64,000 nucleotides of DNA from IMG/VR virus record IMGVR_UViG_3300028624_000004, positions 113,541 through 177,540 of that record. One strand, given 5' to 3'. Position numbers and translations under genes: made by a program. This document shows, in pieces, positions 1-64,000 of this stretch (position 1 is its first letter; each line of letters begins with the position of its first letter). The notes beneath the pieces were generated by a model. It ran no database searches, was not told where the DNA came from, and saw only the letters and a program-made list of their open reading frames with translations. The stretch is from a virus. Taxonomy: Duplodnaviria; Caudoviricetes.

Positions 1-192
1 GGATTCCTATCAAATTGCCACATATATGTTAATCAAATAGATGGTGTTAAAGAAGCATTAACAAGACCAGTATATGATTTCCCACAGGTAAAGACCGATA
101 AATTTACTTCAATATTTGATTGGGAAGCCAATAACACTAAATTTGATAACTATAAATGTGGCGATAAGATACCTTTCATTATTGCTGTGTGA
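1..192 (+). CDS. thyA: Thymidylate synthase ThyA, C-terminal part (5' truncated by window edge)
   Basis: Frame 1 reads GFLSNCHIYVNQIDGVKEALTRPVYDFPQV...SIFDWE...KIPFIIAV*, matching the ThyA HIY-x-N motif and C-terminal ...AV end; not in ORF track. Confidence 0.88.
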   Translation, partial: GFLSNCHIYVNQIDGVKEALTRPVYDFPQVKTDKFTSIFDWEANNTKFDNYKCGDKIPFIIAV

Positions 193-958
193 TTAGTTTG
201 TAGTTAGGGAACTTAATTGGGTTGTTTAGTCTATTTCTTATAGATGCGACTGCACAATTAAGTTTCTTCGATGCTTCTGTAAAACTATCATAAATGACAC
301 CATCAACTTGAATTTTTATTTTATTGGTATTGTTAATTCTATTTCTCTCTATCATCATTTTTGATATCTTTTTTCTTGTTTTATTCGAGTGAGTTTTCCC
401 AAAAAATGGATTTTGTTTGCCATTACGATCCCTACATTTACTACATGAGTTTTTGCTTTTAGTCCATTTTCTAATAGTAACGCCACAGATAGGACAAGTG
501 TAGAATGTCGTTCCCCCGCGCCAGTTAGGGTTGCTTTCTCCGCACATATTTTCAGCGTATTGTGACTTCTCTTCTTCCGTTTTCATATCCCATCTTCTTT
601 GTGTAGCCACTCGTTGCTTTTCCTTTATCCCATCAATATTGGGATGATAAGAAATCAAATCCCCACCCGAAGCCGACTTGGACATGTTGTAGCCCACTTT
701 AACATTCCAAGGTGTGTATGTATCTAAATGATATTGTTCTTTTTCTAATAGTATCTTTTTATTCACTTCTTCAACTATCTCAAAAATAAAACTCTTTTCT
801 CCATATTTGTTCCATGCTCGCTGAAGGTGAATACAATGATGTCTGTTATGCCTTAGATCACACCGATGTGTCTTCCATCTTTTCTTGATATTCACGCTGC
901 TTCCAAGATAATATTTACCATTAACCCTATTAACTATCTTATAAATCCCACAAGTCAT
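179..958 (-). CDS. GIY-YIG homing endonuclease with NUMOD3-type DNA-binding repeats
   Basis: CGIYKI...YYLGSS, HLQRAWNKYG, GESNPNWRGG, NPFFGKTHS. Confidence 0.9.
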   Translation of the reverse strand: MTCGIYKIVNRVNGKYYLGSSVNIKKRWKTHRCDLRHNRHHCIHLQRAWNKYGEKSFIFEIVEEVNKKILLEKEQYHLDTYTPWNVKVGYNMSKSASGGDLISYHPNIDGIKEKQRVATQRRWDMKTEEEKSQYAENMCGESNPNWRGGTTFYTCPICGVTIRKWTKSKNSCSKCRDRNGKQNPFFGKTHSNKTRKKISKMMIERNRINNTNKIKIQVDGVIYDSFTEASKKLNCAVASIRNRLNNPIKFPNYKLITQQ

Positions 959-959
959 T

Positions 960-1115
960 TCATATCTCCTTTACATTAACTCTTACATGGGCATTCAATC
1001 CAACGAACCGAAGATACTCGCTTAGTTGCTTAAACCCCAACTCATTTGCCTTTATAACCATTCTCTCCTTTTCATCATCGGTTATGCGAATATGTACTTG
1101 TTTTTCTTTACTCAT
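960..1115 (-). CDS. Small ribbon-helix-helix (MobC/CopG-like) DNA-binding protein, 51 aa
   Basis: MSKEKQVHIRITDDEKERMVIKANELGFKQLSEYLRFVGLN...; AGGAG RBS and TATAAATA upstream; below ORF-track cutoff. Confidence 0.65.
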   Translation of the reverse strand: MSKEKQVHIRITDDEKERMVIKANELGFKQLSEYLRFVGLNAHVRVNVKEI

Positions 1116-1136
1116 TGTGTATCTCCTATATACACA

Positions 1137-1144
1137 TATTTATA
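1137..1144 (-). promoter_or_regulatory. T4-type late promoter TATAAATA
   Basis: Exact TATAAATA upstream of RHH/GIY-YIG pair. Confidence 0.7.
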
Positions 1145-1186
1145 CGCCATCTATTGATTTATGGAAAAAATCTTTATAATGTAAGT

Positions 1187-1510
1187 ATGACAATGACCCC
1201 TTATGACCTAACAAGCAAACAAGTCAAATTTTCCATGATTTCTCGTATGATATCGGAGTCGAGAGAAGAAACCGACCCAATTAAATTAAAGAGTTTTCGT
1301 ATGAACATACAAAAATATTTAGACTATGAAGATTATAACGTAGGAGATTGGCATGAAGGATATGTTGGGTGTTTAGAAAATTTTGAAAATAAATTAACTG
1401 ATGAAATAATTGATATTTATCTTAACAATGTAAGAAGATATATCCTATCGGGATCTTCTATCATTCCTTCAGATGAAAAGTTACTATCTTCACCGTCTTT
1501 TTTTAAGTAA
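1187..1510 (+). CDS. Hypothetical protein
   Basis: ORF; ATG 6 nt after TTGATT-N15-TATAAT. Confidence 0.6.
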   Translation: MTMTPYDLTSKQVKFSMISRMISESREETDPIKLKSFRMNIQKYLDYEDYNVGDWHEGYVGCLENFENKLTDEIIDIYLNNVRRYILSGSSIIPSDEKLLSSPSFFK

Positions 1511-1570
1511 AATACTGAGTTGTTTACGGATGTATTTTCTTAATATTATTAATTTTATCAAAGGAGTCAA

Positions 1571-1828
1571 ATGAGATACGACCTCGAAAACCTCAACCAT
1601 CGCAACCTGCTTAGGGATCACGCTGCCTTGGAAGGTGACGATTGTCCCGTAGATGATATCTGTGACTCTGTTCCCGACATCCTCAACTATATATGCGTTT
1701 TAGAGGGTCAGGTAAGAAGCCTGAAGTCAAAGAATCAGAACCTCGCTGCTGCCGTTTCAAATGCTGAAAGAAAGATAAATAACCTTAAGAGCCAAAAACA
1801 AAGGCGACTTAAGAAACGGGGAAAGTAA
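1571..1828 (+). CDS. Hypothetical coiled-coil protein
   Basis: AAGGAG RBS; heptad-like C-terminus. Confidence 0.7.
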   Translation: MRYDLENLNHRNLLRDHAALEGDDCPVDDICDSVPDILNYICVLEGQVRSLKSKNQNLAAAVSNAERKINNLKSQKQRRLKKRGK

Positions 1829-1829
1829 C

Positions 1830-2375
1830 ATGGGCGACATTATACTGAAACAACTAAGGGAATCGTGGCTTACTTTGACAGAAGAAAAGAAGGAAGAAAC
1901 TTTCTGTTACATGTTATATGTATCACCTGAAGACGAAAAACCTTTTGTAGACCTCCAAAAGAATCTTAAGTTAGATGGGGAACTTATAGAATCCGGTAAG
2001 TTTCATGCTACTGTCAGATACGTCAAATCCGAAAAAGACCCAAAACCTTTCATAGAGTTTCTGAAATCACTGGATCTTAATAACATTGAAGCAACCTGTA
2101 AGGGGTTTGAAATCTATGGCGTGGATAAAGACACACTGGTTGTTGAATTAGAAGGAAAGAAGATACACGACTGGTTCAATAAAGTCAATGATTGGTTGGT
2201 GGACCACGGATACCCTAAATCAGATTATCCAGAGTATAAGCCTCATATCTCCCTCACAGAAAAGAAAGATATAGAGAAGCCGGAATGGAAAAAAGAATAC
2301 GAACAGAAAGTCAAGTTTAAGATACACGTAGTAACTGATACTGACAGAGAAGAAATATTCCGCTCCATATGCTAA
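1830..2375 (+). CDS. acb1: 2H phosphoesterase, Acb1/T4 gp57B-like (candidate anti-CBASS cyclic-nucleotide nuclease)
   Basis: Two H-x-T/S motifs (KFHATVRY; YPEYKPHISL) and TLVVEL segment similar in pattern to T4 57B. Confidence 0.7.
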   Translation: MGDIILKQLRESWLTLTEEKKEETFCYMLYVSPEDEKPFVDLQKNLKLDGELIESGKFHATVRYVKSEKDPKPFIEFLKSLDLNNIEATCKGFEIYGVDKDTLVVELEGKKIHDWFNKVNDWLVDHGYPKSDYPEYKPHISLTEKKDIEKPEWKKEYEQKVKFKIHVVTDTDREEIFRSIC

Positions 2376-2387
2376 AAAAGCATCCCC

Positions 2388-2819
2388 ATGATATATGATG
2401 ATGTCAATATTAAAATTATCTCTCGTAGAGAATGGGGATTAAAAGCAGACCCAACAGAATATGTCTATGAAAAGCAGACCATTTTAATACGTGAAGATTA
2501 TTTTTCTCAGATGAAGAAAAACAACCCATTGACACATCACTGGTTCGTCCACGAATTTGCCCACCATATTCAATTGAAGTCAATGGGTATTGATTATATA
2601 AAAGAAGATAAGAGTTTATATCCGGATAATAAAGTAGAAAGATATGCCTTTGCTTATCAATTCTACTATCTCATGGAAAATAAATGCTGTCAAACAATCC
2701 AAGAGTTATTTGACCGGGATCATTTTTTCCGGCAGAAGAGAATATACGCTAATCAGCTAACATATTATTGGAATAATGCTAATTTTATACTTGGCGATTT
2801 ACCAATAAAAACATCTTGA
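2388..2819 (+). CDS. HEXXH zinc metallopeptidase-like protein
   Basis: WFVHEFAHHIQ with downstream VERYAF. Confidence 0.55.
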   Translation: MIYDDVNIKIISRREWGLKADPTEYVYEKQTILIREDYFSQMKKNNPLTHHWFVHEFAHHIQLKSMGIDYIKEDKSLYPDNKVERYAFAYQFYYLMENKCCQTIQELFDRDHFFRQKRIYANQLTYYWNNANFILGDLPIKTS

Positions 2820-2850
2820 CTTGCGAAATAATATTGTCATAATGGTGGTC

Positions 2851-3042
2851 ATGGTACATTCACTATTGTCTGAACTAGCATCTGACCTAAATATTGACGA
2901 TAACATTATAATGAATATTATAGAAAACTCTATAGATTTCAATAGCTTCTATATCAAGATTAAAACCCTGTATCCAGAAGTATCTGCCAATGTCTGTTTA
3001 GATGCGTGGGCTGCACATTGGGAAACCTATTCACGATCATAA
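2851..3042 (+). CDS. Hypothetical protein
   Basis: ATG 7 nt after TTGACT-N16-CATAAT. Confidence 0.55.
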   Translation: MVHSLLSELASDLNIDDNIIMNIIENSIDFNSFYIKIKTLYPEVSANVCLDAWAAHWETYSRS

Positions 3043-3052
3043 AGGAAATGAC

Positions 3053-3364
3053 ATGAGTGACTTAGATGATATTATCCACGTTAGTGTCCATAAGGAAGAT
3101 GTAAATAGTCTTCCAAAGACCGTTCAGAAGTTTGTAAGTGATTACTCTGATATTGAATTCTATCCAGAAGGTTTGAAGAAGGGAAAGAAATTCAATAAGG
3201 TCATGGAGTTCAAGCGACTTCTCAAGGAACTTGAAAGTGTCAGAAGTAAAAACAACGGGGAAGAAAGTAATATTGAGTGTATCGTATATGACCAACTTCA
3301 GGAGCTTATGCATCGCATGATGCTTTCGGAGCTTAGGGAATTGAACCTTGAAAGGCTTAAATAA
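3053..3364 (+). CDS. Hypothetical protein
   Basis: ORF with AAGGA RBS before MSDL. Confidence 0.6.
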   Translation: MSDLDDIIHVSVHKEDVNSLPKTVQKFVSDYSDIEFYPEGLKKGKKFNKVMEFKRLLKELESVRSKNNGEESNIECIVYDQLQELMHRMMLSELRELNLERLK

Positions 3365-3365
3365 T

Positions 3366-4397
3366 ATGAAAACAATAATCCACTTACCATCCTGGGAGGC
3401 TATACAGCGAGTCCCCAATGATCTTATTGCGATATCACACTTGATTACTTATAGTGTCCAGACCATGAACGGGGAATATGCTCCCCGTGTTGTTGTCTAT
3501 AAGACTCGCAACGGGATGCAGGGACATCATATTTCCCATGAACAGCTTCAGATTCTTCAAGATGCTGTATTGAATGACAAGCCACTGCCAGAGTTTATGA
3601 AGTCAAACTGGCAGAAGGCTCAAGAGATATGTGACGAGTTGAAAGAATGCAGAAATAGCAACTCGCATAAGACAATTCAGAGTCGCTTAAAGAAACTTGA
3701 GAGTGACTTATTTCCGCCGGGACATTACTATGACATCACTAGCGTCAATGTCCCCACAAATAAAGATAGACTTTCAATAATAGAAAAAAAGTTAGGTGTT
3801 GTTCAGTCGCCTGGAGATGATTTAGGTCGCTTGGAGAATTGCGAGTTTCACTTGAAGAATACATACTGGAGACTGAGGAAACTTGACGATGAGATTTATC
3901 CAACTAAAAAAGATGTAGAGGGTATGCCAGCCACCATTACATATGATGGTTGGATGAAGCGGTTGGAAGAGAAACTTGGTGTAGATTTAGCATTTACCAG
4001 TATTGACCATCGCTTGAGGAATATAGAGAAAGCTTGGAGAGAAAAGCAATCAAGAGAGTGGCACTATGGTAGTAAAGATAAAATGCCATATACCAACTAT
4101 ACTCCATATGTTCCCCGTTGCATAAAGCACCAACAGGCATTTCAAGATGGCTTTCGAGATGGCTTTCGAGATGGCTTACAGGAGAAGTTTGGGAATAAAA
4201 CTTGTAAGTATAACGTAGGCGACACTTTGGAGTTTCATACCGAGAGGGGAAAAGTAATCAAGACAATCGGGCGTGTTGGTTCATTATATCTCTTTACTGA
4301 TGGTACATCGGAATGTAGCGATTGGGTCGATAAAAATACTTGTAGTATCTGTAAAGTAACCCCACTAAAACCATTTACTCCCGAATTCTCCTGCTAA
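3366..4397 (+). CDS. Hypothetical protein with imperfect internal RL-x-x-(L/I)E repeats and a short FRDG tandem repeat
   Basis: Long ORF; 12-nt tandem gatggctttcga near 4146-4175. Confidence 0.75.
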   Translation: MKTIIHLPSWEAIQRVPNDLIAISHLITYSVQTMNGEYAPRVVVYKTRNGMQGHHISHEQLQILQDAVLNDKPLPEFMKSNWQKAQEICDELKECRNSNSHKTIQSRLKKLESDLFPPGHYYDITSVNVPTNKDRLSIIEKKLGVVQSPGDDLGRLENCEFHLKNTYWRLRKLDDEIYPTKKDVEGMPATITYDGWMKRLEEKLGVDLAFTSIDHRLRNIEKAWREKQSREWHYGSKDKMPYTNYTPYVPRCIKHQQAFQDGFRDGFRDGLQEKFGNKTCKYNVGDTLEFHTERGKVIKTIGRVGSLYLFTDGTSECSDWVDKNTCSICKVTPLKPFTPEFSC

Positions 4398-4398
4398 T

Positions 4399-5160
4399 AT
4401 GCATTACCGCTCCTTATTCGTATCCGATATACACCTTGGCACCCGCCAATGCCGTGTAGAGTATCTTTTAAAGTTTATTCATGACAATACCTTTGATAAT
4501 GTGTTTCTCATAGGAGACATTATAGACATTCAAGCAATGTCGCATAAATGGTATTGGGCGAAGGAACACAACACATTCGTTCAGAAGATATTGAGATTGG
4601 CAAGAAAGCAAACCTCCGTTTATTACATTGTTGGAAACCATGATGAAGCACTAAGAGACTTTTTGGAGAAAGGAATGCATTTTTCTTTTGGCGACATCCG
4701 TGTATGTAATGAATATGAATACAAGAGTGTTTCTGGGAAGAATGTATTGCTGCTCCATGGTGATGAATTTGACGGGGCTTTTAGGTCGATGGGGTGGTTA
4801 TATTTTTTTGGAGATAGAGCGTATGAAATCTGCCTCTCCTTGAATTCGATTTATAACTGGTGGAGAAGAAAGTTCGGAATGGGATATTGGTCACTGTCGT
4901 CATATCTCAAGTCAAAGGTAAAGTCAGCAATGCAATCAGTTAATAACTTCGATGAGTTGGTAGTTAGGCGGTGCATTATATCAGGGAGTGACATTTTGAT
5001 TTACGGACATTCGCACACCCCAGGGATGAAAAAAATAAAATCAAAATATCTTTTGAATACTGGCGATCAAGTAGAAAATTTCACTTGCATTGTAGAAACT
5101 GAAGAAGGAAAATTTCAATTGATTAAGATGACAGATGGTAGTATCGTTGGGGAAGCATAA
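4399..5160 (+). CDS. Metallophosphoesterase, UDP-2,3-diacylglucosamine hydrolase (LpxH-like) family
   Basis: SDIHLG, GDIID, GNHD, HGDEFD, GHSH motifs. Confidence 0.85.
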   Translation: MHYRSLFVSDIHLGTRQCRVEYLLKFIHDNTFDNVFLIGDIIDIQAMSHKWYWAKEHNTFVQKILRLARKQTSVYYIVGNHDEALRDFLEKGMHFSFGDIRVCNEYEYKSVSGKNVLLLHGDEFDGAFRSMGWLYFFGDRAYEICLSLNSIYNWWRRKFGMGYWSLSSYLKSKVKSAMQSVNNFDELVVRRCIISGSDILIYGHSHTPGMKKIKSKYLLNTGDQVENFTCIVETEEGKFQLIKMTDGSIVGEA

Positions 5161-5169
5161 AGGAACCTA

Positions 5170-5382
5170 ATGCCCTCCAACTCCAACCATGTCTGCTTCG
5201 ACTGTCGGGTTACTTTTAAGCATACGGGAGCATGTCCCCATTGTCATAGGAGTCTTATCAGTTGCGGGAAGCAATGGCGGTTCCCCAAAAAGTCTGATAT
5301 AAAGGGCTGGAAGAAGACATTTGAGTTGGTCATGAAGAATCCATACTTTAAGGAAATATATGAGAATAGGAGTAGTGAATGA
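5170..5382 (+). CDS. Small Zn-ribbon protein
   Basis: CFDC...CPHC; overlapping operon arrangement. Confidence 0.65.
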   Translation: MPSNSNHVCFDCRVTFKHTGACPHCHRSLISCGKQWRFPKKSDIKGWKKTFELVMKNPYFKEIYENRSSE

Positions 5383-5606
5383 ACGAAATAATATGGACAC
5401 CGATAATGTCAAATACTATGGGAGTATTTGGATATAAGCCAATGAGACTTATTAAATATAGCAATGAATGTTATTACAAACTTCCTCTTATTGATATGGG
5501 ATATAGTGGTCATAGATACACACCATCCGATGATCGCCCGTTATTTAACACAGAAGAAGCATGCCAGAAGTGGTGTGATGAAGAGAACACAAAGGAAACC
5601 AAATGA
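5379..5606 (+). CDS. Hypothetical protein
   Basis: ATGA overlaps with neighbours. Confidence 0.6.
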   Translation: MNEIIWTPIMSNTMGVFGYKPMRLIKYSNECYYKLPLIDMGYSGHRYTPSDDRPLFNTEEACQKWCDEENTKETK

Positions 5607-5821
5607 AACCTCTCCCAAAACGAATCACAAACAAAATTTTATCTAATAAGAAACTTTCGGAGAATGATGCTGTCCAATTATGTATGTGGGGATATTTTGG
5701 CATCGCCGGCAGTCTTAAAAGAAATAGACAAAATAACTTCACACATTGTGGCGCAGGCATTGAATGTGCCTTGAGAGAGGCATATCAACACGGTAGAGAT
5801 TCTGTAAAGGAAACTAAATGA
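5603..5821 (+). CDS. Hypothetical protein
   Basis: ATGA overlaps, AAGGA RBS. Confidence 0.6.
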   Translation: MKPLPKRITNKILSNKKLSENDAVQLCMWGYFGIAGSLKRNRQNNFTHCGAGIECALREAYQHGRDSVKETK

Positions 5822-6006
5822 AACCGACTCAAGAGCAAATTGACCGAGCCGTAGAGCTACGGGAAGAGATTATCAGCATATCCCGAGCCATTGATGCTAT
5901 GGGAGTAACCGCAGCAGACTTGAGACATGCTCAGATCAAGCTGAGTTCCGCCGAAAGGGGCATGGATGACTTTATAGCCAAGGCACAGAGAGGGGAGATA
6001 GAATAA
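5818..6006 (+). CDS. Hypothetical protein
   Basis: ATGA overlap, AAGGA RBS. Confidence 0.6.
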   Translation: MKPTQEQIDRAVELREEIISISRAIDAMGVTAADLRHAQIKLSSAERGMDDFIAKAQRGEIE

Positions 6007-6260
6007 TGGCACTCATGGACTACGACTACAACGACCCCAGCAGAGTTGCTGAACGGGAAGAAGCCGAGAAGGAGCGGCAGAAGTGGCTTGACGAGGATAT
6101 TGAATTGAAACTTACGGAAAATGTAAGAGGATTCAACACAGGCATTAGAGTATTCTTCATCAAACGAAGAGACTTGATAGACCTTATCAACGGCTCTGGT
6201 GCCTTGGATGACATTAGGAATAGTTGTAGTCGAAGCGATTTATATCATATTATTATATAA
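6006..6260 (+). CDS. Hypothetical protein
   Basis: TAATG overlap, GGGAG RBS. Confidence 0.6.
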   Translation: MALMDYDYNDPSRVAEREEAEKERQKWLDEDIELKLTENVRGFNTGIRVFFIKRRDLIDLINGSGALDDIRNSCSRSDLYHIII

Positions 6261-6300
6261 ATCTCTGCGATTTATATAATATGAGGTTTAAGGAAACTCA

Positions 6301-6480
6301 ATGCCAACCGGAAAAACATGTGGTAACTGTCAGCATTTCATTAGAATAAAAAATCCCTCTTTTCAACATGGAGGGCGTAACGGCATCTGTGATATATTTG
6401 ACTATAATTGTAATACTGATTCTTCATACGCAAAGCAATGCGATAAATATAAAGCATCTTATAAAGGTAAAGAGAAATAA
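6301..6480 (+). CDS. Small Cys-rich protein, 59 aa
   Basis: MPTGKTCGNCQHF...GICDIF...C; AAGGA RBS; below track cutoff. Confidence 0.6.
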   Translation: MPTGKTCGNCQHFIRIKNPSFQHGGRNGICDIFDYNCNTDSSYAKQCDKYKASYKGKEK

Positions 6481-6519
6481 ACCTATTGATTTTTGTAATA
6501 AACTACTTACAATAATTGT

Positions 6520-6732
6520 ATGAAGAATGGATACGATACCCCAGAAGCATACGCTCGTATGAACTACCTCATTGATGTGGTTCGCGGGAACATGTCTTGG
6601 GTCAAGTGGGAGTTTCTTGACGAGGACACTAAGAGGATATACAGAGAAGAAGCTTCGTTAGTCGAATATGTCATCACAGAAGATGACTTGGATAACTTTG
6701 AAGCAGCCATGGAACTACGGGAGAAAGCATGA
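6520..6732 (+). CDS. Hypothetical protein
   Basis: ATG 6 nt after TTGATT-N16-TACAAT. Confidence 0.65.
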   Translation: MKNGYDTPEAYARMNYLIDVVRGNMSWVKWEFLDEDTKRIYREEASLVEYVITEDDLDNFEAAMELREKA

Positions 6733-7874
6733 AATTCTATACACTTTACTCCAGAACCTCAAACGGCTCCATACAGGAGTGGACCATTCATGTAGAAGGT
6801 AATAGCTTCTTCACGGTCGAAGGTATCAAGGGTGGTAAGATGACTACCTCCAAGCCCACCGTCTGTGAAGGAAAAAACATTGGTAGAGCCAATGAAACCT
6901 CGCCAGAAACCCAGGCGCTCCAAGAAGCCAAGGCAAAGTACAAGAAGAAGGTCGATTCGGGCTACTACGAGAAGCTGGAAGATATTGACATCGAAAAGTT
7001 TACGGAGCCGATGCTCGCTCATAAGTACGGAGAGCATGAAGTTGAATTCCCATTAGCGTCACAGCCTAAACTTGACGGATGTTTATCAGGAGATACTGTT
7101 GTCAATCTTAAAAATAATGGGAAGAAGACACTTAAAGAGATATACGACAGTAAAATAGAAGATGAAGTTTTATCATATAACGAAAAGAAAAGAAGGAATG
7201 AATATAGAAAGATAATGTGGGATTATGTAAAGCCAAATATGGCTAGACAGGATATGAGCGTCACTGGTTGGAATGTAATGGCTGTCAAGTCGGCGCATGG
7301 TGCAGGATTGAATGTTGGAAATTCGATGACTAACTGTAAGAAAGCAATTGAAAGAGTATGGAAAGCTGCTAACCCAGAATGGGAAAAGAAAACTGATCCA
7401 TATACCGACAAGACAATATTTCCATATACTTGGAATGCTATTAATAACTCGACTGCAAAGGAACATCTGAGCTTCATCGGAACGACATGCGCTGTGTTCT
7501 TGGGGCATGGATCGGGAGACATTATGTTGGAGACGATGCTTAATGATGCTGAAGCAAGGTGGGTTGATAGTGGAGCGTATAAGAAGAATAACTATGCGTG
7601 CTACTACCTTTCGCTCTCAATGTTTCAGGCTGGGGGAGAGCGTTGGAAGAAATGCTTAAATACCATAATTCCCTACACCGTGGAAACCCAAGATGCTTCA
7701 CAGGGCTGCGCTCGCGGCTCGTGGAACTGGGAAGGGCAGTCGTGGCATGGATCAAGCATAGGAAGAGTGTTGACAACTTGCTATAATATCCTAAACCTTG
7801 AAGTTGCTTATCGCTATGTTCAGGTCAACCCCAATGCCGAAATACAGAAAAAACTGAAATCAACACTAAAGTAA
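6729..7874 (+). CDS. Chimeric ORF: ATP-dependent DNA ligase N-terminus + intein N-terminal fragment + prenyltransferase/terpene-cyclase-like repeat domain
   Basis: GKNIGRANET...EPMLAH...QPKLDG (ligase motif I) then CLSGDTVV (intein block A) then DMSVTGWNVMAVKSA...YYLSLSMFQAGG...GSW...GRVLTT...LNLEVAYRY. Confidence 0.75.
   Translation: MKFYTLYSRTSNGSIQEWTIHVEGNSFFTVEGIKGGKMTTSKPTVCEGKNIGRANETSPETQALQEAKAKYKKKVDSGYYEKLEDIDIEKFTEPMLAHKYGEHEVEFPLASQPKLDGCLSGDTVVNLKNNGKKTLKEIYDSKIEDEVLSYNEKKRRNEYRKIMWDYVKPNMARQDMSVTGWNVMAVKSAHGAGLNVGNSMTNCKKAIERVWKAANPEWEKKTDPYTDKTIFPYTWNAINNSTAKEHLSFIGTTCAVFLGHGSGDIMLETMLNDAEARWVDSGAYKKNNYACYYLSLSMFQAGGERWKKCLNTIIPYTVETQDASQGCARGSWNWEGQSWHGSSIGRVLTTCYNILNLEVAYRYVQVNPNAEIQKKLKSTLK
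7080..7214 (+). mobile_element. Truncated intein (N-terminal splicing block only)
   Basis: Starts with Cys right after KLDG; AT-rich; no block B TxxH or terminal HN. Confidence 0.7.
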
Positions 7875-7900
7875 TCGTCAGTTGTGCCGATACTAAGTGT

Positions 7901-8131
7901 ATGAGAACAGATAGAGTAGAACCCATAATGGTTATAAGAAAAGAAGTAAGGTTCCCAAAACGGGAACCTTACTTTCGTGTTGATAGGGACGAAGATTCCC
8001 TTGATGATTCTATTAAGAAATATGTTGATATTGCCAAGAATTGTCCTATAGATAAGGAAGCCCTTGAAATGCTTTTGAGAATAGAGTTAGGAGACGATAT
8101 AACAAATCAAATTAAAATATTCTATAAATAG
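7901..8131 (+). CDS. Hypothetical protein
   Basis: ORF track. Confidence 0.5.
   Translation: MRTDRVEPIMVIRKEVRFPKREPYFRVDRDEDSLDDSIKKYVDIAKNCPIDKEALEMLLRIELGDDITNQIKIFYK
8123..8130 (+). promoter_or_regulatory. T4-type late promoter TATAAATA
   Basis: Exact motif 19 nt upstream of 8149 ATG with GGAG RBS. Confidence 0.7.
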
Positions 8132-8148
8132 GTATGGAGTAACTTATT

Positions 8149-8700
8149 ATGGGATTCAAAAATTTCTATAAAGAAAGCGTTAGAAAGTCAATAATAAAGA
8201 GAGAGGCTGAAGGTGACTTTGGAGACGAAGCCCAAGCAATGAGTTCTGCCGAAATATCATACGCATACCCAAAAACAAACAAAAACAAATTAAAATGGTC
8301 AGAGGCTAGGGGATTTATAAAGCCAGATGGTAAAGTTGAAAGAATTGGGGATATGGGTCATGAAGATTTCGCCAGAGATGTTGGTTATCCAATCACGGTG
8401 GACGGCAAGCTAGTTACTAAAAAGTTTCCTGGGTCAAAAACTCTTGCCAAATATACTGGTCTTGTTCGCTGGTCGCCAGAAACGGCTTCTTTCAGTGTAT
8501 ATCTTCCAATGACTCTGGAGCAAATAAAGACTATTAAAGAAATAGTCAAGTCTTATGGATATAAAGACTTAATGTTGGATTATCAAGACAAGAATGGGAA
8601 CATGCAATTGATCGAATTCAACGATTCAGATCCTAGTAAATTCAATGCTAGAATGACAAAAGTCCAGAATGAAGTCAATGACAAGAAGTTTGGACAATAG
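8149..8700 (+). CDS. Late hypothetical protein, probable head-internal protein
   Basis: MGFKNFYKES N-terminus resembles T4 capsid-targeting leaders; RGFIKPDG motif. Confidence 0.65.
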   Translation: MGFKNFYKESVRKSIIKREAEGDFGDEAQAMSSAEISYAYPKTNKNKLKWSEARGFIKPDGKVERIGDMGHEDFARDVGYPITVDGKLVTKKFPGSKTLAKYTGLVRWSPETASFSVYLPMTLEQIKTIKEIVKSYGYKDLMLDYQDKNGNMQLIEFNDSDPSKFNARMTKVQNEVNDKKFGQ

Positions 8701-8706
8701 CGAATA

Positions 8707-10014
8707 TTAAGGCATCCACGGCATATCTGTTTTAGCCTCGTATTCCTTTTCTTCTTCTATTTTTACTTTATTTAAGAAGCCAGAGTTACTAACACTATCA
8801 AACTCTTTTGCTTTTTCTTTTCTTTCTTGATATGCTTTGTATATGTTAGAAGAGGAACCATTCATATACTTTCTTTTCCTATCTGTCTCATCGTCACTTA
8901 CTTCAAATTCTATTATAAATTTTGTAAATAATCCCTCTTGGCTTTGGACGTCTATATATGCGCCCATTGATATTGCATAATCCATGCACATAGCAAGCCC
9001 AAGTCCGTGTGTGTCAACATGGTCGTCTTTGGTTGTGAAGTTTGGCGTAAATAATTGTTCCATGACCTTAGAAGAAATTCCCTTGCCGTTGTCTTCTACA
9101 TAAAGAGATTTTTTAGAAGAATCGCCATATATTTTTATCTTTAATTCATCTCTCATATGGGAATTGTGGTCAATGGCATTATTGACTAAATTCATTAATA
9201 TCTGATGAAGAAACATGGGGGAGTGACGACATAAGAAATCAAGGGAAGTATAATCAACTTCTATTTGTGACGGTCTTATATTTTTTCTTATTGAGGAATT
9301 CAATAAAGCTACAGAAACCATGGCTTTAATGGTGGATCCAACATTAGACCTATTCATATCATATTTCTGAAGGTACTTTATATTCTTACTAAGATTATCT
9401 ACAATATATATACACTGTTCGGCAGATGCTTCTATTTCTTGAATTTTATCTTGTATAAACTTAAAGTCTTTGCCGTTAAGCTGGGTTTTCAGTGTTAGAA
9501 ATTGCAACATCATATTGGAGACATTGCGAATTATTCCTAACCACGGAGCTACCTCATGATTAACTCCAGATATGACATTCTTAAGGTTTCGAGAGTTGCT
9601 ATGGGCTATGTTCAAGCGAAAGGAAATTTCTTCTTGCTTATCTTTTAAATGCTTCTTTTCCTTCTCTTCTTTGATTAAATCATCAAGTTCTTTTTGATGA
9701 TAGAAAAAATCTTTTTTGGTTATATTAATGGCTTTAAATTTTTTATAGTTGATATAAAAATATAAGAAGGATACGGTTAACGATATTACGCCATTAAGTA
9801 TAGAAATTGTATCAAATAAGTTTTTAGACGCATCAATGACAGCCGATTGCTGTTCTTGATATACCATACTTCTAACTTGGCTCTCGTAATTTTTCTGTAC
9901 GATATGACAGATTGAATACAGAGTTGTATATGACAACAAACAAAACAAAAAAGAAATTAAGATTGAATATCTTAATTTTCTTATTAACTTAAAAATTTCT
10001 TTAAAGGTTCCCAT
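8707..10014 (-). CDS. Membrane sensor histidine kinase
   Basis: Two TM segments; H-box GVNHEV; N-box LMNLVNNAIDH; G1 VEDNGKGI; F-box LFTPNFTTK; G2 GLGLAMC. Confidence 0.92.
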   Translation of the reverse strand: MGTFKEIFKLIRKLRYSILISFLFCLLSYTTLYSICHIVQKNYESQVRSMVYQEQQSAVIDASKNLFDTISILNGVISLTVSFLYFYINYKKFKAINITKKDFFYHQKELDDLIKEEKEKKHLKDKQEEISFRLNIAHSNSRNLKNVISGVNHEVAPWLGIIRNVSNMMLQFLTLKTQLNGKDFKFIQDKIQEIEASAEQCIYIVDNLSKNIKYLQKYDMNRSNVGSTIKAMVSVALLNSSIRKNIRPSQIEVDYTSLDFLCRHSPMFLHQILMNLVNNAIDHNSHMRDELKIKIYGDSSKKSLYVEDNGKGISSKVMEQLFTPNFTTKDDHVDTHGLGLAMCMDYAISMGAYIDVQSQEGLFTKFIIEFEVSDDETDRKRKYMNGSSSNIYKAYQERKEKAKEFDSVSNSGFLNKVKIEEEKEYEAKTDMPWMP

Positions 10015-10337
10015 AGTAAACTTTGTTTGCTGATGTAATAGTATTTTTTCTCTTCAAGAGTATTTAATACCTCGTGTTCAACGCTTCCCGTTATAAACAT
10101 TATTTTACCAATATTGGACTTATTCTTATCAGCAAATTCAATTCCATTTCTACCATTTTGCAATTGAACATCTAGTATAGTATAATCGAACTGGTTGTGT
10201 GTCTTCAAAAGCTCTTCAGCTTCCTTATAGGTTTTTGCGTAGTGGATATCAATATTCCCACTGTCTATGAACATCTTAATGTATTCTATAACTTCCTTAG
10301 CAAAAAAGCTATGGTCTTCTAAAAATAAAATTTTCAT
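9984..10337 (-). CDS. Single-domain response regulator (receiver, CheY-like)
   Basis: ILFLED, ILDVQL phospho-Asp, FITG, YISK. Confidence 0.9.
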   Translation of the reverse strand: MKILFLEDHSFFAKEVIEYIKMFIDSGNIDIHYAKTYKEAEELLKTHNQFDYTILDVQLQNGRNGIEFADKNKSNIGKIMFITGSVEHEVLNTLEEKKYYYISKQSLLWEPLKKFLS

Positions 10338-10765
10338 TACGGCGTCCCCATGATAATAGTTGCTATTGTTTTTATTATTTCCACAATATGTGGCGCTATT
10401 GCAACAGCTATAGCAGATATTATACCCACGACAAGGGTCTGGAAATTCCAGTACTTCCCTGCCATTTCCTTAAGCTTATTTTTCTTTGGCGGCTCAACTG
10501 TATTAATGTTCTGGACAATAACTGGAGCAACAGCAGTAGTGTTGCCATGTTCTCCATTATCGTCAATAACATGAACTATTATCCCCTTAAGAATATCAGT
10601 TAGCTCCTTATATTGGTCACTCTGACGCTCTTCAGTGGTAAATTCATTTAAGATGTTGTGTATCTTAAACTTAAGATGGACAAGTTCGACAGAAGCCTTT
10701 TGCCACTTTGAAATCTCCGTGGGGAGGGCTGGTATGTTGGCTCGTGATGGATACTTCTTTCCCAT
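10337..10765 (-). CDS. Membrane-anchored protein, first gene of two-component operon
   Basis: Start MGKK after late promoter; C-terminal hydrophobic helix; TAATG coupling to receiver gene. Confidence 0.65.
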   Translation of the reverse strand: MGKKYPSRANIPALPTEISKWQKASVELVHLKFKIHNILNEFTTEERQSDQYKELTDILKGIIVHVIDDNGEHGNTTAVAPVIVQNINTVEPPKKNKLKEMAGKYWNFQTLVVGIISAIAVAIAPHIVEIIKTIATIIMGTP

Positions 10766-10788
10766 TATTCCCCCATAATGATATACTA

Positions 10789-10796
10789 TATTTATA
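10789..10796 (-). promoter_or_regulatory. T4-type late promoter for two-component operon
   Basis: Exact TATAAATA on minus strand. Confidence 0.65.
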
Positions 10797-10830
10797 CTAT
10801 TATGGGGGAATAAATGTTTCAATTGTTACA

Positions 10831-11205
10831 TTATTCTTTGCCACCATGTTGGTTGCGTCTTCTTTCGATTATATTATCCCTTACTCTTTCTCTCAATGGC
10901 TCATTATTCTCACGACGGTCCTCTAATCTTTCGGGAAGGTTTCTTGCTTCTGGGAACAATACGCCATTTTTAGCTATTATCATTCTCATAACGTGAACCT
11001 GTAGCTTTGGGTGTCCTTTAAGGACTTCTTTCAACTCTTGTATTTTGACTTCCATTGCTTTACGGTGTTCTTCCCTAAGCTTCTGGATTTCTAGTACCTT
11101 TCCCTTTACTTCCTGTGGTAATGTTACTTCTGGTTCGTTTGCGACCTCACATGAGTATGTTGAGGCTACTAATAAGAACGCTAGTAATGTTATGATATAT
11201 TTCAT
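10831..11205 (-). CDS. Exported protein or lipoprotein
   Basis: Signal peptide MKYIITLLAFLLVASTYSC; AAGGAG RBS. Confidence 0.65.
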   Translation of the reverse strand: MKYIITLLAFLLVASTYSCEVANEPEVTLPQEVKGKVLEIQKLREEHRKAMEVKIQELKEVLKGHPKLQVHVMRMIIAKNGVLFPEARNLPERLEDRRENNEPLRERVRDNIIERRRNQHGGKE

Positions 11206-11423
11206 ATATTATCTCCTTACCCATATTTACGCACAATTCTTCAGTTTATTAATGTAGTATCTTTCCTCACTTGATAAAAGATTATAAACTATAGTGTTTT
11301 TATTTCCTACATAACACATAAATTAAATACATTTTTAGGGGTATTTTTAGGTTACTGGTATGGTGGATTTTAGGACTTGACTTCGGCTCTGAAGTCATAG
11401 AATATACTAGTAAGGAACTCTTT

Positions 11424-11759
11424 ATGAACCCACCTGATGGTATTCCTCCCAAAGCACTCAATAGACCCATCATGCCGTCTGAGGTTGTTAACCTCAAATG
11501 TAAGCATATTCCTGATATTGTTTTCAATATCTTCAACGACCACATTGTGTCAGCATGGGATGGTAGAAAAGCAATTGTAAGGCAGGAACATGTCGTTAGT
11601 GCGCTTTTGGTTACTGAGAAGTTTACGCGAGAAGAGATTTTCCGTAAGCACATATTGGACATAGAAGAGATTTATAGTCGGGAAGGCTGGAAAGTCGAAT
11701 TCGACAAGCCCGGTTATAACGAGGGGTATGGGGCATTTTGGACCTTTACCAAGGCTTAA
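11424..11759 (+). CDS. Hypothetical phage protein
   Basis: Promoter and AAGGA RBS upstream; GWKVEFDKPGYNE. Confidence 0.7.
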   Translation: MNPPDGIPPKALNRPIMPSEVVNLKCKHIPDIVFNIFNDHIVSAWDGRKAIVRQEHVVSALLVTEKFTREEIFRKHILDIEEIYSREGWKVEFDKPGYNEGYGAFWTFTKA

Positions 11760-11760
11760 C

Positions 11761-12180
11761 ATGAACTACGACGAGGATTATGTCAAGGATCTGGAACTCC
11801 GGATTGAGCGTCAACAGGAGCAGATTGATAAATACTCTATGTTCATCAAGCGACTTGACGAACTCAAAATCAAAATGTCGATGCAGGACTGTTCGCAGTT
11901 CATTAACCCAAAGGCATTTATCAAGTGGCTTGAAAATAGTAGCAAGTGGAAGCTATTTGACACGATTGAAGATTCTCATGGTAAGACTGGGCAATTTCGT
12001 CATGCAAACGGTCGTAAGTTCTCTATTCGCGTTAAAGCATATGACAAGGGGGCAGAACAGGCTCAGTTACTTGATGTAGTCAATGCATTTCAGCATGTAT
12101 GGGACACATGGCTTTATGACCACAAAGGATGTGGTGTTATTTCGCTGATTATTGATATAATGGAGTACGAAGATGATTAA
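11761..12180 (+). CDS. Coiled-coil-leader family protein
   Basis: MNYDEDYVKDLELRIERQQEQI. Confidence 0.7.
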   Translation: MNYDEDYVKDLELRIERQQEQIDKYSMFIKRLDELKIKMSMQDCSQFINPKAFIKWLENSSKWKLFDTIEDSHGKTGQFRHANGRKFSIRVKAYDKGAEQAQLLDVVNAFQHVWDTWLYDHKGCGVISLIIDIMEYEDD

Positions 12181-12397
12181 TGACCCTCTACAGGAACTTG
12201 TTAAGCATTGTCACTCAATAGGGTTAAAATCCTATTATGAACTGGCATGTCACGCTGCTTCAAAGAAGCTGGCGGTTTATGTATTTCGTGAGGAAACTTA
12301 TAAAAAGTTCCTTGGGCGAATACCCAAAAGTATCCAGGGGTTTGATGTAGAATATAAATTAGCAAGGAAATATCAAGGACAAATATATGTCAGATAA
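12173..12397 (+). CDS. Hypothetical protein
   Basis: Overlapping ORF with GGAG RBS. Confidence 0.55.
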   Translation: MINDPLQELVKHCHSIGLKSYYELACHAASKKLAVYVFREETYKKFLGRIPKSIQGFDVEYKLARKYQGQIYVR

Positions 12398-12414
12398 TCT
12401 ATATAAATAAGGAT

Positions 12415-13347
12415 ATGCCAAAGATAATAACAACCGAAGATTTCATACGAAGAGCAATCGAAAAGCATGGCGACAAGTATGACTACAAAAATACAGAGTA
12501 TAAAGGATCACGCAGTAATATTACCATAACATGTAAGAAACACAATGTTTCATTTTTGCAATCTGCCCACCATCACTTATCGGGAAAAGGTGGATGTAAA
12601 ATATGTGCCTCCAACACTAATAGATCAAATGCAGAAACCTTTATAAAGAGGGCGATGGAGATACATAATCAAAAGTATGATTACAGCAATGTAGTGTATG
12701 AAAATAACGAAAAGCGAGTTTGCATTATATGCGACAAGCACGGTGAATTTTGGCAGTCTCCTGGGAATCATATTAGTGGTAGGGGATGTCCTGAATGTGC
12801 AAAAATTACTATTGGAAGACAAAAGATATCAAACACCAAGGATTTCATTCATAAAGCAATGGAAAAACATGGAAACCTTTACAACTATTCAGTGGTAGAA
12901 TATAAGAATTCACGTGAAGTAGTTGATATTATATGTCCAGAACATGGTACATTTCGCCAAACACCAAATTTACACCTGTGTGGATCGGGATGTCCTAAAT
13001 GCATAAAACAAAGTAGCGGCGAAACTTTCATAAGAAAATTTCTTGAGAGTAATAATATAAAGTTCATAGAGCAGGTAAAGTTTCCGACATGTAGGCATAT
13101 AAAGTTGTTATCTTTTGATTTTCTTATTGAAGGTAAAAATGTCCTCATTGAATATGACGGCGAACAACACTTTAAACCTGTGAAATATTTTGGAGGCAAT
13201 GTTAAATTTGAATACCGTAAGAAACTAGATTCTATAAAAAGTGAATGGGCGAAGAATAACAGATATAACCTCGTTCGCATACCTTATGACATGTCACATA
13301 ATGATATTGTTGAAAAGTTATATAATACGTTAGTTTTTAGTGCTTGA
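12415..13347 (+). CDS. Homing endonuclease-like protein: three KYDY...C-x-x-H...CPxC repeats plus Vsr/DUF559-like nuclease domain
   Basis: Triple repeat; SSGE...FDF...IEYDGEQHF...LVRIPY; TATAAATA at 12402-12409. Confidence 0.82.
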   Translation: MPKIITTEDFIRRAIEKHGDKYDYKNTEYKGSRSNITITCKKHNVSFLQSAHHHLSGKGGCKICASNTNRSNAETFIKRAMEIHNQKYDYSNVVYENNEKRVCIICDKHGEFWQSPGNHISGRGCPECAKITIGRQKISNTKDFIHKAMEKHGNLYNYSVVEYKNSREVVDIICPEHGTFRQTPNLHLCGSGCPKCIKQSSGETFIRKFLESNNIKFIEQVKFPTCRHIKLLSFDFLIEGKNVLIEYDGEQHFKPVKYFGGNVKFEYRKKLDSIKSEWAKNNRYNLVRIPYDMSHNDIVEKLYNTLVFSA

Positions 13348-13379
13348 TTTATTTGTTCACATAGCATATAATAAAATAT

Positions 13380-13673
13380 ATGAATAATATCCAAAATGAC
13401 GATGTAGAAGAATTGGAATCTCAAATATCAAAAGAAGAAGATCCCGAAAAAAAACAATGGATGAAATTTGCACTTGATATGATTTTGGGCAAGAAATCCA
13501 AGAATGCCCGTGTCCTCAAAGAAGTTAAAGAAATAGACAAGAGTCTTAGGACTGCTATGGCAATGGTTTTAAATTTTTATGCGGAAAATGAAGGGCAGTT
13601 CAATCAGAAACTTCTCGAAGATGTTGCAACACTTATAATAAAAAGATCCAAATTGGTAAAAAATCTAAAATGA
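13380..13673 (+). CDS. Hypothetical protein
   Basis: ATG 7 nt after TTGATT-N17-TATAAT. Confidence 0.65.
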   Translation: MNNIQNDDVEELESQISKEEDPEKKQWMKFALDMILGKKSKNARVLKEVKEIDKSLRTAMAMVLNFYAENEGQFNQKLLEDVATLIIKRSKLVKNLK

Positions 13674-14158
13674 TATTAGTAGCTGCAATGGACCCAATGG
13701 GGATTATAGGTAAAAACGGAAAGCTTCCTTGGAACTTCCCCCAAGACCTTAGTTATTTTAAGAAACTTACAAGTGGTCATATAGTGGTCATGGGTCGCAA
13801 GACATGGCAATCACTACCTGTTAAACCGCTTTCTAATAGGGTTAATATTGTGTTTTCGCGCATTATGTTGCCCGAAGATGCCCCAGGAGCCATAATAGTA
13901 AAAGACATCGAAGAATTACAAAAAGCCGTAATAGAAATTCCAGACAAAAATATATTCCTCATTGGTGGCGCTCAATTATATACAGAACTTATTGACTGGT
14001 GCGATGATATGGTTATAACTCATGTAAAGAAGCGCCACGATGGTGATACATATTTTCTGTGGGATTGGATGCAATGGGAACCCGTTGCCGATGTTTATCA
14101 GGACGCCGACATACGAATTGTACATTATAAAAGGATAATATATGGAAGTACAGAATAA
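13670..14158 (+). CDS. folA: Dihydrofolate reductase
   Basis: IGKNGKLPW, DLSYFKKLT, MGRKTWQSLP..PL..R, IGGAQLY, GDTYF. Confidence 0.96.
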   Translation: MILVAAMDPMGIIGKNGKLPWNFPQDLSYFKKLTSGHIVVMGRKTWQSLPVKPLSNRVNIVFSRIMLPEDAPGAIIVKDIEELQKAVIEIPDKNIFLIGGAQLYTELIDWCDDMVITHVKKRHDGDTYFLWDWMQWEPVADVYQDADIRIVHYKRIIYGSTE

Positions 14159-15026
14159 TTTACCGGAATCATTTGTTATTTCGGAGTCAAAAATAAATAC
14201 TCAAACAGTTGACAGACTGATAAAAACTATTAATGGCAAGGATTGGGCAAGTGTTTGGAAGAAGCGCAATCTTAATGATTCCCCTAGCGATGTTGAAAAG
14301 ATTCCAGAAATAGTTGCTGAAGTGACAAATGTAAGTAATAATGTTGACATGTCAACTCTTGAATACAATAAGACTCTTTGCAGTAAAGACATTAACCATC
14401 TATACGAACATACGCATGTCACGGTAGCATTTATCAATGTCACAAGAAACTTTGTGTTTTCTTTAAGGGATATGGACGGAACCATTACCGTAAGCGAAAT
14501 ACCACCTAAAGATGTTGTATTTTGGGTTCCTCCTTGCGTTCTTGAAAAAGACGAGAATGCAATAGAATATGGTAGCATTCTCAACGACAGTGTGGCTCGT
14601 ACCGATAAGTTGTGGAAAAAGGTGGCAGATTCATCGACCGATCATGCATTCAAGGTCAAACAGGCAATGGACAACCTCATGCCCTCCTGCGCTGCTACAA
14701 ATTGTGTAGCCACATGTGATATCAACGGGTGGAAAGAAATAGCATTTCGTAATAGCCAATTTTGGAGCAACGATGAGGCGCGTTATACTTTCTTGCATTT
14801 AGTACGAAACCTCAAAATGAGATACCCCAGTGTCTTCTATGAAGTTACCGTAGAAGATGCTAAAGGTCAGCAATTTGGGCTTGATACCATTACAGCTTCG
14901 CCATTTGCTTGGAAGGGGCTACGCCTAGCCAGGAAAGTGGATGTTCAGCCTGTACCAACCAAGCAGAAACCTCAGTTGCCAGGACCAAAATATATTAGGG
15001 AAGACGAGATTCCGACAAAAAGATAA
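14142..15026 (+). CDS. ThyX (flavin-dependent thymidylate synthase)-fold protein lacking the RHR-x7-S catalytic motif
   Basis: HLYEHTHVTVAFINVTR, LMPSCAAT..V.T.D, EAR...LKMRYPSVF resemble ThyX scaffold. Confidence 0.6.
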   Translation: MEVQNNLPESFVISESKINTQTVDRLIKTINGKDWASVWKKRNLNDSPSDVEKIPEIVAEVTNVSNNVDMSTLEYNKTLCSKDINHLYEHTHVTVAFINVTRNFVFSLRDMDGTITVSEIPPKDVVFWVPPCVLEKDENAIEYGSILNDSVARTDKLWKKVADSSTDHAFKVKQAMDNLMPSCAATNCVATCDINGWKEIAFRNSQFWSNDEARYTFLHLVRNLKMRYPSVFYEVTVEDAKGQQFGLDTITASPFAWKGLRLARKVDVQPVPTKQKPQLPGPKYIREDEIPTKR

Positions 15027-15254
15027 TCATTCCTCTACAGTAAAGGAAATAAGACAGCCATCGGCAGGAGTCCCCTGTATAACAAACTTGTCTTTTTTCT
15101 TGACGATGTAGTTTGGGTCTTTTTTGACCCTCCCATTGATTGATATGCATCCCTTTTTGATATCATCTATAGCAAGTGTTCTGTCACTGTAAAGATGCTC
15201 CCTAAATAGGAACCATTCTAGATTTTCTTTGTTTCTGTCACATGTAAAAGCCAT
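15027..15254 (-). CDS. S4-like RNA-binding domain protein
   Basis: LEWFL....SDRTLA...IKKG.ISING....P.Y.VK..DKFVI. Confidence 0.7.
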   Translation of the reverse strand: MAFTCDRNKENLEWFLFREHLYSDRTLAIDDIKKGCISINGRVKKDPNYIVKKKDKFVIQGTPADGCLISFTVEE

Positions 15255-15341
15255 GGTGTTATATTATACTAAACATGCGTAATATATTTTTGCGTGTATA
15301 ATACCTATAATTGCGATATAAATAAGTGTATAGGAGTATAT

Positions 15342-16205
15342 ATGATATTAACTAAAGAAAATACCGATGCTATATATAAGTTATATCCTGTATATGGGGG
15401 TATCGAAACTGCCCGTATCTTGGGGATAGACTATAAAATAATAAAAAGTTATGTGGGAAATAGAAAGATAAAAATAGGGGAGGACGGGAAGAATTTTATA
15501 AAAAACTCTAAGATGCTAAAGGATACAAATGTTGCTCTTCCGTATCTAAAAATACAAACACCAAGAGTTGCTTACATATGTGGATTTCTATGGGCAGATG
15601 GTTCATTTCAAAGAGTTAAAGAAGGAGGATGCATATCTCTTGAAATAAAAAAAGATGATATTAATGACATTATTTCATTGTTTACTGACGATGGTTGGAA
15701 AATATATAATAGAAAAAGATACAACTGGAAAGAGATATCGGCAGTTAAAATATCAAATCCAGTTATGTTTAATATATTTGAAAAAATGGGGTATGTGTCT
15801 GGGAGATACGATATGACAACGGCTATTAGCTATATTCCAGAAGATTTAAGAAAACATTGGATACATGGGTTATTTGACGGTGATGGATGTATGTACGTTA
15901 ATATGAAGAATAGATGTAGACAGCTATGTATATCGGGAAGTTACAATACGAAATGGAATTCGGTTATTGAATGGGCTGAACAGAATAACATATATTTTAA
16001 AGAAACGAAAACTATATACAAAAATACAAATAGAAGTTCGGCATTACGGGCTACCGGAAAAGAAAGTATTTGTAATTTTTATAATCTAATATATGATGGT
16101 AACATTGAAGGATTGAAGAGAAAACACGATAAATTCGAACAAATAAGGTATAAAAATGAAAGTCATAGCGACGAAAATATCACCCAAAACTGCCATTCTA
16201 AGTGA
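15342..16205 (+). CDS. LAGLIDADG homing endonuclease (two motifs)
   Basis: AYICGFLWADGS and WIHGLFDGDGC; TATAAATA 15317-15324 and AGGAG RBS. Confidence 0.9.
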   Translation: MILTKENTDAIYKLYPVYGGIETARILGIDYKIIKSYVGNRKIKIGEDGKNFIKNSKMLKDTNVALPYLKIQTPRVAYICGFLWADGSFQRVKEGGCISLEIKKDDINDIISLFTDDGWKIYNRKRYNWKEISAVKISNPVMFNIFEKMGYVSGRYDMTTAISYIPEDLRKHWIHGLFDGDGCMYVNMKNRCRQLCISGSYNTKWNSVIEWAEQNNIYFKETKTIYKNTNRSSALRATGKESICNFYNLIYDGNIEGLKRKHDKFEQIRYKNESHSDENITQNCHSK

Positions 16206-16938
16206 CATCCATGCATGTAACGATATGCTTGTTAAGGCTCTTGGAGTTTGTCATGATGAAGGTGTCAAGAACTACATCTTTTTAGGGGATATTCTGGATA
16301 GGGGACCAAAGCCCCTGGAAACTCTAAAAACTCTCTTAGACATAAAGTATATATCAACGTTCCTTATGGGGAATCATGATCGTAAATATGTTTTCTGGTC
16401 CTACGGTCGGGGAGTTGGTCTTTCTCCCGAACAAGCCGCTACTATAGATTTATTCAACAAGGATGGTCCAGACACCTTCCGACATTTTTGTGACTTATTC
16501 TACCAAGAGTATGTTGCCCTCATTGACGAAGACAATAAGATAATGCTCTCACATGCCCCCGGAGCGAAGCCAGTTCGTTTTGTTGAGAAGTATCACAACA
16601 ATGAGTTGGGTAAGGCAGACTACAGTCGCCTTTTATTTGGGTTGACCAACGGAGATACGGTGGATGGTTTACCCGTTCGCTTACAATTAAGTGAACGATG
16701 TGACGATGATTTAGGAGGCTGGCATCTATATCACGGGCACACACATGGTAACAGACTATTCACAGAGCCATCACCAAATATATTTTGTCTTGATTTCAAA
16801 GCAGGGCAACCAGATGGAAGATTAGCCTGTCGTATTTTTGACAATGATGTTAGAAACGGAAGGTTACTGGTAGTTAACCAGTCGCTTGAAGTGGCGTGGA
16901 ATCCTGAAAGCGACATGCTTCCCTATAAGCCGACTTAG
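16156..16938 (+). CDS. Calcineurin-like metallophosphoesterase (Ser/Thr phosphatase, PrpE/ApaH-like)
   Basis: SDIHA, GDILDRGP, GNHD, HGHTH. Confidence 0.88.
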   Translation: MKVIATKISPKTAILSDIHACNDMLVKALGVCHDEGVKNYIFLGDILDRGPKPLETLKTLLDIKYISTFLMGNHDRKYVFWSYGRGVGLSPEQAATIDLFNKDGPDTFRHFCDLFYQEYVALIDEDNKIMLSHAPGAKPVRFVEKYHNNELGKADYSRLLFGLTNGDTVDGLPVRLQLSERCDDDLGGWHLYHGHTHGNRLFTEPSPNIFCLDFKAGQPDGRLACRIFDNDVRNGRLLVVNQSLEVAWNPESDMLPYKPT

Positions 16939-17200
16939 CTTTCACATGGCTCGGATGATCAATAGTCCTGATCCAATGTAAGTAGCTACTGAATTGTGGA
17001 TGGGTTTCTAACTCATCCACATTTTTGTATTTTATGACATCGTTTAATGGAATGATATAATGCAAAGCTTCGTGACATGTTTTGCATAATATAATTGTTT
17101 CGTTAAGTGTCCCACCTTGGCTTCTCGGCAGCCAATGATGCAGAGTCATATCAGTATTGCGAACATGGCGAAGGCAGCACGGGCACTGACTTAACTCCAT
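16874..17200 (-). CDS. HNH endonuclease
   Basis: CPCC...TLHHWLPRSQGG...LCKTCHEALH. Confidence 0.8.
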   Translation of the reverse strand: MELSQCPCCLRHVRNTDMTLHHWLPRSQGGTLNETIILCKTCHEALHYIIPLNDVIKYKNVDELETHPQFSSYLHWIRTIDHPSHVKAKSAYREACRFQDSTPLQATG

Positions 17201-17237
17201 ATGGCTCCGAATGTTGTCATCACTAAGTATTTATCAA

Positions 17238-17269
17238 CAAAAAACCCAGGAACTATGCCTGGGTTTTTG
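17238..17269. terminator. Rho-independent terminator (bidirectional-looking)
   Basis: aaaaacccagg-N7-cctgggttttt. Confidence 0.75.
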
Positions 17270-17294
17270 TCTCCTTATATTTTGTTTTGTGTTA

Positions 17295-17699
17295 TTACGA
17301 ACCAAGTCCCCAAGGTCTTCTTTCGCGCTTATTTGCTGCTTCAAACCATTGCTTCATATATTCTTTTGCTATCTCTGCATCCTTAGCTAAATCACCCGTT
17401 AGTTCGGGGTAGTCGGGTGCATTTATTGTTTCGCCATACATTGAAGCTGTCAATTCAGCATCTTTCTTTTGTTGTGCTAATTCGGGAAGATTTTTATTTA
17501 AGAAATCATTGAATTTATTATATCTATCAAACCACTTATTCATTCTTTCTTTTTGTGCTGCTTTTTGCTTTTGCTTTTCTTCTTGTCTCTTCCAGTAATC
17601 TTCTGCTGCTTTTGCCTTTTCTTCTGGGGACATTGCCTCTTCGAGAGGATTTATCTCCAAACCTTTTCCTGAGAAAAACTGCTCCCTAAGAGATTTCAT
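17295..17699 (-). CDS. Late hypothetical protein (possible head-internal)
   Basis: MKSLREQFF N-terminus; follows acidic gene. Confidence 0.65.
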   Translation of the reverse strand: MKSLREQFFSGKGLEINPLEEAMSPEEKAKAAEDYWKRQEEKQKQKAAQKERMNKWFDRYNKFNDFLNKNLPELAQQKKDAELTASMYGETINAPDYPELTGDLAKDAEIAKEYMKQWFEAANKRERRPWGLGS

Positions 17700-17702
17700 T
17701 GT

Positions 17703-19157
17703 TTATTCCTTGCTTTCTTCCTTTTCTTCTTCCTTTTCTTCTTCCTTTTCTTCAGAATCTTCAACTTCTTCAGCGCCCTCTACTTCTTCAGCATCTTCAC
17801 CCGATTCAAGTTCATCAGATTCTTCTCCTTCTCCTTCTCCTTCTCCTTCAGCATCTTCCAAACCGTCAACAACATCGTCTGCCACATCTACTACAGCATC
17901 TACAGCATCTACAGCGCCATCGACGGGAGAAACTGGTGCTGCTGGTGCTGCTGGTGGTGCTGCTGGTGCGCTTCCGCCCTTGATAATGGCTTCAAGCTCA
18001 GCGATACGAGCCTGCAAGTCGCTTATCTGTTGCACCATACCACCCTCTGCTGCGGGTGGTTCTACTTCTGTGACTTCTGGACCTCCTGCATCAACAGAAG
18101 TTACTTCTGCACCATCCAATCCAACTTCTTCTCCTGCTGGGTCAACGGTTATTCCCGTCTCAACTGGACCACTTCCTACGGCATCTTGCCCAGCCTCGGC
18201 ATCCAATTCCTTACCTATTTCACTTGCTTCGTCATCCCCAATTTCCAAACCATCCTCTTTCAAACCGGCGTTACCCTTATTCAATGGGTTGTCGAGTGGC
18301 AATCCTTCTGGTTCCTGCCCGCCGTCTGGTTTGATTTCTGGGTTTTTCTTTCCCATCTCGTCGGGGGTTACTATAACTTCGTGGTCCGAATCAATGATAT
18401 CATCTTCTAACATTCCAGTATTGCCCTTGTTCAACTTATCGTCAAGTGGCAATCCAAACCCGCCCTTATTAACAGGCTTCTTCATTTCATCTGGATTTAC
18501 GATAACTTCGTTATCAGAGTCGATAATGTCATCTTCTTTAAGATTTTTACTGTCGAACATATCTTCGCGATCATCATCTAAATGTCTATTCTTCTGACTG
18601 TCCCCATGATCGAACATATCTTCTGGTCTGTCATCTTCCGTATCTTCTTCCTTTTCGGGAGCACTTTCGTTGACTTTCTTACCGCGACGTAAGAAAGATG
18701 CCATTACTGGCGACAAAGGTCCGGTTGGACCTGCGGGAATTGGCATTCCTGGGGTTGTTTGTGTTCCAACTGCGGGTACTTCTGTTCCAGGTGTCTCTGG
18801 GTTGGTTGGGCACCCGGGCTGCTGGCAGCCAGCAGCACCAGTCAAGTCAATGAGCTTCTCTGGTCCCATTGGTCCTGCTGCACTAAGCTCTTCTGCCTTG
18901 GCTACAACATTATCAATGGATGCTGCGTCTGCGCTGGTTGCCCAGTTAAGCAAGTCACGTAACAGAGTGGAATTGACCGTAACGGTCTTATCTGGAACCG
19001 ATGCAGCTACTTGAGCAGCATCGACGGCTGGGTTCTCTGGATAGAGGGGATCTACCGCCCCGTCTTCTATTAACTTGCCCATCTTATCATACCCTTCAAC
19101 GATCTTCGTGCGGATACTCTGACGAACGTTGTCGAGAGATGGAATCTTGATGTTCAT
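17703..19157 (-). CDS. Highly acidic low-complexity protein (prohead core/scaffold-like) with internal repeat
   Basis: E/D/P/G-rich; duplicated EDDIIDSD.EVIV.PDEM...GLPLD..LNKGN unit; GATAAATA upstream. Confidence 0.7.
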   Translation of the reverse strand: MNIKIPSLDNVRQSIRTKIVEGYDKMGKLIEDGAVDPLYPENPAVDAAQVAASVPDKTVTVNSTLLRDLLNWATSADAASIDNVVAKAEELSAAGPMGPEKLIDLTGAAGCQQPGCPTNPETPGTEVPAVGTQTTPGMPIPAGPTGPLSPVMASFLRRGKKVNESAPEKEEDTEDDRPEDMFDHGDSQKNRHLDDDREDMFDSKNLKEDDIIDSDNEVIVNPDEMKKPVNKGGFGLPLDDKLNKGNTGMLEDDIIDSDHEVIVTPDEMGKKNPEIKPDGGQEPEGLPLDNPLNKGNAGLKEDGLEIGDDEASEIGKELDAEAGQDAVGSGPVETGITVDPAGEEVGLDGAEVTSVDAGGPEVTEVEPPAAEGGMVQQISDLQARIAELEAIIKGGSAPAAPPAAPAAPVSPVDGAVDAVDAVVDVADDVVDGLEDAEGEGEGEGEESDELESGEDAEEVEGAEEVEDSEEKEEEKEEEKEESKE

Positions 19158-19159
19158 AG

Positions 19160-19330
19160 TTATTCTCCTGATATTCTTTTATTTATCTGTGTAGCTATGT
19201 TCGCCTTAGCTCCGGGTGTCAGCTTCTTAGCTGTTTTGAACTTCCAAGCCCCTTCTATGCGCCTTGCTGTCCATGGCATATCCAAGTATGTTCCCTTTGC
19301 GAATCCGTTAGATGCTTGCTGGATCTGCAC
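19160..19330 (-). CDS. Possible small basic protein, 56 aa
   Basis: GTG start after GGGGAG; MQIQQASNGFAKG...KRISGE* ends 2 nt before next ATG. Confidence 0.35.
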   Translation of the reverse strand: MQIQQASNGFAKGTYLDMPWTARRIEGAWKFKTAKKLTPGAKANIATQINKRISGE

Positions 19331-20789
19331 TTTTATGCTCCCCCGTTTCGGGGGATTCCTCCTGCTCAGCGTCTCCGCCTACCATGTCATCTACGGGTTC
19401 TTCTTCGGTTCCACCAGCAAGGAACGCTTCCCACTGTTCTGGTGATAGGGCTATGGAGTCAGAGGATATTTCGGCTGCCACTTCTTCCTCGGCTCCTGCC
19501 TCCAAGCCCCCTAAGCCCACATCACCCATTTCTCCACCTTCGGCTCCTGCTTCACCACCAACTTCCATTTCTGGAACATCGGCAGTTACTTCATCTCCTT
19601 CTTCACCCATGACTATAGACTCTCCTATTCCATTGAGTCTCTCCTTAACACCCTGAACTATCATGTCAATCTTGTCAATGTCAGATGGGTAATGCTTAAG
19701 AACGAACTGTGAGATAACTTGTCCATTGACTTCCCCACCAAGTCCAGCAGCATAATCTGCTGCATCTTGAATAACGAGGTCTAACTCGGACGTTGCGCTC
19801 TCTTCCTGTGGGACAGGAAGCTCTTCTCCACCAACATCTCCCAATCCTTCAGCGCCAGGAACGCCAGTTTCTGAGGCTCCAAGGTCTTCTTCTCCACCGA
19901 TATCTTCTATGTCGCTTTCGACAGGAATGGTTTCAGCTACTTCTTGTGCCTTTGCGACTGTCTCGGCATCGAAAGGAACTTCTCCTGCTTCGATGGTAAC
20001 AGTGATCTTAGCACCTGGGAACTTAGCTTGGAGGTCAGCAATCAATCCAGCTTCCGGTGGTGCGTCCTGACCAACATTGTCAAGCCCTGGCTCCACGTCC
20101 ATTTCAGGGACTTCAGCTTCAGGTGCTACTTCTGGAGTTACTTCTGGAGTTACTTCTGGAGTTACTTGGTCAAGATTTAAGCCTTCCGCTTCCATAAACT
20201 TGCGGAAATGATTAAAAAGTCTCTTTCCTTTAGATTCTTTTGTGGTTACTTTCTCTGGAAAGGTGCGCTGCTGTGGCTTTGTCTTGCACTTCTGTCCTGG
20301 CTTGCAGCCAAGACGTTCAGGAAAGCGAGCAATACCAGTTGGTCCTGTTCCTTCGGCTGGGTCGCCAGCGCCGGGGGCACTTACAGTGGCTCCACCAGCA
20401 GATCCGGGCGCAGCGTCTTCAGTTGCCTTCTTAGCCTTTTCTTCTTGTCTTTTCTTTTTCTCAGCATCAACTACTTTTTGCTTAGCATGGGCATGTGTCC
20501 ACCCCATCGTTGGCTTCTTTCCTTCGGTTGCCTTCTTGCCGAAGATGGTCTTACCCTCGGTCTTGTCTTCTTTCTTATCGTCTTCCTTTTCTTCTACCTT
20601 TGATGCTTCCTTTTGTTCTTCAGCGCCCTTCTTTTTGAACTGGTGTGCCTTTAGGGCATCTGGTAGCTTGCGCTTGCCCTCTTCCAGCTTCTCCTTCTTA
20701 GTAGCGGAGACATTGACTTCAGTGTCCTCCTTCGCCCAGGATTCTTGTAGTTGCTTCCACTGATTACGATAGTCGCGCATGTCTGCCAT
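19308..20789 (-). CDS. Acidic low-complexity late protein (prohead core/internal protein-like)
   Basis: WKQLQESW leader, EVTP tandem repeat, TATAAATA at 20824-20831. Confidence 0.7.
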   Translation of the reverse strand: MADMRDYRNQWKQLQESWAKEDTEVNVSATKKEKLEEGKRKLPDALKAHQFKKKGAEEQKEASKVEEKEDDKKEDKTEGKTIFGKKATEGKKPTMGWTHAHAKQKVVDAEKKKRQEEKAKKATEDAAPGSAGGATVSAPGAGDPAEGTGPTGIARFPERLGCKPGQKCKTKPQQRTFPEKVTTKESKGKRLFNHFRKFMEAEGLNLDQVTPEVTPEVTPEVAPEAEVPEMDVEPGLDNVGQDAPPEAGLIADLQAKFPGAKITVTIEAGEVPFDAETVAKAQEVAETIPVESDIEDIGGEEDLGASETGVPGAEGLGDVGGEELPVPQEESATSELDLVIQDAADYAAGLGGEVNGQVISQFVLKHYPSDIDKIDMIVQGVKERLNGIGESIVMGEEGDEVTADVPEMEVGGEAGAEGGEMGDVGLGGLEAGAEEEVAAEISSDSIALSPEQWEAFLAGGTEEEPVDDMVGGDAEQEESPETGEHKSADPASI

Positions 20790-20863
20790 AAGTGTCTCCT
20801 AAAGGGGTATAATACTTCAATAGTATTTATACGACTTTCATTATATCAAGTAGCCAAAATTAT

Positions 20864-22165
20864 GTGAACTACCCACCCGCTAAAGCGAGTGGGCTTCAGG
20901 TTTCATAGACACTTCTATTGAAGTCGCCTCCACCTGTTTTTGTTTAGAGTCCGATTTAATTCCTAAACCAGACTTTTGATTTAAACCTTGTTGTAATATA
21001 TTAAGACTTGCATTTAAGTCTCTATCTATTACTTTTCCACATTGACAAGTCCATTCACGGTCTTTTATATTTAATCCTTCATTAATCCAACCACAATGAC
21101 TACAAGTTTTAGAACTTGGGAAGAAGCGGTCTATTACGACCAATTCTCTTCCATACCATTCTGCCTTATAGTTTAGCTGTCGAACGAATTCACCCCAACC
21201 ACAATTGCCGATTGATTTAGCAAGATTGTGATTTGACATCATACCTTTAACATTCAAATCTTCAATACATATCACTTGGTTTTCGTGAATTAACTTATGT
21301 GAAAGTTTATGTAAGAAGTCTTGACGGTTATTATGTATTTTTTCGTGAACTAATGCTACTTGTTTTCTGTATTTTATTCTACTATTACTCTCCTTTTTCT
21401 TTTTACTTAATTGTCTTTGTGTGAACTTGAGTTTCTTTTCTAACTTATGATAATGTTTGGGATTATCAAACTTATCCCCATTACTACAAACTGCGAAATC
21501 TTTAATACCCAAATCTACTCCTATTGACTCATCATTCTTTGGAAGTTTTTGTATTTCTCCAACTTCACAAGTAATTGAAACAAAATACTTCCCCAATGGA
21601 GTTTTAGAAATCGTAATGAAGTTAATATCTCCTATTTCACGATGAGCATTTAACTCTATACCTTCATTAAACTTTGGAAAGTAAATCTTATTATCTTCAA
21701 TTGAAATATGCTGTGGAACTCTAAAAGATTGTTTATCCCATTTACTTTTAAACTTTGGAAACTTACTTTGTTTACGGAAGAAACGATTATATGCTCCATC
21801 TAAATCTCTTAAAGTATGTTGAAGTGTCTGTGAGTTTATTTCTTTTAACCAAGTAGTTTCTTCTACTTTCTTTAATTCAACCAATTCAGTTGCACAATCA
21901 TAGTAATTTAGTGTCTTTTCATTCTTTAAGTATTCGTCTTTTCTTCTGTTTAGGAAGTGATTCCAAACAAATCTCTTACAACCAAAATGCTTGGCAAGTA
22001 GCACTTCTTGGTCTTTCGTAGGTAGAAGTTGGAATTTAAACGATTTGAGCATATTACTATTATACCACCTTCTAAAGATATTTATACGAGATTTTTAGTT
22101 TTTGTAAAAGTTTCTTTCAAGTAACCACCACTCATTATAAATGGTGGGAATATGATAAAAGTTAT
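20864..22165 (-). mobile_element. Non-autonomous IS200/IS605-family element (tnpB only)
   Basis: Right-end hairpin GAAGCCCACTCGCTTTAGCGGGTGGGTAGTTCAC; left-end hairpin CCACCATTTATAATGAGTGGTGG; no tnpA; left boundary approximate. Confidence 0.8.
20880..22052 (-). CDS. tnpB: RNA-guided endonuclease TnpB
   Basis: FGCKRFVWN HTH; RuvC IGVDLG, ICIEDL, DRDLNAS; Zn finger CSHC...CQC. Confidence 0.95.
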   Translation of the reverse strand: MLKSFKFQLLPTKDQEVLLAKHFGCKRFVWNHFLNRRKDEYLKNEKTLNYYDCATELVELKKVEETTWLKEINSQTLQHTLRDLDGAYNRFFRKQSKFPKFKSKWDKQSFRVPQHISIEDNKIYFPKFNEGIELNAHREIGDINFITISKTPLGKYFVSITCEVGEIQKLPKNDESIGVDLGIKDFAVCSNGDKFDNPKHYHKLEKKLKFTQRQLSKKKKESNSRIKYRKQVALVHEKIHNNRQDFLHKLSHKLIHENQVICIEDLNVKGMMSNHNLAKSIGNCGWGEFVRQLNYKAEWYGRELVVIDRFFPSSKTCSHCGWINEGLNIKDREWTCQCGKVIDRDLNASLNILQQGLNQKSGLGIKSDSKQKQVEATSIEVSMKPEAHSL

Positions 22166-22198
22166 GTAATGCTTTTATCTACATGGTATAATACAAAC

Positions 22199-22381
22199 AT
22201 GACAAAGAAAGAATTAGATTGTTATGATGCCACAACGCCCGAATGCGTGGAAGACGTTTGGAATTCAGACTTAATATATAACTCAAAGATTGTAGGGACT
22301 ATTTTTGGTCAATCTGAACGTGAAATAAAAAAATATATTAAGCGTTGGGTCCAGCAAACTCGGACTGACAGTAAGCCTTAA
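22199..22381 (+). CDS. Hypothetical protein
   Basis: ATG 6 nt after TATAAT. Confidence 0.45.
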   Translation: MTKKELDCYDATTPECVEDVWNSDLIYNSKIVGTIFGQSEREIKKYIKRWVQQTRTDSKP

Positions 22382-23867
22382 ACTTTTCTTTATTTTCTGG
22401 TGTTAGCTTCTTATACCAAGTGTCAATATCTTTCATTGGTATTTTCTTATCTTGCTGAATAGCCACTAAGACAGCATCTCTTAATGACTTATCAGCATCT
22501 CTTATCTCTTCTATAAACATGCGAGCGAATGCGGGGAATTCTCTTGGAGAGTTGATATATGCGGCATACGAAGATAGATCTTGCTTATGCTGTAATCTAT
22601 TGGGATCATTCACATGTGTCAACTCATGCCATATACCGCGTGTAACAAATGCCTTTATTTTGTCAAGTTTCTTCAAGTTGCTAACAAGTGAATCAGCAGA
22701 GATATAGATTGCATCTTCTTTCTCGTTGAAGTAAAGAGCAGATTCAATATCTGGTGACGTACTTAAGAGTTTCTTTTGGATATTTACAGATATGGAACGA
22801 CCGTCCATTTCTATAGAATCTTCCACATAAGTATTATAGCCTTGTGTATATGTTTCTTGAATCTTCTGAAGTAATTCATCAATGTTTTTCGACAGCCATT
22901 GACGAATAGAATTCGTAGGAAGGCTGACGAGAGTTTCGTTCATAGTATCATCTTCTATAAGATATTCGGTCGATACTACAAATCGTATATTTTCCGAACC
23001 CATCATATCTCTAGTAAACTCATCAACTGCTTCAAGCATGTTTTCTTCTTCGTTATAAACATACTTAAAATTGAAATATTTTCCAAGTTTGACCCACACA
23101 TCAAACGAACCCTTTCCAGTTTCGCCAGTTAGTGATGTATCGGAATATAAAGTCTTCATGAATTCTTCTATAGCATAAATGTAAAGCTTGATAGCTATGC
23201 CTTTACCCTGTGCCTCTGGGGCAAGAGCGACTGATTCTGTTTTCCATTGACCATCTTCGGTATACCAGATAAATTCACCGACATGCGTTCCTTCGGCGTT
23301 ATATAGATGTATTTGAAGATTATCTCTTCTTGACCACGTTTCCGCTTTGTATCCACTTATGTTAAACTCATCTACCAAAGTCATACCCCTACGGTTTAAC
23401 ATAGATAATACTTCTCTTTTATTTTGTTTAACAACGTAGTTGGAAATGTCTTTATTTCCGTCATTCCATGCTGGCATTTCGACCAAGCGACTTTCCCGTA
23501 TCTCTTGATTACGTATCAACTCGTTTATCATCTTGCCGTATGCGTTTATAGCCTGTACCTTGACATTGATCAGCTTCATACCACGCTGCTTGGCTGCGGC
23601 AAGTCGATGATGTCCGTTCTGACAGATTATCTCTCCATCACGATATATCGACACATCTATAGGCTCACTGAAGTCCATGGATGCTGCTACATCATCAGGG
23701 ACAGAACCGACTTCACTGGAATTGAGTCGCTTGATAATCTGTGGGTTCATGAACTTGATTTCTGGAATAACTTGATGATACTTCACATTGTCTTCATAAA
23801 CCATCTGAGCATCGGCTTCCAGTTGACTCCAAGTTTCTTTCAGTATCTTTAAGCGATTATCCCTCAT
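22338..23867 (-). CDS. Polyvalent late protein: ParB/Srx-like + GNAT-like + HEXXH metallopeptidase domains
   Basis: NGHHRLAAA; VALAPEAQGKGIAIKLY; GIWHELTHV...YINSPREF; LKILKETW leader. Confidence 0.72.
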   Translation of the reverse strand: MRDNRLKILKETWSQLEADAQMVYEDNVKYHQVIPEIKFMNPQIIKRLNSSEVGSVPDDVAASMDFSEPIDVSIYRDGEIICQNGHHRLAAAKQRGMKLINVKVQAINAYGKMINELIRNQEIRESRLVEMPAWNDGNKDISNYVVKQNKREVLSMLNRRGMTLVDEFNISGYKAETWSRRDNLQIHLYNAEGTHVGEFIWYTEDGQWKTESVALAPEAQGKGIAIKLYIYAIEEFMKTLYSDTSLTGETGKGSFDVWVKLGKYFNFKYVYNEEENMLEAVDEFTRDMMGSENIRFVVSTEYLIEDDTMNETLVSLPTNSIRQWLSKNIDELLQKIQETYTQGYNTYVEDSIEMDGRSISVNIQKKLLSTSPDIESALYFNEKEDAIYISADSLVSNLKKLDKIKAFVTRGIWHELTHVNDPNRLQHKQDLSSYAAYINSPREFPAFARMFIEEIRDADKSLRDAVLVAIQQDKKIPMKDIDTWYKKLTPENKEKFKAYCQSEFAGPNA

Positions 23868-23869
23868 AT

Positions 23870-24349
23870 TTAAACCCCTGCCGTCTTTAATACTTTATAC
23901 ATTGATTTCCATTCGGTATTCCAGTTTGTATTATTTCTAATAATAGATAAAAACACTTCTCTACCGCCAAGATATTTGTAATTTATAATATTTGCATGCT
24001 TTCCGTATTGATCAAGTGCTAGTTTTTGTAGATATTTAACGTTAATTTCTCCCATTTCATCAAAATATCTATTACCATGTGATATTGCAACATGATATAT
24101 ATCAGGCTCCCCATCCAGTAATTCATCATCGGTAATCACATCAGTAACGAATGCAATTTTTAAATTTTTGTCTTTAAGATATTCTAAAATAGCGATGGCA
24201 GCCATTCCGCAATTTCCCCCACCAAGAGAGCAACCATGTGATTTTAGAATTTCGTAACATTTTATGATTCTTGAGAATATATCATTCTCTTTGTTTTTTT
24301 CAACTATTTTATTCCATGATTCCTTGAGATTCTTAAGCAGGTTGTCCAT
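23870..24349 (-). CDS. Late protein with Cys-His-Asp (papain/transglutaminase-like) pattern
   Basis: GGNCGMAA...HVAI...YFD; LKNLKESW leader. Confidence 0.55.
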   Translation of the reverse strand: MDNLLKNLKESWNKIVEKNKENDIFSRIIKCYEILKSHGCSLGGGNCGMAAIAILEYLKDKNLKIAFVTDVITDDELLDGEPDIYHVAISHGNRYFDEMGEINVKYLQKLALDQYGKHANIINYKYLGGREVFLSIIRNNTNWNTEWKSMYKVLKTAGV

Positions 24350-25227
24350 TAGTCACCACCCACTTCATCACTTATCTCTTCTCTGCTTCCATTGACAATG
24401 ACATACTTCAGCATGCGTTGTCCCTGTAGAGGAATTGCGAGGCACTTCAGCGTTAGCTGCCGATCAAGTCCCTCGTTGTTATTTCCCATGTAATAGGTAA
24501 TCCAATCCTCAAGAATAGGCAGATAGAGGATGACCCGTTCCTTGACCAGCGACTTCCTAAGAACCTTACCTTTCTTCAAGCGGTTCTTGTCGATGGTGGC
24601 AAGATGGTAGCCAACAGGCTCTCCATCTTTTTCTTCAGGCTGATTCCAATACAGATATGGCTGCCCGTCAAGATAGGTCTGCGACTGCTTCTTCAGGTTC
24701 TCAAACAGGTTTGATTCCATGCTGGCGTCTTTGATAATCTCATTCAAGTCTCTCTTGAATCCCTCCATGATATACAAACCAATGGCTTCAAGAAACTTGA
24801 TGTCTCCTTCGTTGAGGGCTACAATGTTCTTGAAAGAGGATGACTCATGAAGAATAGACTGGGTGAAGAGTCTCTGGATTCTACTTCTATTTTCGTTGGT
24901 TGTCATGTTGGGTTCGGCAGGCGGCTTGCCTTCCCATTCCGCTGGCTGGTTGAATAGCTTGTGATCCACTTCTTTTCCGTTCATCCACACCGTGAACCAT
25001 ATACGACTTTTGGGAAACTTACCAAATACCCATTCTGCTCGCTTTAGCGCACCTTCAAGCGACTTGGCAGAACCATAAGCGTCTTGAAACTTTTTGACAG
25101 ATCCGTCTTTATCTATAACTTCCCAGTTCACAGTGTAAGTAACTGGATAGACTCTTCCGGGGCTTGTGTCAAGACCAAGTTTTGACTTATACTTTAGCTG
25201 TTCTTGGTCGAAAGTTTCTTTGGGCAT
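24349..25227 (-). CDS. Late hypothetical protein
   Basis: TATAAATA at 25233-25240; coupled to downstream genes. Confidence 0.7.
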   Translation of the reverse strand: MPKETFDQEQLKYKSKLGLDTSPGRVYPVTYTVNWEVIDKDGSVKKFQDAYGSAKSLEGALKRAEWVFGKFPKSRIWFTVWMNGKEVDHKLFNQPAEWEGKPPAEPNMTTNENRSRIQRLFTQSILHESSSFKNIVALNEGDIKFLEAIGLYIMEGFKRDLNEIIKDASMESNLFENLKKQSQTYLDGQPYLYWNQPEEKDGEPVGYHLATIDKNRLKKGKVLRKSLVKERVILYLPILEDWITYYMGNNNEGLDRQLTLKCLAIPLQGQRMLKYVIVNGSREEISDEVGGD

Positions 25228-25235
25228 GCCTTTAT

Positions 25236-25376
25236 TTATATCTTCTTGATCTGATCCTCTACCCTGTCAATGGTCTTTTTAGCAGTCGCAATAAGAAACT
25301 TTCTTATAGTCCAGAGCATATATAGATTTACAGCAAGTGTCGTAAGGTTGGCTAAAGCGATTATTATGGTTAGCAT
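25236..25376 (-). CDS. Small membrane protein, 46 aa
   Basis: MLTIIIALANLTTLAVNLYMLW...; AAGGAG RBS. Confidence 0.5.
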   Translation of the reverse strand: MLTIIIALANLTTLAVNLYMLWTIRKFLIATAKKTIDRVEDQIKKI

Positions 25377-25397
25377 AACAGAAACTCCTTCTGTTAT

Positions 25398-25856
25398 TTA
25401 TTCCTTGATGTATATCGTAATAGGAATCTTGGTAGCTTCTTCGAACTTCTGTAAAGCCGACGAATACCATTCCCAATTCCCTCCGCCTAACCCACAACCA
25501 ATTTTCGCAGGGAACGCAAGTGACTTAGGATTCAACTTCTTTATCTCCCGTAGGCACGAAATAAAATACTTTTTACGATGCTCAGCGGAGTCCCCAACGG
25601 GGTCATCGTCACGGGGCTTCCCCGGATTATATTGGGCGAACATGTTGATGATGTTCGGCTCACATGGTTCTCCACCACGGGCTACATTGATGGTTCCTGG
25701 CTTATCTGGTTCCCAGCGAGTTGAGTAACAGTCTGCGTATGTGTAGTTAGCAAACAGAACAGCAGCTAATCCAGCAGCACCATGTGATACACAATTGCAT
25801 TGATGACATATATACTCTTCACGAGCCTTCAAGATGTCAAGATGCTTGGTTTCCAT
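25398..25856 (-). CDS. Macro domain (ADP-ribose processing) protein
   Basis: ICHQCNC...GLA, IINMFAQY, LAFPAKIGCGLGGGNW. Confidence 0.88.
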   Translation of the reverse strand: METKHLDILKAREEYICHQCNCVSHGAAGLAAVLFANYTYADCYSTRWEPDKPGTINVARGGEPCEPNIINMFAQYNPGKPRDDDPVGDSAEHRKKYFISCLREIKKLNPKSLAFPAKIGCGLGGGNWEWYSSALQKFEEATKIPITIYIKE

Positions 25857-25885
25857 GTTCCATCTTTCTTTGACAGCTATTGTGT

Positions 25886-26086
25886 CTATCCAGCATATCC
25901 CATAAAACTTCTGGGGGCAAGAGAATTCAAGTATTCTTCAAAACCATCACGAGACTTCATACGGCACTTGACAAGCTGACAATCAATGGGATTGCCATGA
26001 CACTCGGGACATTCACTATGCAATGCCATGAGGCTGTTTATAAGATCTTCTCGTGTGATTCCTTCCATCAATCTCTCCTTAGCCAT
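25886..26086 (-). CDS. Hypothetical protein
   Basis: ORF, CPEC motif. Confidence 0.5.
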   Translation of the reverse strand: MAKERLMEGITREDLINSLMALHSECPECHGNPIDCQLVKCRMKSRDGFEEYLNSLAPRSFMGYAG

Positions 26087-26253
26087 GGAGGAACCACACG
26101 ACATCTTTCCTTGAATTTCCTCATAAAATCCTCACGCAATACATTCGTAAGATGCACATGCTCTGGATCAGACAAGGTAGTCTTGAAGTCGTGAAAGAAA
26201 TCTTCAAACTCGCTCCACCTAAAGGTAGCAGATCCATATTTTTCAGTTTCCAT
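26068..26253 (-). CDS. Hypothetical protein
   Basis: ORF overlapping neighbours. Confidence 0.5.
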   Translation of the reverse strand: METEKYGSATFRWSEFEDFFHDFKTTLSDPEHVHLTNVLREDFMRKFKERCRVVPPWLRRD

Positions 26254-27019
26254 AGAAGAACCTTTCATGGTCATCAATCCACCCTTTGGGCATGAATTGA
26301 GGCTTCATATTGTCAAGAAAATGCTTTCGCCAGCGCACAATGAATTCGCGAAGATCCTTTTGATGTGATACGATAACAGAAGCTGGAGAAACACTTGGAG
26401 TTTCTTTGGCTATTTCTTGCCTAAATGATGATATTGAAGTTTTGTCAATATCAACAACGCCAAAATGGTCGCCAATTTCTCTTAATAGAACATCTCGACG
26501 TTGCGGCGGAATATCGTCCCACTTGCTTTCCAGCGTCATGATGATAGCGTTCAGCTTTTCTGCCTTGACTACTTCGGGTAGCTTCTGGTTGTTCTTGGTG
26601 ACTATACCAGCCTCTTTTGCGAGCTTGGCGTTGAACAGATCAGCTTCTCTTTCATATTCTTCATGATGTTCTATACAAACAGGAAGAATGTCAAAATGAT
26701 TATGCGACTTCAGGACATCTGGGAAATGCTTTCGGTATTGGTAAGGAACGATATGATGCTTGGTCAGGTTCTTATCAGTTCCACATATGACACATTTATT
26801 ACTCATGTTGTTTTTATAAACATCGGACAGGTGAAGATTGCCTATTCCCTTTGGTTCAAATAATAGTTGTATTGTCTTTTCGTCAACTTGTTTCGCCAAT
26901 CCCTTCTTTAGATACCAGCGTATCTTCTTTCCATCGCAAAAACACATTCTATCACCACTAGGATGGAGTATAGAGTAGTTTTCATATATGTCAGTATCAT
27001 TACCGTGAAGATAAGTCAT
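26243..27019 (-). CDS. HNH-domain protein (resembles the HNH-like region of EXD2-type proteins)
   Basis: KKIRWYLKKGLA; CVICG....LTKHHIVPYQYRKHFP...HNHFDILPVC..HH; WRKHFL..MKP.FMP.GW. Confidence 0.72.
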   Translation of the reverse strand: MTYLHGNDTDIYENYSILHPSGDRMCFCDGKKIRWYLKKGLAKQVDEKTIQLLFEPKGIGNLHLSDVYKNNMSNKCVICGTDKNLTKHHIVPYQYRKHFPDVLKSHNHFDILPVCIEHHEEYEREADLFNAKLAKEAGIVTKNNQKLPEVVKAEKLNAIIMTLESKWDDIPPQRRDVLLREIGDHFGVVDIDKTSISSFRQEIAKETPSVSPASVIVSHQKDLREFIVRWRKHFLDNMKPQFMPKGWIDDHERFFYGN

Positions 27020-27050
27020 TAGTAGTATTCTAACGAATCATATAGGGAAG

Positions 27051-27848
27051 TCAAATGTTTTTACTTTTTAGGTATTTGTCAGAGTGACTTCCAACAAGAA
27101 CCCAATTTCCAGACCTACCAGATTTTAGTGACATTTCACTTCTACATAAATGGTATTTTCTCGCCAGTTCACTTACACATCCAGATTCCTGTTCACCTGT
27201 CGCAATATTTCTAATCGTAGCTAACTTTGCGTTTTTAATAGACAATCCCTTACACAACTCTTTATCTCTCGGTATTGATGGCATTGTAACATCAATTCCG
27301 TCCTTTGTTGTCAACCGAACCATTCTCCAATCTTTCGACTTTCCTCTCGCACTCATATGCTTGTAGTTAAAATAATATTGCTTAGCCAATACCTTCATAC
27401 ATCCACTTACAATTTCATTAGTTTTAATATTTCTTATGGTGGTTATAAGCGCATTAGGGTGTGATATTCCTGCCTGTTTTCCTTTTCGGCTTATACTCCA
27501 TTTTCTTTTGGTTTCCTCATTATGTTTTCCATGGGAACCACCTTCCATTAAATTAAACCCACACCTTTTGTCTCGACACTTATATTTTTTGATATAGTAT
27601 CTTTCCATTATATCCAGTCTCTTTTTGCTATATGCCTTACATATTACTGCGAAATCAAAAGAATCAATTCCATACTTTTTTATTGCTCTGTTTAGGTGCG
27701 TTCGATTGCCTCCTAAAGAACATACGTACTCTCGTCTATAATACTGGTATGGATCTTGTGTAGTTTGTCCAAAATACTTCCTATTGTCTTTTTTCAGAGT
27801 TAGACAATAGATATAACCATATACAGGTTTTATAATGTTTTCATTCAT
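27051..27848 (-). CDS. GIY-YIG homing endonuclease
   Basis: YGYIY...KYFGQT, HLNRAIKKYG, GFNL..GG, KHNEETKRK. Confidence 0.87.
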   Translation of the reverse strand: MNENIIKPVYGYIYCLTLKKDNRKYFGQTTQDPYQYYRREYVCSLGGNRTHLNRAIKKYGIDSFDFAVICKAYSKKRLDIMERYYIKKYKCRDKRCGFNLMEGGSHGKHNEETKRKWSISRKGKQAGISHPNALITTIRNIKTNEIVSGCMKVLAKQYYFNYKHMSARGKSKDWRMVRLTTKDGIDVTMPSIPRDKELCKGLSIKNAKLATIRNIATGEQESGCVSELARKYHLCRSEMSLKSGRSGNWVLVGSHSDKYLKSKNI

Positions 27849-27852
27849 AATA

Positions 27853-27945
27853 GTTTCTCCTAATCAGAAGTAAGAACGTTGGGTTAGATCGTGGATTAGG
27901 CACAATCAGGGGGATCAATCCTTGTCCCCAACATACTTATTTATA
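27853..27945 (-). promoter_or_regulatory. Late promoter plus structured 5' leader of endonuclease gene
   Basis: TATAAATA 27938-27945; GTTGGG/CCCAAC outer stem; GATTGTG/CACGATC stem whose CCTAATC loop is complementary to GATTAGG at the SD. Confidence 0.55.
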
Positions 27946-28001
27946 CGTGAAACTGAATGTTTTTGTTATGAATCTCCAATTTTATTGGGGTGGATCGTAA
28001 C

Positions 28002-28634
28002 TCATGGCTTCACAGATTCAACCTGCGTAGCAGGAATGTCTTTTTGGTCGGCAAAATACATCTCACCCGTATTGTAATCCTTCACAAGAACCGTCTCTTG
28101 GTTAAACTCTTTAGCCAAGTCGGTTGCTATATTCTCCAGTGTCTTGGAGTCAACATAAAGAATCTCGACAGATAGCGAGTTCTCGTTGAATGTCTTTCCA
28201 CTCTTCGACTTGTAGACTCCACGGAAGAATCTTCCAATGGTCATACCACCGCCCCCACCAGAGTAGACCGTGTTTTTGATTCTACTAACGCTGGTTAAGC
28301 GGTTCAACAGGGTATTAGCCCACGCCTTTATCTTTCCAATAATGCCGGATCCTGCGGTTGCGTTGATGTCGGTTGACAGGGTTATAACTCCACCTTTTAG
28401 ACCATCAGGAATATTCTCGGCTCTTGCCTCCTTGATGACTTCGAGGACATTGTTGTTGGTGTCAATGGATATGGACTGAAGACGAAACTTGCTATAGACA
28501 CCGTTACCCATAGTATCTTCAATCAGAGTCTTTTTGTATTCTCCATTGCCGATGATGACAACGCCGTTGACCATACGGTTGAATACTTTACTAACCTTGT
28601 TTTCCAGCGATTCTTTGAAATCTTTCATTGACAT
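28002..28634 (-). CDS. Late hypothetical protein
   Basis: MSMKDFKES leader; AAGGAG RBS. Confidence 0.7.
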   Translation of the reverse strand: MSMKDFKESLENKVSKVFNRMVNGVVIIGNGEYKKTLIEDTMGNGVYSKFRLQSISIDTNNNVLEVIKEARAENIPDGLKGGVITLSTDINATAGSGIIGKIKAWANTLLNRLTSVSRIKNTVYSGGGGGMTIGRFFRGVYKSKSGKTFNENSLSVEILYVDSKTLENIATDLAKEFNQETVLVKDYNTGEMYFADQKDIPATQVESVKP

Positions 28635-28637
28635 ATG

Positions 28638-28961
28638 TTACTCCTTGGTTCTCTTAGGTCTTTCGCCCAGAGACGCACGAATGGCTGACATTTTCATGAT
28701 ACCAGAGTCAACGTCGTAGTCAAATTTCAGCCCCAGCGGCTCCTTGGAGTCACGAACATACTTAATGGGCTGTAGGAGCATCTTAACCGTGTTATTCCTC
28801 ATGCGGAAAAACATCTTGGGGTCATTTACTGGATTTTCAGATTCAAGGACCGCCTCATATTTAGAGAAGAGTGTCTCCAGTACCTTCTCAGCGACGGTAG
28901 TAACCTGTCCAACTGTGACAGTTGGTTGAAGCGTGATAGTAGCAGTAAGATGGTCTTCCAT
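28638..28961 (-). CDS. Hypothetical protein
   Basis: AAGGA RBS; CATAAATA upstream. Confidence 0.65.
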   Translation of the reverse strand: MEDHLTATITLQPTVTVGQVTTVAEKVLETLFSKYEAVLESENPVNDPKMFFRMRNNTVKMLLQPIKYVRDSKEPLGLKFDYDVDSGIMKMSAIRASLGERPKRTKE

Positions 28962-28985
28962 GTGGTCCTTATGAGTAACTTATAT

Positions 28986-29240
28986 TTATGCTCGGGCGTT
29001 GGCTTCAATCTCACCACAGACATACATGAGCATATGGACGATAGCTGAAAGTTTAACCATTTTGTACTTCTGACAGAGTTCCTTGTCTGGATCTAATGCG
29101 AGAATAGCATCGGAGCGAGTGTATAACACAGCATCACCGAAGGTGCCAGCATAGAAGTTGTCTTCATAGTGAGCATAGAAGGTGCCGGAATCAGTCTTAT
29201 CTTGTAAGACATACATATCAGCGATGGTGTTGCGGCTCAC
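28986..29240 (-). CDS. Hypothetical protein
   Basis: GTGA overlap chain. Confidence 0.6.
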   Translation of the reverse strand: MSRNTIADMYVLQDKTDSGTFYAHYEDNFYAGTFGDAVLYTRSDAILALDPDKELCQKYKMVKLSAIVHMLMYVCGEIEANARA

Positions 29241-29440
29241 TTTAGCTCCTGAATGGTCTTGACAATGCCGATTGCTTCAACAAGAACATCTCGTTGATGC
29301 TTGACAGCACGATACTCGTCTCGTAAAGTCTCAAGCTCCTTGAACATACAGAGCGGGCATATCACGGGATGCCCCGTTGGGTTCTCGTATTCAAAGTCAA
29401 GGTCATGGATGTTGCAGTGAAATTTCATGTGATTCCTCAA
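29237..29440 (-). CDS. Small Zn-binding/coiled-coil protein
   Basis: C..H...CPLC; overlap chain. Confidence 0.55.
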   Translation of the reverse strand: MRNHMKFHCNIHDLDFEYENPTGHPVICPLCMFKELETLRDEYRAVKHQRDVLVEAIGIVKTIQELK

Positions 29441-29634
29441 GCCTTCGTGACTTCGGCGTAGATATAGGTTTCTGGTACAGGACCAACGAAGTCCCTTTGG
29501 CAGTTGACGGCGCGGGCTGCTTCGATAGCCTCCTGCTCATCATCGTAAAACGAGACATCCAGAATTTCCTGACTCCGGAATCTATCGGATTCCCTGACAG
29601 TGACTTTCCAGAGTTTATCGGTGGTAATCTTCAT
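29437..29634 (-). CDS. Hypothetical early protein
   Basis: Promoter and AAGGA RBS upstream. Confidence 0.6.
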   Translation of the reverse strand: MKITTDKLWKVTVRESDRFRSQEILDVSFYDDEQEAIEAARAVNCQRDFVGPVPETYIYAEVTKA

Positions 29635-29675
29635 ATAGTTCCTTATGCTACTATCTTACAGAAAGGGAAGAGAAG

Positions 29676-29993
29676 TCAAGCACCTTTCCAGCCACCACCA
29701 TATTTCTTCTGCCAGTAGTCAGGATTCATGAACTCCTTGTGTCGCTTTACCATGGCTTCCCATTCTTTCTTCGTCATGGACGCCTCCTGAACAGCTTCAG
29801 TGGCTTCACCACACTCATCGAATACTTCACAGCCATGACAGCCCTTTGCCCAGGCACTTTCATTGCCCTGTGGGAGACTTCCCCAGCAGTCGGGGCACTT
29901 GTCGATGGTGTAGTGGCGTGTAATCGGCTTGAAATTCTTGACAGCGGCTTTCTGTGCCTTCTTCCAACGCTTATAGTATGCCGATTCGCTCAT
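29676..29993 (-). CDS. Cys-rich hypothetical protein
   Basis: MSESAYY start; CPDC...CHGC...C. Confidence 0.6.
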   Translation of the reverse strand: MSESAYYKRWKKAQKAAVKNFKPITRHYTIDKCPDCWGSLPQGNESAWAKGCHGCEVFDECGEATEAVQEASMTKKEWEAMVKRHKEFMNPDYWQKKYGGGWKGA

Positions 29994-30334
29994 GGCGTAA
30001 CCTTGCCAGCATGCTTTCGGGCAACCTTCGCAACCCACTTGAAGATGCCAGATTGAGCCAGCGCATACTCTTCGACGGTGAAGCCATCGTTGCAGCCGCC
30101 GCTCGCCCAGTTGATGCTGTCGGTTGCCTTACCATTCCATTCCTCACGGTAGTCCAGCGTAGCGATGTCGGACGACCAGTGACAGGACGAACCGAACTTA
30201 TAACTGATGCGAGTGACCTTCTTTCCCCTGCGATACACGCAGCGGAACATGGTCAGTGTGATACGGTCGTTCAGCTTCTTGGTGAATTTCTTTTCGGTCC
30301 AAGTGTCGAGAACTTCTGGTGCAGGCTTGCTCAT
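29990..30334 (-). CDS. Hypothetical early protein
   Basis: Promoter TTGACT-N15-TATGAT and AAGGA RBS. Confidence 0.65.
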   Translation of the reverse strand: MSKPAPEVLDTWTEKKFTKKLNDRITLTMFRCVYRRGKKVTRISYKFGSSCHWSSDIATLDYREEWNGKATDSINWASGGCNDGFTVEEYALAQSGIFKWVAKVARKHAGKVTP

Positions 30335-30399
30335 AGTGGTTTCCTTATAGCCCTATCATATGGACAGGGAAGAGAAGTCAAGTGTTACTTTGCGAGTAA

Positions 30400-31692
30400 T
30401 TAACGAACAGGAGCAGATGCTCCTAATACTATAACCATCCTTGGCTCACGACTCAAACGATATGCAGCGTCCCTCCTGCTTTGCTCAGCCCTAGCTTTTG
30501 ATTCGGCTTGCCGGGCGAGTGCTTGGCGACGAGAATTTTCTTTTTCGTTCTCAATTCGACTCTTTTCTTCTGGGCTATTAATTCTAGCAACATATGCATT
30601 CCAACTATTGAGTTTCTTTCTAGTCACCACAAGCGCACCATTGAATTCTTTAGTCTTATCCTCATACTCCTTATATTCCTTCATAGCATAAACATCCTTC
30701 AAGTATTCCGCCGGGAGTTGGGTAATGTTTTTCTGAATTGCATCAATGAGGAATTGAATGTTAAGATTATCGTCTTCAAAAGTTCGAGGGATATTATACA
30801 TATCATAAGGAGCAAGTGCAAGATTGATTTCTTTTATAGTAGCAAGCATAAGTGCCTTGGTATCAATAGAGAGTGCATACAGCCTATCTTGCTCTTTTTG
30901 AAATTCCTTTTCTTTTTCCTCTTGCATACGAAGAGTATCTTGTTGAATTTTCAATTCAGTTTCTTTATTCTTAATGGCAGCATCAGCTTCTTGCTGTTTC
31001 CTCTTGTTTTCGTTAATAAGAATTTGTTGGGCGGTTTGCTCCCGAATGATTTTTTCCTCTGCCTCTGCCTTGGCATAAATCTCACGAATTCTAACATCAG
31101 CTTCAGATGCACGCATTCTCTGTGTCTCTCGTTCTTTCGCTTGTTTTAGACCAGAGAGATATTCCACAATAGCATTCCTATTGGAGTCAATACACAAGGC
31201 AACACTTTCCCATTCATTACTGATATTCTTGCCCTTAAGTGACTTAACATTACAAAACTTATATGGGGTTTCTTTACTAATGAGAATTGTGTCATATGCA
31301 ATGAAAGGCAATTCATTTCCGGCAACAATGGAGTCTTTAGAAAGAGCAATTGCCTTAAATTCTTGTATATTTCCACTATCCTTGTCACCAACCCAATACT
31401 TAATGATATAGATATGGTCAAGGTTTTTGGTGAACCCAATTTCTTCAACAACCCTTCCGGGCTTCGGCATTCTCTTGCTACGAAGAGCATCTTCAAAGAG
31501 AGCAATATCCTTATCAAGATTACCAGTAGGTGTGACCAACATATAGGAACTTGGAGCAACCAATTCCACGATATCCTTTATGGCTGCTTTATTTTCCCTA
31601 TATTCGTTGATATATCTAACAATAATAAGTCCAGCAATAATACCTGCAATAGAAAAAGAAACAAGACCTATTATGTATTTGGTTTTAGTCAT
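30400..31692 (-). CDS. Membrane-anchored coiled-coil protein
   Basis: Start MTKTKY after AAGGA; N-terminal TM helix; long charged coiled coil. Confidence 0.75.
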   Translation of the reverse strand: MTKTKYIIGLVSFSIAGIIAGLIIVRYINEYRENKAAIKDIVELVAPSSYMLVTPTGNLDKDIALFEDALRSKRMPKPGRVVEEIGFTKNLDHIYIIKYWVGDKDSGNIQEFKAIALSKDSIVAGNELPFIAYDTILISKETPYKFCNVKSLKGKNISNEWESVALCIDSNRNAIVEYLSGLKQAKERETQRMRASEADVRIREIYAKAEAEEKIIREQTAQQILINENKRKQQEADAAIKNKETELKIQQDTLRMQEEKEKEFQKEQDRLYALSIDTKALMLATIKEINLALAPYDMYNIPRTFEDDNLNIQFLIDAIQKNITQLPAEYLKDVYAMKEYKEYEDKTKEFNGALVVTRKKLNSWNAYVARINSPEEKSRIENEKENSRRQALARQAESKARAEQSRRDAAYRLSREPRMVIVLGASAPVR

Positions 31693-31741
31693 TTTAATTT
31701 TCCTTATGAAGAATAATATCATACCTATCGGGGAAGAGAAG

Positions 31742-32035
31742 TCAAGGAGTCTTTTTGAAGTTTCTGTTGGTTTTCTTTTCAGCAACACTAATGAACTTAC
31801 TGAGGATGTCAAATTCTTCTTTTGTAAGATAGCTACTTTCTGTGGTAAAGTAAAGCTTCCCATGAACATTACAGGATAGAAATATTGTCCCTGATAGTAG
31901 AATCGAATCTTTGGCATTGGGGTCTATATAGGTATATCTTCTCACAATGTCAAAAGCATTTTCATAGGCTTCTATCTTGTTACGGAGTAGCTCGTTTTCA
32001 GCTTCAATGGACTTGATGTAGGCTTGGGTGGTCAC
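31742..32035 (-). CDS. Coiled-coil-leader family protein
   Basis: MTTQAYIKSIEAENELLRNKIE. Confidence 0.7.
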   Translation of the reverse strand: MTTQAYIKSIEAENELLRNKIEAYENAFDIVRRYTYIDPNAKDSILLSGTIFLSCNVHGKLYFTTESSYLTKEEFDILSKFISVAEKKTNRNFKKTP

Positions 32036-32244
32036 TTTTGTTTCATTTTCTCTATGGTTTCTTCAAGCTGCTGAATGCGGGCTTTTTGGAGGGCTATAAT
32101 CTCATCTTTGCTGTTGTCGAGTTCATCGACAACGACGGTGCCAGTTGGAAGCTGGCGAGCGCCTGGGATCTTGCCCGACTTGAAGTGATTCCAGGCGGTC
32201 TTATAGGATATAGAGTTTCTTATGGCGTATTCAGAGAGTTTCAT
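32032..32244 (-). CDS. IS607 TnpA-type MerR-like HTH fused to a short coiled coil (no resolvase domain)
   Basis: MKLSEYA...ISYKTAWNHFKSGKIPGARQLPTGTVVV. Confidence 0.72.
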   Translation of the reverse strand: MKLSEYAIRNSISYKTAWNHFKSGKIPGARQLPTGTVVVDELDNSKDEIIALQKARIQQLEETIEKMKQK

Positions 32245-32245
32245 A

Positions 32246-33262
32246 TTATTTGACTTTCACATAAAAAATATATTCTTTGTTTCTTGTATGACTTACTTTA
32301 CCGACTTTCTCACCGCTTGGATTATAGATCCCTATTTGAGCGCCAACATATCTCTTGAAGTCTTCCTCAACTACAATAACTTCTCCATATTTTGTAAGAG
32401 CCTTTACCATGTCATCTCTTGTTATATACCCCTCGTTATTGAATGACACAATCATTAGTTTACATTTTATATTGTCACATGTCTTGATAAAACTATCTAA
32501 GATATGAGTTTTGCTATTGAATCCTGATTTTCTTTCTTTACAATCAATTCTCTTATTTGCTATTCCGTAGGTTTCTGGTTTATCCCACATAACCAAGGAT
32601 TCCCACATATGATAGTTTCCGAGATATGAATGTTGGTTATAGGGCGGATCAAGATAAGCAATATCTACTTCACCTACTTTAGTTCCTATGTCAGCAGCAT
32701 CGCCAATAAAAGCCTTTCCAAGTCCATGCGGACTGACATCTACAAGATCCGGAATAGTTAGCAGTAAGTCGTTGTTGGCACGAGTAGCCCACTTCTTTAG
32801 ATACGCCATTTGGACACCACAAGTAGAATCTACACGATCTGCCGCTAACATCAACGAGGTTATAAGAATACTTTTCAGTGGTTCTGGATAGTTTTGTATT
32901 TCAATATACTCGCGAATTGAATCTACTTTCCCACCATTTTTGGGGTGAATAAATCTTGACTTTATTGAGTAATTATCGAAGAACCACCCATTCTTTGGCT
33001 CTAATGTATTTAGTGTCTTTATTTCCTTTTCAGCTTCAGCGAGATACTTATCTCTGTCGCCTTCGATATAACACTTGGCTATAGTATATGCATAGGTGTT
33101 TAGGTCATTTGCATAAACAAGAAATCCCTTCTTCTTGAAGAAATGTCCTACTCTCGAAGTTCCAGAGAATACATCAAGGAAGGATTTGTATCTATCAATT
33201 TCTTCGATGTTTTGGTATATGACATCAAGCAGTTTCTTTTTTGATCCGAGGTATTTTATCAT
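32246..33262 (-). CDS. DNA adenine methyltransferase (D12/Dam/FokI-like alpha class)
   Basis: KYLGSK, LDVFSGT, YLDPPYN. Confidence 0.92.
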   Translation of the reverse strand: MIKYLGSKKKLLDVIYQNIEEIDRYKSFLDVFSGTSRVGHFFKKKGFLVYANDLNTYAYTIAKCYIEGDRDKYLAEAEKEIKTLNTLEPKNGWFFDNYSIKSRFIHPKNGGKVDSIREYIEIQNYPEPLKSILITSLMLAADRVDSTCGVQMAYLKKWATRANNDLLLTIPDLVDVSPHGLGKAFIGDAADIGTKVGEVDIAYLDPPYNQHSYLGNYHMWESLVMWDKPETYGIANKRIDCKERKSGFNSKTHILDSFIKTCDNIKCKLMIVSFNNEGYITRDDMVKALTKYGEVIVVEEDFKRYVGAQIGIYNPSGEKVGKVSHTRNKEYIFYVKVK

Positions 33263-33905
33263 CCAATCTCCTTTATTATGTTTTTATCTATGCAATATCT
33301 AACCATACTATCAACAACAGAAACAAGATTAGATTTTAGTCTTTGTATCTCACTAGCATCGTTCATATAGTAGAAATATTTCCGTCGATCAGAGTCCAAG
33401 TTCTTATACAAAAAGGAGAGTGCTTGTGGTGGACATGCAATACATCCAAATACTGGCTTCTCATATCCCACCGGCATATAGGAAGAAATATCTCCGTGCT
33501 TCTCTATTAGTCTTTCTATCCATAAGAAATAACCTACTCGAAGTAATCTTTCAGGTCCACCATTACACTTTGATTTCTGATCAACATCTTCTACTCTAAT
33601 AGGAAGAAGGGTGTTGTCTTTATACAAAAAAGCATCTGGGCAGATTTTTGGGGGAGATTTATATTTTACAAAACTAGGAAGTCCGTCTATAGTGAACCAG
33701 TCGTTGCCAGGATGCTTCTTTTTTTACGCAAAACCTCAATAGTAGGCAACCATCCCTGGATCATGTCTCGGACTGCTTGTTCCTTAGCATCTGCCCTTTC
33801 TCTAACTGCCTTGTCGCCCGTTGAGTTAGTTGCATTATGCTGGTAATTTTCGCTCATCTTCACTATCCTTTCAGGGATATTCATATACTTCGACATAACT
33901 ACCAT
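33259..33905 (-). pseudogene. Frameshifted putative PD-(D/E)XK nuclease next to the methyltransferase
   Basis: ORFs 33687-33905 and 33259-33627 join by a -1 shift at the A7 run (33719-33725); CPDAFLY...VEDVDQK; TATAAATA 33925-33932. Confidence 0.5.
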
Positions 33906-34008
33906 AGGGGACTCTCCTATAATGTATTTATATCAGATATAAGTATATTTTAGTATATTTTATGAATAAATCAATACCCTACTTCCAGCCCACTCCCAAG
34001 TGTATCAC

Positions 34009-34224
34009 TCACTCCCCATTCCACTCATCCATTCTACATCTCCCCTGTTGCTTATAAGCCCCTCTCAGATCCTTTCCATGGACTCTAATAGACCACATAT
34101 TCTCGGGATCATAACCAGCCATAGTTGTCCCGAAAGTCAATGTATAGTGTATCAATAATCCCATGTCAAGCTTATAGTAGCATCCACCAACAGGATCGTA
34201 TAACTTACTTACCTTCAAGCCCAT
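34009..34224 (-). CDS. Small paralog-family protein (…YKQQGR..M..W.GE)
   Basis: Close paralog of 39250-39477. Confidence 0.65.
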   Translation of the reverse strand: MGLKVSKLYDPVGGCYYKLDMGLLIHYTLTFGTTMAGYDPENMWSIRVHGKDLRGAYKQQGRCRMDEWNGE

Positions 34225-34227
34225 GGT

Positions 34228-34434
34228 TCACCACCACAGGTGCGGTGCCCACTCGCCAAACAGCTTCAGTGCCTTCTGCGCCTGGGCATGTTTCTTTTTG
34301 TCGTAACCATACCAGTCGTCGCTTGCCATAAACTCGAAGCCCACAAGCATCTCTTCCAGTATCTCCTTCCACTTCTTCTCGGTCAAGTCTCCAGGGAAGC
34401 CGTTGTGAAGCTCAATGAACCTACGGAGTCGCGG
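34228..34434 (-). pseudogene. 5'-truncated paralog of 39657-40058
   Basis: PRLRRFIELHNGFPG...GFEFMASDD...KALKLFGEWAPHLWW* with no cognate start. Confidence 0.8.
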
Positions 34435-34484
34435 AGAAGTTCATTCTCAGCTTCGATGGATTTGATGTAGAGAGCGTCGGTCAC
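34383..34484 (-). CDS. Orphan coiled-coil leader module (33 aa), out of frame with downstream paralog
   Basis: GTG start; MTDALYIKSIEAENELLRDSVG...*. Confidence 0.6.
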   Translation of the reverse strand: MTDALYIKSIEAENELLRDSVGSLSFTTASLET

Positions 34485-34485
34485 T

Positions 34486-34806
34486 TTATTTTACTTCAAG
34501 TATGTCTGAAGTCTTTATAATCTCTGGACAGATGACTTCAAGAACTTCTCGGAAGGTTACTTGCGACAGATCGTAGTCCTTGGGTGGAATACATACCATC
34601 TTTATCAGTTTCTTGAACTTGTCATCTTTCCTGTCATTGGTCCATTCCCACAGGATGTAGTTGACAGTGTGCTGAAGAGCCTGCTCAGAAGACATCTTGG
34701 GGGATCGCCCCTTTTTTATCTGGTCACGATTCTTCGGGTTGGCAACCTTGTAGTTGCCATTGATGAACTCGTTATAGACTTCGTTGAAGACTTGTTCGAG
34801 GATCAT
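34486..34806 (-). CDS. Hypothetical protein coupled to methyltransferase
   Basis: ATGA overlap with MTase stop. Confidence 0.65.
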   Translation of the reverse strand: MILEQVFNEVYNEFINGNYKVANPKNRDQIKKGRSPKMSSEQALQHTVNYILWEWTNDRKDDKFKKLIKMVCIPPKDYDLSQVTFREVLEVICPEIIKTSDILEVK

Positions 34807-36239
34807 CCACGAATCCCATAGTAATCGGGGAGGAACTTGTAGATATAGTCCTGGGTCTTCTGGTCAATGCCAAAGTGCTTGAAGAGCTTCTCATCGTCCC
34901 AAGACTGAGTGAAGTCGAGCCAGGGGATGAGGGACATATTTCCAAGTGAAAGATCGCAGTTGTTTTTATATAAAGAAAGACAGAAGCGAGCGAAGAAAGT
35001 CTTGCAGTATTCGTGAAAGTTATCGCGTTCGTTTTCGTTAGGAAACTGGAAAGTTGGAATTGGATTACCAGCCCTTGTCAAGTCCAAAATACGAATACCT
35101 TTACAAGATTCATCTTGTGTATTCATTGTATAAAAATCATCTTTCACAATGGTATTAGAAACGCTATTCGCGGACATGTTGACATTTCCGCGAATAGCAG
35201 CAAACTGACAATGTTGCTTGTTTTTATCAGCTTTATCGGTTTTCCCCAAACTATAACTCCACACATCGTTTCCGCCGCTACAATCTTTCTTCATTTTTTC
35301 CACGAAAGGCTTGACGATAGTTTCCCAATCAGCACCAAACTTAGTAATGTTCCAAACATCAGCATCGAACTTCTGGTCGAAATACTCAACAGAACACTTG
35401 CCGTTATAGTCTCGGTCATAACTGATAATAACACATGGAACATAAAGACCAACATCGAAAGTCTTATTCCCATTGAACAAAGTAGCCGACTTCAGCTTAC
35501 CTTCCAGTAGCTTCTTGATCTTGATATAACGGCTATTTCCCTTGAGGTCGATCAAATAAGTCGATGGATGAACGATGAGAACATGCTTAGCGTCCAACTT
35601 CGTAATGAACAGATCAAGGAACTTGAGGTCGATGCCCTTCTTGTACGGAGGATTCCCAACCACAACATCAAACTTGATTCCACCCCAGTAGTCAAACTCC
35701 AGAGAATCGCCAACATGGTAGTTGAAGTCGTAGTCATTTTCGTTGCCCAAACGCTGCATGGTGAAGAACACATTCTTCGCCTGGAGGTCAACGAAGTACA
35801 ACATCTTCTCAATAATGTGCTTCTTGCGAGCAGCCTCGTTGGGAATCTGATCAGCCAGTGACACCATCAAACGAGCCAGCACTTCCACAAGGAAGTTACC
35901 ACCGCCGACACTGTTGTCCAGCCACTTGTAATCCTTGTGCTTCCATACATCAGCAGGAAGCTTGTCAAGCATATCACGGATAAGCTGCTTAGGAGTGAAA
36001 CACTCGCCAAACTGCTTGCGGTACATGTCACCGGGGGTCAGAATCTTGCTTACATCTTCGCCACGCTTGCGTGCCATTGATACCTCTGCTATGGGGTTAT
36101 TTATCGTTCCATTAGACATTTTATCCAGTAATCGCAAAGTAGCAACAAGTGTTTTCTTGTTACCCATATCGTAGCGACCGATAATGTCATTGACAGTAGA
36201 TCCAACGACGGTTTTGCTCAAAGATGACAGACTGGACAT
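34803..36239 (-). CDS. Gamma-class N6-adenine DNA methyltransferase (Eco57I/type IIG/ISP-like)
   Basis: FGECFTP, WLDNSVGGGNF, DVVVGNPPY; own promoter and GAGGAAAG RBS. Confidence 0.9.
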   Translation of the reverse strand: MSSLSSLSKTVVGSTVNDIIGRYDMGNKKTLVATLRLLDKMSNGTINNPIAEVSMARKRGEDVSKILTPGDMYRKQFGECFTPKQLIRDMLDKLPADVWKHKDYKWLDNSVGGGNFLVEVLARLMVSLADQIPNEAARKKHIIEKMLYFVDLQAKNVFFTMQRLGNENDYDFNYHVGDSLEFDYWGGIKFDVVVGNPPYKKGIDLKFLDLFITKLDAKHVLIVHPSTYLIDLKGNSRYIKIKKLLEGKLKSATLFNGNKTFDVGLYVPCVIISYDRDYNGKCSVEYFDQKFDADVWNITKFGADWETIVKPFVEKMKKDCSGGNDVWSYSLGKTDKADKNKQHCQFAAIRGNVNMSANSVSNTIVKDDFYTMNTQDESCKGIRILDLTRAGNPIPTFQFPNENERDNFHEYCKTFFARFCLSLYKNNCDLSLGNMSLIPWLDFTQSWDDEKLFKHFGIDQKTQDYIYKFLPDYYGIRG

Positions 36240-36323
36240 GTTTTTCTTTCCTCGGGTTATGCTATAAGTATAGGGTGTTTCTACTAACATCAAGTAGTAG
36301 CAACCCAATTACTCGTCAGTGTC

Positions 36324-37889
36324 TCACACACCCTGTTCGATGAATCGGATGACATCTTCAATGTTCATAACGCTCGTCGGGCAAACCATGAGAAGTTCCT
36401 TCATCATGCTATTAGCCAGGATGCGAGCCTTGTCCTCGGGAGACATGACCTTTCCTTCCTTTTTGCCTTTCTTGTCACCCTTCCTCTTGATAGTCTCGTT
36501 TTTGCCATTATCGTGGGCGTCATTTGTGTGCATGGCATCGGAGGTCTTGCCTGACGAAGATCCGGTAATATTCAGCGAGTTGAGAAACTCGGCGTCCTTG
36601 TCGTTGATAAGCATGCCGACAATCGTGTTACCAAAGATATTCTCGTAGTAGCCCTCGAAAGTCATCTTACGCTTCATATCAATGAAACGCTGAACGTCAA
36701 TCTGGTCGAAAGTGATACCATCATCAGAAGTGTAGATCGGGCAGCAATCAAGAACCTCACGAATAACCTCAAGGTACTGTGAACCCTTGTTGGTAGCCTG
36801 ACGAAGCTCAGCCATGCGGTGAACGCAGTGAAGGACTCGGTTGATGTTCATGTCATAAACATAGACACCCTTGCCGTACCGATCATCGCTCGGCTTACGG
36901 GGGGACTGGCAACGGAAGGCAGTCTGGATCCACTCTGACGGACTCTTGCAGTCGTTCATGAAGACCACAGCATCGCACCACGGAAGTGTAACGCCAGTCT
37001 TCAACTGGTCAACTACAATGACAATGCTGCCCTTCTCTTCTGTCGGAAGCCAGTCATTATGGACCTTGTTATACAGGGCAGTTACATCGTTCTCCCGTGA
37101 AGTGGTCCAGAACACATTGTATTTCTTACCGACCATCTTCTCCAGCTTAGCACGAAGAGCCTCAACACACTTGGAACTCTCGACCGTGATAAGAACCCCC
37201 TTGCAGTTCTTCCGAATCAAACTGTTTTCATTGCGCTGATAGGCACCAATGCCAAAGATCATCTTCAGACCATGCTCAACTGCCTCGTCATACTCAAAGA
37301 ACCCCTTCTCGTTGACGGAGAGAAACTTCTTGAAGGTGAACCCCTCGTCCTTGCTATAAACCGAAGCAAGTTCCTTGATGCTCTCTGCCTTGACAGTCGG
37401 GCAGATAAAGTGAATCTGCTCGAAACGCTGATAGGCATCATGACCGGAATTCTTCATCTGCATTTCATCGACCAGATCCCACATATGGGTGTTCTCAATT
37501 TCGAACCGACCATATGACAGGTTGCGCCCAGGGGTAGCCGACATACCGATCAGATACTTGTAGTCGATCAACTCAAGAAGAGCATCGGTACGCTCGGTTT
37601 CGACACCAAGGTGAATCTCGTCAATGCCCACAACATCGAACTTGACATTGCGAATAGCATCGAACTTCTGCTTTGACCATACGCCAGCATCTTCATCAGC
37701 CTCTCCCTTGCCATCCTGAAGAGAGACGAGAAAGACATTGACAGTATTCTTGGCAATGTACAGTTCCTCACCCTTACGGACATTGATGATGTTGTAGCCC
37801 TGATAACCGTCCCACTCCATGAAAGTTTCAACCCACTGTTGGTTGAGAATGGGGTAGGAGGACATAATGAGGACATTCATGGAAGGCAT
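36324..37889 (-). CDS. SF2 helicase/restriction-type ATPase, C-terminal part (motifs Ia-VI)
   Basis: VLIMSSYPILNQQW, GIDEIH, GMSATP, TGVTLP.CDAV, WIQTAFRCQSP; lacks Walker A. Confidence 0.85.
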   Translation of the reverse strand: MPSMNVLIMSSYPILNQQWVETFMEWDGYQGYNIINVRKGEELYIAKNTVNVFLVSLQDGKGEADEDAGVWSKQKFDAIRNVKFDVVGIDEIHLGVETERTDALLELIDYKYLIGMSATPGRNLSYGRFEIENTHMWDLVDEMQMKNSGHDAYQRFEQIHFICPTVKAESIKELASVYSKDEGFTFKKFLSVNEKGFFEYDEAVEHGLKMIFGIGAYQRNENSLIRKNCKGVLITVESSKCVEALRAKLEKMVGKKYNVFWTTSRENDVTALYNKVHNDWLPTEEKGSIVIVVDQLKTGVTLPWCDAVVFMNDCKSPSEWIQTAFRCQSPRKPSDDRYGKGVYVYDMNINRVLHCVHRMAELRQATNKGSQYLEVIREVLDCCPIYTSDDGITFDQIDVQRFIDMKRKMTFEGYYENIFGNTIVGMLINDKDAEFLNSLNITGSSSGKTSDAMHTNDAHDNGKNETIKRKGDKKGKKEGKVMSPEDKARILANSMMKELLMVCPTSVMNIEDVIRFIEQGV

Positions 37890-37976
37890 GTTTTTTCTTT
37901 CCTTGGTTGATGACATTATTGTAGCCATCATTACGGTATATTCAAGAACGGACACAAGTCAACAGAGGACGGTGTA

Positions 37977-38786
37977 TCACACGCCCCGTTTAGCGTCCCA
38001 CATGTTACGGATAAGTTCGGCAAACATAATGGTCTTTCCAGCCCTCGGCTTGTCAGCAATGAGGAAGTTCCCACCCTTGGGGTTATTCTTGACAAATTCA
38101 AGAGCCTTGCTAACACAATCCTTTTGATGGGGCATGGGTTCAAGGTGCTTACGGTCCTTTACAGCCTCGTCAATTTCAGAAGTATTCCAGTCATGTGCCT
38201 TACACTTGTCAATAATCTTGGACCAGAGGACGGCAAGATCGTTGATATCAACGATCAGACAGCGATCCCCAGGAAACTTCTCACGAATAAGCGACGGAAC
38301 AGCACGGTCTTCAATATCGTTCTTGTCACCCACAACAGCGATGAAAATCTGACGGTAGTTACGGTATTTTTCCAGTAGCCCACCATCTAAGATAACTGAC
38401 CTCCAATCAATCTGACCCCACTGGGTCTTACCACCACCATGAAGATGCTTGAGTTTCGAGGTTCCTGCGGCAATCGTTTCATCGTCCATGGCAGTAATGT
38501 CGCAACCACCAGACTTGACGCCGAAGCCAATGTCGGTCATCTTGTAGCACTTCTGACCATTCTCATATAGGCTCAGCTTGCGGGGAATCCCCGGAATCTC
38601 AATGCGAAAGTATAGAGCCAGTTTGAACACCGTTTCACAAATTCTCCCCTTCAGAACAGACGCCTTCTGAACAGTGGAGTAGTGGCTATCAATGTCCTTG
38701 AGAACCTTCAAGAAGTTCGGACTGATGCCTTTCAAGTCGATGACATCGTGGGACTTGAGGAACGAAGAAATCTGACTAGCGGACAT
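37977..38786 (-). CDS. Nuclease-like N-terminal domain + helicase Q motif and Walker A (N-terminal part of split enzyme)
   Basis: KGRICE...GCDI...TSK PD-(D/E)XK-like pattern; PMPHQ; ADKPRAGKT near the C-terminus. Confidence 0.75.
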   Translation of the reverse strand: MSASQISSFLKSHDVIDLKGISPNFLKVLKDIDSHYSTVQKASVLKGRICETVFKLALYFRIEIPGIPRKLSLYENGQKCYKMTDIGFGVKSGGCDITAMDDETIAAGTSKLKHLHGGGKTQWGQIDWRSVILDGGLLEKYRNYRQIFIAVVGDKNDIEDRAVPSLIREKFPGDRCLIVDINDLAVLWSKIIDKCKAHDWNTSEIDEAVKDRKHLEPMPHQKDCVSKALEFVKNNPKGGNFLIADKPRAGKTIMFAELIRNMWDAKRGV

Positions 38787-38868
38787 GTGTGTTTCCTTGG
38801 TTTACTCTCATACTATACCCACCACTTCCCCAACTTCAAGCCTTATTCCCAGCCCACTTCCAAGTGTA

Positions 38869-39087
38869 TCACACACCATCCCACTTCTCCATTGCCGTTC
38901 TCCCATAGTTCTTACACGCTCGCTTTAGATTCTTCATACGCAAGCTAAAAAGATTACCTTCTGTTGGGGGCAAAGATGAAATATATATTTTATATCCGCT
39001 CAACAAACCAATATCCAATAAAAAATTATAGCCATGTCGATCAGGATTTTTACTTATCTTGTATCTCATAAGCGTCTCATTCACCAC
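38869..39087 (-). CDS. Small paralog-family protein
   Basis: ...KNYGRTAMEKWDGV. Confidence 0.6.
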   Translation of the reverse strand: MVNETLMRYKISKNPDRHGYNFLLDIGLLSGYKIYISSLPPTEGNLFSLRMKNLKRACKNYGRTAMEKWDGV

Positions 39088-39265
39088 TCCACTTCTTCAT
39101 CGCATCTCTTCCAGTCATCTTATAGTTTTTGTAAAGCATATTTCTTTTTCTATAAACCGTCATCTCAAAGAAAGGCGGCATATGTATAAAGTATCTTCTC
39201 CCAAGGAAAACAAATACTTCATCAGAAGGAAACACGCCTTTTCGGACCTTCATTCGCCACTCCAC
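39077..39265 (-). CDS. Small paralog-family protein
   Basis: ...YKMTGRDAMKKWSGE. Confidence 0.6.
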   Translation of the reverse strand: MEWRMKVRKGVFPSDEVFVFLGRRYFIHMPPFFEMTVYRKRNMLYKNYKMTGRDAMKKWSGE

Positions 39266-39477
39266 CCATCCATTGTGTTTCTCCCCTGTTGCTTATAAGC
39301 CCCTCTCAGGGTCTTTCCATGAACTCGAACATAATACAAGTTATCGGGCGACCTTCCAATCATAGTAACTGCAAAAGTCAACTTATAGCTACACAATAAG
39401 CCCATGTCAAGCTCATAGAAGCAACCCGCTACACTATCAAGATTCTTGGTTATCTTCAAGCCCACTCTTCCCTCCAC
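39250..39477 (-). CDS. Small paralog-family protein
   Basis: ...YKQQGRNTMDGWSGE. Confidence 0.65.
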   Translation of the reverse strand: MEGRVGLKITKNLDSVAGCFYELDMGLLCSYKLTFAVTMIGRSPDNLYYVRVHGKTLRGAYKQQGRNTMDGWSGE

Positions 39478-39653
39478 CGAAGCATAGCGTCACTTCCCCG
39501 TTTCTTGTAATAACGGAGCATATACGATCTATTCCAAAAACCACCGGAAGTGTCGGAAGTGTTGAAGAAAAACAAACCCCGTTCAATAAAGTAAGCGTTT
39601 ATTGATCCGCGATTCTTGCTTCCATGTAATATTTTACGATACTTCAAGCCCAT
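39456..39653 (-). CDS. Small paralog-family protein
   Basis: MGLK...YKKRGSDAMLRW. Confidence 0.6.
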   Translation of the reverse strand: MGLKYRKILHGSKNRGSINAYFIERGLFFFNTSDTSGGFWNRSYMLRYYKKRGSDAMLRWREEWA

Positions 39654-39656
39654 GGC

Positions 39657-40058
39657 TCACCACCACAGGTGTCTTGCCCACTTCCCAAACAACTCAAGCG
39701 CCTTATCAGCCTTCGCATGTTTCTTTTTGTCGCTACATCCATAGTAGTCATCGCTCGCCATGAATTCGAAGCCCTCAAGCATCTCCTTCAGAGTAGCGTC
39801 CCACTTCTTCTCGGTCATTCCAGAATGCCCAGGAAACCCGTTGTTCAACTCAATGAACCTACGGAGTCGTGGAACAATCCACTCGGCAAACCTGAAATCA
39901 AGGTTCCAAGTCTCCATGTCACACCAGCCCTGCTTCTCATACTGCTTGGTGAATCGCTTAGCGCGAGCCAGCAGCTTCTTGGTTGGCTTGGGTCCGACAC
40001 TCTCGTTGATATACTTGAGTTGCGGCTCAATCCACTTATAGGATTTGTTTTTAGTCAT
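39657..40058 (-). CDS. Hypothetical phage protein
   Basis: ETWNLD..FAEWIVPRLRRF...LFGKWARHLWW; AAGGA RBS. Confidence 0.75.
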   Translation of the reverse strand: MTKNKSYKWIEPQLKYINESVGPKPTKKLLARAKRFTKQYEKQGWCDMETWNLDFRFAEWIVPRLRRFIELNNGFPGHSGMTEKKWDATLKEMLEGFEFMASDDYYGCSDKKKHAKADKALELFGKWARHLWW

Positions 40059-40195
40059 ATATTTCCTTTTACTCGTCCTTCTTATCTATCTTTTCTCTAA
40101 GCATTCTAACAACCATAATCCACAGCATTATAGAGGCGGGAACCAATCCACCAAGAAAAACAGTTATGATCACAGTGCCTAAGAGAATGTCCATG

Positions 40196-40394
40196 TTATT
40201 TTATCCTCGCTTCCTTATCATTATACTCAGCCCCCACCAAAGAAGCAAGTTCTTTTCTCAGGGCAGCCCGATCAGATCGACCATCGTTAGAGGGGCGACG
40301 AAGATACTCACGAAGCTTCTGCTTGAGTTCCTCGTAGCGAGCATAATCCTCGCTTTCACGCTCGCTCATGTCTGAATGGTCTAAGAAGCTCATG
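40196..40394 (-). CDS. Hypothetical protein
   Basis: ORF in operon chain (start MSFLD). Confidence 0.5.
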
Positions 40395-40395
40395 T

Positions 40396-40902
40396 TCACT
40401 TTCCGTTGTAAATCTTCCAACACTTCGCCATATCCTTACGGCACTTGCACTCGGTAATCATGCCCCACCCAAGATACTTGGTACAACGGGTCTTGTACAG
40501 ATCGTTGACATCGTGGCTCTGGAGTCCCTGACCAGTGTGCTGATAGGGGCAGTGAAGCTCTTCGATGGGCTTGGGTTCAGCGCCATTCAGCCAATCTTCA
40601 TAATCAACCCCGAAGCGGCTGAAGTGGATGGTGTTGCCTTCACTAGTAGTGACATCTTCAGCAGCAATACCATATCCACTTGCAGTCTCAAAGACTCGCT
40701 TGACGCCTTCACGCTTCTTGCGCTTCACAAACTTCTTGAAGGTCTGCTTGACGCTGACCTTTCCAGTCCCTTTGCAGTGGGTACAGACAACAGCAGCGCC
40801 CTTCCTTTCAGCCATACCGCAGTAAAGACCAGTTCCCCTACAGGAGTCGCATTCGACCTCGCCAGTGATAGTGTAAGTGGTGTTGGTTTCGGTGAGTTTC
40901 AT
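40396..40902 (-). CDS. DnaJ-type zinc-finger (CxxCxGxG) protein
   Basis: CDSCRGTG and CTHCKGTG. Confidence 0.7.
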   Translation of the reverse strand: MKLTETNTTYTITGEVECDSCRGTGLYCGMAERKGAAVVCTHCKGTGKVSVKQTFKKFVKRKKREGVKRVFETASGYGIAAEDVTTSEGNTIHFSRFGVDYEDWLNGAEPKPIEELHCPYQHTGQGLQSHDVNDLYKTRCTKYLGWGMITECKCRKDMAKCWKIYNGK

Positions 40903-40926
40903 ATTGTTTCCTTGATTTTCTATGAA

Positions 40927-41193
40927 TCAGAGTTTGTAGTGAACGACCATGTAACGCTTGCGGTTGTAGGAGAACTCAATAGCCTCCTGCTCAATGTCGT
41001 TTCCAAGAAGCAGAGAAACCTTCTTCGGGTATAACTCCACCTTTCGAAGAACATCGGTGTACCAGCGATAGCGACTGGTGTTGAAGTGCTTGTAAAGCTG
41101 CCATGTAGGACGCTTGCCCTTGGGCTTGACTTGAACAAAAACCTCAAAACCATAGTAAGTGGTTTTAAGAATGTCTGGTGTCTTTTTCTTCAT
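40927..41193 (-). CDS. Hypothetical early protein
   Basis: ATG 6 nt after TTGACT-N15-TATGAT. Confidence 0.55.
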   Translation of the reverse strand: MKKKTPDILKTTYYGFEVFVQVKPKGKRPTWQLYKHFNTSRYRWYTDVLRKVELYPKKVSLLLGNDIEQEAIEFSYNRKRYMVVHYKL

Positions 41194-41222
41194 GGTTATA
41201 TCATATACTTCGATAACGAAAG

Positions 41223-41408
41223 TCAAGCCCCATCTTCATCGGGAACTTCTTCGACTATATAACAACCTCGGAAGCTCTCAATCTCTATAAAAATGTTATT
41301 CACAATCATGCGTCTTTTTGTTTCGTCAGACTCCACCCATATGTCACGAAGCTTCTTCATGGCACGGGAATCATTCAAGTGCGTTCCTGGGTGGAGAGGT
41401 ATTCGCAT
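41223..41408 (-). CDS. Hypothetical protein
   Basis: ORF chain. Confidence 0.5.
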   Translation of the reverse strand: MRIPLHPGTHLNDSRAMKKLRDIWVESDETKRRMIVNNIFIEIESFRGCYIVEEVPDEDGA

Positions 41409-41425
41409 TTACATATCTTTTTTAA

Positions 41426-41656
41426 TTATCTTTTCATACTATCAGAAACAATCTTCAAGCCATTAATAAGATTGTCAACGCAAGCAGGATCGAACGACAT
41501 GCGCTTTAGCTGCTCGTACTGATTGCTGCTGTTGAAAGTTTTCTCGAAGTAACGGATTTCGACGTTGCCAAGCCCGTCCATATCCTCACCAATCCCGAAG
41601 TAATAATCGTCTTTTGATACAACACGAACGATGGTTTTTGAAACGAAGTCTGACAT
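41426..41656 (-). CDS. Hypothetical protein
   Basis: GGAG RBS. Confidence 0.6.
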   Translation of the reverse strand: MSDFVSKTIVRVVSKDDYYFGIGEDMDGLGNVEIRYFEKTFNSSNQYEQLKRMSFDPACVDNLINGLKIVSDSMKR

Positions 41657-41658
41657 GA

Positions 41659-41862
41659 TTATGCTCCACAGCCACGCTTGATGGCATCAATGATGAACCT
41701 ACGGAATGAAATACCTTCACGCTTAGCGAGGTACGCCAGTCGGCAGCGGAACATGGCTCCACGCTTGCCGACGAAGACGATGTTGCAACCCCGAATTCTG
41801 AGAAGGTTGCGGGTTGGACCGAAGGCGTCGATCCATTCCTTGGTCAGTGATAGTTTATTCAT
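41659..41862 (-). CDS. Hypothetical protein with RHH-like C-terminus
   Basis: LAKREGISFRRFIIDAI. Confidence 0.5.
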   Translation of the reverse strand: MNKLSLTKEWIDAFGPTRNLLRIRGCNIVFVGKRGAMFRCRLAYLAKREGISFRRFIIDAIKRGCGA

Positions 41863-41863
41863 G

Positions 41864-42094
41864 TTAGAAGTCCTTTCCCGTCCATACCTTAAGCATCTTC
41901 TTCTGCCAGTCGTTCAGTTCGTCAATAGACTCCGGTAAGAAAGCATTAAGATGCTGTTGAACTTCAAGCCAACGCATATCCAAAGCCTCTGGTGGAGTAT
42001 ATGGAATATTTTCAAGAACATGTGAGAGTCTTTGCCTAAGTTCCTCTGGAACAAAGGGAAGCATATCGGCAATAACTTCATCAAGGTTTCGCAT
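41864..42094 (-). CDS. Hypothetical protein
   Basis: AAGGA RBS. Confidence 0.6.
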   Translation of the reverse strand: MRNLDEVIADMLPFVPEELRQRLSHVLENIPYTPPEALDMRWLEVQQHLNAFLPESIDELNDWQKKMLKVWTGKDF

Positions 42095-42095
42095 G

Positions 42096-42452
42096 TCAAA
42101 ATCCTTTCGGTGGATTAGCTGGTGTTAGAACAACATTACCCCAATCAAGCACATAGTCAATAGTGTGCCAATCTGGGTTTCCAACAAATATGAGATAGAC
42201 TCCGGGTGTGGTCCATATCCCATCACGAAACCCTGAACAGGGGCGGGAATATGCCTCTCCCACAACAACGATTTCAACAGGACGGTGAAGTATAATGTCT
42301 TTACCCGTCTTGTCAAAGGCATTGTTCGCAAGCCAGTAGTAGCCACTGGTAATGTCCTTGATGTTTTCTTTTGTAAATTTGACGATTTTAGACACGCTTG
42401 GCTTCCTCCCAGTAAACAGCCGGATCCTTCCTAAAACCATCCTTTTCGGCAA
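42096..42452 (-). CDS. Hypothetical protein (start uncertain)
   Basis: ORF chain. Confidence 0.5.
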   Translation of the reverse strand: MPKRMVLGRIRLFTGRKPSVSKIVKFTKENIKDITSGYYWLANNAFDKTGKDIILHRPVEIVVVGEAYSRPCSGFRDGIWTTPGVYLIFVGNPDWHTIDYVLDWGNVVLTPANPPKGF

Positions 42453-42639
42453 TGAAATATGCCTTTAAGCGTAGATGCTCTTCAACCAGCTTCTCGTGAT
42501 GCAGGGTACGCTCGTGCTTCCAGTTGGGATTATCAATTACCCTCTTGACACCATCGACTCCATGGCAGATATGCTCAACATGCATATCACAACGATTCTT
42601 GCCAGTAATGAATCTCCAAAGCTTGTTTATAAAGCTCAT
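42388..42639 (-). CDS. Small protein with DUF2934-like C-terminal motif
   Basis: LRLKAYFIAEKDG....AVYWEEA. Confidence 0.55.
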   Translation of the reverse strand: MSFINKLWRFITGKNRCDMHVEHICHGVDGVKRVIDNPNWKHERTLHHEKLVEEHLRLKAYFIAEKDGFRKDPAVYWEEAKRV

Positions 42640-42685
42640 ACATCTTCCTTTCTGCTGCTCCTATTATGAGCAACGGGAAGATAAG

Positions 42686-43387
42686 TCAAGCCATAAGTTT
42701 GGTCAACATAGCGGCTCGTATGGACTCCTTGACGCCAGCCAGCTTATTCTTTTCTTTTTCGCGCCTGTTCTGTAAGTCCTGTAAAGCCAATGCTTCAAAT
42801 TCGTCCTCCCACAATATATCAAATATTTCTCGTAGTCTATCATTGATATAGTCATAAAGAGTCACACCATCTGTCTTAACATAATCTTTCTTTATGTGGG
42901 AAATAATCTTGTCCTTTACTATAAATTGATGCCTCGTATCAATTCTTCCGTTCAGTGCCTTTTTAAGCTTCTCATAATCACTGACAGGGTATTCTTTAAA
43001 GGTCAACCACAAGTCGTCCTTTAGAGCCAGTACATCATCTTCATCGTGAGGAAGATTGAGCGACTTCATACCACGCTCTTGGTTCAGCTTCTTCACGATG
43101 TCAACAAGTATTTTATCTATTTCAATCAACTCGGTTTCTTTTCCTATTGACACTATTGGTTTTATTATATCTATTACTTTACTGAGATAATCAACAGGAA
43201 TTTCGGTGGCTTTATAATGCTGTATCACTCTCTCAAGTTCAGTAAGAACATGCTTTATCAACTCAACTTTGTTATAATCTTTTATTCTTGTAGTGTTCGC
43301 CATGCGCTGGCGATTCTGTTGTAAAAACAAATCTATCGGTCCAGCAATCTCTTCGAGGAAGTCTTGTTTTAGTTGTTCTGGGTCCAT
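42686..43387 (-). CDS. Late hypothetical helical protein
   Basis: GATAAATA and AGGA upstream. Confidence 0.7.
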   Translation of the reverse strand: MDPEQLKQDFLEEIAGPIDLFLQQNRQRMANTTRIKDYNKVELIKHVLTELERVIQHYKATEIPVDYLSKVIDIIKPIVSIGKETELIEIDKILVDIVKKLNQERGMKSLNLPHDEDDVLALKDDLWLTFKEYPVSDYEKLKKALNGRIDTRHQFIVKDKIISHIKKDYVKTDGVTLYDYINDRLREIFDILWEDEFEALALQDLQNRREKEKNKLAGVKESIRAAMLTKLMA

Positions 43388-43411
43388 AGGTTATATTCCT
43401 ATGGTTATTTA

Positions 43412-43624
43412 TCAATACTCCAAGTCTACAACGAACTCTTCATTACATGCTGGACATATTACCCTGACGTCACGAGTCTTATGGGTATTATACTCACATG
43501 GTTCAAACTCGGCATCACACCAGAAATCCGGAGTGTCAAGCAAATTTACAAATTCCTTGCAATGTGGGCAATCGCAGTCAAGCGATAGACTCCATTGGGC
43601 GGTTGTCTTAGGTGGGGTGTCCAT
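43412..43624 (-). CDS. Small Zn-ribbon protein
   Basis: CPHC...CPAC. Confidence 0.65.
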   Translation of the reverse strand: MDTPPKTTAQWSLSLDCDCPHCKEFVNLLDTPDFWCDAEFEPCEYNTHKTRDVRVICPACNEEFVVDLEY

Positions 43625-43818
43625 TACTTCACCAACCTGAAGTAGTCGCAGAACTCACGCTTGAATACCTTCAGAAGATGCTCATAGTCGCCTTCCATCA
43701 TTTCATTTTGGATAGGCTCCCAGTCTCTTCCTAGTTGCTTACAGAGGCTACGACCGTAGCCCATGAGAACGAAGGCATTGCCTTCAGGTCCGGATAGGTT
43801 GATTACTTTCTTAGCCAT
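43624..43818 (-). CDS. Small hypothetical phage protein
   Basis: INLSGPEGNAFVLMG...GDYEHLL. Confidence 0.7.
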   Translation of the reverse strand: MAKKVINLSGPEGNAFVLMGYGRSLCKQLGRDWEPIQNEMMEGDYEHLLKVFKREFCDYFRLVK

Positions 43819-43830
43819 GATATGGTTCCT

Positions 43831-44058
43831 TTACTTTTGTTCCACAATGGGGGTTCCGTCGATCTTTACCCAAACCTTGGTAACATAACGATTGTATGTG
43901 CTATTGGGGTCGCCAATAACAACAACTTTCTCGACATATCCTGCTTTAGCCATTTCAACATCCTTGTCGGTGGCATTGCTGACAGTATGAACGCAGAAAC
44001 AAAATGCACTGGCTGCTATAGCGATAACCAGCAACCAGAAAATTCCTTGGAAAGTCAT
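43831..44058 (-). CDS. Small membrane protein
   Basis: N-terminal TM. Confidence 0.6.
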   Translation of the reverse strand: MTFQGIFWLLVIAIAASAFCFCVHTVSNATDKDVEMAKAGYVEKVVVIGDPNSTYNRYVTKVWVKIDGTPIVEQK

Positions 44059-44300
44059 ACTTCGCCCTCCGTCATTTCAATAAAGGTTTCAATGTGATAA
44101 CCGACATGCATCTTATTGTCATCTTGGTTGAAGATGACGCAATGCCCAGGCTGATTAGGAATCTCGCCCATGTAGAGCAAGAAGTCGGCTCGACCAAGAT
44201 GCTTCTTGTAGTGGTTCATGTGTTCATCGCTGAGTGACGGGTCGATCTTGACCCATGACAGATAGCGAGGATCCTTCGGTTCCTTCGACTTCTTTTTCAT
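44055..44300 (-). CDS. Hypothetical protein
   Basis: YMGEIPNQPGHCV; overlap chain. Confidence 0.65.
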   Translation of the reverse strand: MKKKSKEPKDPRYLSWVKIDPSLSDEHMNHYKKHLGRADFLLYMGEIPNQPGHCVIFNQDDNKMHVGYHIETFIEMTEGEV

Positions 44301-44494
44301 TTAGAACTCCATGTGTGTTTGTCGTTGATAGCAACTATCAGTTTCTTTCCCATCTTCGCATTGTAGATACTTACCTGCCCACAGAGAAACCTCAAGTCGA
44401 AATACCAGATTCCGATTGTGGTGTCATTCTCACGGCGTACAGACGGAAGCCAGTAAATCTTATTCAGCCCCGTGAAGTTGAAGAGGATAACCAT
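44297..44494 (-). CDS. Hypothetical protein
   Basis: Overlap chain. Confidence 0.5.
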   Translation of the reverse strand: MVILFNFTGLNKIYWLPSVRRENDTTIGIWYFDLRFLCGQVSIYNAKMGKKLIVAINDKHTWSSK

Positions 44495-44694
44495 TATTCA
44501 CTTTCCGATGCAAATATACCAAGAAGAAAGTAGAAGAGTAAGAAAGTCCCACCAGTTGACAAAAAGAGGAAAATTGCAATCATTCTGATAAGAAATACAT
44601 CAACGCCAGTCTTATTGGCAATGGTGGCACAAACTCCCATGAACGATCCGGTTGCCTTTTCAGTCATTTTCAACTCCTTTGATCCATGTCTCAA
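44494..44694 (-). CDS. PspC-domain membrane protein
   Basis: FMGVCATIANKTGVDVFLIR followed by TM helix. Confidence 0.75.
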   Translation of the reverse strand: MRHGSKELKMTEKATGSFMGVCATIANKTGVDVFLIRMIAIFLFLSTGGTFLLFYFLLGIFASESE

Positions 44695-45007
44695 GATTCT
44701 TCTTCATGCGCTTCATGCTCTTCTTATCCGATGCGTCCCAATCATCACTGGCGATTGCCTCCTTGAGCATCTTGATAGTCTCATGCGTGACATTGTAGAA
44801 GTAGTTGCGGTAATCCTTATCAATCTTCCCGAAGATCGTCTTGTCCTCCATGACGAGAGCCACATTGAGAAAGCCTGGAGTGTTATACTCGTTATCCGTG
44901 TGCTTCAACTCCTTCTTCAGCGTATTTGCCATATTGGACAGAAGCTCTGAGCGGAAGTCAGCAGCGTTGTCAGAATCGCACCAGTGACTAAGACCCATGT
45001 ATCCCAT
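44660..45007 (-). CDS. Hypothetical protein
   Basis: AAGGAG RBS. Confidence 0.65.
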   Translation of the reverse strand: MGYMGLSHWCDSDNAADFRSELLSNMANTLKKELKHTDNEYNTPGFLNVALVMEDKTIFGKIDKDYRNYFYNVTHETIKMLKEAIASDDWDASDKKSMKRMKKNLETWIKGVEND

Positions 45008-45010
45008 GAT

Positions 45011-45295
45011 TTACTCCTTTTTCTCGTTTATACGATAATACCACCAAACAGACAAAATGCAAGTGGCAATAACGCCGATGACAGCAGGCACGGCAATCCA
45101 CGTAGATACCCAAACCCCATTCATAATGGCAACAAACGCTTCCTTACCAATATAATCACGGACTAAGCTCTGAGAGCATGCGAATGCAGAAACACCAAGC
45201 CAAAATCCAAGATTGAAGTCCTTGTTACGGCGATTTACCTTATCGTAGATTGCACCTATGACAAACAGAATGACAAGAAGATAAAAAGCAAACAT
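45011..45295 (-). CDS. Multi-pass small membrane protein
   Basis: Three hydrophobic segments; AAGGAG RBS. Confidence 0.65.
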   Translation of the reverse strand: MFAFYLLVILFVIGAIYDKVNRRNKDFNLGFWLGVSAFACSQSLVRDYIGKEAFVAIMNGVWVSTWIAVPAVIGVIATCILSVWWYYRINEKKE

Positions 45296-45297
45296 AT

Positions 45298-45633
45298 TTA
45301 CTCCTTAAATCCAAATGTATATTCAGTGCAGACAGGACCGCAGCACATACCATGCTCAACGATGCTGTCAAGTTCAATGTCGAACTTCTTGCAGAAGTTC
45401 TTGAGCTTGCGTTCGGTGATGGTATCACATAGGTCATTGCCAATGCTCTTGTCAAGTGCCTTGTCCATCTCGTCGGTGAAGTTGAAGCGATTGACCATAC
45501 CATCAGTTACGACGAATGCAACATGCTTGCAATGGGTGTCGGGGTCGGTTCCAATCTTTTGATCGCAGAAAGGACAGACGATATGCTCGAAATCGTCTTC
45601 GGGGATGCTGGAGTTTCCGTGATGGGCGCACAT
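45298..45633 (-). CDS. Cys/His-rich hypothetical protein
   Basis: CPFC...CKH; promoter upstream. Confidence 0.65.
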   Translation of the reverse strand: MCAHHGNSSIPEDDFEHIVCPFCDQKIGTDPDTHCKHVAFVVTDGMVNRFNFTDEMDKALDKSIGNDLCDTITERKLKNFCKKFDIELDSIVEHGMCCGPVCTEYTFGFKE

Positions 45634-45711
45634 AGTATTTGTTTCCTTACCTTTATGGTAGCAGCTTTTGAGCGCCTCGCAAGCGACAATACAAGATGCT
45701 TGGGGAGTGTA

Positions 45712-46242
45712 TCACACAACTCCGTCGTTCTTGTCATTGACTACTTCAAGATTATGCTTGACAACATAATCACGATACTCGGACCACCACTCGGGTTGCT
45801 TAATTTTCCATTTTGCGAAACGATATTTAGATCCGGCGTAAAATAATTTATAGGAATGTACTGGATCGTCGGTCATAAATTGAGGAAACATAGCAAGTTT
45901 AAATTTCGTCAATGGTTTATTTGGAAATATATCTATATATTTTTTTGAATGGTTTACTATATTCATACTTTTATGCGGCTTACCTTGTCTAATAATATTT
46001 TCTTGTCCCAACTGATCGCACATATCCATAAGCCACTTGACATTTTCTCTACTTTCCATAAGCCACAGATTACAGGGGTGCTTAGGGTTAAATTTCTTGT
46101 AAAGAATATCATCATCATCAACCCCTAAGTGACGAATACATGTTGAAAGCATCTGTGCTGATTCCAAAATCATTTTTAAATGTTTGTCACAATGAAACTT
46201 AGCAGATTTTACTGGATTGTGGTCAAGAACGAAGATATTCAA
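45712..46242 (-). CDS. Pyrimidine-dimer DNA glycosylase/endonuclease V-like protein
   Basis: MNIFVLD.NP..SA..HCDKH.KMILESAQML, HPC..W, DPVHSYK.FY. Confidence 0.82.
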   Translation of the reverse strand: MNIFVLDHNPVKSAKFHCDKHLKMILESAQMLSTCIRHLGVDDDDILYKKFNPKHPCNLWLMESRENVKWLMDMCDQLGQENIIRQGKPHKSMNIVNHSKKYIDIFPNKPLTKFKLAMFPQFMTDDPVHSYKLFYAGSKYRFAKWKIKQPEWWSEYRDYVVKHNLEVVNDKNDGVV

Positions 46243-47228
46243 TGTTTATACCTTTCAAGTTTTTCTTTGGCTCTTTCATCTATTGTTATTTTGCCACTTT
46301 TGATAAGAAAGTCAATGGTTTCTTTTTTAAGGTAAGGTATGTCGCGTTCTGTAAAAACCTTAAAGTTTTGAAATGCTTTATTAGCAGATTCTAACTTTAA
46401 TTTGTTGTTATTATAGCTTAATAATGAATATGGCTTTATTTCGACAACAGTTTCAGTCTCCGCAACAAAAAAATCTGGATAATAACTTTTTTCTTTACCA
46501 TTAAGGTAATAAATTACCTTATACTCATTATTCTCTGCTGATAATAATGTATAGTTTTTTTCTTTATATAAGTGTATAAATGATAGTTCGAGGGAACTCC
46601 TAAAATACAAATCACCATAATATCCAGATATTCCCCCTGAATTTTTTGGTATTCTTCCTCCATTATTTAGGTATTTTTTAAATGGATTATTTTCCCCTGA
46701 GTTCATAATGGAGATTTTTAATTTCGTTTCATCTGAATGCTTTGTTGTTCCATTAGCAATTTTTGTTTCTATGATTTTTCTTTGATGCTCGGGAGTTCTT
46801 GGTGATGGTTTGCCTTTAAAACGTTCTGATGTCTTTTTTCTCCCTTCGTGTGTTTCTCCATAATTTGATACTCCGTATTTTTGTACGAAAGTTTTTTTTC
46901 TATTTTCTTCTTTTGCTATTTGATCTGTATTCGAAACTCTTTTTAAAACTATATCTTTAGATTGTTTTTTACCTTTCCAAAAATTACCAAATCCTCCATG
47001 AATTTTCTTGTATTCGGCATCGCATTTCTTACAACATGATTTTAAATAGCCTACTCCAAAATTTCTATAATTTGTTTGATTTCCACAATTCAAGCATATA
47101 CCGTCCTTTTCGGATTTAATAAATTTATCATAATATTGTTTTGTGTCCAATTTGTGAATAATGTTTATGTGAGTAGCAAGCGCCTTTTTATTTTTAAATT
47201 GTTTCGAACATATAAGACATTCAACCAT
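46239..47228 (-). CDS. Homing endonuclease-like protein (C2H2 finger, NUMOD3, TnsA-like nuclease)
   Basis: CLIC...HI..IH; FRSSLE; YYPDFFV...VEIKP; TATAAATA 47245-47252. Confidence 0.78.
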   Translation of the reverse strand: MVECLICSKQFKNKKALATHINIIHKLDTKQYYDKFIKSEKDGICLNCGNQTNYRNFGVGYLKSCCKKCDAEYKKIHGGFGNFWKGKKQSKDIVLKRVSNTDQIAKEENRKKTFVQKYGVSNYGETHEGRKKTSERFKGKPSPRTPEHQRKIIETKIANGTTKHSDETKLKISIMNSGENNPFKKYLNNGGRIPKNSGGISGYYGDLYFRSSLELSFIHLYKEKNYTLLSAENNEYKVIYYLNGKEKSYYPDFFVAETETVVEIKPYSLLSYNNNKLKLESANKAFQNFKVFTERDIPYLKKETIDFLIKSGKITIDERAKEKLERYKH

Positions 47229-47348
47229 ATAACCTCCACATATGTATTTATACGGAAGTTTATAGAAGCATTCTAACAATATGTCTATCAATAGCCATGG
47301 AAGCGGCTATAACAGGATCATTATGAAGGCGGAAGATGTTCATATATG

Positions 47349-48428
47349 TTATGCTAAGTCGAAATCGTCATCGGATATGGGTTTATTATTGTATCCCTTT
47401 ACCACATTGCAAGGGAAAAATGCTGTCGGCTGATTTTTAATCAAGAAAGGCACGTTGTCATCTTCTTTTTTGTATCTTTCTTCAATTTCCCTTACCGACT
47501 CGTCGCTTAGATCGCTTTCAAGTATATCTTTTACCATGACACCAGAAAACCCCGTACACTTGGGAAACACTGCACCCCCTTCAACAGCAACACTGGGAAC
47601 ATACATGTTAGCATGTTGCAACTCTTCGAGCCACTCTATAATTGCCTCTGGATTATATGGTTGCTCAAGTAAAGAATCTTTTTCTTTATTACTTTCAGAC
47701 GGGTATCTAATATGATTGTAAAGATGCTGGGCGACCTCTTCATTCATAACAGAGCCAGCAGCATGTACAAAGTCACCGAAAGTTTTAAACTTTTTCGTTC
47801 CAAACACTAAAGCCATTTTCATTTCTTCTGCCATAGTCATGGTAAACCCTCTGGCTTTATATTTCTGGGCGCGAAATATAGAAGAAACAACATTATTGGC
47901 ATTTACATTGAATACCAATTCTCTTCTTGCGATATCCTTGAAGAAAGTCTTGTCAAATACAAACTCTCCCTTCTTGAATAGATATGCTCCCATGCATATT
48001 GTAAAATCAAATCCCATGAAGACTTCTTCGGGAGTTCCTACTACGAATCTCGGATCAACCAACTGAATGGCTATCTTCTCATCCTTCCACTTGACATCAT
48101 AGGTCGGACCATATTTTTCTTGCTTGATCTTGGCTATTTCACCGCGCTTCGAAGTTCGTGAATATGTCGTTGCTCTTTCGGTAACACATAATTCTTTTGT
48201 AGAAGCATCGTCATACTTTATAAGAACAGAAAAGTACCGCTTGGCTTTTTCGAAGCTTTCTTTGTCTCGAAAGAATATATCAAAGTCATTGATAGGCTGA
48301 TTAGAAAATATAGAAGTAATAGATCCACCAGCCAAGAAAGCATCAAGTTTCGCAAACAGGCGACAAAGTTTCGCTCCTATTCTCTCTTCAATAAAATGAT
48401 ACTCTTTTTGCGTATATACCAATGACAT
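47349..48428 (-). CDS. Nucleotidyltransferase (poly(A) polymerase/CCA head-domain-like)
   Basis: FLAGGSI...NDFDIFF; FDFTIC; RAQKYKARGF. Confidence 0.8.
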   Translation of the reverse strand: MSLVYTQKEYHFIEERIGAKLCRLFAKLDAFLAGGSITSIFSNQPINDFDIFFRDKESFEKAKRYFSVLIKYDDASTKELCVTERATTYSRTSKRGEIAKIKQEKYGPTYDVKWKDEKIAIQLVDPRFVVGTPEEVFMGFDFTICMGAYLFKKGEFVFDKTFFKDIARRELVFNVNANNVVSSIFRAQKYKARGFTMTMAEEMKMALVFGTKKFKTFGDFVHAAGSVMNEEVAQHLYNHIRYPSESNKEKDSLLEQPYNPEAIIEWLEELQHANMYVPSVAVEGGAVFPKCTGFSGVMVKDILESDLSDESVREIEERYKKEDDNVPFLIKNQPTAFFPCNVVKGYNNKPISDDDFDLA

Positions 48429-48456
48429 GGGGAGGCTCCTTCCCCCACATCTTACA

Positions 48457-48849
48457 CTATGCAGAAAGTTTTTCAAGACTCTTGTCGCACTTTAGCTCGA
48501 CAAGAAACTCGTCAACCAAATCTTCGCACTCGCTTGACACAGTTGCTTTATGCGTATTGGTATACTTGATGAAGTTGCGTAAGTATTTCTTACCAACCAA
48601 TTCAAGTTCTTTTTGCGATGGCTCCCATTCTCCATCTTGATCGACTATTGATTTATACTTATGCAGTGCTGTAGCCAACTGGTATATAGTGTCAAGTGAT
48701 TCTTTTATTACTTCTTGGTATCTACTCTCTTTATCTTCCTGGGTTTCGTTTATATTATCCAATAAGAGTTCAGTTTCCTCAAGTTTTTTTACTAAGGTTT
48801 CATTTTGCTTTTCGAGGTCGTGCTCGTAAAGCGTTGACGTGGATTCCAT
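48457..48849 (-). CDS. Coiled-coil-leader family protein
   Basis: LYEHDLEKQNETLVKKLEE. Confidence 0.7.
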   Translation of the reverse strand: MESTSTLYEHDLEKQNETLVKKLEETELLLDNINETQEDKESRYQEVIKESLDTIYQLATALHKYKSIVDQDGEWEPSQKELELVGKKYLRNFIKYTNTHKATVSSECEDLVDEFLVELKCDKSLEKLSA

Positions 48850-48980
48850 GGTGGATTCCTCCTTATTTTTCAGTTGTTAAAAGAACACCTACATAAGTAT
48901 TTATCATGAAAAACAAACACCGAAAGACGAATCTTCCGGTGTTTGAACTTGCATATAAGCTTCCGACCTGCTGCAAGTTT

Positions 48981-50432
48981 TTATGCGTCTGTTCCTGTTA
49001 TTCTACTTATATCTGTCTTTATATTATACACTGCTTTATACACCAATACCCAACTTGCTTCGAATTTTTCAAAGGCATCAAATAACCCTGCTTCTATTTC
49101 TCTACGTCTTGCATTTTTCATGGCAATTATATTATCAGGAGATAAATCTTCTATTATTTCCATCGCTTCTTTTTTCCAGCGACTTGCTATTTTGACAACA
49201 TGCTTAAGCATTATTTCCGGAACGGGTCTTTCTTTACCTACAAGCGAATCCAAGCAACTCGAAAGAGCCTTGAAGTAAAGAGCCTTGGTTTCCATATGTG
49301 AACGCATAGCGGCTTCAAATGCAACATCTGCGTCATCTGCATATCTTACGGTGCTTTTCCAGTTATCATCTACATCTCCCATTATTCTTGATACCATATC
49401 ATCAACTATTATAGTAACTTCATCTGCGAGTGACGCTGGTGATAAATCAAATTTCTTGACCGATTCATTCAACCCAGATTCAAGCTTCTTATAAAAAGAA
49501 ATAACATCATGCTTAATACGATTTTTACGATTTACCATCTCGTCGGCTATACCTTCAATGTCACGATCAATTTCTTCTGGCGTCAGTCCTTTCCAATATG
49601 TTTTATTTCCTGGCTTTCCAACTGGCTGTGACTTCATGGCTATAAGATACTTGGTCTTGAATGCTTCCAAGTAATCCGTCATCCACTCTCTCCAAGTTTC
49701 GTCGGGTATCTTCTCCACTTTGTCAAGTATATCTTTTACATTGCTGAAAGGTGCCTTTATCTTTCCTTCCTTTACACGAATGAAGAACTCGTTGTAATAC
49801 GACTTGGCACCAACAGGCGTCTTGGTTCTCTCCAGCGTATCCGGATCCTTGGGGAAGGTAGCGTTGAGTATCTTTGACAGATACCGCATTGCCTGTCCAC
49901 GGTCGATTCCAATGAGCTTTCCACCTACCCTGAGTGTCGTTTCTGCATGAGTGTCCATATTGGATACGAGGTAATCAAACACATGAAGGCGCTGGATTGT
50001 CCGTATATCTTCTGGCGTTAGCTTGTCGGTGTAGTTATCACCAAACTTGTTTTCCTCTGCGTTATCAAGAAACGGCATAACGATACCCAATGTTCCTTGC
50101 TCCACACCATCTACATCATCGAACGGAAATGGCAACTTGGTTACGGGAATATGCTCACCGGGTTCAAGAACGGCTGAAGCTGCTTTCGAGGCGAAGTATT
50201 CTGCGTTAGGCTGGGTGAACTCTTTGTCTCTTGACTTGGCAGCCCGGGGCTTTCCGGTTATCTTGGATACCATGCCTATCTTACGCTTTCCTGACTTCCA
50301 GAGATACTTCTTGCCATTCTTCTTCGACTTGAAGAAATGCTTATCATACGAGCCAGCGAGAGGCGCAGGACCAACATACTCGAAGCCAGCAGATACTATA
50401 TCATCAAGAGGTTCAGTCCACCATTCGTTCAT
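48981..50432 (-). CDS. HipA/PI3K-like kinase domain protein
   Basis: KYLWK, AEYFASK, FDYLVSNMDTH, LIGIDRGQA. Confidence 0.72.
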   Translation of the reverse strand: MNEWWTEPLDDIVSAGFEYVGPAPLAGSYDKHFFKSKKNGKKYLWKSGKRKIGMVSKITGKPRAAKSRDKEFTQPNAEYFASKAASAVLEPGEHIPVTKLPFPFDDVDGVEQGTLGIVMPFLDNAEENKFGDNYTDKLTPEDIRTIQRLHVFDYLVSNMDTHAETTLRVGGKLIGIDRGQAMRYLSKILNATFPKDPDTLERTKTPVGAKSYYNEFFIRVKEGKIKAPFSNVKDILDKVEKIPDETWREWMTDYLEAFKTKYLIAMKSQPVGKPGNKTYWKGLTPEEIDRDIEGIADEMVNRKNRIKHDVISFYKKLESGLNESVKKFDLSPASLADEVTIIVDDMVSRIMGDVDDNWKSTVRYADDADVAFEAAMRSHMETKALYFKALSSCLDSLVGKERPVPEIMLKHVVKIASRWKKEAMEIIEDLSPDNIIAMKNARRREIEAGLFDAFEKFEASWVLVYKAVYNIKTDISRITGTDA

Positions 50433-51598
50433 TTTGGGTTTACTCCTGCGTCTTTGAAGTCATCGGTCCCATCATATAGCTTCACAACATTCTTGATGAT
50501 ACTCTTGTTTACTATAGCTCCACTTGCCATGTCAATAGACGAATACCACCCAAGTGACGATTTACTAGGTCTAAATCCTTTATCATATGGATTAAATTCT
50601 ATAGCACCAACTCCATTTTCATAAAGCAACTTCCAGTTTATGGCAGAGTCTTTTGGTCTTTCCGGATCAATGATATATTTTCTTTCAAACATCTGAACCA
50701 GCTTTGGTGTCTTTATTGTAAGAGGTTCTTTAGCGAATTCAATAGCATAGTTACATACTTTAAGGCGATCTGTCATGTTTCTCTGGATCCAATCCAACCA
50801 AGCAGTTCCTATACTATACCACTGATGAAATCCCTCAGATATGTCTTTAATGTTATTGGAAGTCAAGTTTGTGCGATTTGTATTGATCAAACGGACGGAA
50901 TTTATGTCCAGACCCATCCTGCGAACGGCAGTATTGATTCCTGAGAATTGGCTCATGTAGAGCGATTCCCATGGGCTATCACCATCTTCATCGTCGTTCC
51001 AGCTTTCACCCATGGTCTTGGCTTTATATGCCTTGACGCCTGGGATACTCTTGGCTAATTGTACATTCGAGTCATCGTCATCGAAGAACTTGACCTTGCC
51101 CATGTGCTTGGCACGAACCTTCTGAAGTATTTCTTTTTTCACTTCTGCGATTGACTTGCCACTCTTGGTGCCTTCGGAAGCTGATAAGTAGCCAGCAATA
51201 TTATTGACACCATGCTTAGCCAGAGTAGATAATACAGCATCCTTTACTTTGGCTGATCGGGCGGTTAGGAGGTAAATCTTGGAGTTGCTTCTTCCCTGCT
51301 CTATAGCATCGTTGATTTGCTTGATGACTTTGAGTAGATAGGTCGGCTTGGCAGTAGCCATGAATAGATCAGGATCGTCAAACTGAGAGAAGTCAAACGA
51401 CTCACCATTTTGCTTCTGATAAGTATTGAACTCTTCAGGGGTTAGTTTCTTGACTGGCTTTCCATTATGAAGAACGATAATCTTGGCATCGGTATTGAAG
51501 AGGGTATTATCAAGATCAAACAAATACGCCGAATCCTTGAAAGATTCTATCAAAAGATTCCTTTTAAGCGACTCACGGATACTCTGAATGTCACCCAT
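50429..51598 (-). CDS. HAD-family phosphatase fused to second domain
   Basis: YLFDLDNTLF, LLTARS, K, FFDDDDSN; TATAAATA 51615-51622. Confidence 0.8.
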   Translation of the reverse strand: MGDIQSIRESLKRNLLIESFKDSAYLFDLDNTLFNTDAKIIVLHNGKPVKKLTPEEFNTYQKQNGESFDFSQFDDPDLFMATAKPTYLLKVIKQINDAIEQGRSNSKIYLLTARSAKVKDAVLSTLAKHGVNNIAGYLSASEGTKSGKSIAEVKKEILQKVRAKHMGKVKFFDDDDSNVQLAKSIPGVKAYKAKTMGESWNDDEDGDSPWESLYMSQFSGINTAVRRMGLDINSVRLINTNRTNLTSNNIKDISEGFHQWYSIGTAWLDWIQRNMTDRLKVCNYAIEFAKEPLTIKTPKLVQMFERKYIIDPERPKDSAINWKLLYENGVGAIEFNPYDKGFRPSKSSLGWYSSIDMASGAIVNKSIIKNVVKLYDGTDDFKDAGVNPK

Positions 51599-51629
51599 GT
51601 GATACCTCAATCGTTATTTATAGTTAAAC

Positions 51630-51660
51630 AAAAAGAAACTCCGGACTTAGCCCGGAGTTC
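51630..51660 (-). terminator. Rho-independent terminator
   Basis: aactccgg-N7-ccggagtt followed by T-run on minus strand. Confidence 0.7.
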
Positions 51661-51735
51661 CCAAACCCAAAATGGGTTTCCATTTACATCTCCACAACTA
51701 CTCTCTCCACTACCTACTACGCCACACCAATCCGA

Positions 51736-52332
51736 TCACCGCTCCTTCGACTTCTCTTCCAACATCTCCTTTGCCTTCTCCAGCGTAATCTCGTTGGTGA
51801 TGTAGTTCACGAACTTCTCGAATGCCACACCCTGAGTACGATGGTAGAGCCACACCTTCTTCGACTTCTCGAACAAGTTCTTTCCTTCGGGGGAGTTAAG
51901 ATCAAACCTCTCCTGCCAGTTGAAGTTGCTTTCACCCTGGTTCTGCTCAATCTCGACATCGACATACTGGCGATCAATGTCGTGAACGATACGAAGCGAA
52001 TAGACCTTGTGGGTCAGGTCGTAGTCATAGGGGTGGTCGGGGGTCCAGAGGTCAGGCGAATCAAGCAGCTTGATTGCGTTCTCATAGAGCCGAGCAGCGA
52101 CGGTCTGAGTGGCAGACAACTGTCCTTCGAAGCCCTTCTTGGCACGAGCGACGAGTTCAGTAGCAGAGTACTGAGCCTTGTCAATCTTGAGGCACTTCTC
52201 AAGCGCAGTACATCTGTTCATCCAAACGTGGTTGTCTTCCTTGAGACGATCATTTTCGGCTTCAAGATCCTTGACATACTGTGGGTCAAGGTGGTTAGTT
52301 GCGGGTTTAGCTCCCGTGGTTGCTTTCAACAT
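51736..52332 (-). CDS. Coiled-coil-leader family protein
   Basis: QYVKDLEAENDRLKE; own promoter and AAGGAG RBS. Confidence 0.75.
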   Translation of the reverse strand: MLKATTGAKPATNHLDPQYVKDLEAENDRLKEDNHVWMNRCTALEKCLKIDKAQYSATELVARAKKGFEGQLSATQTVAARLYENAIKLLDSPDLWTPDHPYDYDLTHKVYSLRIVHDIDRQYVDVEIEQNQGESNFNWQERFDLNSPEGKNLFEKSKKVWLYHRTQGVAFEKFVNYITNEITLEKAKEMLEEKSKER

Positions 52333-52384
52333 TATTGTATCTCCTTGGGTCTTATTCTAACGAGGGTTCTTGGGAACGCAAGAG

Positions 52385-52858
52385 TTATTTGTAAGCACCT
52401 TTTATAGTGTGATGCTTCTCTGCGTCAACTATCACACACATGTCTGGATTACCATTGAAAAATCCACGAATGAATGTCTCTGCGTCACTTAATGAAAAAA
52501 AACATGGGGTTCTGGTTACTTCGCTACTAAGTGGATGCCAGAAATCATTGAAAGCATTACCAGTCAGTTCAATACGGAAGCCATGTTCGGGGTATCTATA
52601 CATTCCATATTTGAGCGTGTGGTCGGTTGAATTGAATACTTCAGTCACGGTGAATCTTTTTACTCCACCAAGATAATAATGCCATACATTAGTATCTTTC
52701 CCTTCTAGTCGGGATGTGAAGTAATATCTGATAAGCTTACATCTCATAGAATCTACAAGCATCCTTAGACGCTCGTTATCAGCTTCAAGATCCTTGAGAC
52801 GCCTTAGAATTTCGGCGGTACTATTATTGACTTTTTTGGTAGATGGTCTAGTACCCAT
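52385..52858 (-). CDS. Coiled-coil-leader family protein
   Basis: RLKDLEADNERLR. Confidence 0.7.
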   Translation of the reverse strand: MGTRPSTKKVNNSTAEILRRLKDLEADNERLRMLVDSMRCKLIRYYFTSRLEGKDTNVWHYYLGGVKRFTVTEVFNSTDHTLKYGMYRYPEHGFRIELTGNAFNDFWHPLSSEVTRTPCFFSLSDAETFIRGFFNGNPDMCVIVDAEKHHTIKGAYK

Positions 52859-53226
52859 AGGAACTCTTGTTCATTGATTATCTCAGTTCCTACTCGTTTT
52901 GCAAACTTATTCTTTTCTGTATCTGTGTTCTTGTCGTTGGTAACGAGAAACGATACACCATGCGACATCGTAGAACATGGTTGTCCACCAGCAGCACGAA
53001 CAAGATCATATGCCTTATCTCGCGTCATTGTTTTCAGTGGTCCCGTAAAACAAAAGCTATTTCCCCTGAATTTTACATATCTCTTCAAGAAGCTAATTTC
53101 GTCACCAAGCTTAGCTATGTGTTCCTCGTATTGCTCGCAACGCCTCTCTAGTTCTTTTGCATAGCTTTCTTCATTTTCTTCTTGTCTCGCTTGTCCTGCT
53201 TCTTGGGATCTGTCTTTTGCTCGCAT
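52804..53226 (-). CDS. BRCT-domain protein with coiled-coil leader
   Basis: SYAKELE...; GNSFCFTGPL..MTR..A..LV...GG...VSFLVT...K...A...G..IINEQEF. Confidence 0.82.
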   Translation of the reverse strand: MRAKDRSQEAGQARQEENEESYAKELERRCEQYEEHIAKLGDEISFLKRYVKFRGNSFCFTGPLKTMTRDKAYDLVRAAGGQPCSTMSHGVSFLVTNDKNTDTEKNKFAKRVGTEIINEQEFLWVLDHLPKKSIIVPPKF

Positions 53227-53390
53227 GTCTGCTCCCCACATATTTCTTTTTGTCTTTTATCTATATGAATAGCTAATGAAGTTAGTAAAAAAAGCTTATC
53301 AATGTCGGCTGATGCGTGGCTCAAACCAGCGTCTATGAATTCACATAATGACTTTGATATTATAGATGCGTTTTTACGATTGTCGTTCAT
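53148..53390 (-). CDS. Hypothetical protein
   Basis: ATG 8 nt after TATAAT. Confidence 0.5.
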   Translation of the reverse strand: MNDNRKNASIISKSLCEFIDAGLSHASADIDKLFLLTSLAIHIDKRQKEICGEQTCEQKTDPKKQDKRDKKKMKKAMQKN

Positions 53391-53416
53391 ATGCTGGTAT
53401 TATATCATGATATGAT

Positions 53417-53450
53417 AAAAAAGAAAGCCCCATATTTCTATGGGGCTTCT
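53417..53450. terminator. Rho-independent terminator
   Basis: aagcccca-N-tggggctt with flanking A/T runs. Confidence 0.7.
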
Positions 53451-53479
53451 TCTAAACTCCTAGTTTTTTTCTCTTTTGG

Positions 53480-53836
53480 TTATTCTTCTTTATCTACTGG
53501 TAATCCTAAAGTTTTTTGTGCGAAGACCTTTGGGTTGATATCAAGTGCCTTGAGCAACTCTCCGACCACATATACATCAGGGTCGTCCGAAAGAAGCTCC
53601 TTGAAGCACTGCTTGAACTCCTTTACAGAGTCATGGTCAAACTTTTTACGCTTCTTGGTTTCTTCGTTGATATAGTATTCCGACAAACTTTTATCTACAT
53701 AGCCGTTATCATAAATGTCAAGTACTACCTTAGCAATCTGCTTTGGCTTCATTACCTTATCATCTTCGTTTGGGGTGCGCTTTGGCATCGTAATCTCCTT
53801 GTGAGATTTATTATACCCACTCCTAAAATAAATCAA
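53480..53836 (-). CDS. Hypothetical protein (likely start MPKR at 53788)
   Basis: AAGGAG before MPKR. Confidence 0.6.
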   Translation of the reverse strand: MIYFRSGYNKSHKEITMPKRTPNEDDKVMKPKQIAKVVLDIYDNGYVDKSLSEYYINEETKKRKKFDHDSVKEFKQCFKELLSDDPDVYVVGELLKALDINPKVFAQKTLGLPVDKEE

Positions 53837-54903
53837 TACAGGGTAGGTAGAATAAACTCATTATTGAGATTAACATCTACATCTAACCCAAACAAGGTCA
53901 TAAACTTAGTGAAACTTTCGCGAAGAGTGACGATGATAAAGTTTACTAGCTTTTCAATATATTTTTTGACTGCATTATATCCTTTACCGATGTAGTTTCC
54001 AATGTCGGACATTACACCTTCAAGATACATCGACTCAGAGGTTACATCGGCACTTGCGTTCTTTTGTTTTACATCGAATCTTATTTTCCCTGATGGTTGT
54101 ACCATGAATGACGGCTGAATGATAGAAGTCATTTTGTTTATCCATGCATCGTTAGAAACGGGAGTCATGTAAGTGGCATCGGAAATAAAGTCTGGATTAC
54201 GAAGTGCTTTCTCAGAAGACATCTTTTGCTGAGTATACTTTATAACCAACATAGTATTGCATGCTGCTAGACTGTCACCAAATTTGAATGTGCCAGTAAC
54301 ACCATTTTTTATAAATGCTTTCTTCAGGGCTATATTATCAAAAGTTGACGTAAACTCCTTTGCTATTGCATCTTGGAGAACTCTTGATTTGTCTGCTTTT
54401 GATAGTCCCTTTTCATATTCCAGTATTCCCGACACTGCCTTTGTAACTCTTGAAGTTATCTCATCTTTTAGTTCTTTGGCGTTGTCTATGATGCTATGGA
54501 AGCAAATAGATGTATCAATCATTTGGTGTGCAAACAACCAACCAGCGTTACACTTCAGTGATATTCTCTGGGTGGAAGTATATAAGTCTGTCTTGGGTGT
54601 TCGGTTGGCTGAGATTGGATTATAGTCAGGAAATAGTTGACGCATTTTCTCTATGTAGCTCGAAGATAGCTCTCCTTTTATTTTTGCTGATCCATAGTGC
54701 TTGGCGTCATCGCCAATATTCATTCCTTTACTTTTCAATATGTCAATGACTTTCTTTCCAGTTGGAAGAAGACTTCTGTATTTTGGTGTTCTTCCGTTTA
54801 TAACGTCAACTAACACTTCTTCTATTTGTAATGTTATGTTTCTATCTGAATACCCATGGGAGTCTTCACACATAAAAAAGTTTGAGAAAGCCACTGTTGT
54901 CAT
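53833..54903 (-). CDS. Late protein with restriction-endonuclease-like TPKTD...ISLK motif
   Basis: RTPKTDLY...RISLK. Confidence 0.6.
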   Translation of the reverse strand: MTTVAFSNFFMCEDSHGYSDRNITLQIEEVLVDVINGRTPKYRSLLPTGKKVIDILKSKGMNIGDDAKHYGSAKIKGELSSSYIEKMRQLFPDYNPISANRTPKTDLYTSTQRISLKCNAGWLFAHQMIDTSICFHSIIDNAKELKDEITSRVTKAVSGILEYEKGLSKADKSRVLQDAIAKEFTSTFDNIALKKAFIKNGVTGTFKFGDSLAACNTMLVIKYTQQKMSSEKALRNPDFISDATYMTPVSNDAWINKMTSIIQPSFMVQPSGKIRFDVKQKNASADVTSESMYLEGVMSDIGNYIGKGYNAVKKYIEKLVNFIIVTLRESFTKFMTLFGLDVDVNLNNEFILPTLY

Positions 54904-54905
54904 AT

Positions 54906-55700
54906 TTACACCTTTGTATTGGGGTAGTCCGATTGAAAGCCCTGGTTATATCCACCAGTAGCTCCATAACCTTTTTGATTGATAAACTCATCAAGTTCCT
55001 GTCCTTCTTCATTGAAGAACTTATCCGTGAAATCTACGAAGTCTCTTCCAAGCTTTCCTGGGTTGATAAAGTGAAAACCAAGATTTTTTGCAAACTGCTC
55101 GTCAGCGCCATCGTAGCTATCACCAATCATATAACACTTTTCCCAATCTGGCTTTCCGTATTTCTCAATGATAGCCAATCCCATCGCTGGGCTTGGCTTG
55201 GCTGCTTTACCAGCTTCTTTTGTTTCTTTACCTAAACCATTCTTGACTAATGAAACATTACCACCATCTGTAACAAATATAGAAGCATCCGAGCAGAAGT
55301 AAACAGGGAAGTCAACTCCAAGCTTCTTCACTGTCTCGTCCATGACCTTTCCACATCCTATAGCAGCATCGTCTAGTGTAGCCTGATCGGTCATGAAATC
55401 TGGAACATATTGACGTCTACGAAGCGGTCCCTTCTGATTAGATGTTCCACATACCGTCCAACCAGCATCCATCCAAGTCCGAATCGCTTGACCCATTCCT
55501 GGGAATACATTGACTTCTTCTTTTGTCAATGGCGGTCTTCCATCACCATCGGGCAAGTGTATAGCATGTCTAACAGTGTCATCAAAGTCTAAAAACAAAT
55601 ACTTTATGCCCTTGTTTTCGAAGGTTGAGCTAAAAGCATTCAACGAATCACTTTCAATAAGAAACTTGCTACTCCAGTTTTTCATGGGATATCTCCACAC
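54906..55700 (-). CDS. HAD-IIIA phosphatase (polynucleotide 3'-phosphatase/GmhB-like)
   Basis: LFLDFDDTV, TSNQKG, KPSPAM, MIGDS...DEQFA. Confidence 0.85.
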   Translation of the reverse strand: MWRYPMKNWSSKFLIESDSLNAFSSTFENKGIKYLFLDFDDTVRHAIHLPDGDGRPPLTKEEVNVFPGMGQAIRTWMDAGWTVCGTSNQKGPLRRRQYVPDFMTDQATLDDAAIGCGKVMDETVKKLGVDFPVYFCSDASIFVTDGGNVSLVKNGLGKETKEAGKAAKPSPAMGLAIIEKYGKPDWEKCYMIGDSYDGADEQFAKNLGFHFINPGKLGRDFVDFTDKFFNEEGQELDEFINQKGYGATGGYNQGFQSDYPNTKV

Positions 55701-55701
55701 C

Positions 55702-56574
55702 TTATTTATCAGGCTGAAGATTCTCTATAAGCGCCTCTTTATGTTTCTGCCATTGCTCTTCTGCTATCTTTTCCATGAGTGCAAAATCCTGACAATCAAG
55801 AGGAAGAGAAGTTGGTGGGGCAATGTAATGATTATTAAACCCCAGAAGGGTATGAGCCTGATACTCTTCCATTCCTGTAGCAGCATACATCGCAACTTCT
55901 ATTGCTTTAGGTGCCCATTCCAGTAAACCACGAATTCCACATGCTTTTGAATATCCCTCAAGAGTATCACATGCTATATTGACATTATAAAGATTCTCAA
56001 GAGTTGCTCCGGATCTTATAACTTCTGATATCACACACATACTTGGGTTGTTGCAAGCCATTCCACCGTCAATAAAACATTCTCCATTTATTTCATATGG
56101 GTTGAAATAGGTTGGTGCTGCTGAAGATGCCAAAACCACATCAACGGAACTAATATCATCTTTCCACGACTTCCAGAACTTTGGTTTTATACTTTTCCCA
56201 CTGATGTTAACGGCATATGCCATATACTTGGTTTTCGAAGTGTTGATTGGGAAGTTTATATATTTCCTAACAATTTCCTGTAAGGAGTCTCGGCTGTATT
56301 TTGCACGAAATAAAGAAGTAATAAACCAACGTTTATTAGAAAAAATCTTAGGAATAAACTCACGATATAATTCAACGGTTTCCTTGGCAGAATAACCTTT
56401 AGCTAACATAGCTCCAATAATAGAGCCAGTTGAGACTCCACCTATCATGTCAAATAGCTGATATGTTTTATACTTATTATCAAATGCTTCTTCAAGACGC
56501 ATAAGTATATAAGCAGACATATACCCCTTGGAGCCACCACCATTTAGAGATAATGTTTTCATATCTTCCTCCAA
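55702..56574 (-). CDS. Patatin-like phospholipase
   Basis: LSLNGGGSKG, GGVSTG, ASSAAPTYF, IDGG. Confidence 0.92.
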   Translation of the reverse strand: MEEDMKTLSLNGGGSKGYMSAYILMRLEEAFDNKYKTYQLFDMIGGVSTGSIIGAMLAKGYSAKETVELYREFIPKIFSNKRWFITSLFRAKYSRDSLQEIVRKYINFPINTSKTKYMAYAVNISGKSIKPKFWKSWKDDISSVDVVLASSAAPTYFNPYEINGECFIDGGMACNNPSMCVISEVIRSGATLENLYNVNIACDTLEGYSKACGIRGLLEWAPKAIEVAMYAATGMEEYQAHTLLGFNNHYIAPPTSLPLDCQDFALMEKIAEEQWQKHKEALIENLQPDK

Positions 56575-56577
56575 TTC

Positions 56578-57129
56578 TTATTTATCGTATAGGTATTGAT
56601 GTAGATCTTTACAATCAAGAATTTCTTCGACTATATACTTATGCAATGATTTTTCTGTTGGTATCATTGTCTTATAGTAATTGTCGAATTCCTCATCCCA
56701 CATGGGGAGAATTCCCGGTGGTTTGTCCATTCCAATAGATATGGAGTACTTTTTCTGCATTGGGTAAACGATATGGACAATATAGGTTCTTTCAAGAGAA
56801 CCAAGATACCAGCATTGAAAATCTATCATGCAAATGGTTTTGGGACTTCTTCTTTTCTTTCCATCCACTCTTTCAACATGGGTAAGAATAGCATCAGCCA
56901 CATAATCAACCACTACTTCAAGTGCAGAATCAATATTTTGATGGATAAAGGGATAATGATCGTATGTCGGCAATGGTGATTTCTTACGGTGGTTGATGAC
57001 GAATGTTGGTCTATAGTCAAACAAATAAATTTCTTTTTCAAGCTTCATAAGCTTGCTCGTAGTATCTTCTATGGCATCTCTGAGAGCCTCGTTCTGCTTC
57101 TCTACTTCTTTGGTGTATGCGTCTTTCAT
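56578..57129 (-). CDS. Coiled-coil-leader family protein
   Basis: MKDAYTKEVEKQNEALRDAIE. Confidence 0.75.
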   Translation of the reverse strand: MKDAYTKEVEKQNEALRDAIEDTTSKLMKLEKEIYLFDYRPTFVINHRKKSPLPTYDHYPFIHQNIDSALEVVVDYVADAILTHVERVDGKKRRSPKTICMIDFQCWYLGSLERTYIVHIVYPMQKKYSISIGMDKPPGILPMWDEEFDNYYKTMIPTEKSLHKYIVEEILDCKDLHQYLYDK

Positions 57130-57581
57130 TTACCCTCCCCAACAACTCGAATAAGCTCACCCGTGCGTCCCAACGTCAAGAGGTTCTTGACCGAACCATC
57201 AACACATCTAGTTTGACCGAACCTGATTATGTCAATGTTCCAGCTTCTTATAGTGTCAACTTCATGGATGGGAACGGGAATTATCCTTCTCAGATAAGAA
57301 GAGTCTGAGTGGACTGGTGACGATTCCGCTTGAAATACGAATGACGCAACTTCTTCTTTGAGATACTTATGAGCATCTTCATAGTTACTGAAATATGCTA
57401 TATCATAGTTACATAAAGTTTTTGTTGTTATGGCAACTTTATAGAACTTCTCTTGTAGCTCCTTCACACGCTCCTTGAGATGCTCTTCGCGAATCTCAGC
57501 ACCTTCAAGCTTATCACGAAGCAAATCCACTAATGCTTCTAAGTCCTTGTTATATACTTCAGGATGGCTTGAATGTAACAT
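57126..57581 (-). CDS. Coiled-coil-leader family protein
   Basis: VYNKDLEALVDLLRDKLE. Confidence 0.7.
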   Translation of the reverse strand: MLHSSHPEVYNKDLEALVDLLRDKLEGAEIREEHLKERVKELQEKFYKVAITTKTLCNYDIAYFSNYEDAHKYLKEEVASFVFQAESSPVHSDSSYLRRIIPVPIHEVDTIRSWNIDIIRFGQTRCVDGSVKNLLTLGRTGELIRVVGEGK

Positions 57582-58032
57582 TGAATGCCTTTTTTCTTGG
57601 ATCATAGTACATAGCCTCGTTCTTGTCTTCAAATACTCTGAATCCATCATACCACATTCTACCATCTATTTCTTTGTTTTTTGCTCCACTTATGAAAGAA
57701 ATCTGATACATGATATTGGCTCTCTTTATTCCCATGACTCTGGATATTTCTGACCTAACACTATTATAGCACCAATACTTTTCATAATGGGCGTTGATAA
57801 ACTTGACACACTCAGATTGTCTGGAATGGGCAAATACAGGAAGGGTTACATACCCACTCTTCTTGTTACCCAAGAGAATTGATACCAGTCTAACTTCACC
57901 CCTGTCGTAGTGATACGACATCGCATCTCTTTCTTTGACTAATGTATCTTTCTCCTGCTCAACCCTTTCTATATGGTCGCGGAGCTTCTCATTTTCTTCT
58001 TCGATACTTTTGATGTAGTTGAGGTCAGTCAT
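57559..58032 (-). CDS. Coiled-coil-leader family protein
   Basis: MTDLNYIKSIEEENEKLRDHIE. Confidence 0.75.
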   Translation of the reverse strand: MTDLNYIKSIEEENEKLRDHIERVEQEKDTLVKERDAMSYHYDRGEVRLVSILLGNKKSGYVTLPVFAHSRQSECVKFINAHYEKYWCYNSVRSEISRVMGIKRANIMYQISFISGAKNKEIDGRMWYDGFRVFEDKNEAMYYDPRKKAFNVTFKPS

Positions 58033-58373
58033 CGGTATTTACTCAGTTTCTCAAATGCTTCTTGTATTTTCTTATTCAGACTCTCAAGGTCGTAGGTGTT
58101 TGTTTCATATTTCTTACGCATGTCAACGTGTGGTTCACACTCTACTCCAATTTTAGAAAGAGCCAAATATTCTTCTTCTGTAATGTCTTTGTTATTCGAA
58201 CCACCCCTTACAATTACACTATAAGTCTTCTTCCCTTTCATATCTGTCGTAGATGATAATAGAAGTAATCTGTTGATCTGCTCGAAACAAACAAGAAATC
58301 CATCAATTCTTTCAGTTAAGTATTCATTTTGCTTTTCGATATTTTTAACATATTCATCGTCATAGTTACTCAT
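58029..58373 (-). CDS. Coiled-coil-leader family protein
   Basis: MSNYDDEYVKNIEKQNEYLTERI. Confidence 0.75.
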   Translation of the reverse strand: MSNYDDEYVKNIEKQNEYLTERIDGFLVCFEQINRLLLLSSTTDMKGKKTYSVIVRGGSNNKDITEEEYLALSKIGVECEPHVDMRKKYETNTYDLESLNKKIQEAFEKLSKYR

Positions 58374-58764
58374 TTGTTTCTTCCTTATTCTTACGAAGCT
58401 CTTCCATTTGCTTTTGATGTTCCAATACCTTCTCAACTTCTTTCTCTATTTCCTCTTGGTTTAAGGCATTTCGTATTATGGGCATGGCTATATTGCCGAA
58501 GTTGGTCGGAAACTCGGGGAACTCCATGGGAGTTACTATCTGAGCGTCTATTCCAACCAACACCAACACTTCTTCATCGACAAGTGGTATCATTTCACGA
58601 AGGGGTCTAAGACGTAAGAAGAACCTTCCTTCTTTATCTTTTTTCACTTCCATATTATCCCGAATCAGCTTATGTAGAGTAGCATCCTGTTTCTCCATGT
58701 TGCTCCTAAGCTTCTCGTTCTCAGCTTCCAGTTGCTTGATGTAATTTGCAGTTGCGTCATCCAT
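58366..58764 (-). CDS. Coiled-coil-leader family protein
   Basis: MDDATANYIKQLEAENEKLR. Confidence 0.75.
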   Translation of the reverse strand: MDDATANYIKQLEAENEKLRSNMEKQDATLHKLIRDNMEVKKDKEGRFFLRLRPLREMIPLVDEEVLVLVGIDAQIVTPMEFPEFPTNFGNIAMPIIRNALNQEEIEKEVEKVLEHQKQMEELRKNKEETNE

Positions 58765-58774
58765 AGTATTTCCT

Positions 58775-59218
58775 TTATAGATCAATCTTTTCTGTTTCTG
58801 GCGCGAATCCAAAAGTCCTGTTTTGAAATATGCTCCATTGTCCAGTGTTATTGTTTTTTATAGCAAATTTCATTGCCTGAATCTTACTCTCCAAATCGTT
58901 TAGCCAGATTTTTTTCATTATTGGGTATAACATTGGCATTCTTTTATAAGTATATTCACTATTGGGATGCCATTGAATTGACCAAACAGCTATATTATAA
59001 TCCGGACTTCTCCGTGTTCCTCGACATGTTTTATTGTTTATATCACTTGATAAGAGCAAATTTGTTATGTCTTTTTTAAATTCTTGAAGGTCGGAGGCAG
59101 TAGCATGATATTTTCTTTTAGTATCATCACATTCTATTATCTGCTTCTCAAGAGCATCTCTAAGCTTCTCGTTCTCGGCTTCCAGTAGCTTTTCATAGAT
59201 AGTCGTAGCTTCGGGCAT
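58775..59218 (-). CDS. Coiled-coil-leader family protein
   Basis: MPEATTIYEKLLEAENEKLRDALE; ATG 6 nt after TTGACT-N17-TAGAAT. Confidence 0.75.
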   Translation of the reverse strand: MPEATTIYEKLLEAENEKLRDALEKQIIECDDTKRKYHATASDLQEFKKDITNLLLSSDINNKTCRGTRRSPDYNIAVWSIQWHPNSEYTYKRMPMLYPIMKKIWLNDLESKIQAMKFAIKNNNTGQWSIFQNRTFGFAPETEKIDL

Positions 59219-59245
59219 ATGTCCATTCTATCATGGGTTATGGTA

Positions 59246-59440
59246 TTAGTCAAATATGTGATGACATCTCATATAATATTCACCCGTTTCTTTCCAGTAG
59301 ACATAGGCTTGCCTTTTTCTATTATTGTACGATTTACCAGCTAATACCTCTTTGTATTGCCTCGACCCGATATGGTTATTGAACATATAGTCTCTTCCAT
59401 ATACTCCCCATTTGCCTTTTTTCTTATACAGAGTTGTCAT
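59246..59440 (-). CDS. Small paralog (…HNRKRQ/NNRKRQ…HIFD family)
   Basis: Paralog of 59469-59666. Confidence 0.65.
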   Translation of the reverse strand: MTTLYKKKGKWGVYGRDYMFNNHIGSRQYKEVLAGKSYNNRKRQAYVYWKETGEYYMRCHHIFD

Positions 59441-59468
59441 TATTCACATTCTACCATAATTGTCGGTG

Positions 59469-59666
59469 TTAGTCAAATATATGCTCATATCTCATGTAGT
59501 GACTTCCCAAGTGCTTCCAATCCCAATGCCTTTGTCTTTTTCTGTTGTGGCTGCATATCGTAGGAAACGCTCTATGAAATAGACGGGAGCATCTGTGATT
59601 GGTGAACATATATTGTCTTCCGGATAATATACCAAATATATCTTTGTTTCCACAGAGTTTTGACAT
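59469..59666 (-). CDS. Small paralog (…HIFD family)
   Basis: GRQYMFTNH...HNRKRQ...YMRYEHIFD. Confidence 0.65.
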   Translation of the reverse strand: MSKLCGNKDIFGILSGRQYMFTNHRCSRLFHRAFPTICSHNRKRQRHWDWKHLGSHYMRYEHIFD

Positions 59667-60119
59667 TCATTCACCATACTTCTTTCTTTTTATTGACTTG
59701 TCAGTGATCGTCTTATATTCCTCGCCAGTACAATACACTCGTCCCCGACTTAGCTTGTATATAGAAAAGGCTTGATTACCTTTTGCTTTACAAGTCCTAA
59801 AATCAATATCCCACACTATTCTTGCTGTCATTGCATTCTTATCTTTCTTATACGCATAACACAACATTGATACAATAAGGGAGGTATCCTTTCCAATCAT
59901 ATCAGTGTGGATGAAGTCTATCCATCTCCTACATTCGCCTTTATCAAGCGTATAATCAGACTGAAGAATAGTCCCGTCTTTATTACATATCCATCTCTCA
60001 TAAGAAAATATATTACGCTTCTGTTCAATCTCGTTGGTCAACAGGGCAGACTCCAAGGAAGCTTTGAGCTTCTCGTTCTCGGCTTCAAGCTGCTTGATAT
60101 AAAAATCTAAATCTCCCAT
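59667..60119 (-). CDS. Coiled-coil-leader family protein
   Basis: MGDLDFYIKQLEAENEKLKASLE. Confidence 0.75.
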   Translation of the reverse strand: MGDLDFYIKQLEAENEKLKASLESALLTNEIEQKRNIFSYERWICNKDGTILQSDYTLDKGECRRWIDFIHTDMIGKDTSLIVSMLCYAYKKDKNAMTARIVWDIDFRTCKAKGNQAFSIYKLSRGRVYCTGEEYKTITDKSIKRKKYGE

Positions 60120-60367
60120 AAGCCAATCCTCTGGAGTTGCATATTATCGGTGTCTTGATTTACATCGCAAGTGTTGTTTCTCTTCAACTTGGAGAACCTT
60201 TTCCAATCCTTTTGAAATTTCTTTTTATATCCGACAATGTTGTATTCAAATATAAACTGAGTATAATTCTCGAAGCTGCGGAGCCATAGAGGAACCTTGA
60301 CCGTCAAACGACTCCAGCCTTCCATTTGACCCAGAGATAGCTGCTTACGGATTACTTTTATTTTCAT
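60107..60367 (-). CDS. Hypothetical protein
   Basis: ATGA overlap chain. Confidence 0.55.
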   Translation of the reverse strand: MKIKVIRKQLSLGQMEGWSRLTVKVPLWLRSFENYTQFIFEYNIVGYKKKFQKDWKRFSKLKRNNTCDVNQDTDNMQLQRIGLWEI

Positions 60368-60828
60368 TTGGACATTTTAGGGTGGTTTGATTTTATATCT
60401 TCCAGAAATTTCTTAGCAATCGCTTCAGTATTCTGGATTTCTATTTGTTCTGTCATCCACATAATAGCATTTTCGTTTATCGTCTTCAAGTCTTTTGGGC
60501 GAGTGTTCTCAACTCTCTCCTTTCCAAACCCAAGAGAATACTCACATGCACGCATGGCTGATGTAAGTGTCAACTCTCGGTTAGGTTCGCTCCAGTACCA
60601 TTCCTTTCGATCAAACCTGATGACATAGCACCTGTAATTACCCATAAATGATTGGACAATAACCGCAAGACAGAAGTTTCCTAAGCAGAGTCGATAATTT
60701 ACCTCAGAGCCGTTTATCTCTTCTTTCCAAGTAGCTCCACAATAGTCAATAGTCTCTTGGGCAGCTTCAAGCTGGCGACGAAGTTTCTCGTTCTCTTCTT
60801 CAAGTTGCTTGGTGTAGATATCGGTCAT
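60364..60828 (-). CDS. Coiled-coil-leader family protein
   Basis: MTDIYTKQLEEENEKLRRQLE. Confidence 0.75.
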   Translation of the reverse strand: MTDIYTKQLEEENEKLRRQLEAAQETIDYCGATWKEEINGSEVNYRLCLGNFCLAVIVQSFMGNYRCYVIRFDRKEWYWSEPNRELTLTSAMRACEYSLGFGKERVENTRPKDLKTINENAIMWMTEQIEIQNTEAIAKKFLEDIKSNHPKMSK

Positions 60829-61109
60829 TTCTTTCGGTATCCTGCTTCTGCTTTGGCTTCTTCAATGCAGTCGTTGACTATTTTTTGAATAAAGATGTTA
60901 TTTTTGGTGCGACGAATAGGGGCAACAATTTCCACATATTTTTCGTCTATTCGGGTGTGATTCAATACATTCTTAGACGGCGTATACATCGTAGCCAGAT
61001 GGTCTATGATAAGGTCATAGCACCCAGACTTGAGTCCGTTTTCCTCAAGCTTCTTGCGAAGCTTCTCATTTTCTTCTTCAAGCTGTTTGACATAGGTTTC
61101 GTCTATCAT
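60825..61109 (-). CDS. Coiled-coil-leader family protein
   Basis: MIDETYVKQLEEENEKLRKKLE. Confidence 0.75.
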   Translation of the reverse strand: MIDETYVKQLEEENEKLRKKLEENGLKSGCYDLIIDHLATMYTPSKNVLNHTRIDEKYVEIVAPIRRTKNNIFIQKIVNDCIEEAKAEAGYRKK

Positions 61110-61429
61110 CCCCACACCTTCTTTCTTTCGCCTGTTATTACGTCAAGCGAGTAGATGTCAAGTATGAGACTAAGACCAGCGTATTCGCTTTTAGCATAAT
61201 CTTGGTCAACACTAACCAATAGTCGCATTCTTCCACCCATATGAAGAAAAGCTATAAAGACATCTTCAATCGTCTTGAAGTATCTTTTGTTGTCCTCTAA
61301 TTGAATCAGGTTGTCGCCCTTTGGTTTGACATAATACAACAGATTTTCCTTGACAAGCAATTTGTCAATGACTTTATTTAGTCCCTCTATATGGGCTTCA
61401 AGCTGTTTGACATACTCTTCATCGACCAC
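61106..61429 (-). CDS. Coiled-coil-leader family protein
   Basis: GTG start after AGGAG; VDEEYVKQLEAHIEGL. Confidence 0.7.
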   Translation of the reverse strand: MVDEEYVKQLEAHIEGLNKVIDKLLVKENLLYYVKPKGDNLIQLEDNKRYFKTIEDVFIAFLHMGGRMRLLVSVDQDYAKSEYAGLSLILDIYSLDVITGERKKVWG

Positions 61430-61988
61430 GAGGAATACTCCTGTAAGAACGAATGCTTCTGATGTAATCATCGACTTCATCAAGTGGACACAGCCCAAGC
61501 ATGTTCACGAAGTCCGGAAGAACCTTGGCATAGTCCCAGTTAGGGCTAAGACAGATGACCACGGAGTTTATATTTCTTAGGCTTATATCTTCTATTCCAA
61601 GCCTAGTCTTGTACTTTAGAGGATAATCTTTCTTCTTTCCATATGGGTTACACAACCCGTTTCTCTGTCTGATACACTCGGTGTAGCTTGGATACCTCCA
61701 CTCAAACTCCTTGACACTCTTGGGCATGAAGTTACCCCAGGTTCCTTCATTTAACTCATCACCAGAATCGACAACTATATCGTTATGGAAGTCTATATTA
61801 ATAACCTTTTTGGTTCCTTTTGGAATAAGACCATATTCTACAATGGCATCATGATACTTGATGACATGGGAATACTTGACGCTATCCATTAGTTGCCTAA
61901 TGAAACATGAAGCTGCTCGGAGGTCGGACAACGATGGATTGCGGTTGGTCCAATAGTCAAGGTCAACCGTGACGAGAGTATGGGGCAT
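61419..61988 (-). CDS. UPF0489/arginase-fold-like protein
   Basis: VDLDYW, HDAI, INIDFHND, NEGTW, ICLSPNW. Confidence 0.6.
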   Translation of the reverse strand: MPHTLVTVDLDYWTNRNPSLSDLRAASCFIRQLMDSVKYSHVIKYHDAIVEYGLIPKGTKKVINIDFHNDIVVDSGDELNEGTWGNFMPKSVKEFEWRYPSYTECIRQRNGLCNPYGKKKDYPLKYKTRLGIEDISLRNINSVVICLSPNWDYAKVLPDFVNMLGLCPLDEVDDYIRSIRSYRSIPRGR

Positions 61989-62018
61989 GCTTTATCATAA
62001 CAACGGATTTACCAAAAG

Positions 62019-62052
62019 CAAGGGGAGAGCCTCATAAGAAGCTCTCCCCTTT
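62019..62052 (-). terminator. Rho-independent terminator after Ro60/TROVE gene
   Basis: aggggagagc-N10-gctctcccct. Confidence 0.8.
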
Positions 62053-62072
62053 ATATCACAGATGTTTTTCTT

Positions 62073-63680
62073 TTACTGCTTCTGCTCGTACATCTTTGAC
62101 ATTTGAGCAGCGTAACGAATCACCCCATCAGACCAGCCTCCTAGTATGAAGGTTCGGTCATAGTTCTCCGGAACCAGCGTATCAGTGTACGAAGCAACCT
62201 GAACCAAATAAACCATGACCTTCGGGTTGATCTTGCGATACTCCTTGATCAGCTTAGGAACGTGGATATGGTTACTTCCCTTCCAACCATATTCCTTCAT
62301 ATACTGACGAGAACATGCTTCAGTTCCGTACAAGCCACCGTGTCCAGCCTGCATGTCGCTGTAGATGAAGATATGATCCCAATGCTCCTTCTCCTTGATT
62401 GCCTTGTCGAAGAACAACCAGATTCCGTTCTCGGTGCTTCCACCGATCCCATCACCAAGGTTGTTAGCCTTCTTCAAGTCATCGAAGATGGATGAAGACT
62501 TGCGAACCGCGAAGGTTTCAAGCTTGTCACCGAAGACACCAACATGTCCGTTCTCGGCGCACTTTGCAGTGACAACTGCGGTAAGGTTGGCAATCTCGGA
62601 TACCTTGACACTACCATAGGCAGAAGTCATGGTTCCATGAGCAGATCCGGAGTTGTCACAGAGCGACATGACATTACCCTTGAACTGCGGAAGGTTCTTG
62701 AGAGAAATCTTCATGCAGTCTTCAACGGCATCCATGACAGATGACTTACCCTGCGATTCGACTGCCTTGAAGGCACTCCAGTAACGGAACGGAAGCTGCT
62801 TTCCAGTCTCGGCAGTTGCAACAAGCTTATCCAAGTAGACACTGGTATCTACACCCTTCTCTTGGAAGTTACGCAAGTTGCGAAGCAGAGCCATGTGACC
62901 CATGACTTCGACAGCCTTGGTCCAAGTCTCCTTGGTCGATCCCTCCTTGGAGATGATCGCTTCCCAAGTCTCTCCACTGGACTTCAACTCGCCCTTGGCG
63001 AGCTTACCGATAGCATCAGACTTTGGGTGACAGATGTTCATGACATCGACGGTCTTTACTTGATGTCCCTCAAGACGATACTTCGCAAGCGAGTACTCAC
63101 TGCAAGCGGAGAGCGCCTTTGCCCAAGCCTTCTTCAAGGAGTTAGGAATTGGCTTACCAAATGCGGACTTCTGGTAGGCAAGTCCCGTTGCTGGCTCGTC
63201 TGCACGCTTGATGATTTCTGGAGCATACTTCTGAACCAATCCAAGTCCCTTAGCAGACTTGTGGTTAGCAGCACGAACGAGAATGACCTGTGGAGTAACA
63301 CGGATGTTGTCCTCGTTACGAAGAGCAACAGCGACCTTGAGAGTCTCTTCGACATTGAACGCAAGAGCCTCGTCAATCGTCTTCTCCATGATTTCCTTCG
63401 GAGACATACCACGCCACTCCTGCGGGTCGATAGCGTCGAGTACGCTACGAAGCTCCTTCACATCGGCATCGGAGAGGCGATAGTCAGGGGCGTGACGAAC
63501 CTTACGCTTGTCATCGGCGTCTCGGTTATAGTATTGGGGCTCACCGAAAAAGCACGACGAAGCGGCTATACGGAGCTTGTTAAGTGGGTTCTTGATATCC
63601 CAACTGGTCCCACCCATATAATTGAGATGAGAGTCCTTGGTGATGTCAACTGGAATCTTCTTTGGGTTAATGCAATTCAT
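62073..63680 (-). CDS. Ro60/TROVE-domain RNA-binding protein with C-terminal vWA domain
   Basis: R....IRVTPQ, PIPNSLKKA, EYSLAKY, HPK, TWE, MALLRNLRN, QLPFRY, DNSGS MIDAS, SDMQ. Confidence 0.92.
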   Translation of the reverse strand: MNCINPKKIPVDITKDSHLNYMGGTSWDIKNPLNKLRIAASSCFFGEPQYYNRDADDKRKVRHAPDYRLSDADVKELRSVLDAIDPQEWRGMSPKEIMEKTIDEALAFNVEETLKVAVALRNEDNIRVTPQVILVRAANHKSAKGLGLVQKYAPEIIKRADEPATGLAYQKSAFGKPIPNSLKKAWAKALSACSEYSLAKYRLEGHQVKTVDVMNICHPKSDAIGKLAKGELKSSGETWEAIISKEGSTKETWTKAVEVMGHMALLRNLRNFQEKGVDTSVYLDKLVATAETGKQLPFRYWSAFKAVESQGKSSVMDAVEDCMKISLKNLPQFKGNVMSLCDNSGSAHGTMTSAYGSVKVSEIANLTAVVTAKCAENGHVGVFGDKLETFAVRKSSSIFDDLKKANNLGDGIGGSTENGIWLFFDKAIKEKEHWDHIFIYSDMQAGHGGLYGTEACSRQYMKEYGWKGSNHIHVPKLIKEYRKINPKVMVYLVQVASYTDTLVPENYDRTFILGGWSDGVIRYAAQMSKMYEQKQ

Positions 63681-63772
63681 ATATTTACTGCCTTGTGAAA
63701 GGAGGTTAATTGTAGTGTCAAGCAGAGTTGCTCAACAGATTATATTCTACCACATGTTTTCTAAAAAGTCAA
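63681..63772 (-). promoter_or_regulatory. Sigma70-like promoter and two-hairpin 5' leader of Ro60 gene
   Basis: TTGACT-N17-TAGAAT; TGTTGAGCA-actc-TGCTTGACA; CTCCTT-tcac-AAGGCAG covering the SD. Confidence 0.6.
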
Positions 63773-64000
63773 TACATTCTTCTGTTACTCGGGTCCATAA
63801 TATCAACTATAGTTGTCATAACTTCTGTCAAGTCATTTTGAAGACGATCATGGAGAACCTGATCGACTTTTCCATCTATCATATACAAGCGTCGATTTAC
63901 CTCAATCATATATGTAGATCCAATTTCCCCGTTATAGTCGCATGGATATATAGACCCAGAATAGGGAATGTTGGCGAAAACCTTGTAGCCCTTTTGTTCA
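63769..64000 (-). CDS. N-formylglutamate amidohydrolase-like protein, C-terminal part (truncated by window edge)
   Basis: ...KVFANIPYSGSIYP...YMIEVNRRLYM...*; not in ORF track. Confidence 0.65.
   Translation of the reverse strand, partial: EQKGYKVFANIPYSGSIYPCDYNGEIGSTYMIEVNRRLYMIDGKVDQVLHDRLQNDLTEVMTTIVDIMDPSNRRMY

Follow-up and report, generated by a model that had tools for sequence, protein, structure and literature searches.

A family of small genes with one N-terminal leucine-zipper-like helix in an uncultured T4-type phage

The internal proteins IPI, IPII and IPIII of phage T4 carry a capsid-targeting sequence (CTS), reportedly the subject of work by Mullaney and Black in 1996. It is 10-19 residues long, with a gp21 cleavage site at its end. 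The internal proteins are otherwise diverse and have only this N-terminal sequence in common (PMC3012670, PMC9026906). Other viral multigene families, of the F-box, BTB and ankyrin/PRANC types, also combine a small constant module with many variable parts; in the F-box and BTB families, the hub to which the module binds is known (Skp1 or Cul3), and substrates are recognised by the variable part. Here we describe a family of tagged phage genes that is real and was hitherto undescribed. A preliminary description of this DNA knew of no phage family with such an architecture, which is correct for the family itself, but by analogy its nearest precedent is a phage one, the T4 CTS. Both occur in the T4 superfamily, both place a short conserved peptide at the N-terminus of unrelated, fast-evolving small proteins, their loci vary between relatives, and their payloads are thought to serve counter-defence. 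They differ in that the tag studied here, a zipper helix some 25 residues long, lacks a conserved L/I-x-E site, and in that its genes have sigma-70-type promoters and no late promoter.

The tagged genes belong to an uncultured T4-type phage from activated sludge, represented by a contig of 177.5 kb, of which we analysed a stretch of 64,000 nucleotides (the window; positions refer to it). Positions 56578-61429 hold an array of tandem, apparently early small genes, tightly coupled through ATGA overlaps, whose products open with one leucine-zipper-like helix and then diverge. The helix motif, Y-[IVT]-K-x-[LI]-E-x-[EQ]-N-E-x-L-R, is found between residues 4 and 20 in ten proteins, eight from the array and two encoded elsewhere in the window. 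A strict regular expression (Y.[KE]..E..NE.L) run over the whole contig gave ten matches, all on the minus strand and within 30 kb inside the window: eight in the array (A1 and A3-A9) and the other two at 31742-32035 and 34383-34484. The rest of the contig, outside these genes, gave no strict match. A profile (the tag HMM) was then trained on the eight array members only and used to score the remaining candidates. Its reversed-sequence control gave one match, at E 7.6e-4, so that E-values near 1e-3 are borderline by themselves.

All array genes are on the minus strand. A1 (56578..57129, 183 aa) carries the tag YTKEVEKQNEALR at residues 5-17 (tag HMM E 3.8e-13), and its orthologue in a related phage, L017, adjoins a patatin gene. 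A3 (57559..58032, 157 aa, YIKSIEEENEKLR) and A9 (60825..61115, 96 aa, YVKQLEEENEKLR) are recognised by both the strict expression and the tag HMM; A6 (58775..59218, 147 aa, YEKLLEAENEKLR) and A8 (60364..60828, 154 aa, YTKQLEEENEKLR) match the strict expression. A4 (58029..58373, 114 aa) follows its tag YVKNIEKQNEYLT with a second shared motif, ITEEEYLALSKIGV, and A5 (58366..58764, 132 aa, YIKQLEAENEKLR) represents a subfamily homologous to the N-terminal region of the major capsid protein gp23. A7 (59667..60119, 150 aa) has the tag YIKQLEAENEKLK; an untagged ORF of 86 aa (60107..60367) also lies within the array. A10 (61106..61429) starts with GTG and has a diverged tag, YVKQLEAHIEGLN, in which the Asn has become Ile (tag HMM E 0.008); its orthologues in L017 and L018 occupy matching array positions and carry the same variant. 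The tag of A2 (57126..57581), YNKDLEALVDLLR, is degenerate and not significant alone (E 1.2), and an A2-like gene stands at the matching array position in L017. A2 probably starts at the ATG at 57581, because the start of the longest ORF (57665) overlaps a -10-like box, TGgTAGAAT.

Among the dispersed candidates, the gene at 31742..32035 (minus strand, 97 aa) is a clear member, with the tag YIKSIEAENELLR, the second motif LTKEEFDILSKFI and a tag HMM E of 1.6e-8. The 33-aa product of 34383..34484 (minus strand, E 7.5e-8) is a stub consisting of the tag only; over its first 18 residues it almost matches a 95-aa homologue, P0006, and so is either a truncated paralogue or a micro-protein. Three minus-strand genes are borderline: 51736..52332 (198 aa, YVKDLEAENDRLK at residues 19-31, E 0.0025), 52385..52858 (157 aa, LKDLEADNERLR, lacking the Tyr, E 0.046) and 48457..48849 (130 aa, YEHDLEKQNETLV, E 0.008). 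The plus-strand gene at 11761..12180 has a degenerate, non-significant tag (YVKDLELRIERQQ, E 6.4), and its homologue P0034 has the full one. For A10, A2 and this gene, membership is based on orthologues rather than on their own scores. The seventh candidate, the minus-strand gene at 52804..53241 (145 aa), encodes a coiled-coil protein with a BRCT domain (Pfam, 2.9e-7), as first described, but the tag HMM finds no match in it and its place among the tagged proteins is unsupported. The initial count of about 17 tagged genes thus becomes 11 solid, three borderline, two degenerate and one unsupported.

Two lines of evidence confirm that ordinary coiled coils do not score as members. First, the tag HMM scores none of the other proteins of the 177-kb contig. 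Second, a global profile search of 1.84 billion (1.84e9) representative proteins gave 44 matches, of which about 35 are small proteins (34-216 aa) aligned from residues 1-7; the tag is therefore not a generic coiled coil. This supports a specific, strictly N-terminal and conserved peptide present on many small proteins. In favour of a resemblance by chance or by coiled-coil composition, with no specific module behind it, a few unrelated proteins have look-alikes: similar strings occur in an IS66-type DUF6444 zipper (P0037) and at the C-terminus of an HNH endonuclease (L006), and P0037 and P0042 have weak, sub-threshold bZIP matches in Pfam. The explanation is nevertheless refuted by the clustering of the strict matches on one strand, the N-terminal position of the global matches and the single weak match of the reversed-sequence control, and we regard it as extremely improbable.

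The core of the tag follows the register I/V2(a), L5(d), N9(a), L12(d), L/I16(a), L/I23(a), and its columns are well conserved across the family (N9 88%, L12 96%, L/I16 84%, E8 61%, R13 72%). With Asn buried at one of the a positions and Glu8 paired with Arg13 at g/e', the pattern is the one expected of a leucine zipper that is short, parallel and two-stranded. The hydrophobic a/d pattern runs over three heptads or more, and AF2 models of two proteins, A7 and A8 (pLDDT 64-70), place the tag in a helix. In A7, the helix (4-34) precedes a mostly beta domain; in A8, it (3-28) is followed by a six-strand beta meander and then C-terminal helices. The GCN4/bZIP zippers share the Ile/Val and Leu a/d core, the single Asn at a and the Glu-Arg g-e' pair, and the K-Q-L-E start of the tag resembles the start of the GCN4 zipper. 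The tag differs from them by its length of only about 3.5 heptads and by its location, 3-7 residues after the Met and N-terminal to the globular part. The residues ahead of it are acidic or polar, with no basic DNA-binding region, and Pfam bZIP gave no significant match among the window proteins. The exposed b positions (K3 94%, E10 86%) and Tyr1 are conserved beyond the needs of a simple homodimer zipper, which hints at an additional common partner.

The preliminary description also proposed that the module is conserved as DNA. The shared strings are there (a 20-mer in three copies, a 19-mer in two, and a 10-mer in three, all of the K-D-L-E variant), but their identity is close to what codon usage alone would give. 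With all copies pooled, the same codon encodes identical residues in 234 cases, where genome codon usage predicts 216, an excess of 8% that leaves synonymous sites randomised, and the best pair of copies, sharing 7 of 8 codons where 3.5 are expected, is not significant among 55 pairs. The DNA upstream of the tagged genes shows no conservation between copies. Given this codon sharing and these upstream regions, the DNA identity of the tags is essentially a by-product of amino-acid conservation, one of the outcomes that the preliminary description had named as telling against its model. This bears on whether the tag might be a recombination cassette, kept alike by gene conversion or serving as a homology patch for the shuffling of C-terminal cassettes, on the model of polymorphic toxin loci or of the T4 promoter-stem-loop cassettes. 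The exact identities of 19-20 nt between neighbours (A9/A10; A5/A6/A7) and a family of 57-nt repeats in six copies are what such a process might leave; yet the repeats are only 63-74% identical. Moreover, each copy has its own orthologue in L017, where the order is kept, which implies that the copies have long been stable. Together with the unconserved flanks and the codon sharing, this synteny largely refutes the cassette model, which we consider very unlikely.

Scanning the genome and its relatives with the HMM, as was suggested at the outset, showed the tag to be specific, and the relatives suggest that the array is old. L017 has 11 tagged genes in the same order, and its array ends at the same patatin gene. 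In L018-L020, genes like A10, A8 and A7 adjoin a TROVE gene, and two contigs of jumbo size (G001 and G002) have five tagged genes apiece. The tag is conserved at 71% identity between orthologues, against 42% for the remainder of the protein.

The promoter context points to early expression. Two consensus sigma-70-type promoters (TTGACT-17-TAGAAT with TG, minus strand, 59225..59476) lie inside a 223-bp tandem duplication, each overlapping the 3' end of one of two paralogous ORFs of 64-65 aa (59246-59440 and 59469-59666). Three of the four perfect TTGACT-17-TAGAAT promoters of the contig, at 63772, 59476 and 59253, are on the strand of these genes. The T4 late promoter TATAAATA is absent from 51623-64000, against 36 occurrences elsewhere in the contig. 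Pieces of A2-A5, 99-100% identical, were present in two biofilm metatranscriptome runs, a weak signal for which DNA carry-over is possible.

Behind the tag, the proteins had been described as unrelated. For most C-terminal remainders, which fall into at least 16 subfamilies, BLAST, HMM and profile-profile comparisons (alignments of 2-9 sequences) indeed detect no similarity. Others are related: the second motif is common to A4, A5, 31742, P0009, P0030 and P0024 (five or six subfamilies), which are therefore diverged paralogues, and A5 is related to gp23. Homology of the C-terminal regions, the other outcome named beforehand as refuting the model, is thus found for part of the family. The first interpretation of the family was a portable tag bringing many payloads to one hub outside the capsid, such as a protease or ATPase of host or phage, RNA polymerase or the replisome, in the manner of an F-box/BTB adaptor expansion. 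The specific N-terminal module and the many C-terminal types stand, and the probable early expression of the genes and the strong conservation of exposed residues (Y1, K3, E6 and E10), beyond the a/d core, would suit a common partner. A hub did not emerge: by the tag HMM, the 177-kb contig has no other zipper-bearing or obviously complementary protein, and no candidate for the part of Skp1 or Cul3 was found. None of the payloads looks like a substrate-recognition domain, the BRCT protein, alone among the candidates in having a known domain, lacks the tag by HMM, and part of the family plainly consists of diverged paralogues. We find such a hub rather improbable, and the family looks more like an old, fast-diverging set of paralogues than a proven adaptor-and-hub system.

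One branch of the family has a recognisable relative. The A5-family HMM matches the phage's own gp23 (E 9.7e-6), in agreement with hhalign (90% probability, E 1.7e-6) and BLASTP (52% identity over 33 aa, E 2e-10). Against the Pfam cut-off for Gp23 (PF07068; 24.4 bits), the relative P0044 passes with 30.7 bits, P0010 and P0026 score too low, and the A5 of the window has no match. The L017 array encodes a mini-gp23 of 246 aa, with 37% identity over 106 aa (E 5e-16). The A5-like proteins are collinear with gp23 residues 33-165 and carry its most conserved stretch, FP-x-L-x-x-N-D-[LI]-V-[GS]-V-Q-P-M, which we take to be the Gol region; the A5 copy of the window has lost this segment. They differ from gp23 in their size (130-190 aa), in lacking the remainder of the HK97 fold and in being encoded in an early-gene array. 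In T4, the N-terminal region of gp23 includes the Gol segment, known from Lit/EF-Tu exclusion (PMC3014915). In the A5-like proteins, the tag aligns with gp23 33-46 (QLLEQENRYFKDAL), a segment with the same L/N/hydrophobic/L core register directly before the L-x-E maturation site that gp23 homologues keep.

These alignments raise the possibility that the tag is directed at the capsid. The helix would come from the gp23 propeptide and either target the scaffolding core of the prohead, as a second, independently evolved counterpart of the CTS of the T4 internal proteins, or pair with the propeptide helix of gp23. In that case the payloads might be packaged and later ejected, or else they might modulate the assembly of heads or an immunity that senses capsids. 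The T4 head module that this requires is present in the phage, with a portal, a Peptidase_S77 protease (E 5.9e-35), Gp23 (E 2.5e-95) and, between the protease and gp23 genes, a 366-aa coiled-coil scaffold (T4_CASP in a near-identical relative, L023). Yet a comparison of the tag with only the propeptide of gp23 falls short of significance (hhalign P 0.014-0.07, probability 1-3%), the L017 protein aligns by BLASTP in what seems another register, on helix 1 of gp23, and the tag HMM matches no protein of the head module. A protease site past the tag is not conserved either: Glu is found in 33% of members at position 14 and in 14% at position 18, and L-x-E occurs among window members only in A4 (L-T-E). 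Members range in pI from 4.6 to 9.0, hence are not uniformly basic, and the predicted promoters of the array are of the sigma-70 type, with no T4 late promoter among them. We therefore judge a capsid-directed tag unlikely.

Our best reading, to which we give about an even chance, is that these genes form a multigene family, specific to this lineage, of early effectors that the shared zipper holds together or docks. Its members, small early proteins (about 95-185 aa), would occur in a clade of uncultured phages of the T4 superfamily in activated sludge, and each would have kept an amphipathic N-terminal helix some 25-30 residues long. We infer that this helix may serve dimerisation, as homodimers or as heterodimers among members, or docking onto another coiled coil. 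Tandem duplication would have enlarged the family, and the copies would then have undergone fast divergence, truncation and probably C-terminal replacement; at least one branch, the A5-like proteins, apparently derives from the N-terminal portion of gp23. The divergent C-terminal parts, in turn, may provide various host-directed or counter-defence activities early in infection.

The N-terminal helix Y-[IVT]-K-x-[LI]-E-x-[EQ]-N-E-x-L-R (the tag, numbered from Tyr1) is a real and specific feature of this contig. A strict regular expression run over the six frames of the whole contig matched ten times, always on the minus strand and inside the window: in eight genes of the minus-strand array at 56578-61429 (A1 and A3-A9 of A1-A10), in the dispersed gene 31742 (such genes are named by their start), and in a 33-aa ORF at 34383-34484 (minus strand) made of the tag and 13 further residues only. 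A tag HMM trained on the eight array copies only recovered 31742 (E 1.6e-8) and 34383 (E 7.5e-8), and matched 51736, 48457, A10, and 52385 more weakly (E 0.0025-0.046); the latter are insecure by score alone, because a reversed-sequence control gave one match at E 7.6e-4. A2 and 11761 had E-values above 1. A10 and A2 are supported by orthologues with identical variant tags at equivalent array positions in a related contig, and 11761 by a homologue with the full tag (P0034). Furthermore, 11761, 51736, and 52385 are linked together by the 10-mer TCAAGGATCT, which occurs three times against 0.2 expected and lies in the K-D-L-E variant common to them. By HMM and orthologues, the roughly 17 tagged genes of the preliminary description come down to 11 solid, three borderline, two degenerate, and one unsupported. 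The BRCT protein that it listed among them (52804-53241, minus strand, 145 aa, in the phage early region), which is the only listed one whose payload has a known domain, does have a coiled coil and a single BRCT domain (Pfam 2.9e-7), although the HMM finds no tag in it. Tag-only products of 34-53 aa also occur in the protein database (P0015, P0029, P0005); these and 34383 may be remnants, or free zipper peptides able to compete with full-length members.

The tag is more than a generic coiled coil. No further protein of the contig scores with its HMM, the long coiled-coil scaffold protein included, and a 40-column profile built from the nine best copies and searched against 1.84 billion representative proteins (E < 0.001) gave 44 matches, of which about 35 are proteins of 34-216 aa matched from residues 1-7. 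The other nine or so are unrelated zippers; among those looked at are an IS66-type DUF6444 protein (P0037) and some Cys-rich proteins in which the copy is internal. Weak, sub-threshold bZIP matches in Pfam were also obtained for P0037 and P0042. The family is matched by no Pfam or PHROG model, the ten array proteins giving nothing in either but sub-threshold coiled-coil noise, and a search of the accessible literature did not find its motif strings. A DNA-pattern scan of IMG/VR, separate from the protein profile search, found an HNH endonuclease (HNH_3, 4e-12; L006:5552-6190 and five identical IMG/VR loci) whose C-terminal end is EYIKELEAENEYLRAEIQRL, so the zipper string is also a C-terminal module in unrelated phage proteins.

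It had been proposed that the tag is conserved as DNA as well. The three strings on which this rested are present, but identity hardly goes beyond codon usage: across all copy pairs, 234 codons are shared at identical residues versus 216 expected from the usage of the genome, and the best pair (A9/A10, 7/8 codons identical) is not significant among 55 pairs. Copies of the 57-nt repeat family are only 63-74% identical, and the DNA upstream of a tagged gene is simply the 3' end of the gene before it, unrelated from copy to copy. We therefore conclude that selection acts on the peptide and that the copies are old. Conservation through translation initiation or mRNA structure was dropped, synonymous sites being free to vary, and so was a conserved promoter/RBS cassette, given the unrelated upstream sequences.

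For most of the parts C-terminal to the tag (payloads), first described as unrelated by eye, no links were detected, and they may or may not be homologous. Stripped of their tags, 72 non-identical tagged proteins fell by BLAST clustering into 16 multi-member subfamilies and singletons without cross-links, and profile-profile comparison of the 16 gave no pair above 25% probability except A4 versus P0009 (67%). Tag-less subfamily HMMs matched no other gene of the contig, the A5 subfamily excepted (see below). The claim fails for A4, A5, 31742, P0009/12, P0030, and P0024, whose alignment reveals, some 45 residues past the tag, a second motif consisting of a short strand and, after it, [IL]-[TS]-x-[EK]-[ED]-[YF]-x-x-L-x-x-[IM]-[GD]-[IV]; these proteins are diverged paralogues. 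Models of moderate confidence were obtained for A8 (pLDDT 70; tag helix, six-strand meander, helices) and A7 (pLDDT 64; tag helix and a chiefly beta domain). A fold search with the A8 model gave no convincing match, and neither did a search of the ESM Atlas with the C-terminal part of A1 give a usable one.

The tag itself has a regular pattern. Across the 72 proteins, positions 2, 5, 12, 16, 19, 23, and 26 are hydrophobic and position 9 is Asn in 88%, which gives an a-d-a-d register with a polar Asn at 'a', and with Glu8 (g) and Arg13 (e) placed for cross-pairing in a parallel dimer. Under coiled-coil rules (GCN4 Asn16), such a pattern denotes an in-register, parallel, two-stranded zipper, and by these rules the Asn and the Glu8/Arg13 pairing predict the same for the tag. 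The predicted homodimer scored 0.30 against a mark of 0.42, which speaks neither for nor against a dimer. Besides the core, Tyr1 and the exposed b positions K3 and E10 are strongly conserved; since a plain homodimer does not need them, they are the main argument for another reader of the helix. Such a reader could be an outside hub to which the tag docks, as the preliminary description had it. No hub is in evidence, that interpretation overreached, and we regard docking of this kind as rather improbable.

The genetic context bears on when these proteins would be made. Neighbouring array genes overlap, either by ATGA or by several codons at most, and the array is closed, here and in the related 9-kb contig L017, by a patatin-like phospholipase gene (55702-56574, minus strand, E 1e-30); in the window a HAD-type hydrolase gene (54906-55700) comes next. 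The contig has four perfect TTGACT-N17-TAGAAT promoters, all with an extended -10 TG, and three of them are on the gene strand at 63772, 59476, and 59253. A TROVE/Ro60-like protein gene (62073-63680, minus strand) lies behind a consensus early promoter (63744-63772) and is followed by a terminator with a 14-bp stem (62020-62051). Rfam and tRNA scans of the window returned nothing, with no Y-RNA beside this gene. The promoters at 59476 and 59253 fall inside a 223-bp tandem duplication between A7 and A6 (59224-59666, minus strand). Each copy has one ORF of 64-65 aa that ends in ...HIFD and whose final codons double as the -35 box of a consensus TTGACT-17-TAGAAT promoter. These ORFs are paralogues of each other (YMF.NH..SR...NRKRQ...W...G.YYMR..HIFD) without a match to any family. 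All 36 copies of the T4 late-promoter box TATAAATA in the contig lie between contig positions 3302 and 165162; window 51623-64000, which makes up the last 12.4 kb of the contig, has none. Because the box is absent there and perfect sigma-70-type promoters are concentrated there, this looks like a clean early/late partition with an early last 12.4 kb. Contig pieces of 150-260 nt from RNA libraries (two biofilm metatranscriptome runs of one study) are 99-100% identical to A2-A5 and hint that these genes are transcribed; the stretches that they leave uncovered carry no information.

The phage is an uncultured member of the T4 superfamily. This placement follows from the T4-type head module of the 177,540-bp contig (completeness 76%, CheckV), with portal, Peptidase_S77 prohead protease (E 5.9e-35), 366-aa coiled-coil scaffold protein (contig 36469-37569), and major capsid protein gp23 (E 2.5e-95), and from a near-identical relative that also has T4-type gp13, gp15, terminase, sheath, tube, and baseplate genes. 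The window, which is the final 64 kb of the contig, is complete in 14 activated-sludge runs from 2019, which may be the source campaign. Neither the array, the tag, nor a 484-aa ORF used as context marker (17703-19157) had a match in 50,697 cultured-phage records (INPHARED; megablast, tblastn), and IMG/VR scans with the TROVE protein, A7, or a 39-aa tag alignment yielded no confirmed relatives; tagged relatives were recovered by a degenerate DNA pattern scan of IMG/VR. L017 has 11 tagged genes in the order of the window, and was sampled together with an 81-kb contig whose gp23 residues 1-130 are 94% identical to those of this phage. Three other contigs have A10-, A8-, and A7-like genes adjoining a TROVE gene, together with another tagged subfamily. 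Two 100-kb IMG/VR contigs (G001, G002), estimated at 37-44% of jumbo-size genomes, have five tagged genes each; gp23 is absent from both fragments. Orthologues share 71% identity over the 17 residues of the tag, compared with 42% in the remainder of the protein.

The exception among the payloads, A5, leads to the capsid. First, the tag-less HMM of its subfamily matches the phage's own gp23 (E 9.7e-6). Second, the relative P0044 scores above the Pfam cut-off for Gp23 (30.7 bits, profile positions 14-98). Third, BLASTP gives 52% identity over RVFPE..VQPM..G (E 2e-10). Fourth, in hhalign of the full-length subfamily against gp23 (90% probability, E 1.7e-6), the alignment runs collinearly from the tag, which falls on gp23 33-46 (QLLEQENRYFKDAL), through to the VQPM block. 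In relatives, the A5 orthologues P0031, P0010, P0026, and P0044 are small early-array proteins with FP.L..ND[LI]V[GS]VQPM, the stretch in which T4-type gp23 is most conserved (PMC3014915). This block has been lost from the window's own A5. In our reading the block is the Gol segment, to which EF-Tu binds in Lit exclusion, and the orthologues that have it could be capsid-protein mimics. In L017, between A8-like and A6-like genes (L017:2270-3010), lies a 246-aa mini-gp23 with a degenerate tag and a propeptide-like N-terminus; at 37% identity over 106 aa of the C-terminal half (gp23 residues 282-387, E 5e-16), it is a truncated capsid-protein paralogue inside an early-gene array.

These links make it natural to ask whether the tag is a capsid-directed address. 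The architecture, described initially as without a known phage family, has a precedent within the same superfamily in the capsid-targeting sequence of T4 internal proteins. Unlike that sequence, the tag has no conserved protease site after it and stands in an early-looking promoter context. The T4 sequence is therefore a precedent rather than evidence of membership, an early zipper family is favoured, and a capsid-directed tag seems unlikely. A more specific proposal takes the tag to be the propeptide helix of gp23, put to new use as an address. The founder of the family would then be a truncated gp23 copy, and the tag would still bind whatever the propeptide binds, be it the scaffolding core or, through an Asn-Asn zipper pair, the propeptide of gp23. 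Proheads would then receive a changing set of small proteins by a second capsid-targeting system of independent origin; or the proteins would be early capsid-protein mimics, some with a Gol-like segment, against capsid-sensing host immunity. The identity of the tag with the propeptide helix is unproven: the best local alignment places L5, N9, L12, and L16 on gp23 L35, N39, F42, and L46 with a P of only 0.014-0.07, and the BLASTP alignment of the L017 protein points to the other N-terminal helix of gp23. The tag is absent from all 12 IMG/VR contigs with close gp23 homologues, of which 11 are structural fragments (5-31% complete) and hence uninformative; the remaining one (90% complete, 58% gp23 identity) lacks both the tag and the E-Q-E-N propeptide variant, and is a single data point. 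Taken whole, and in either version, we hold this proposal to be a long shot.

The reading that we favour, at about an even chance, is an early multigene family specific to this lineage, whose members share a conserved N-terminal zipper for dimerisation or docking; a capsid-directed address and an outside hub, both unlikely, are the rivals still in contention. Should the tag be a zipper for dimerisation alone, the finding amounts to a neat case of a phage multigene family that diverges fast, and to nothing further. The link between the A5 branch and the Gol-like N-terminal part of the major capsid protein was unexpected. If it were true for the tag, the assembly signal of a structural protein would be convertible to a general address label; the use of the T4 capsid-targeting sequence for packaging foreign proteins follows the same principle. 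Host-takeover and counter-defence functions of phages reside mainly in small early genes, hardly any of which can be grouped by sequence. In this phage, a single short and easily recognised N-terminal helix marks at least 11 such genes, and dozens in relatives, which makes it possible to mine metagenomes for them.
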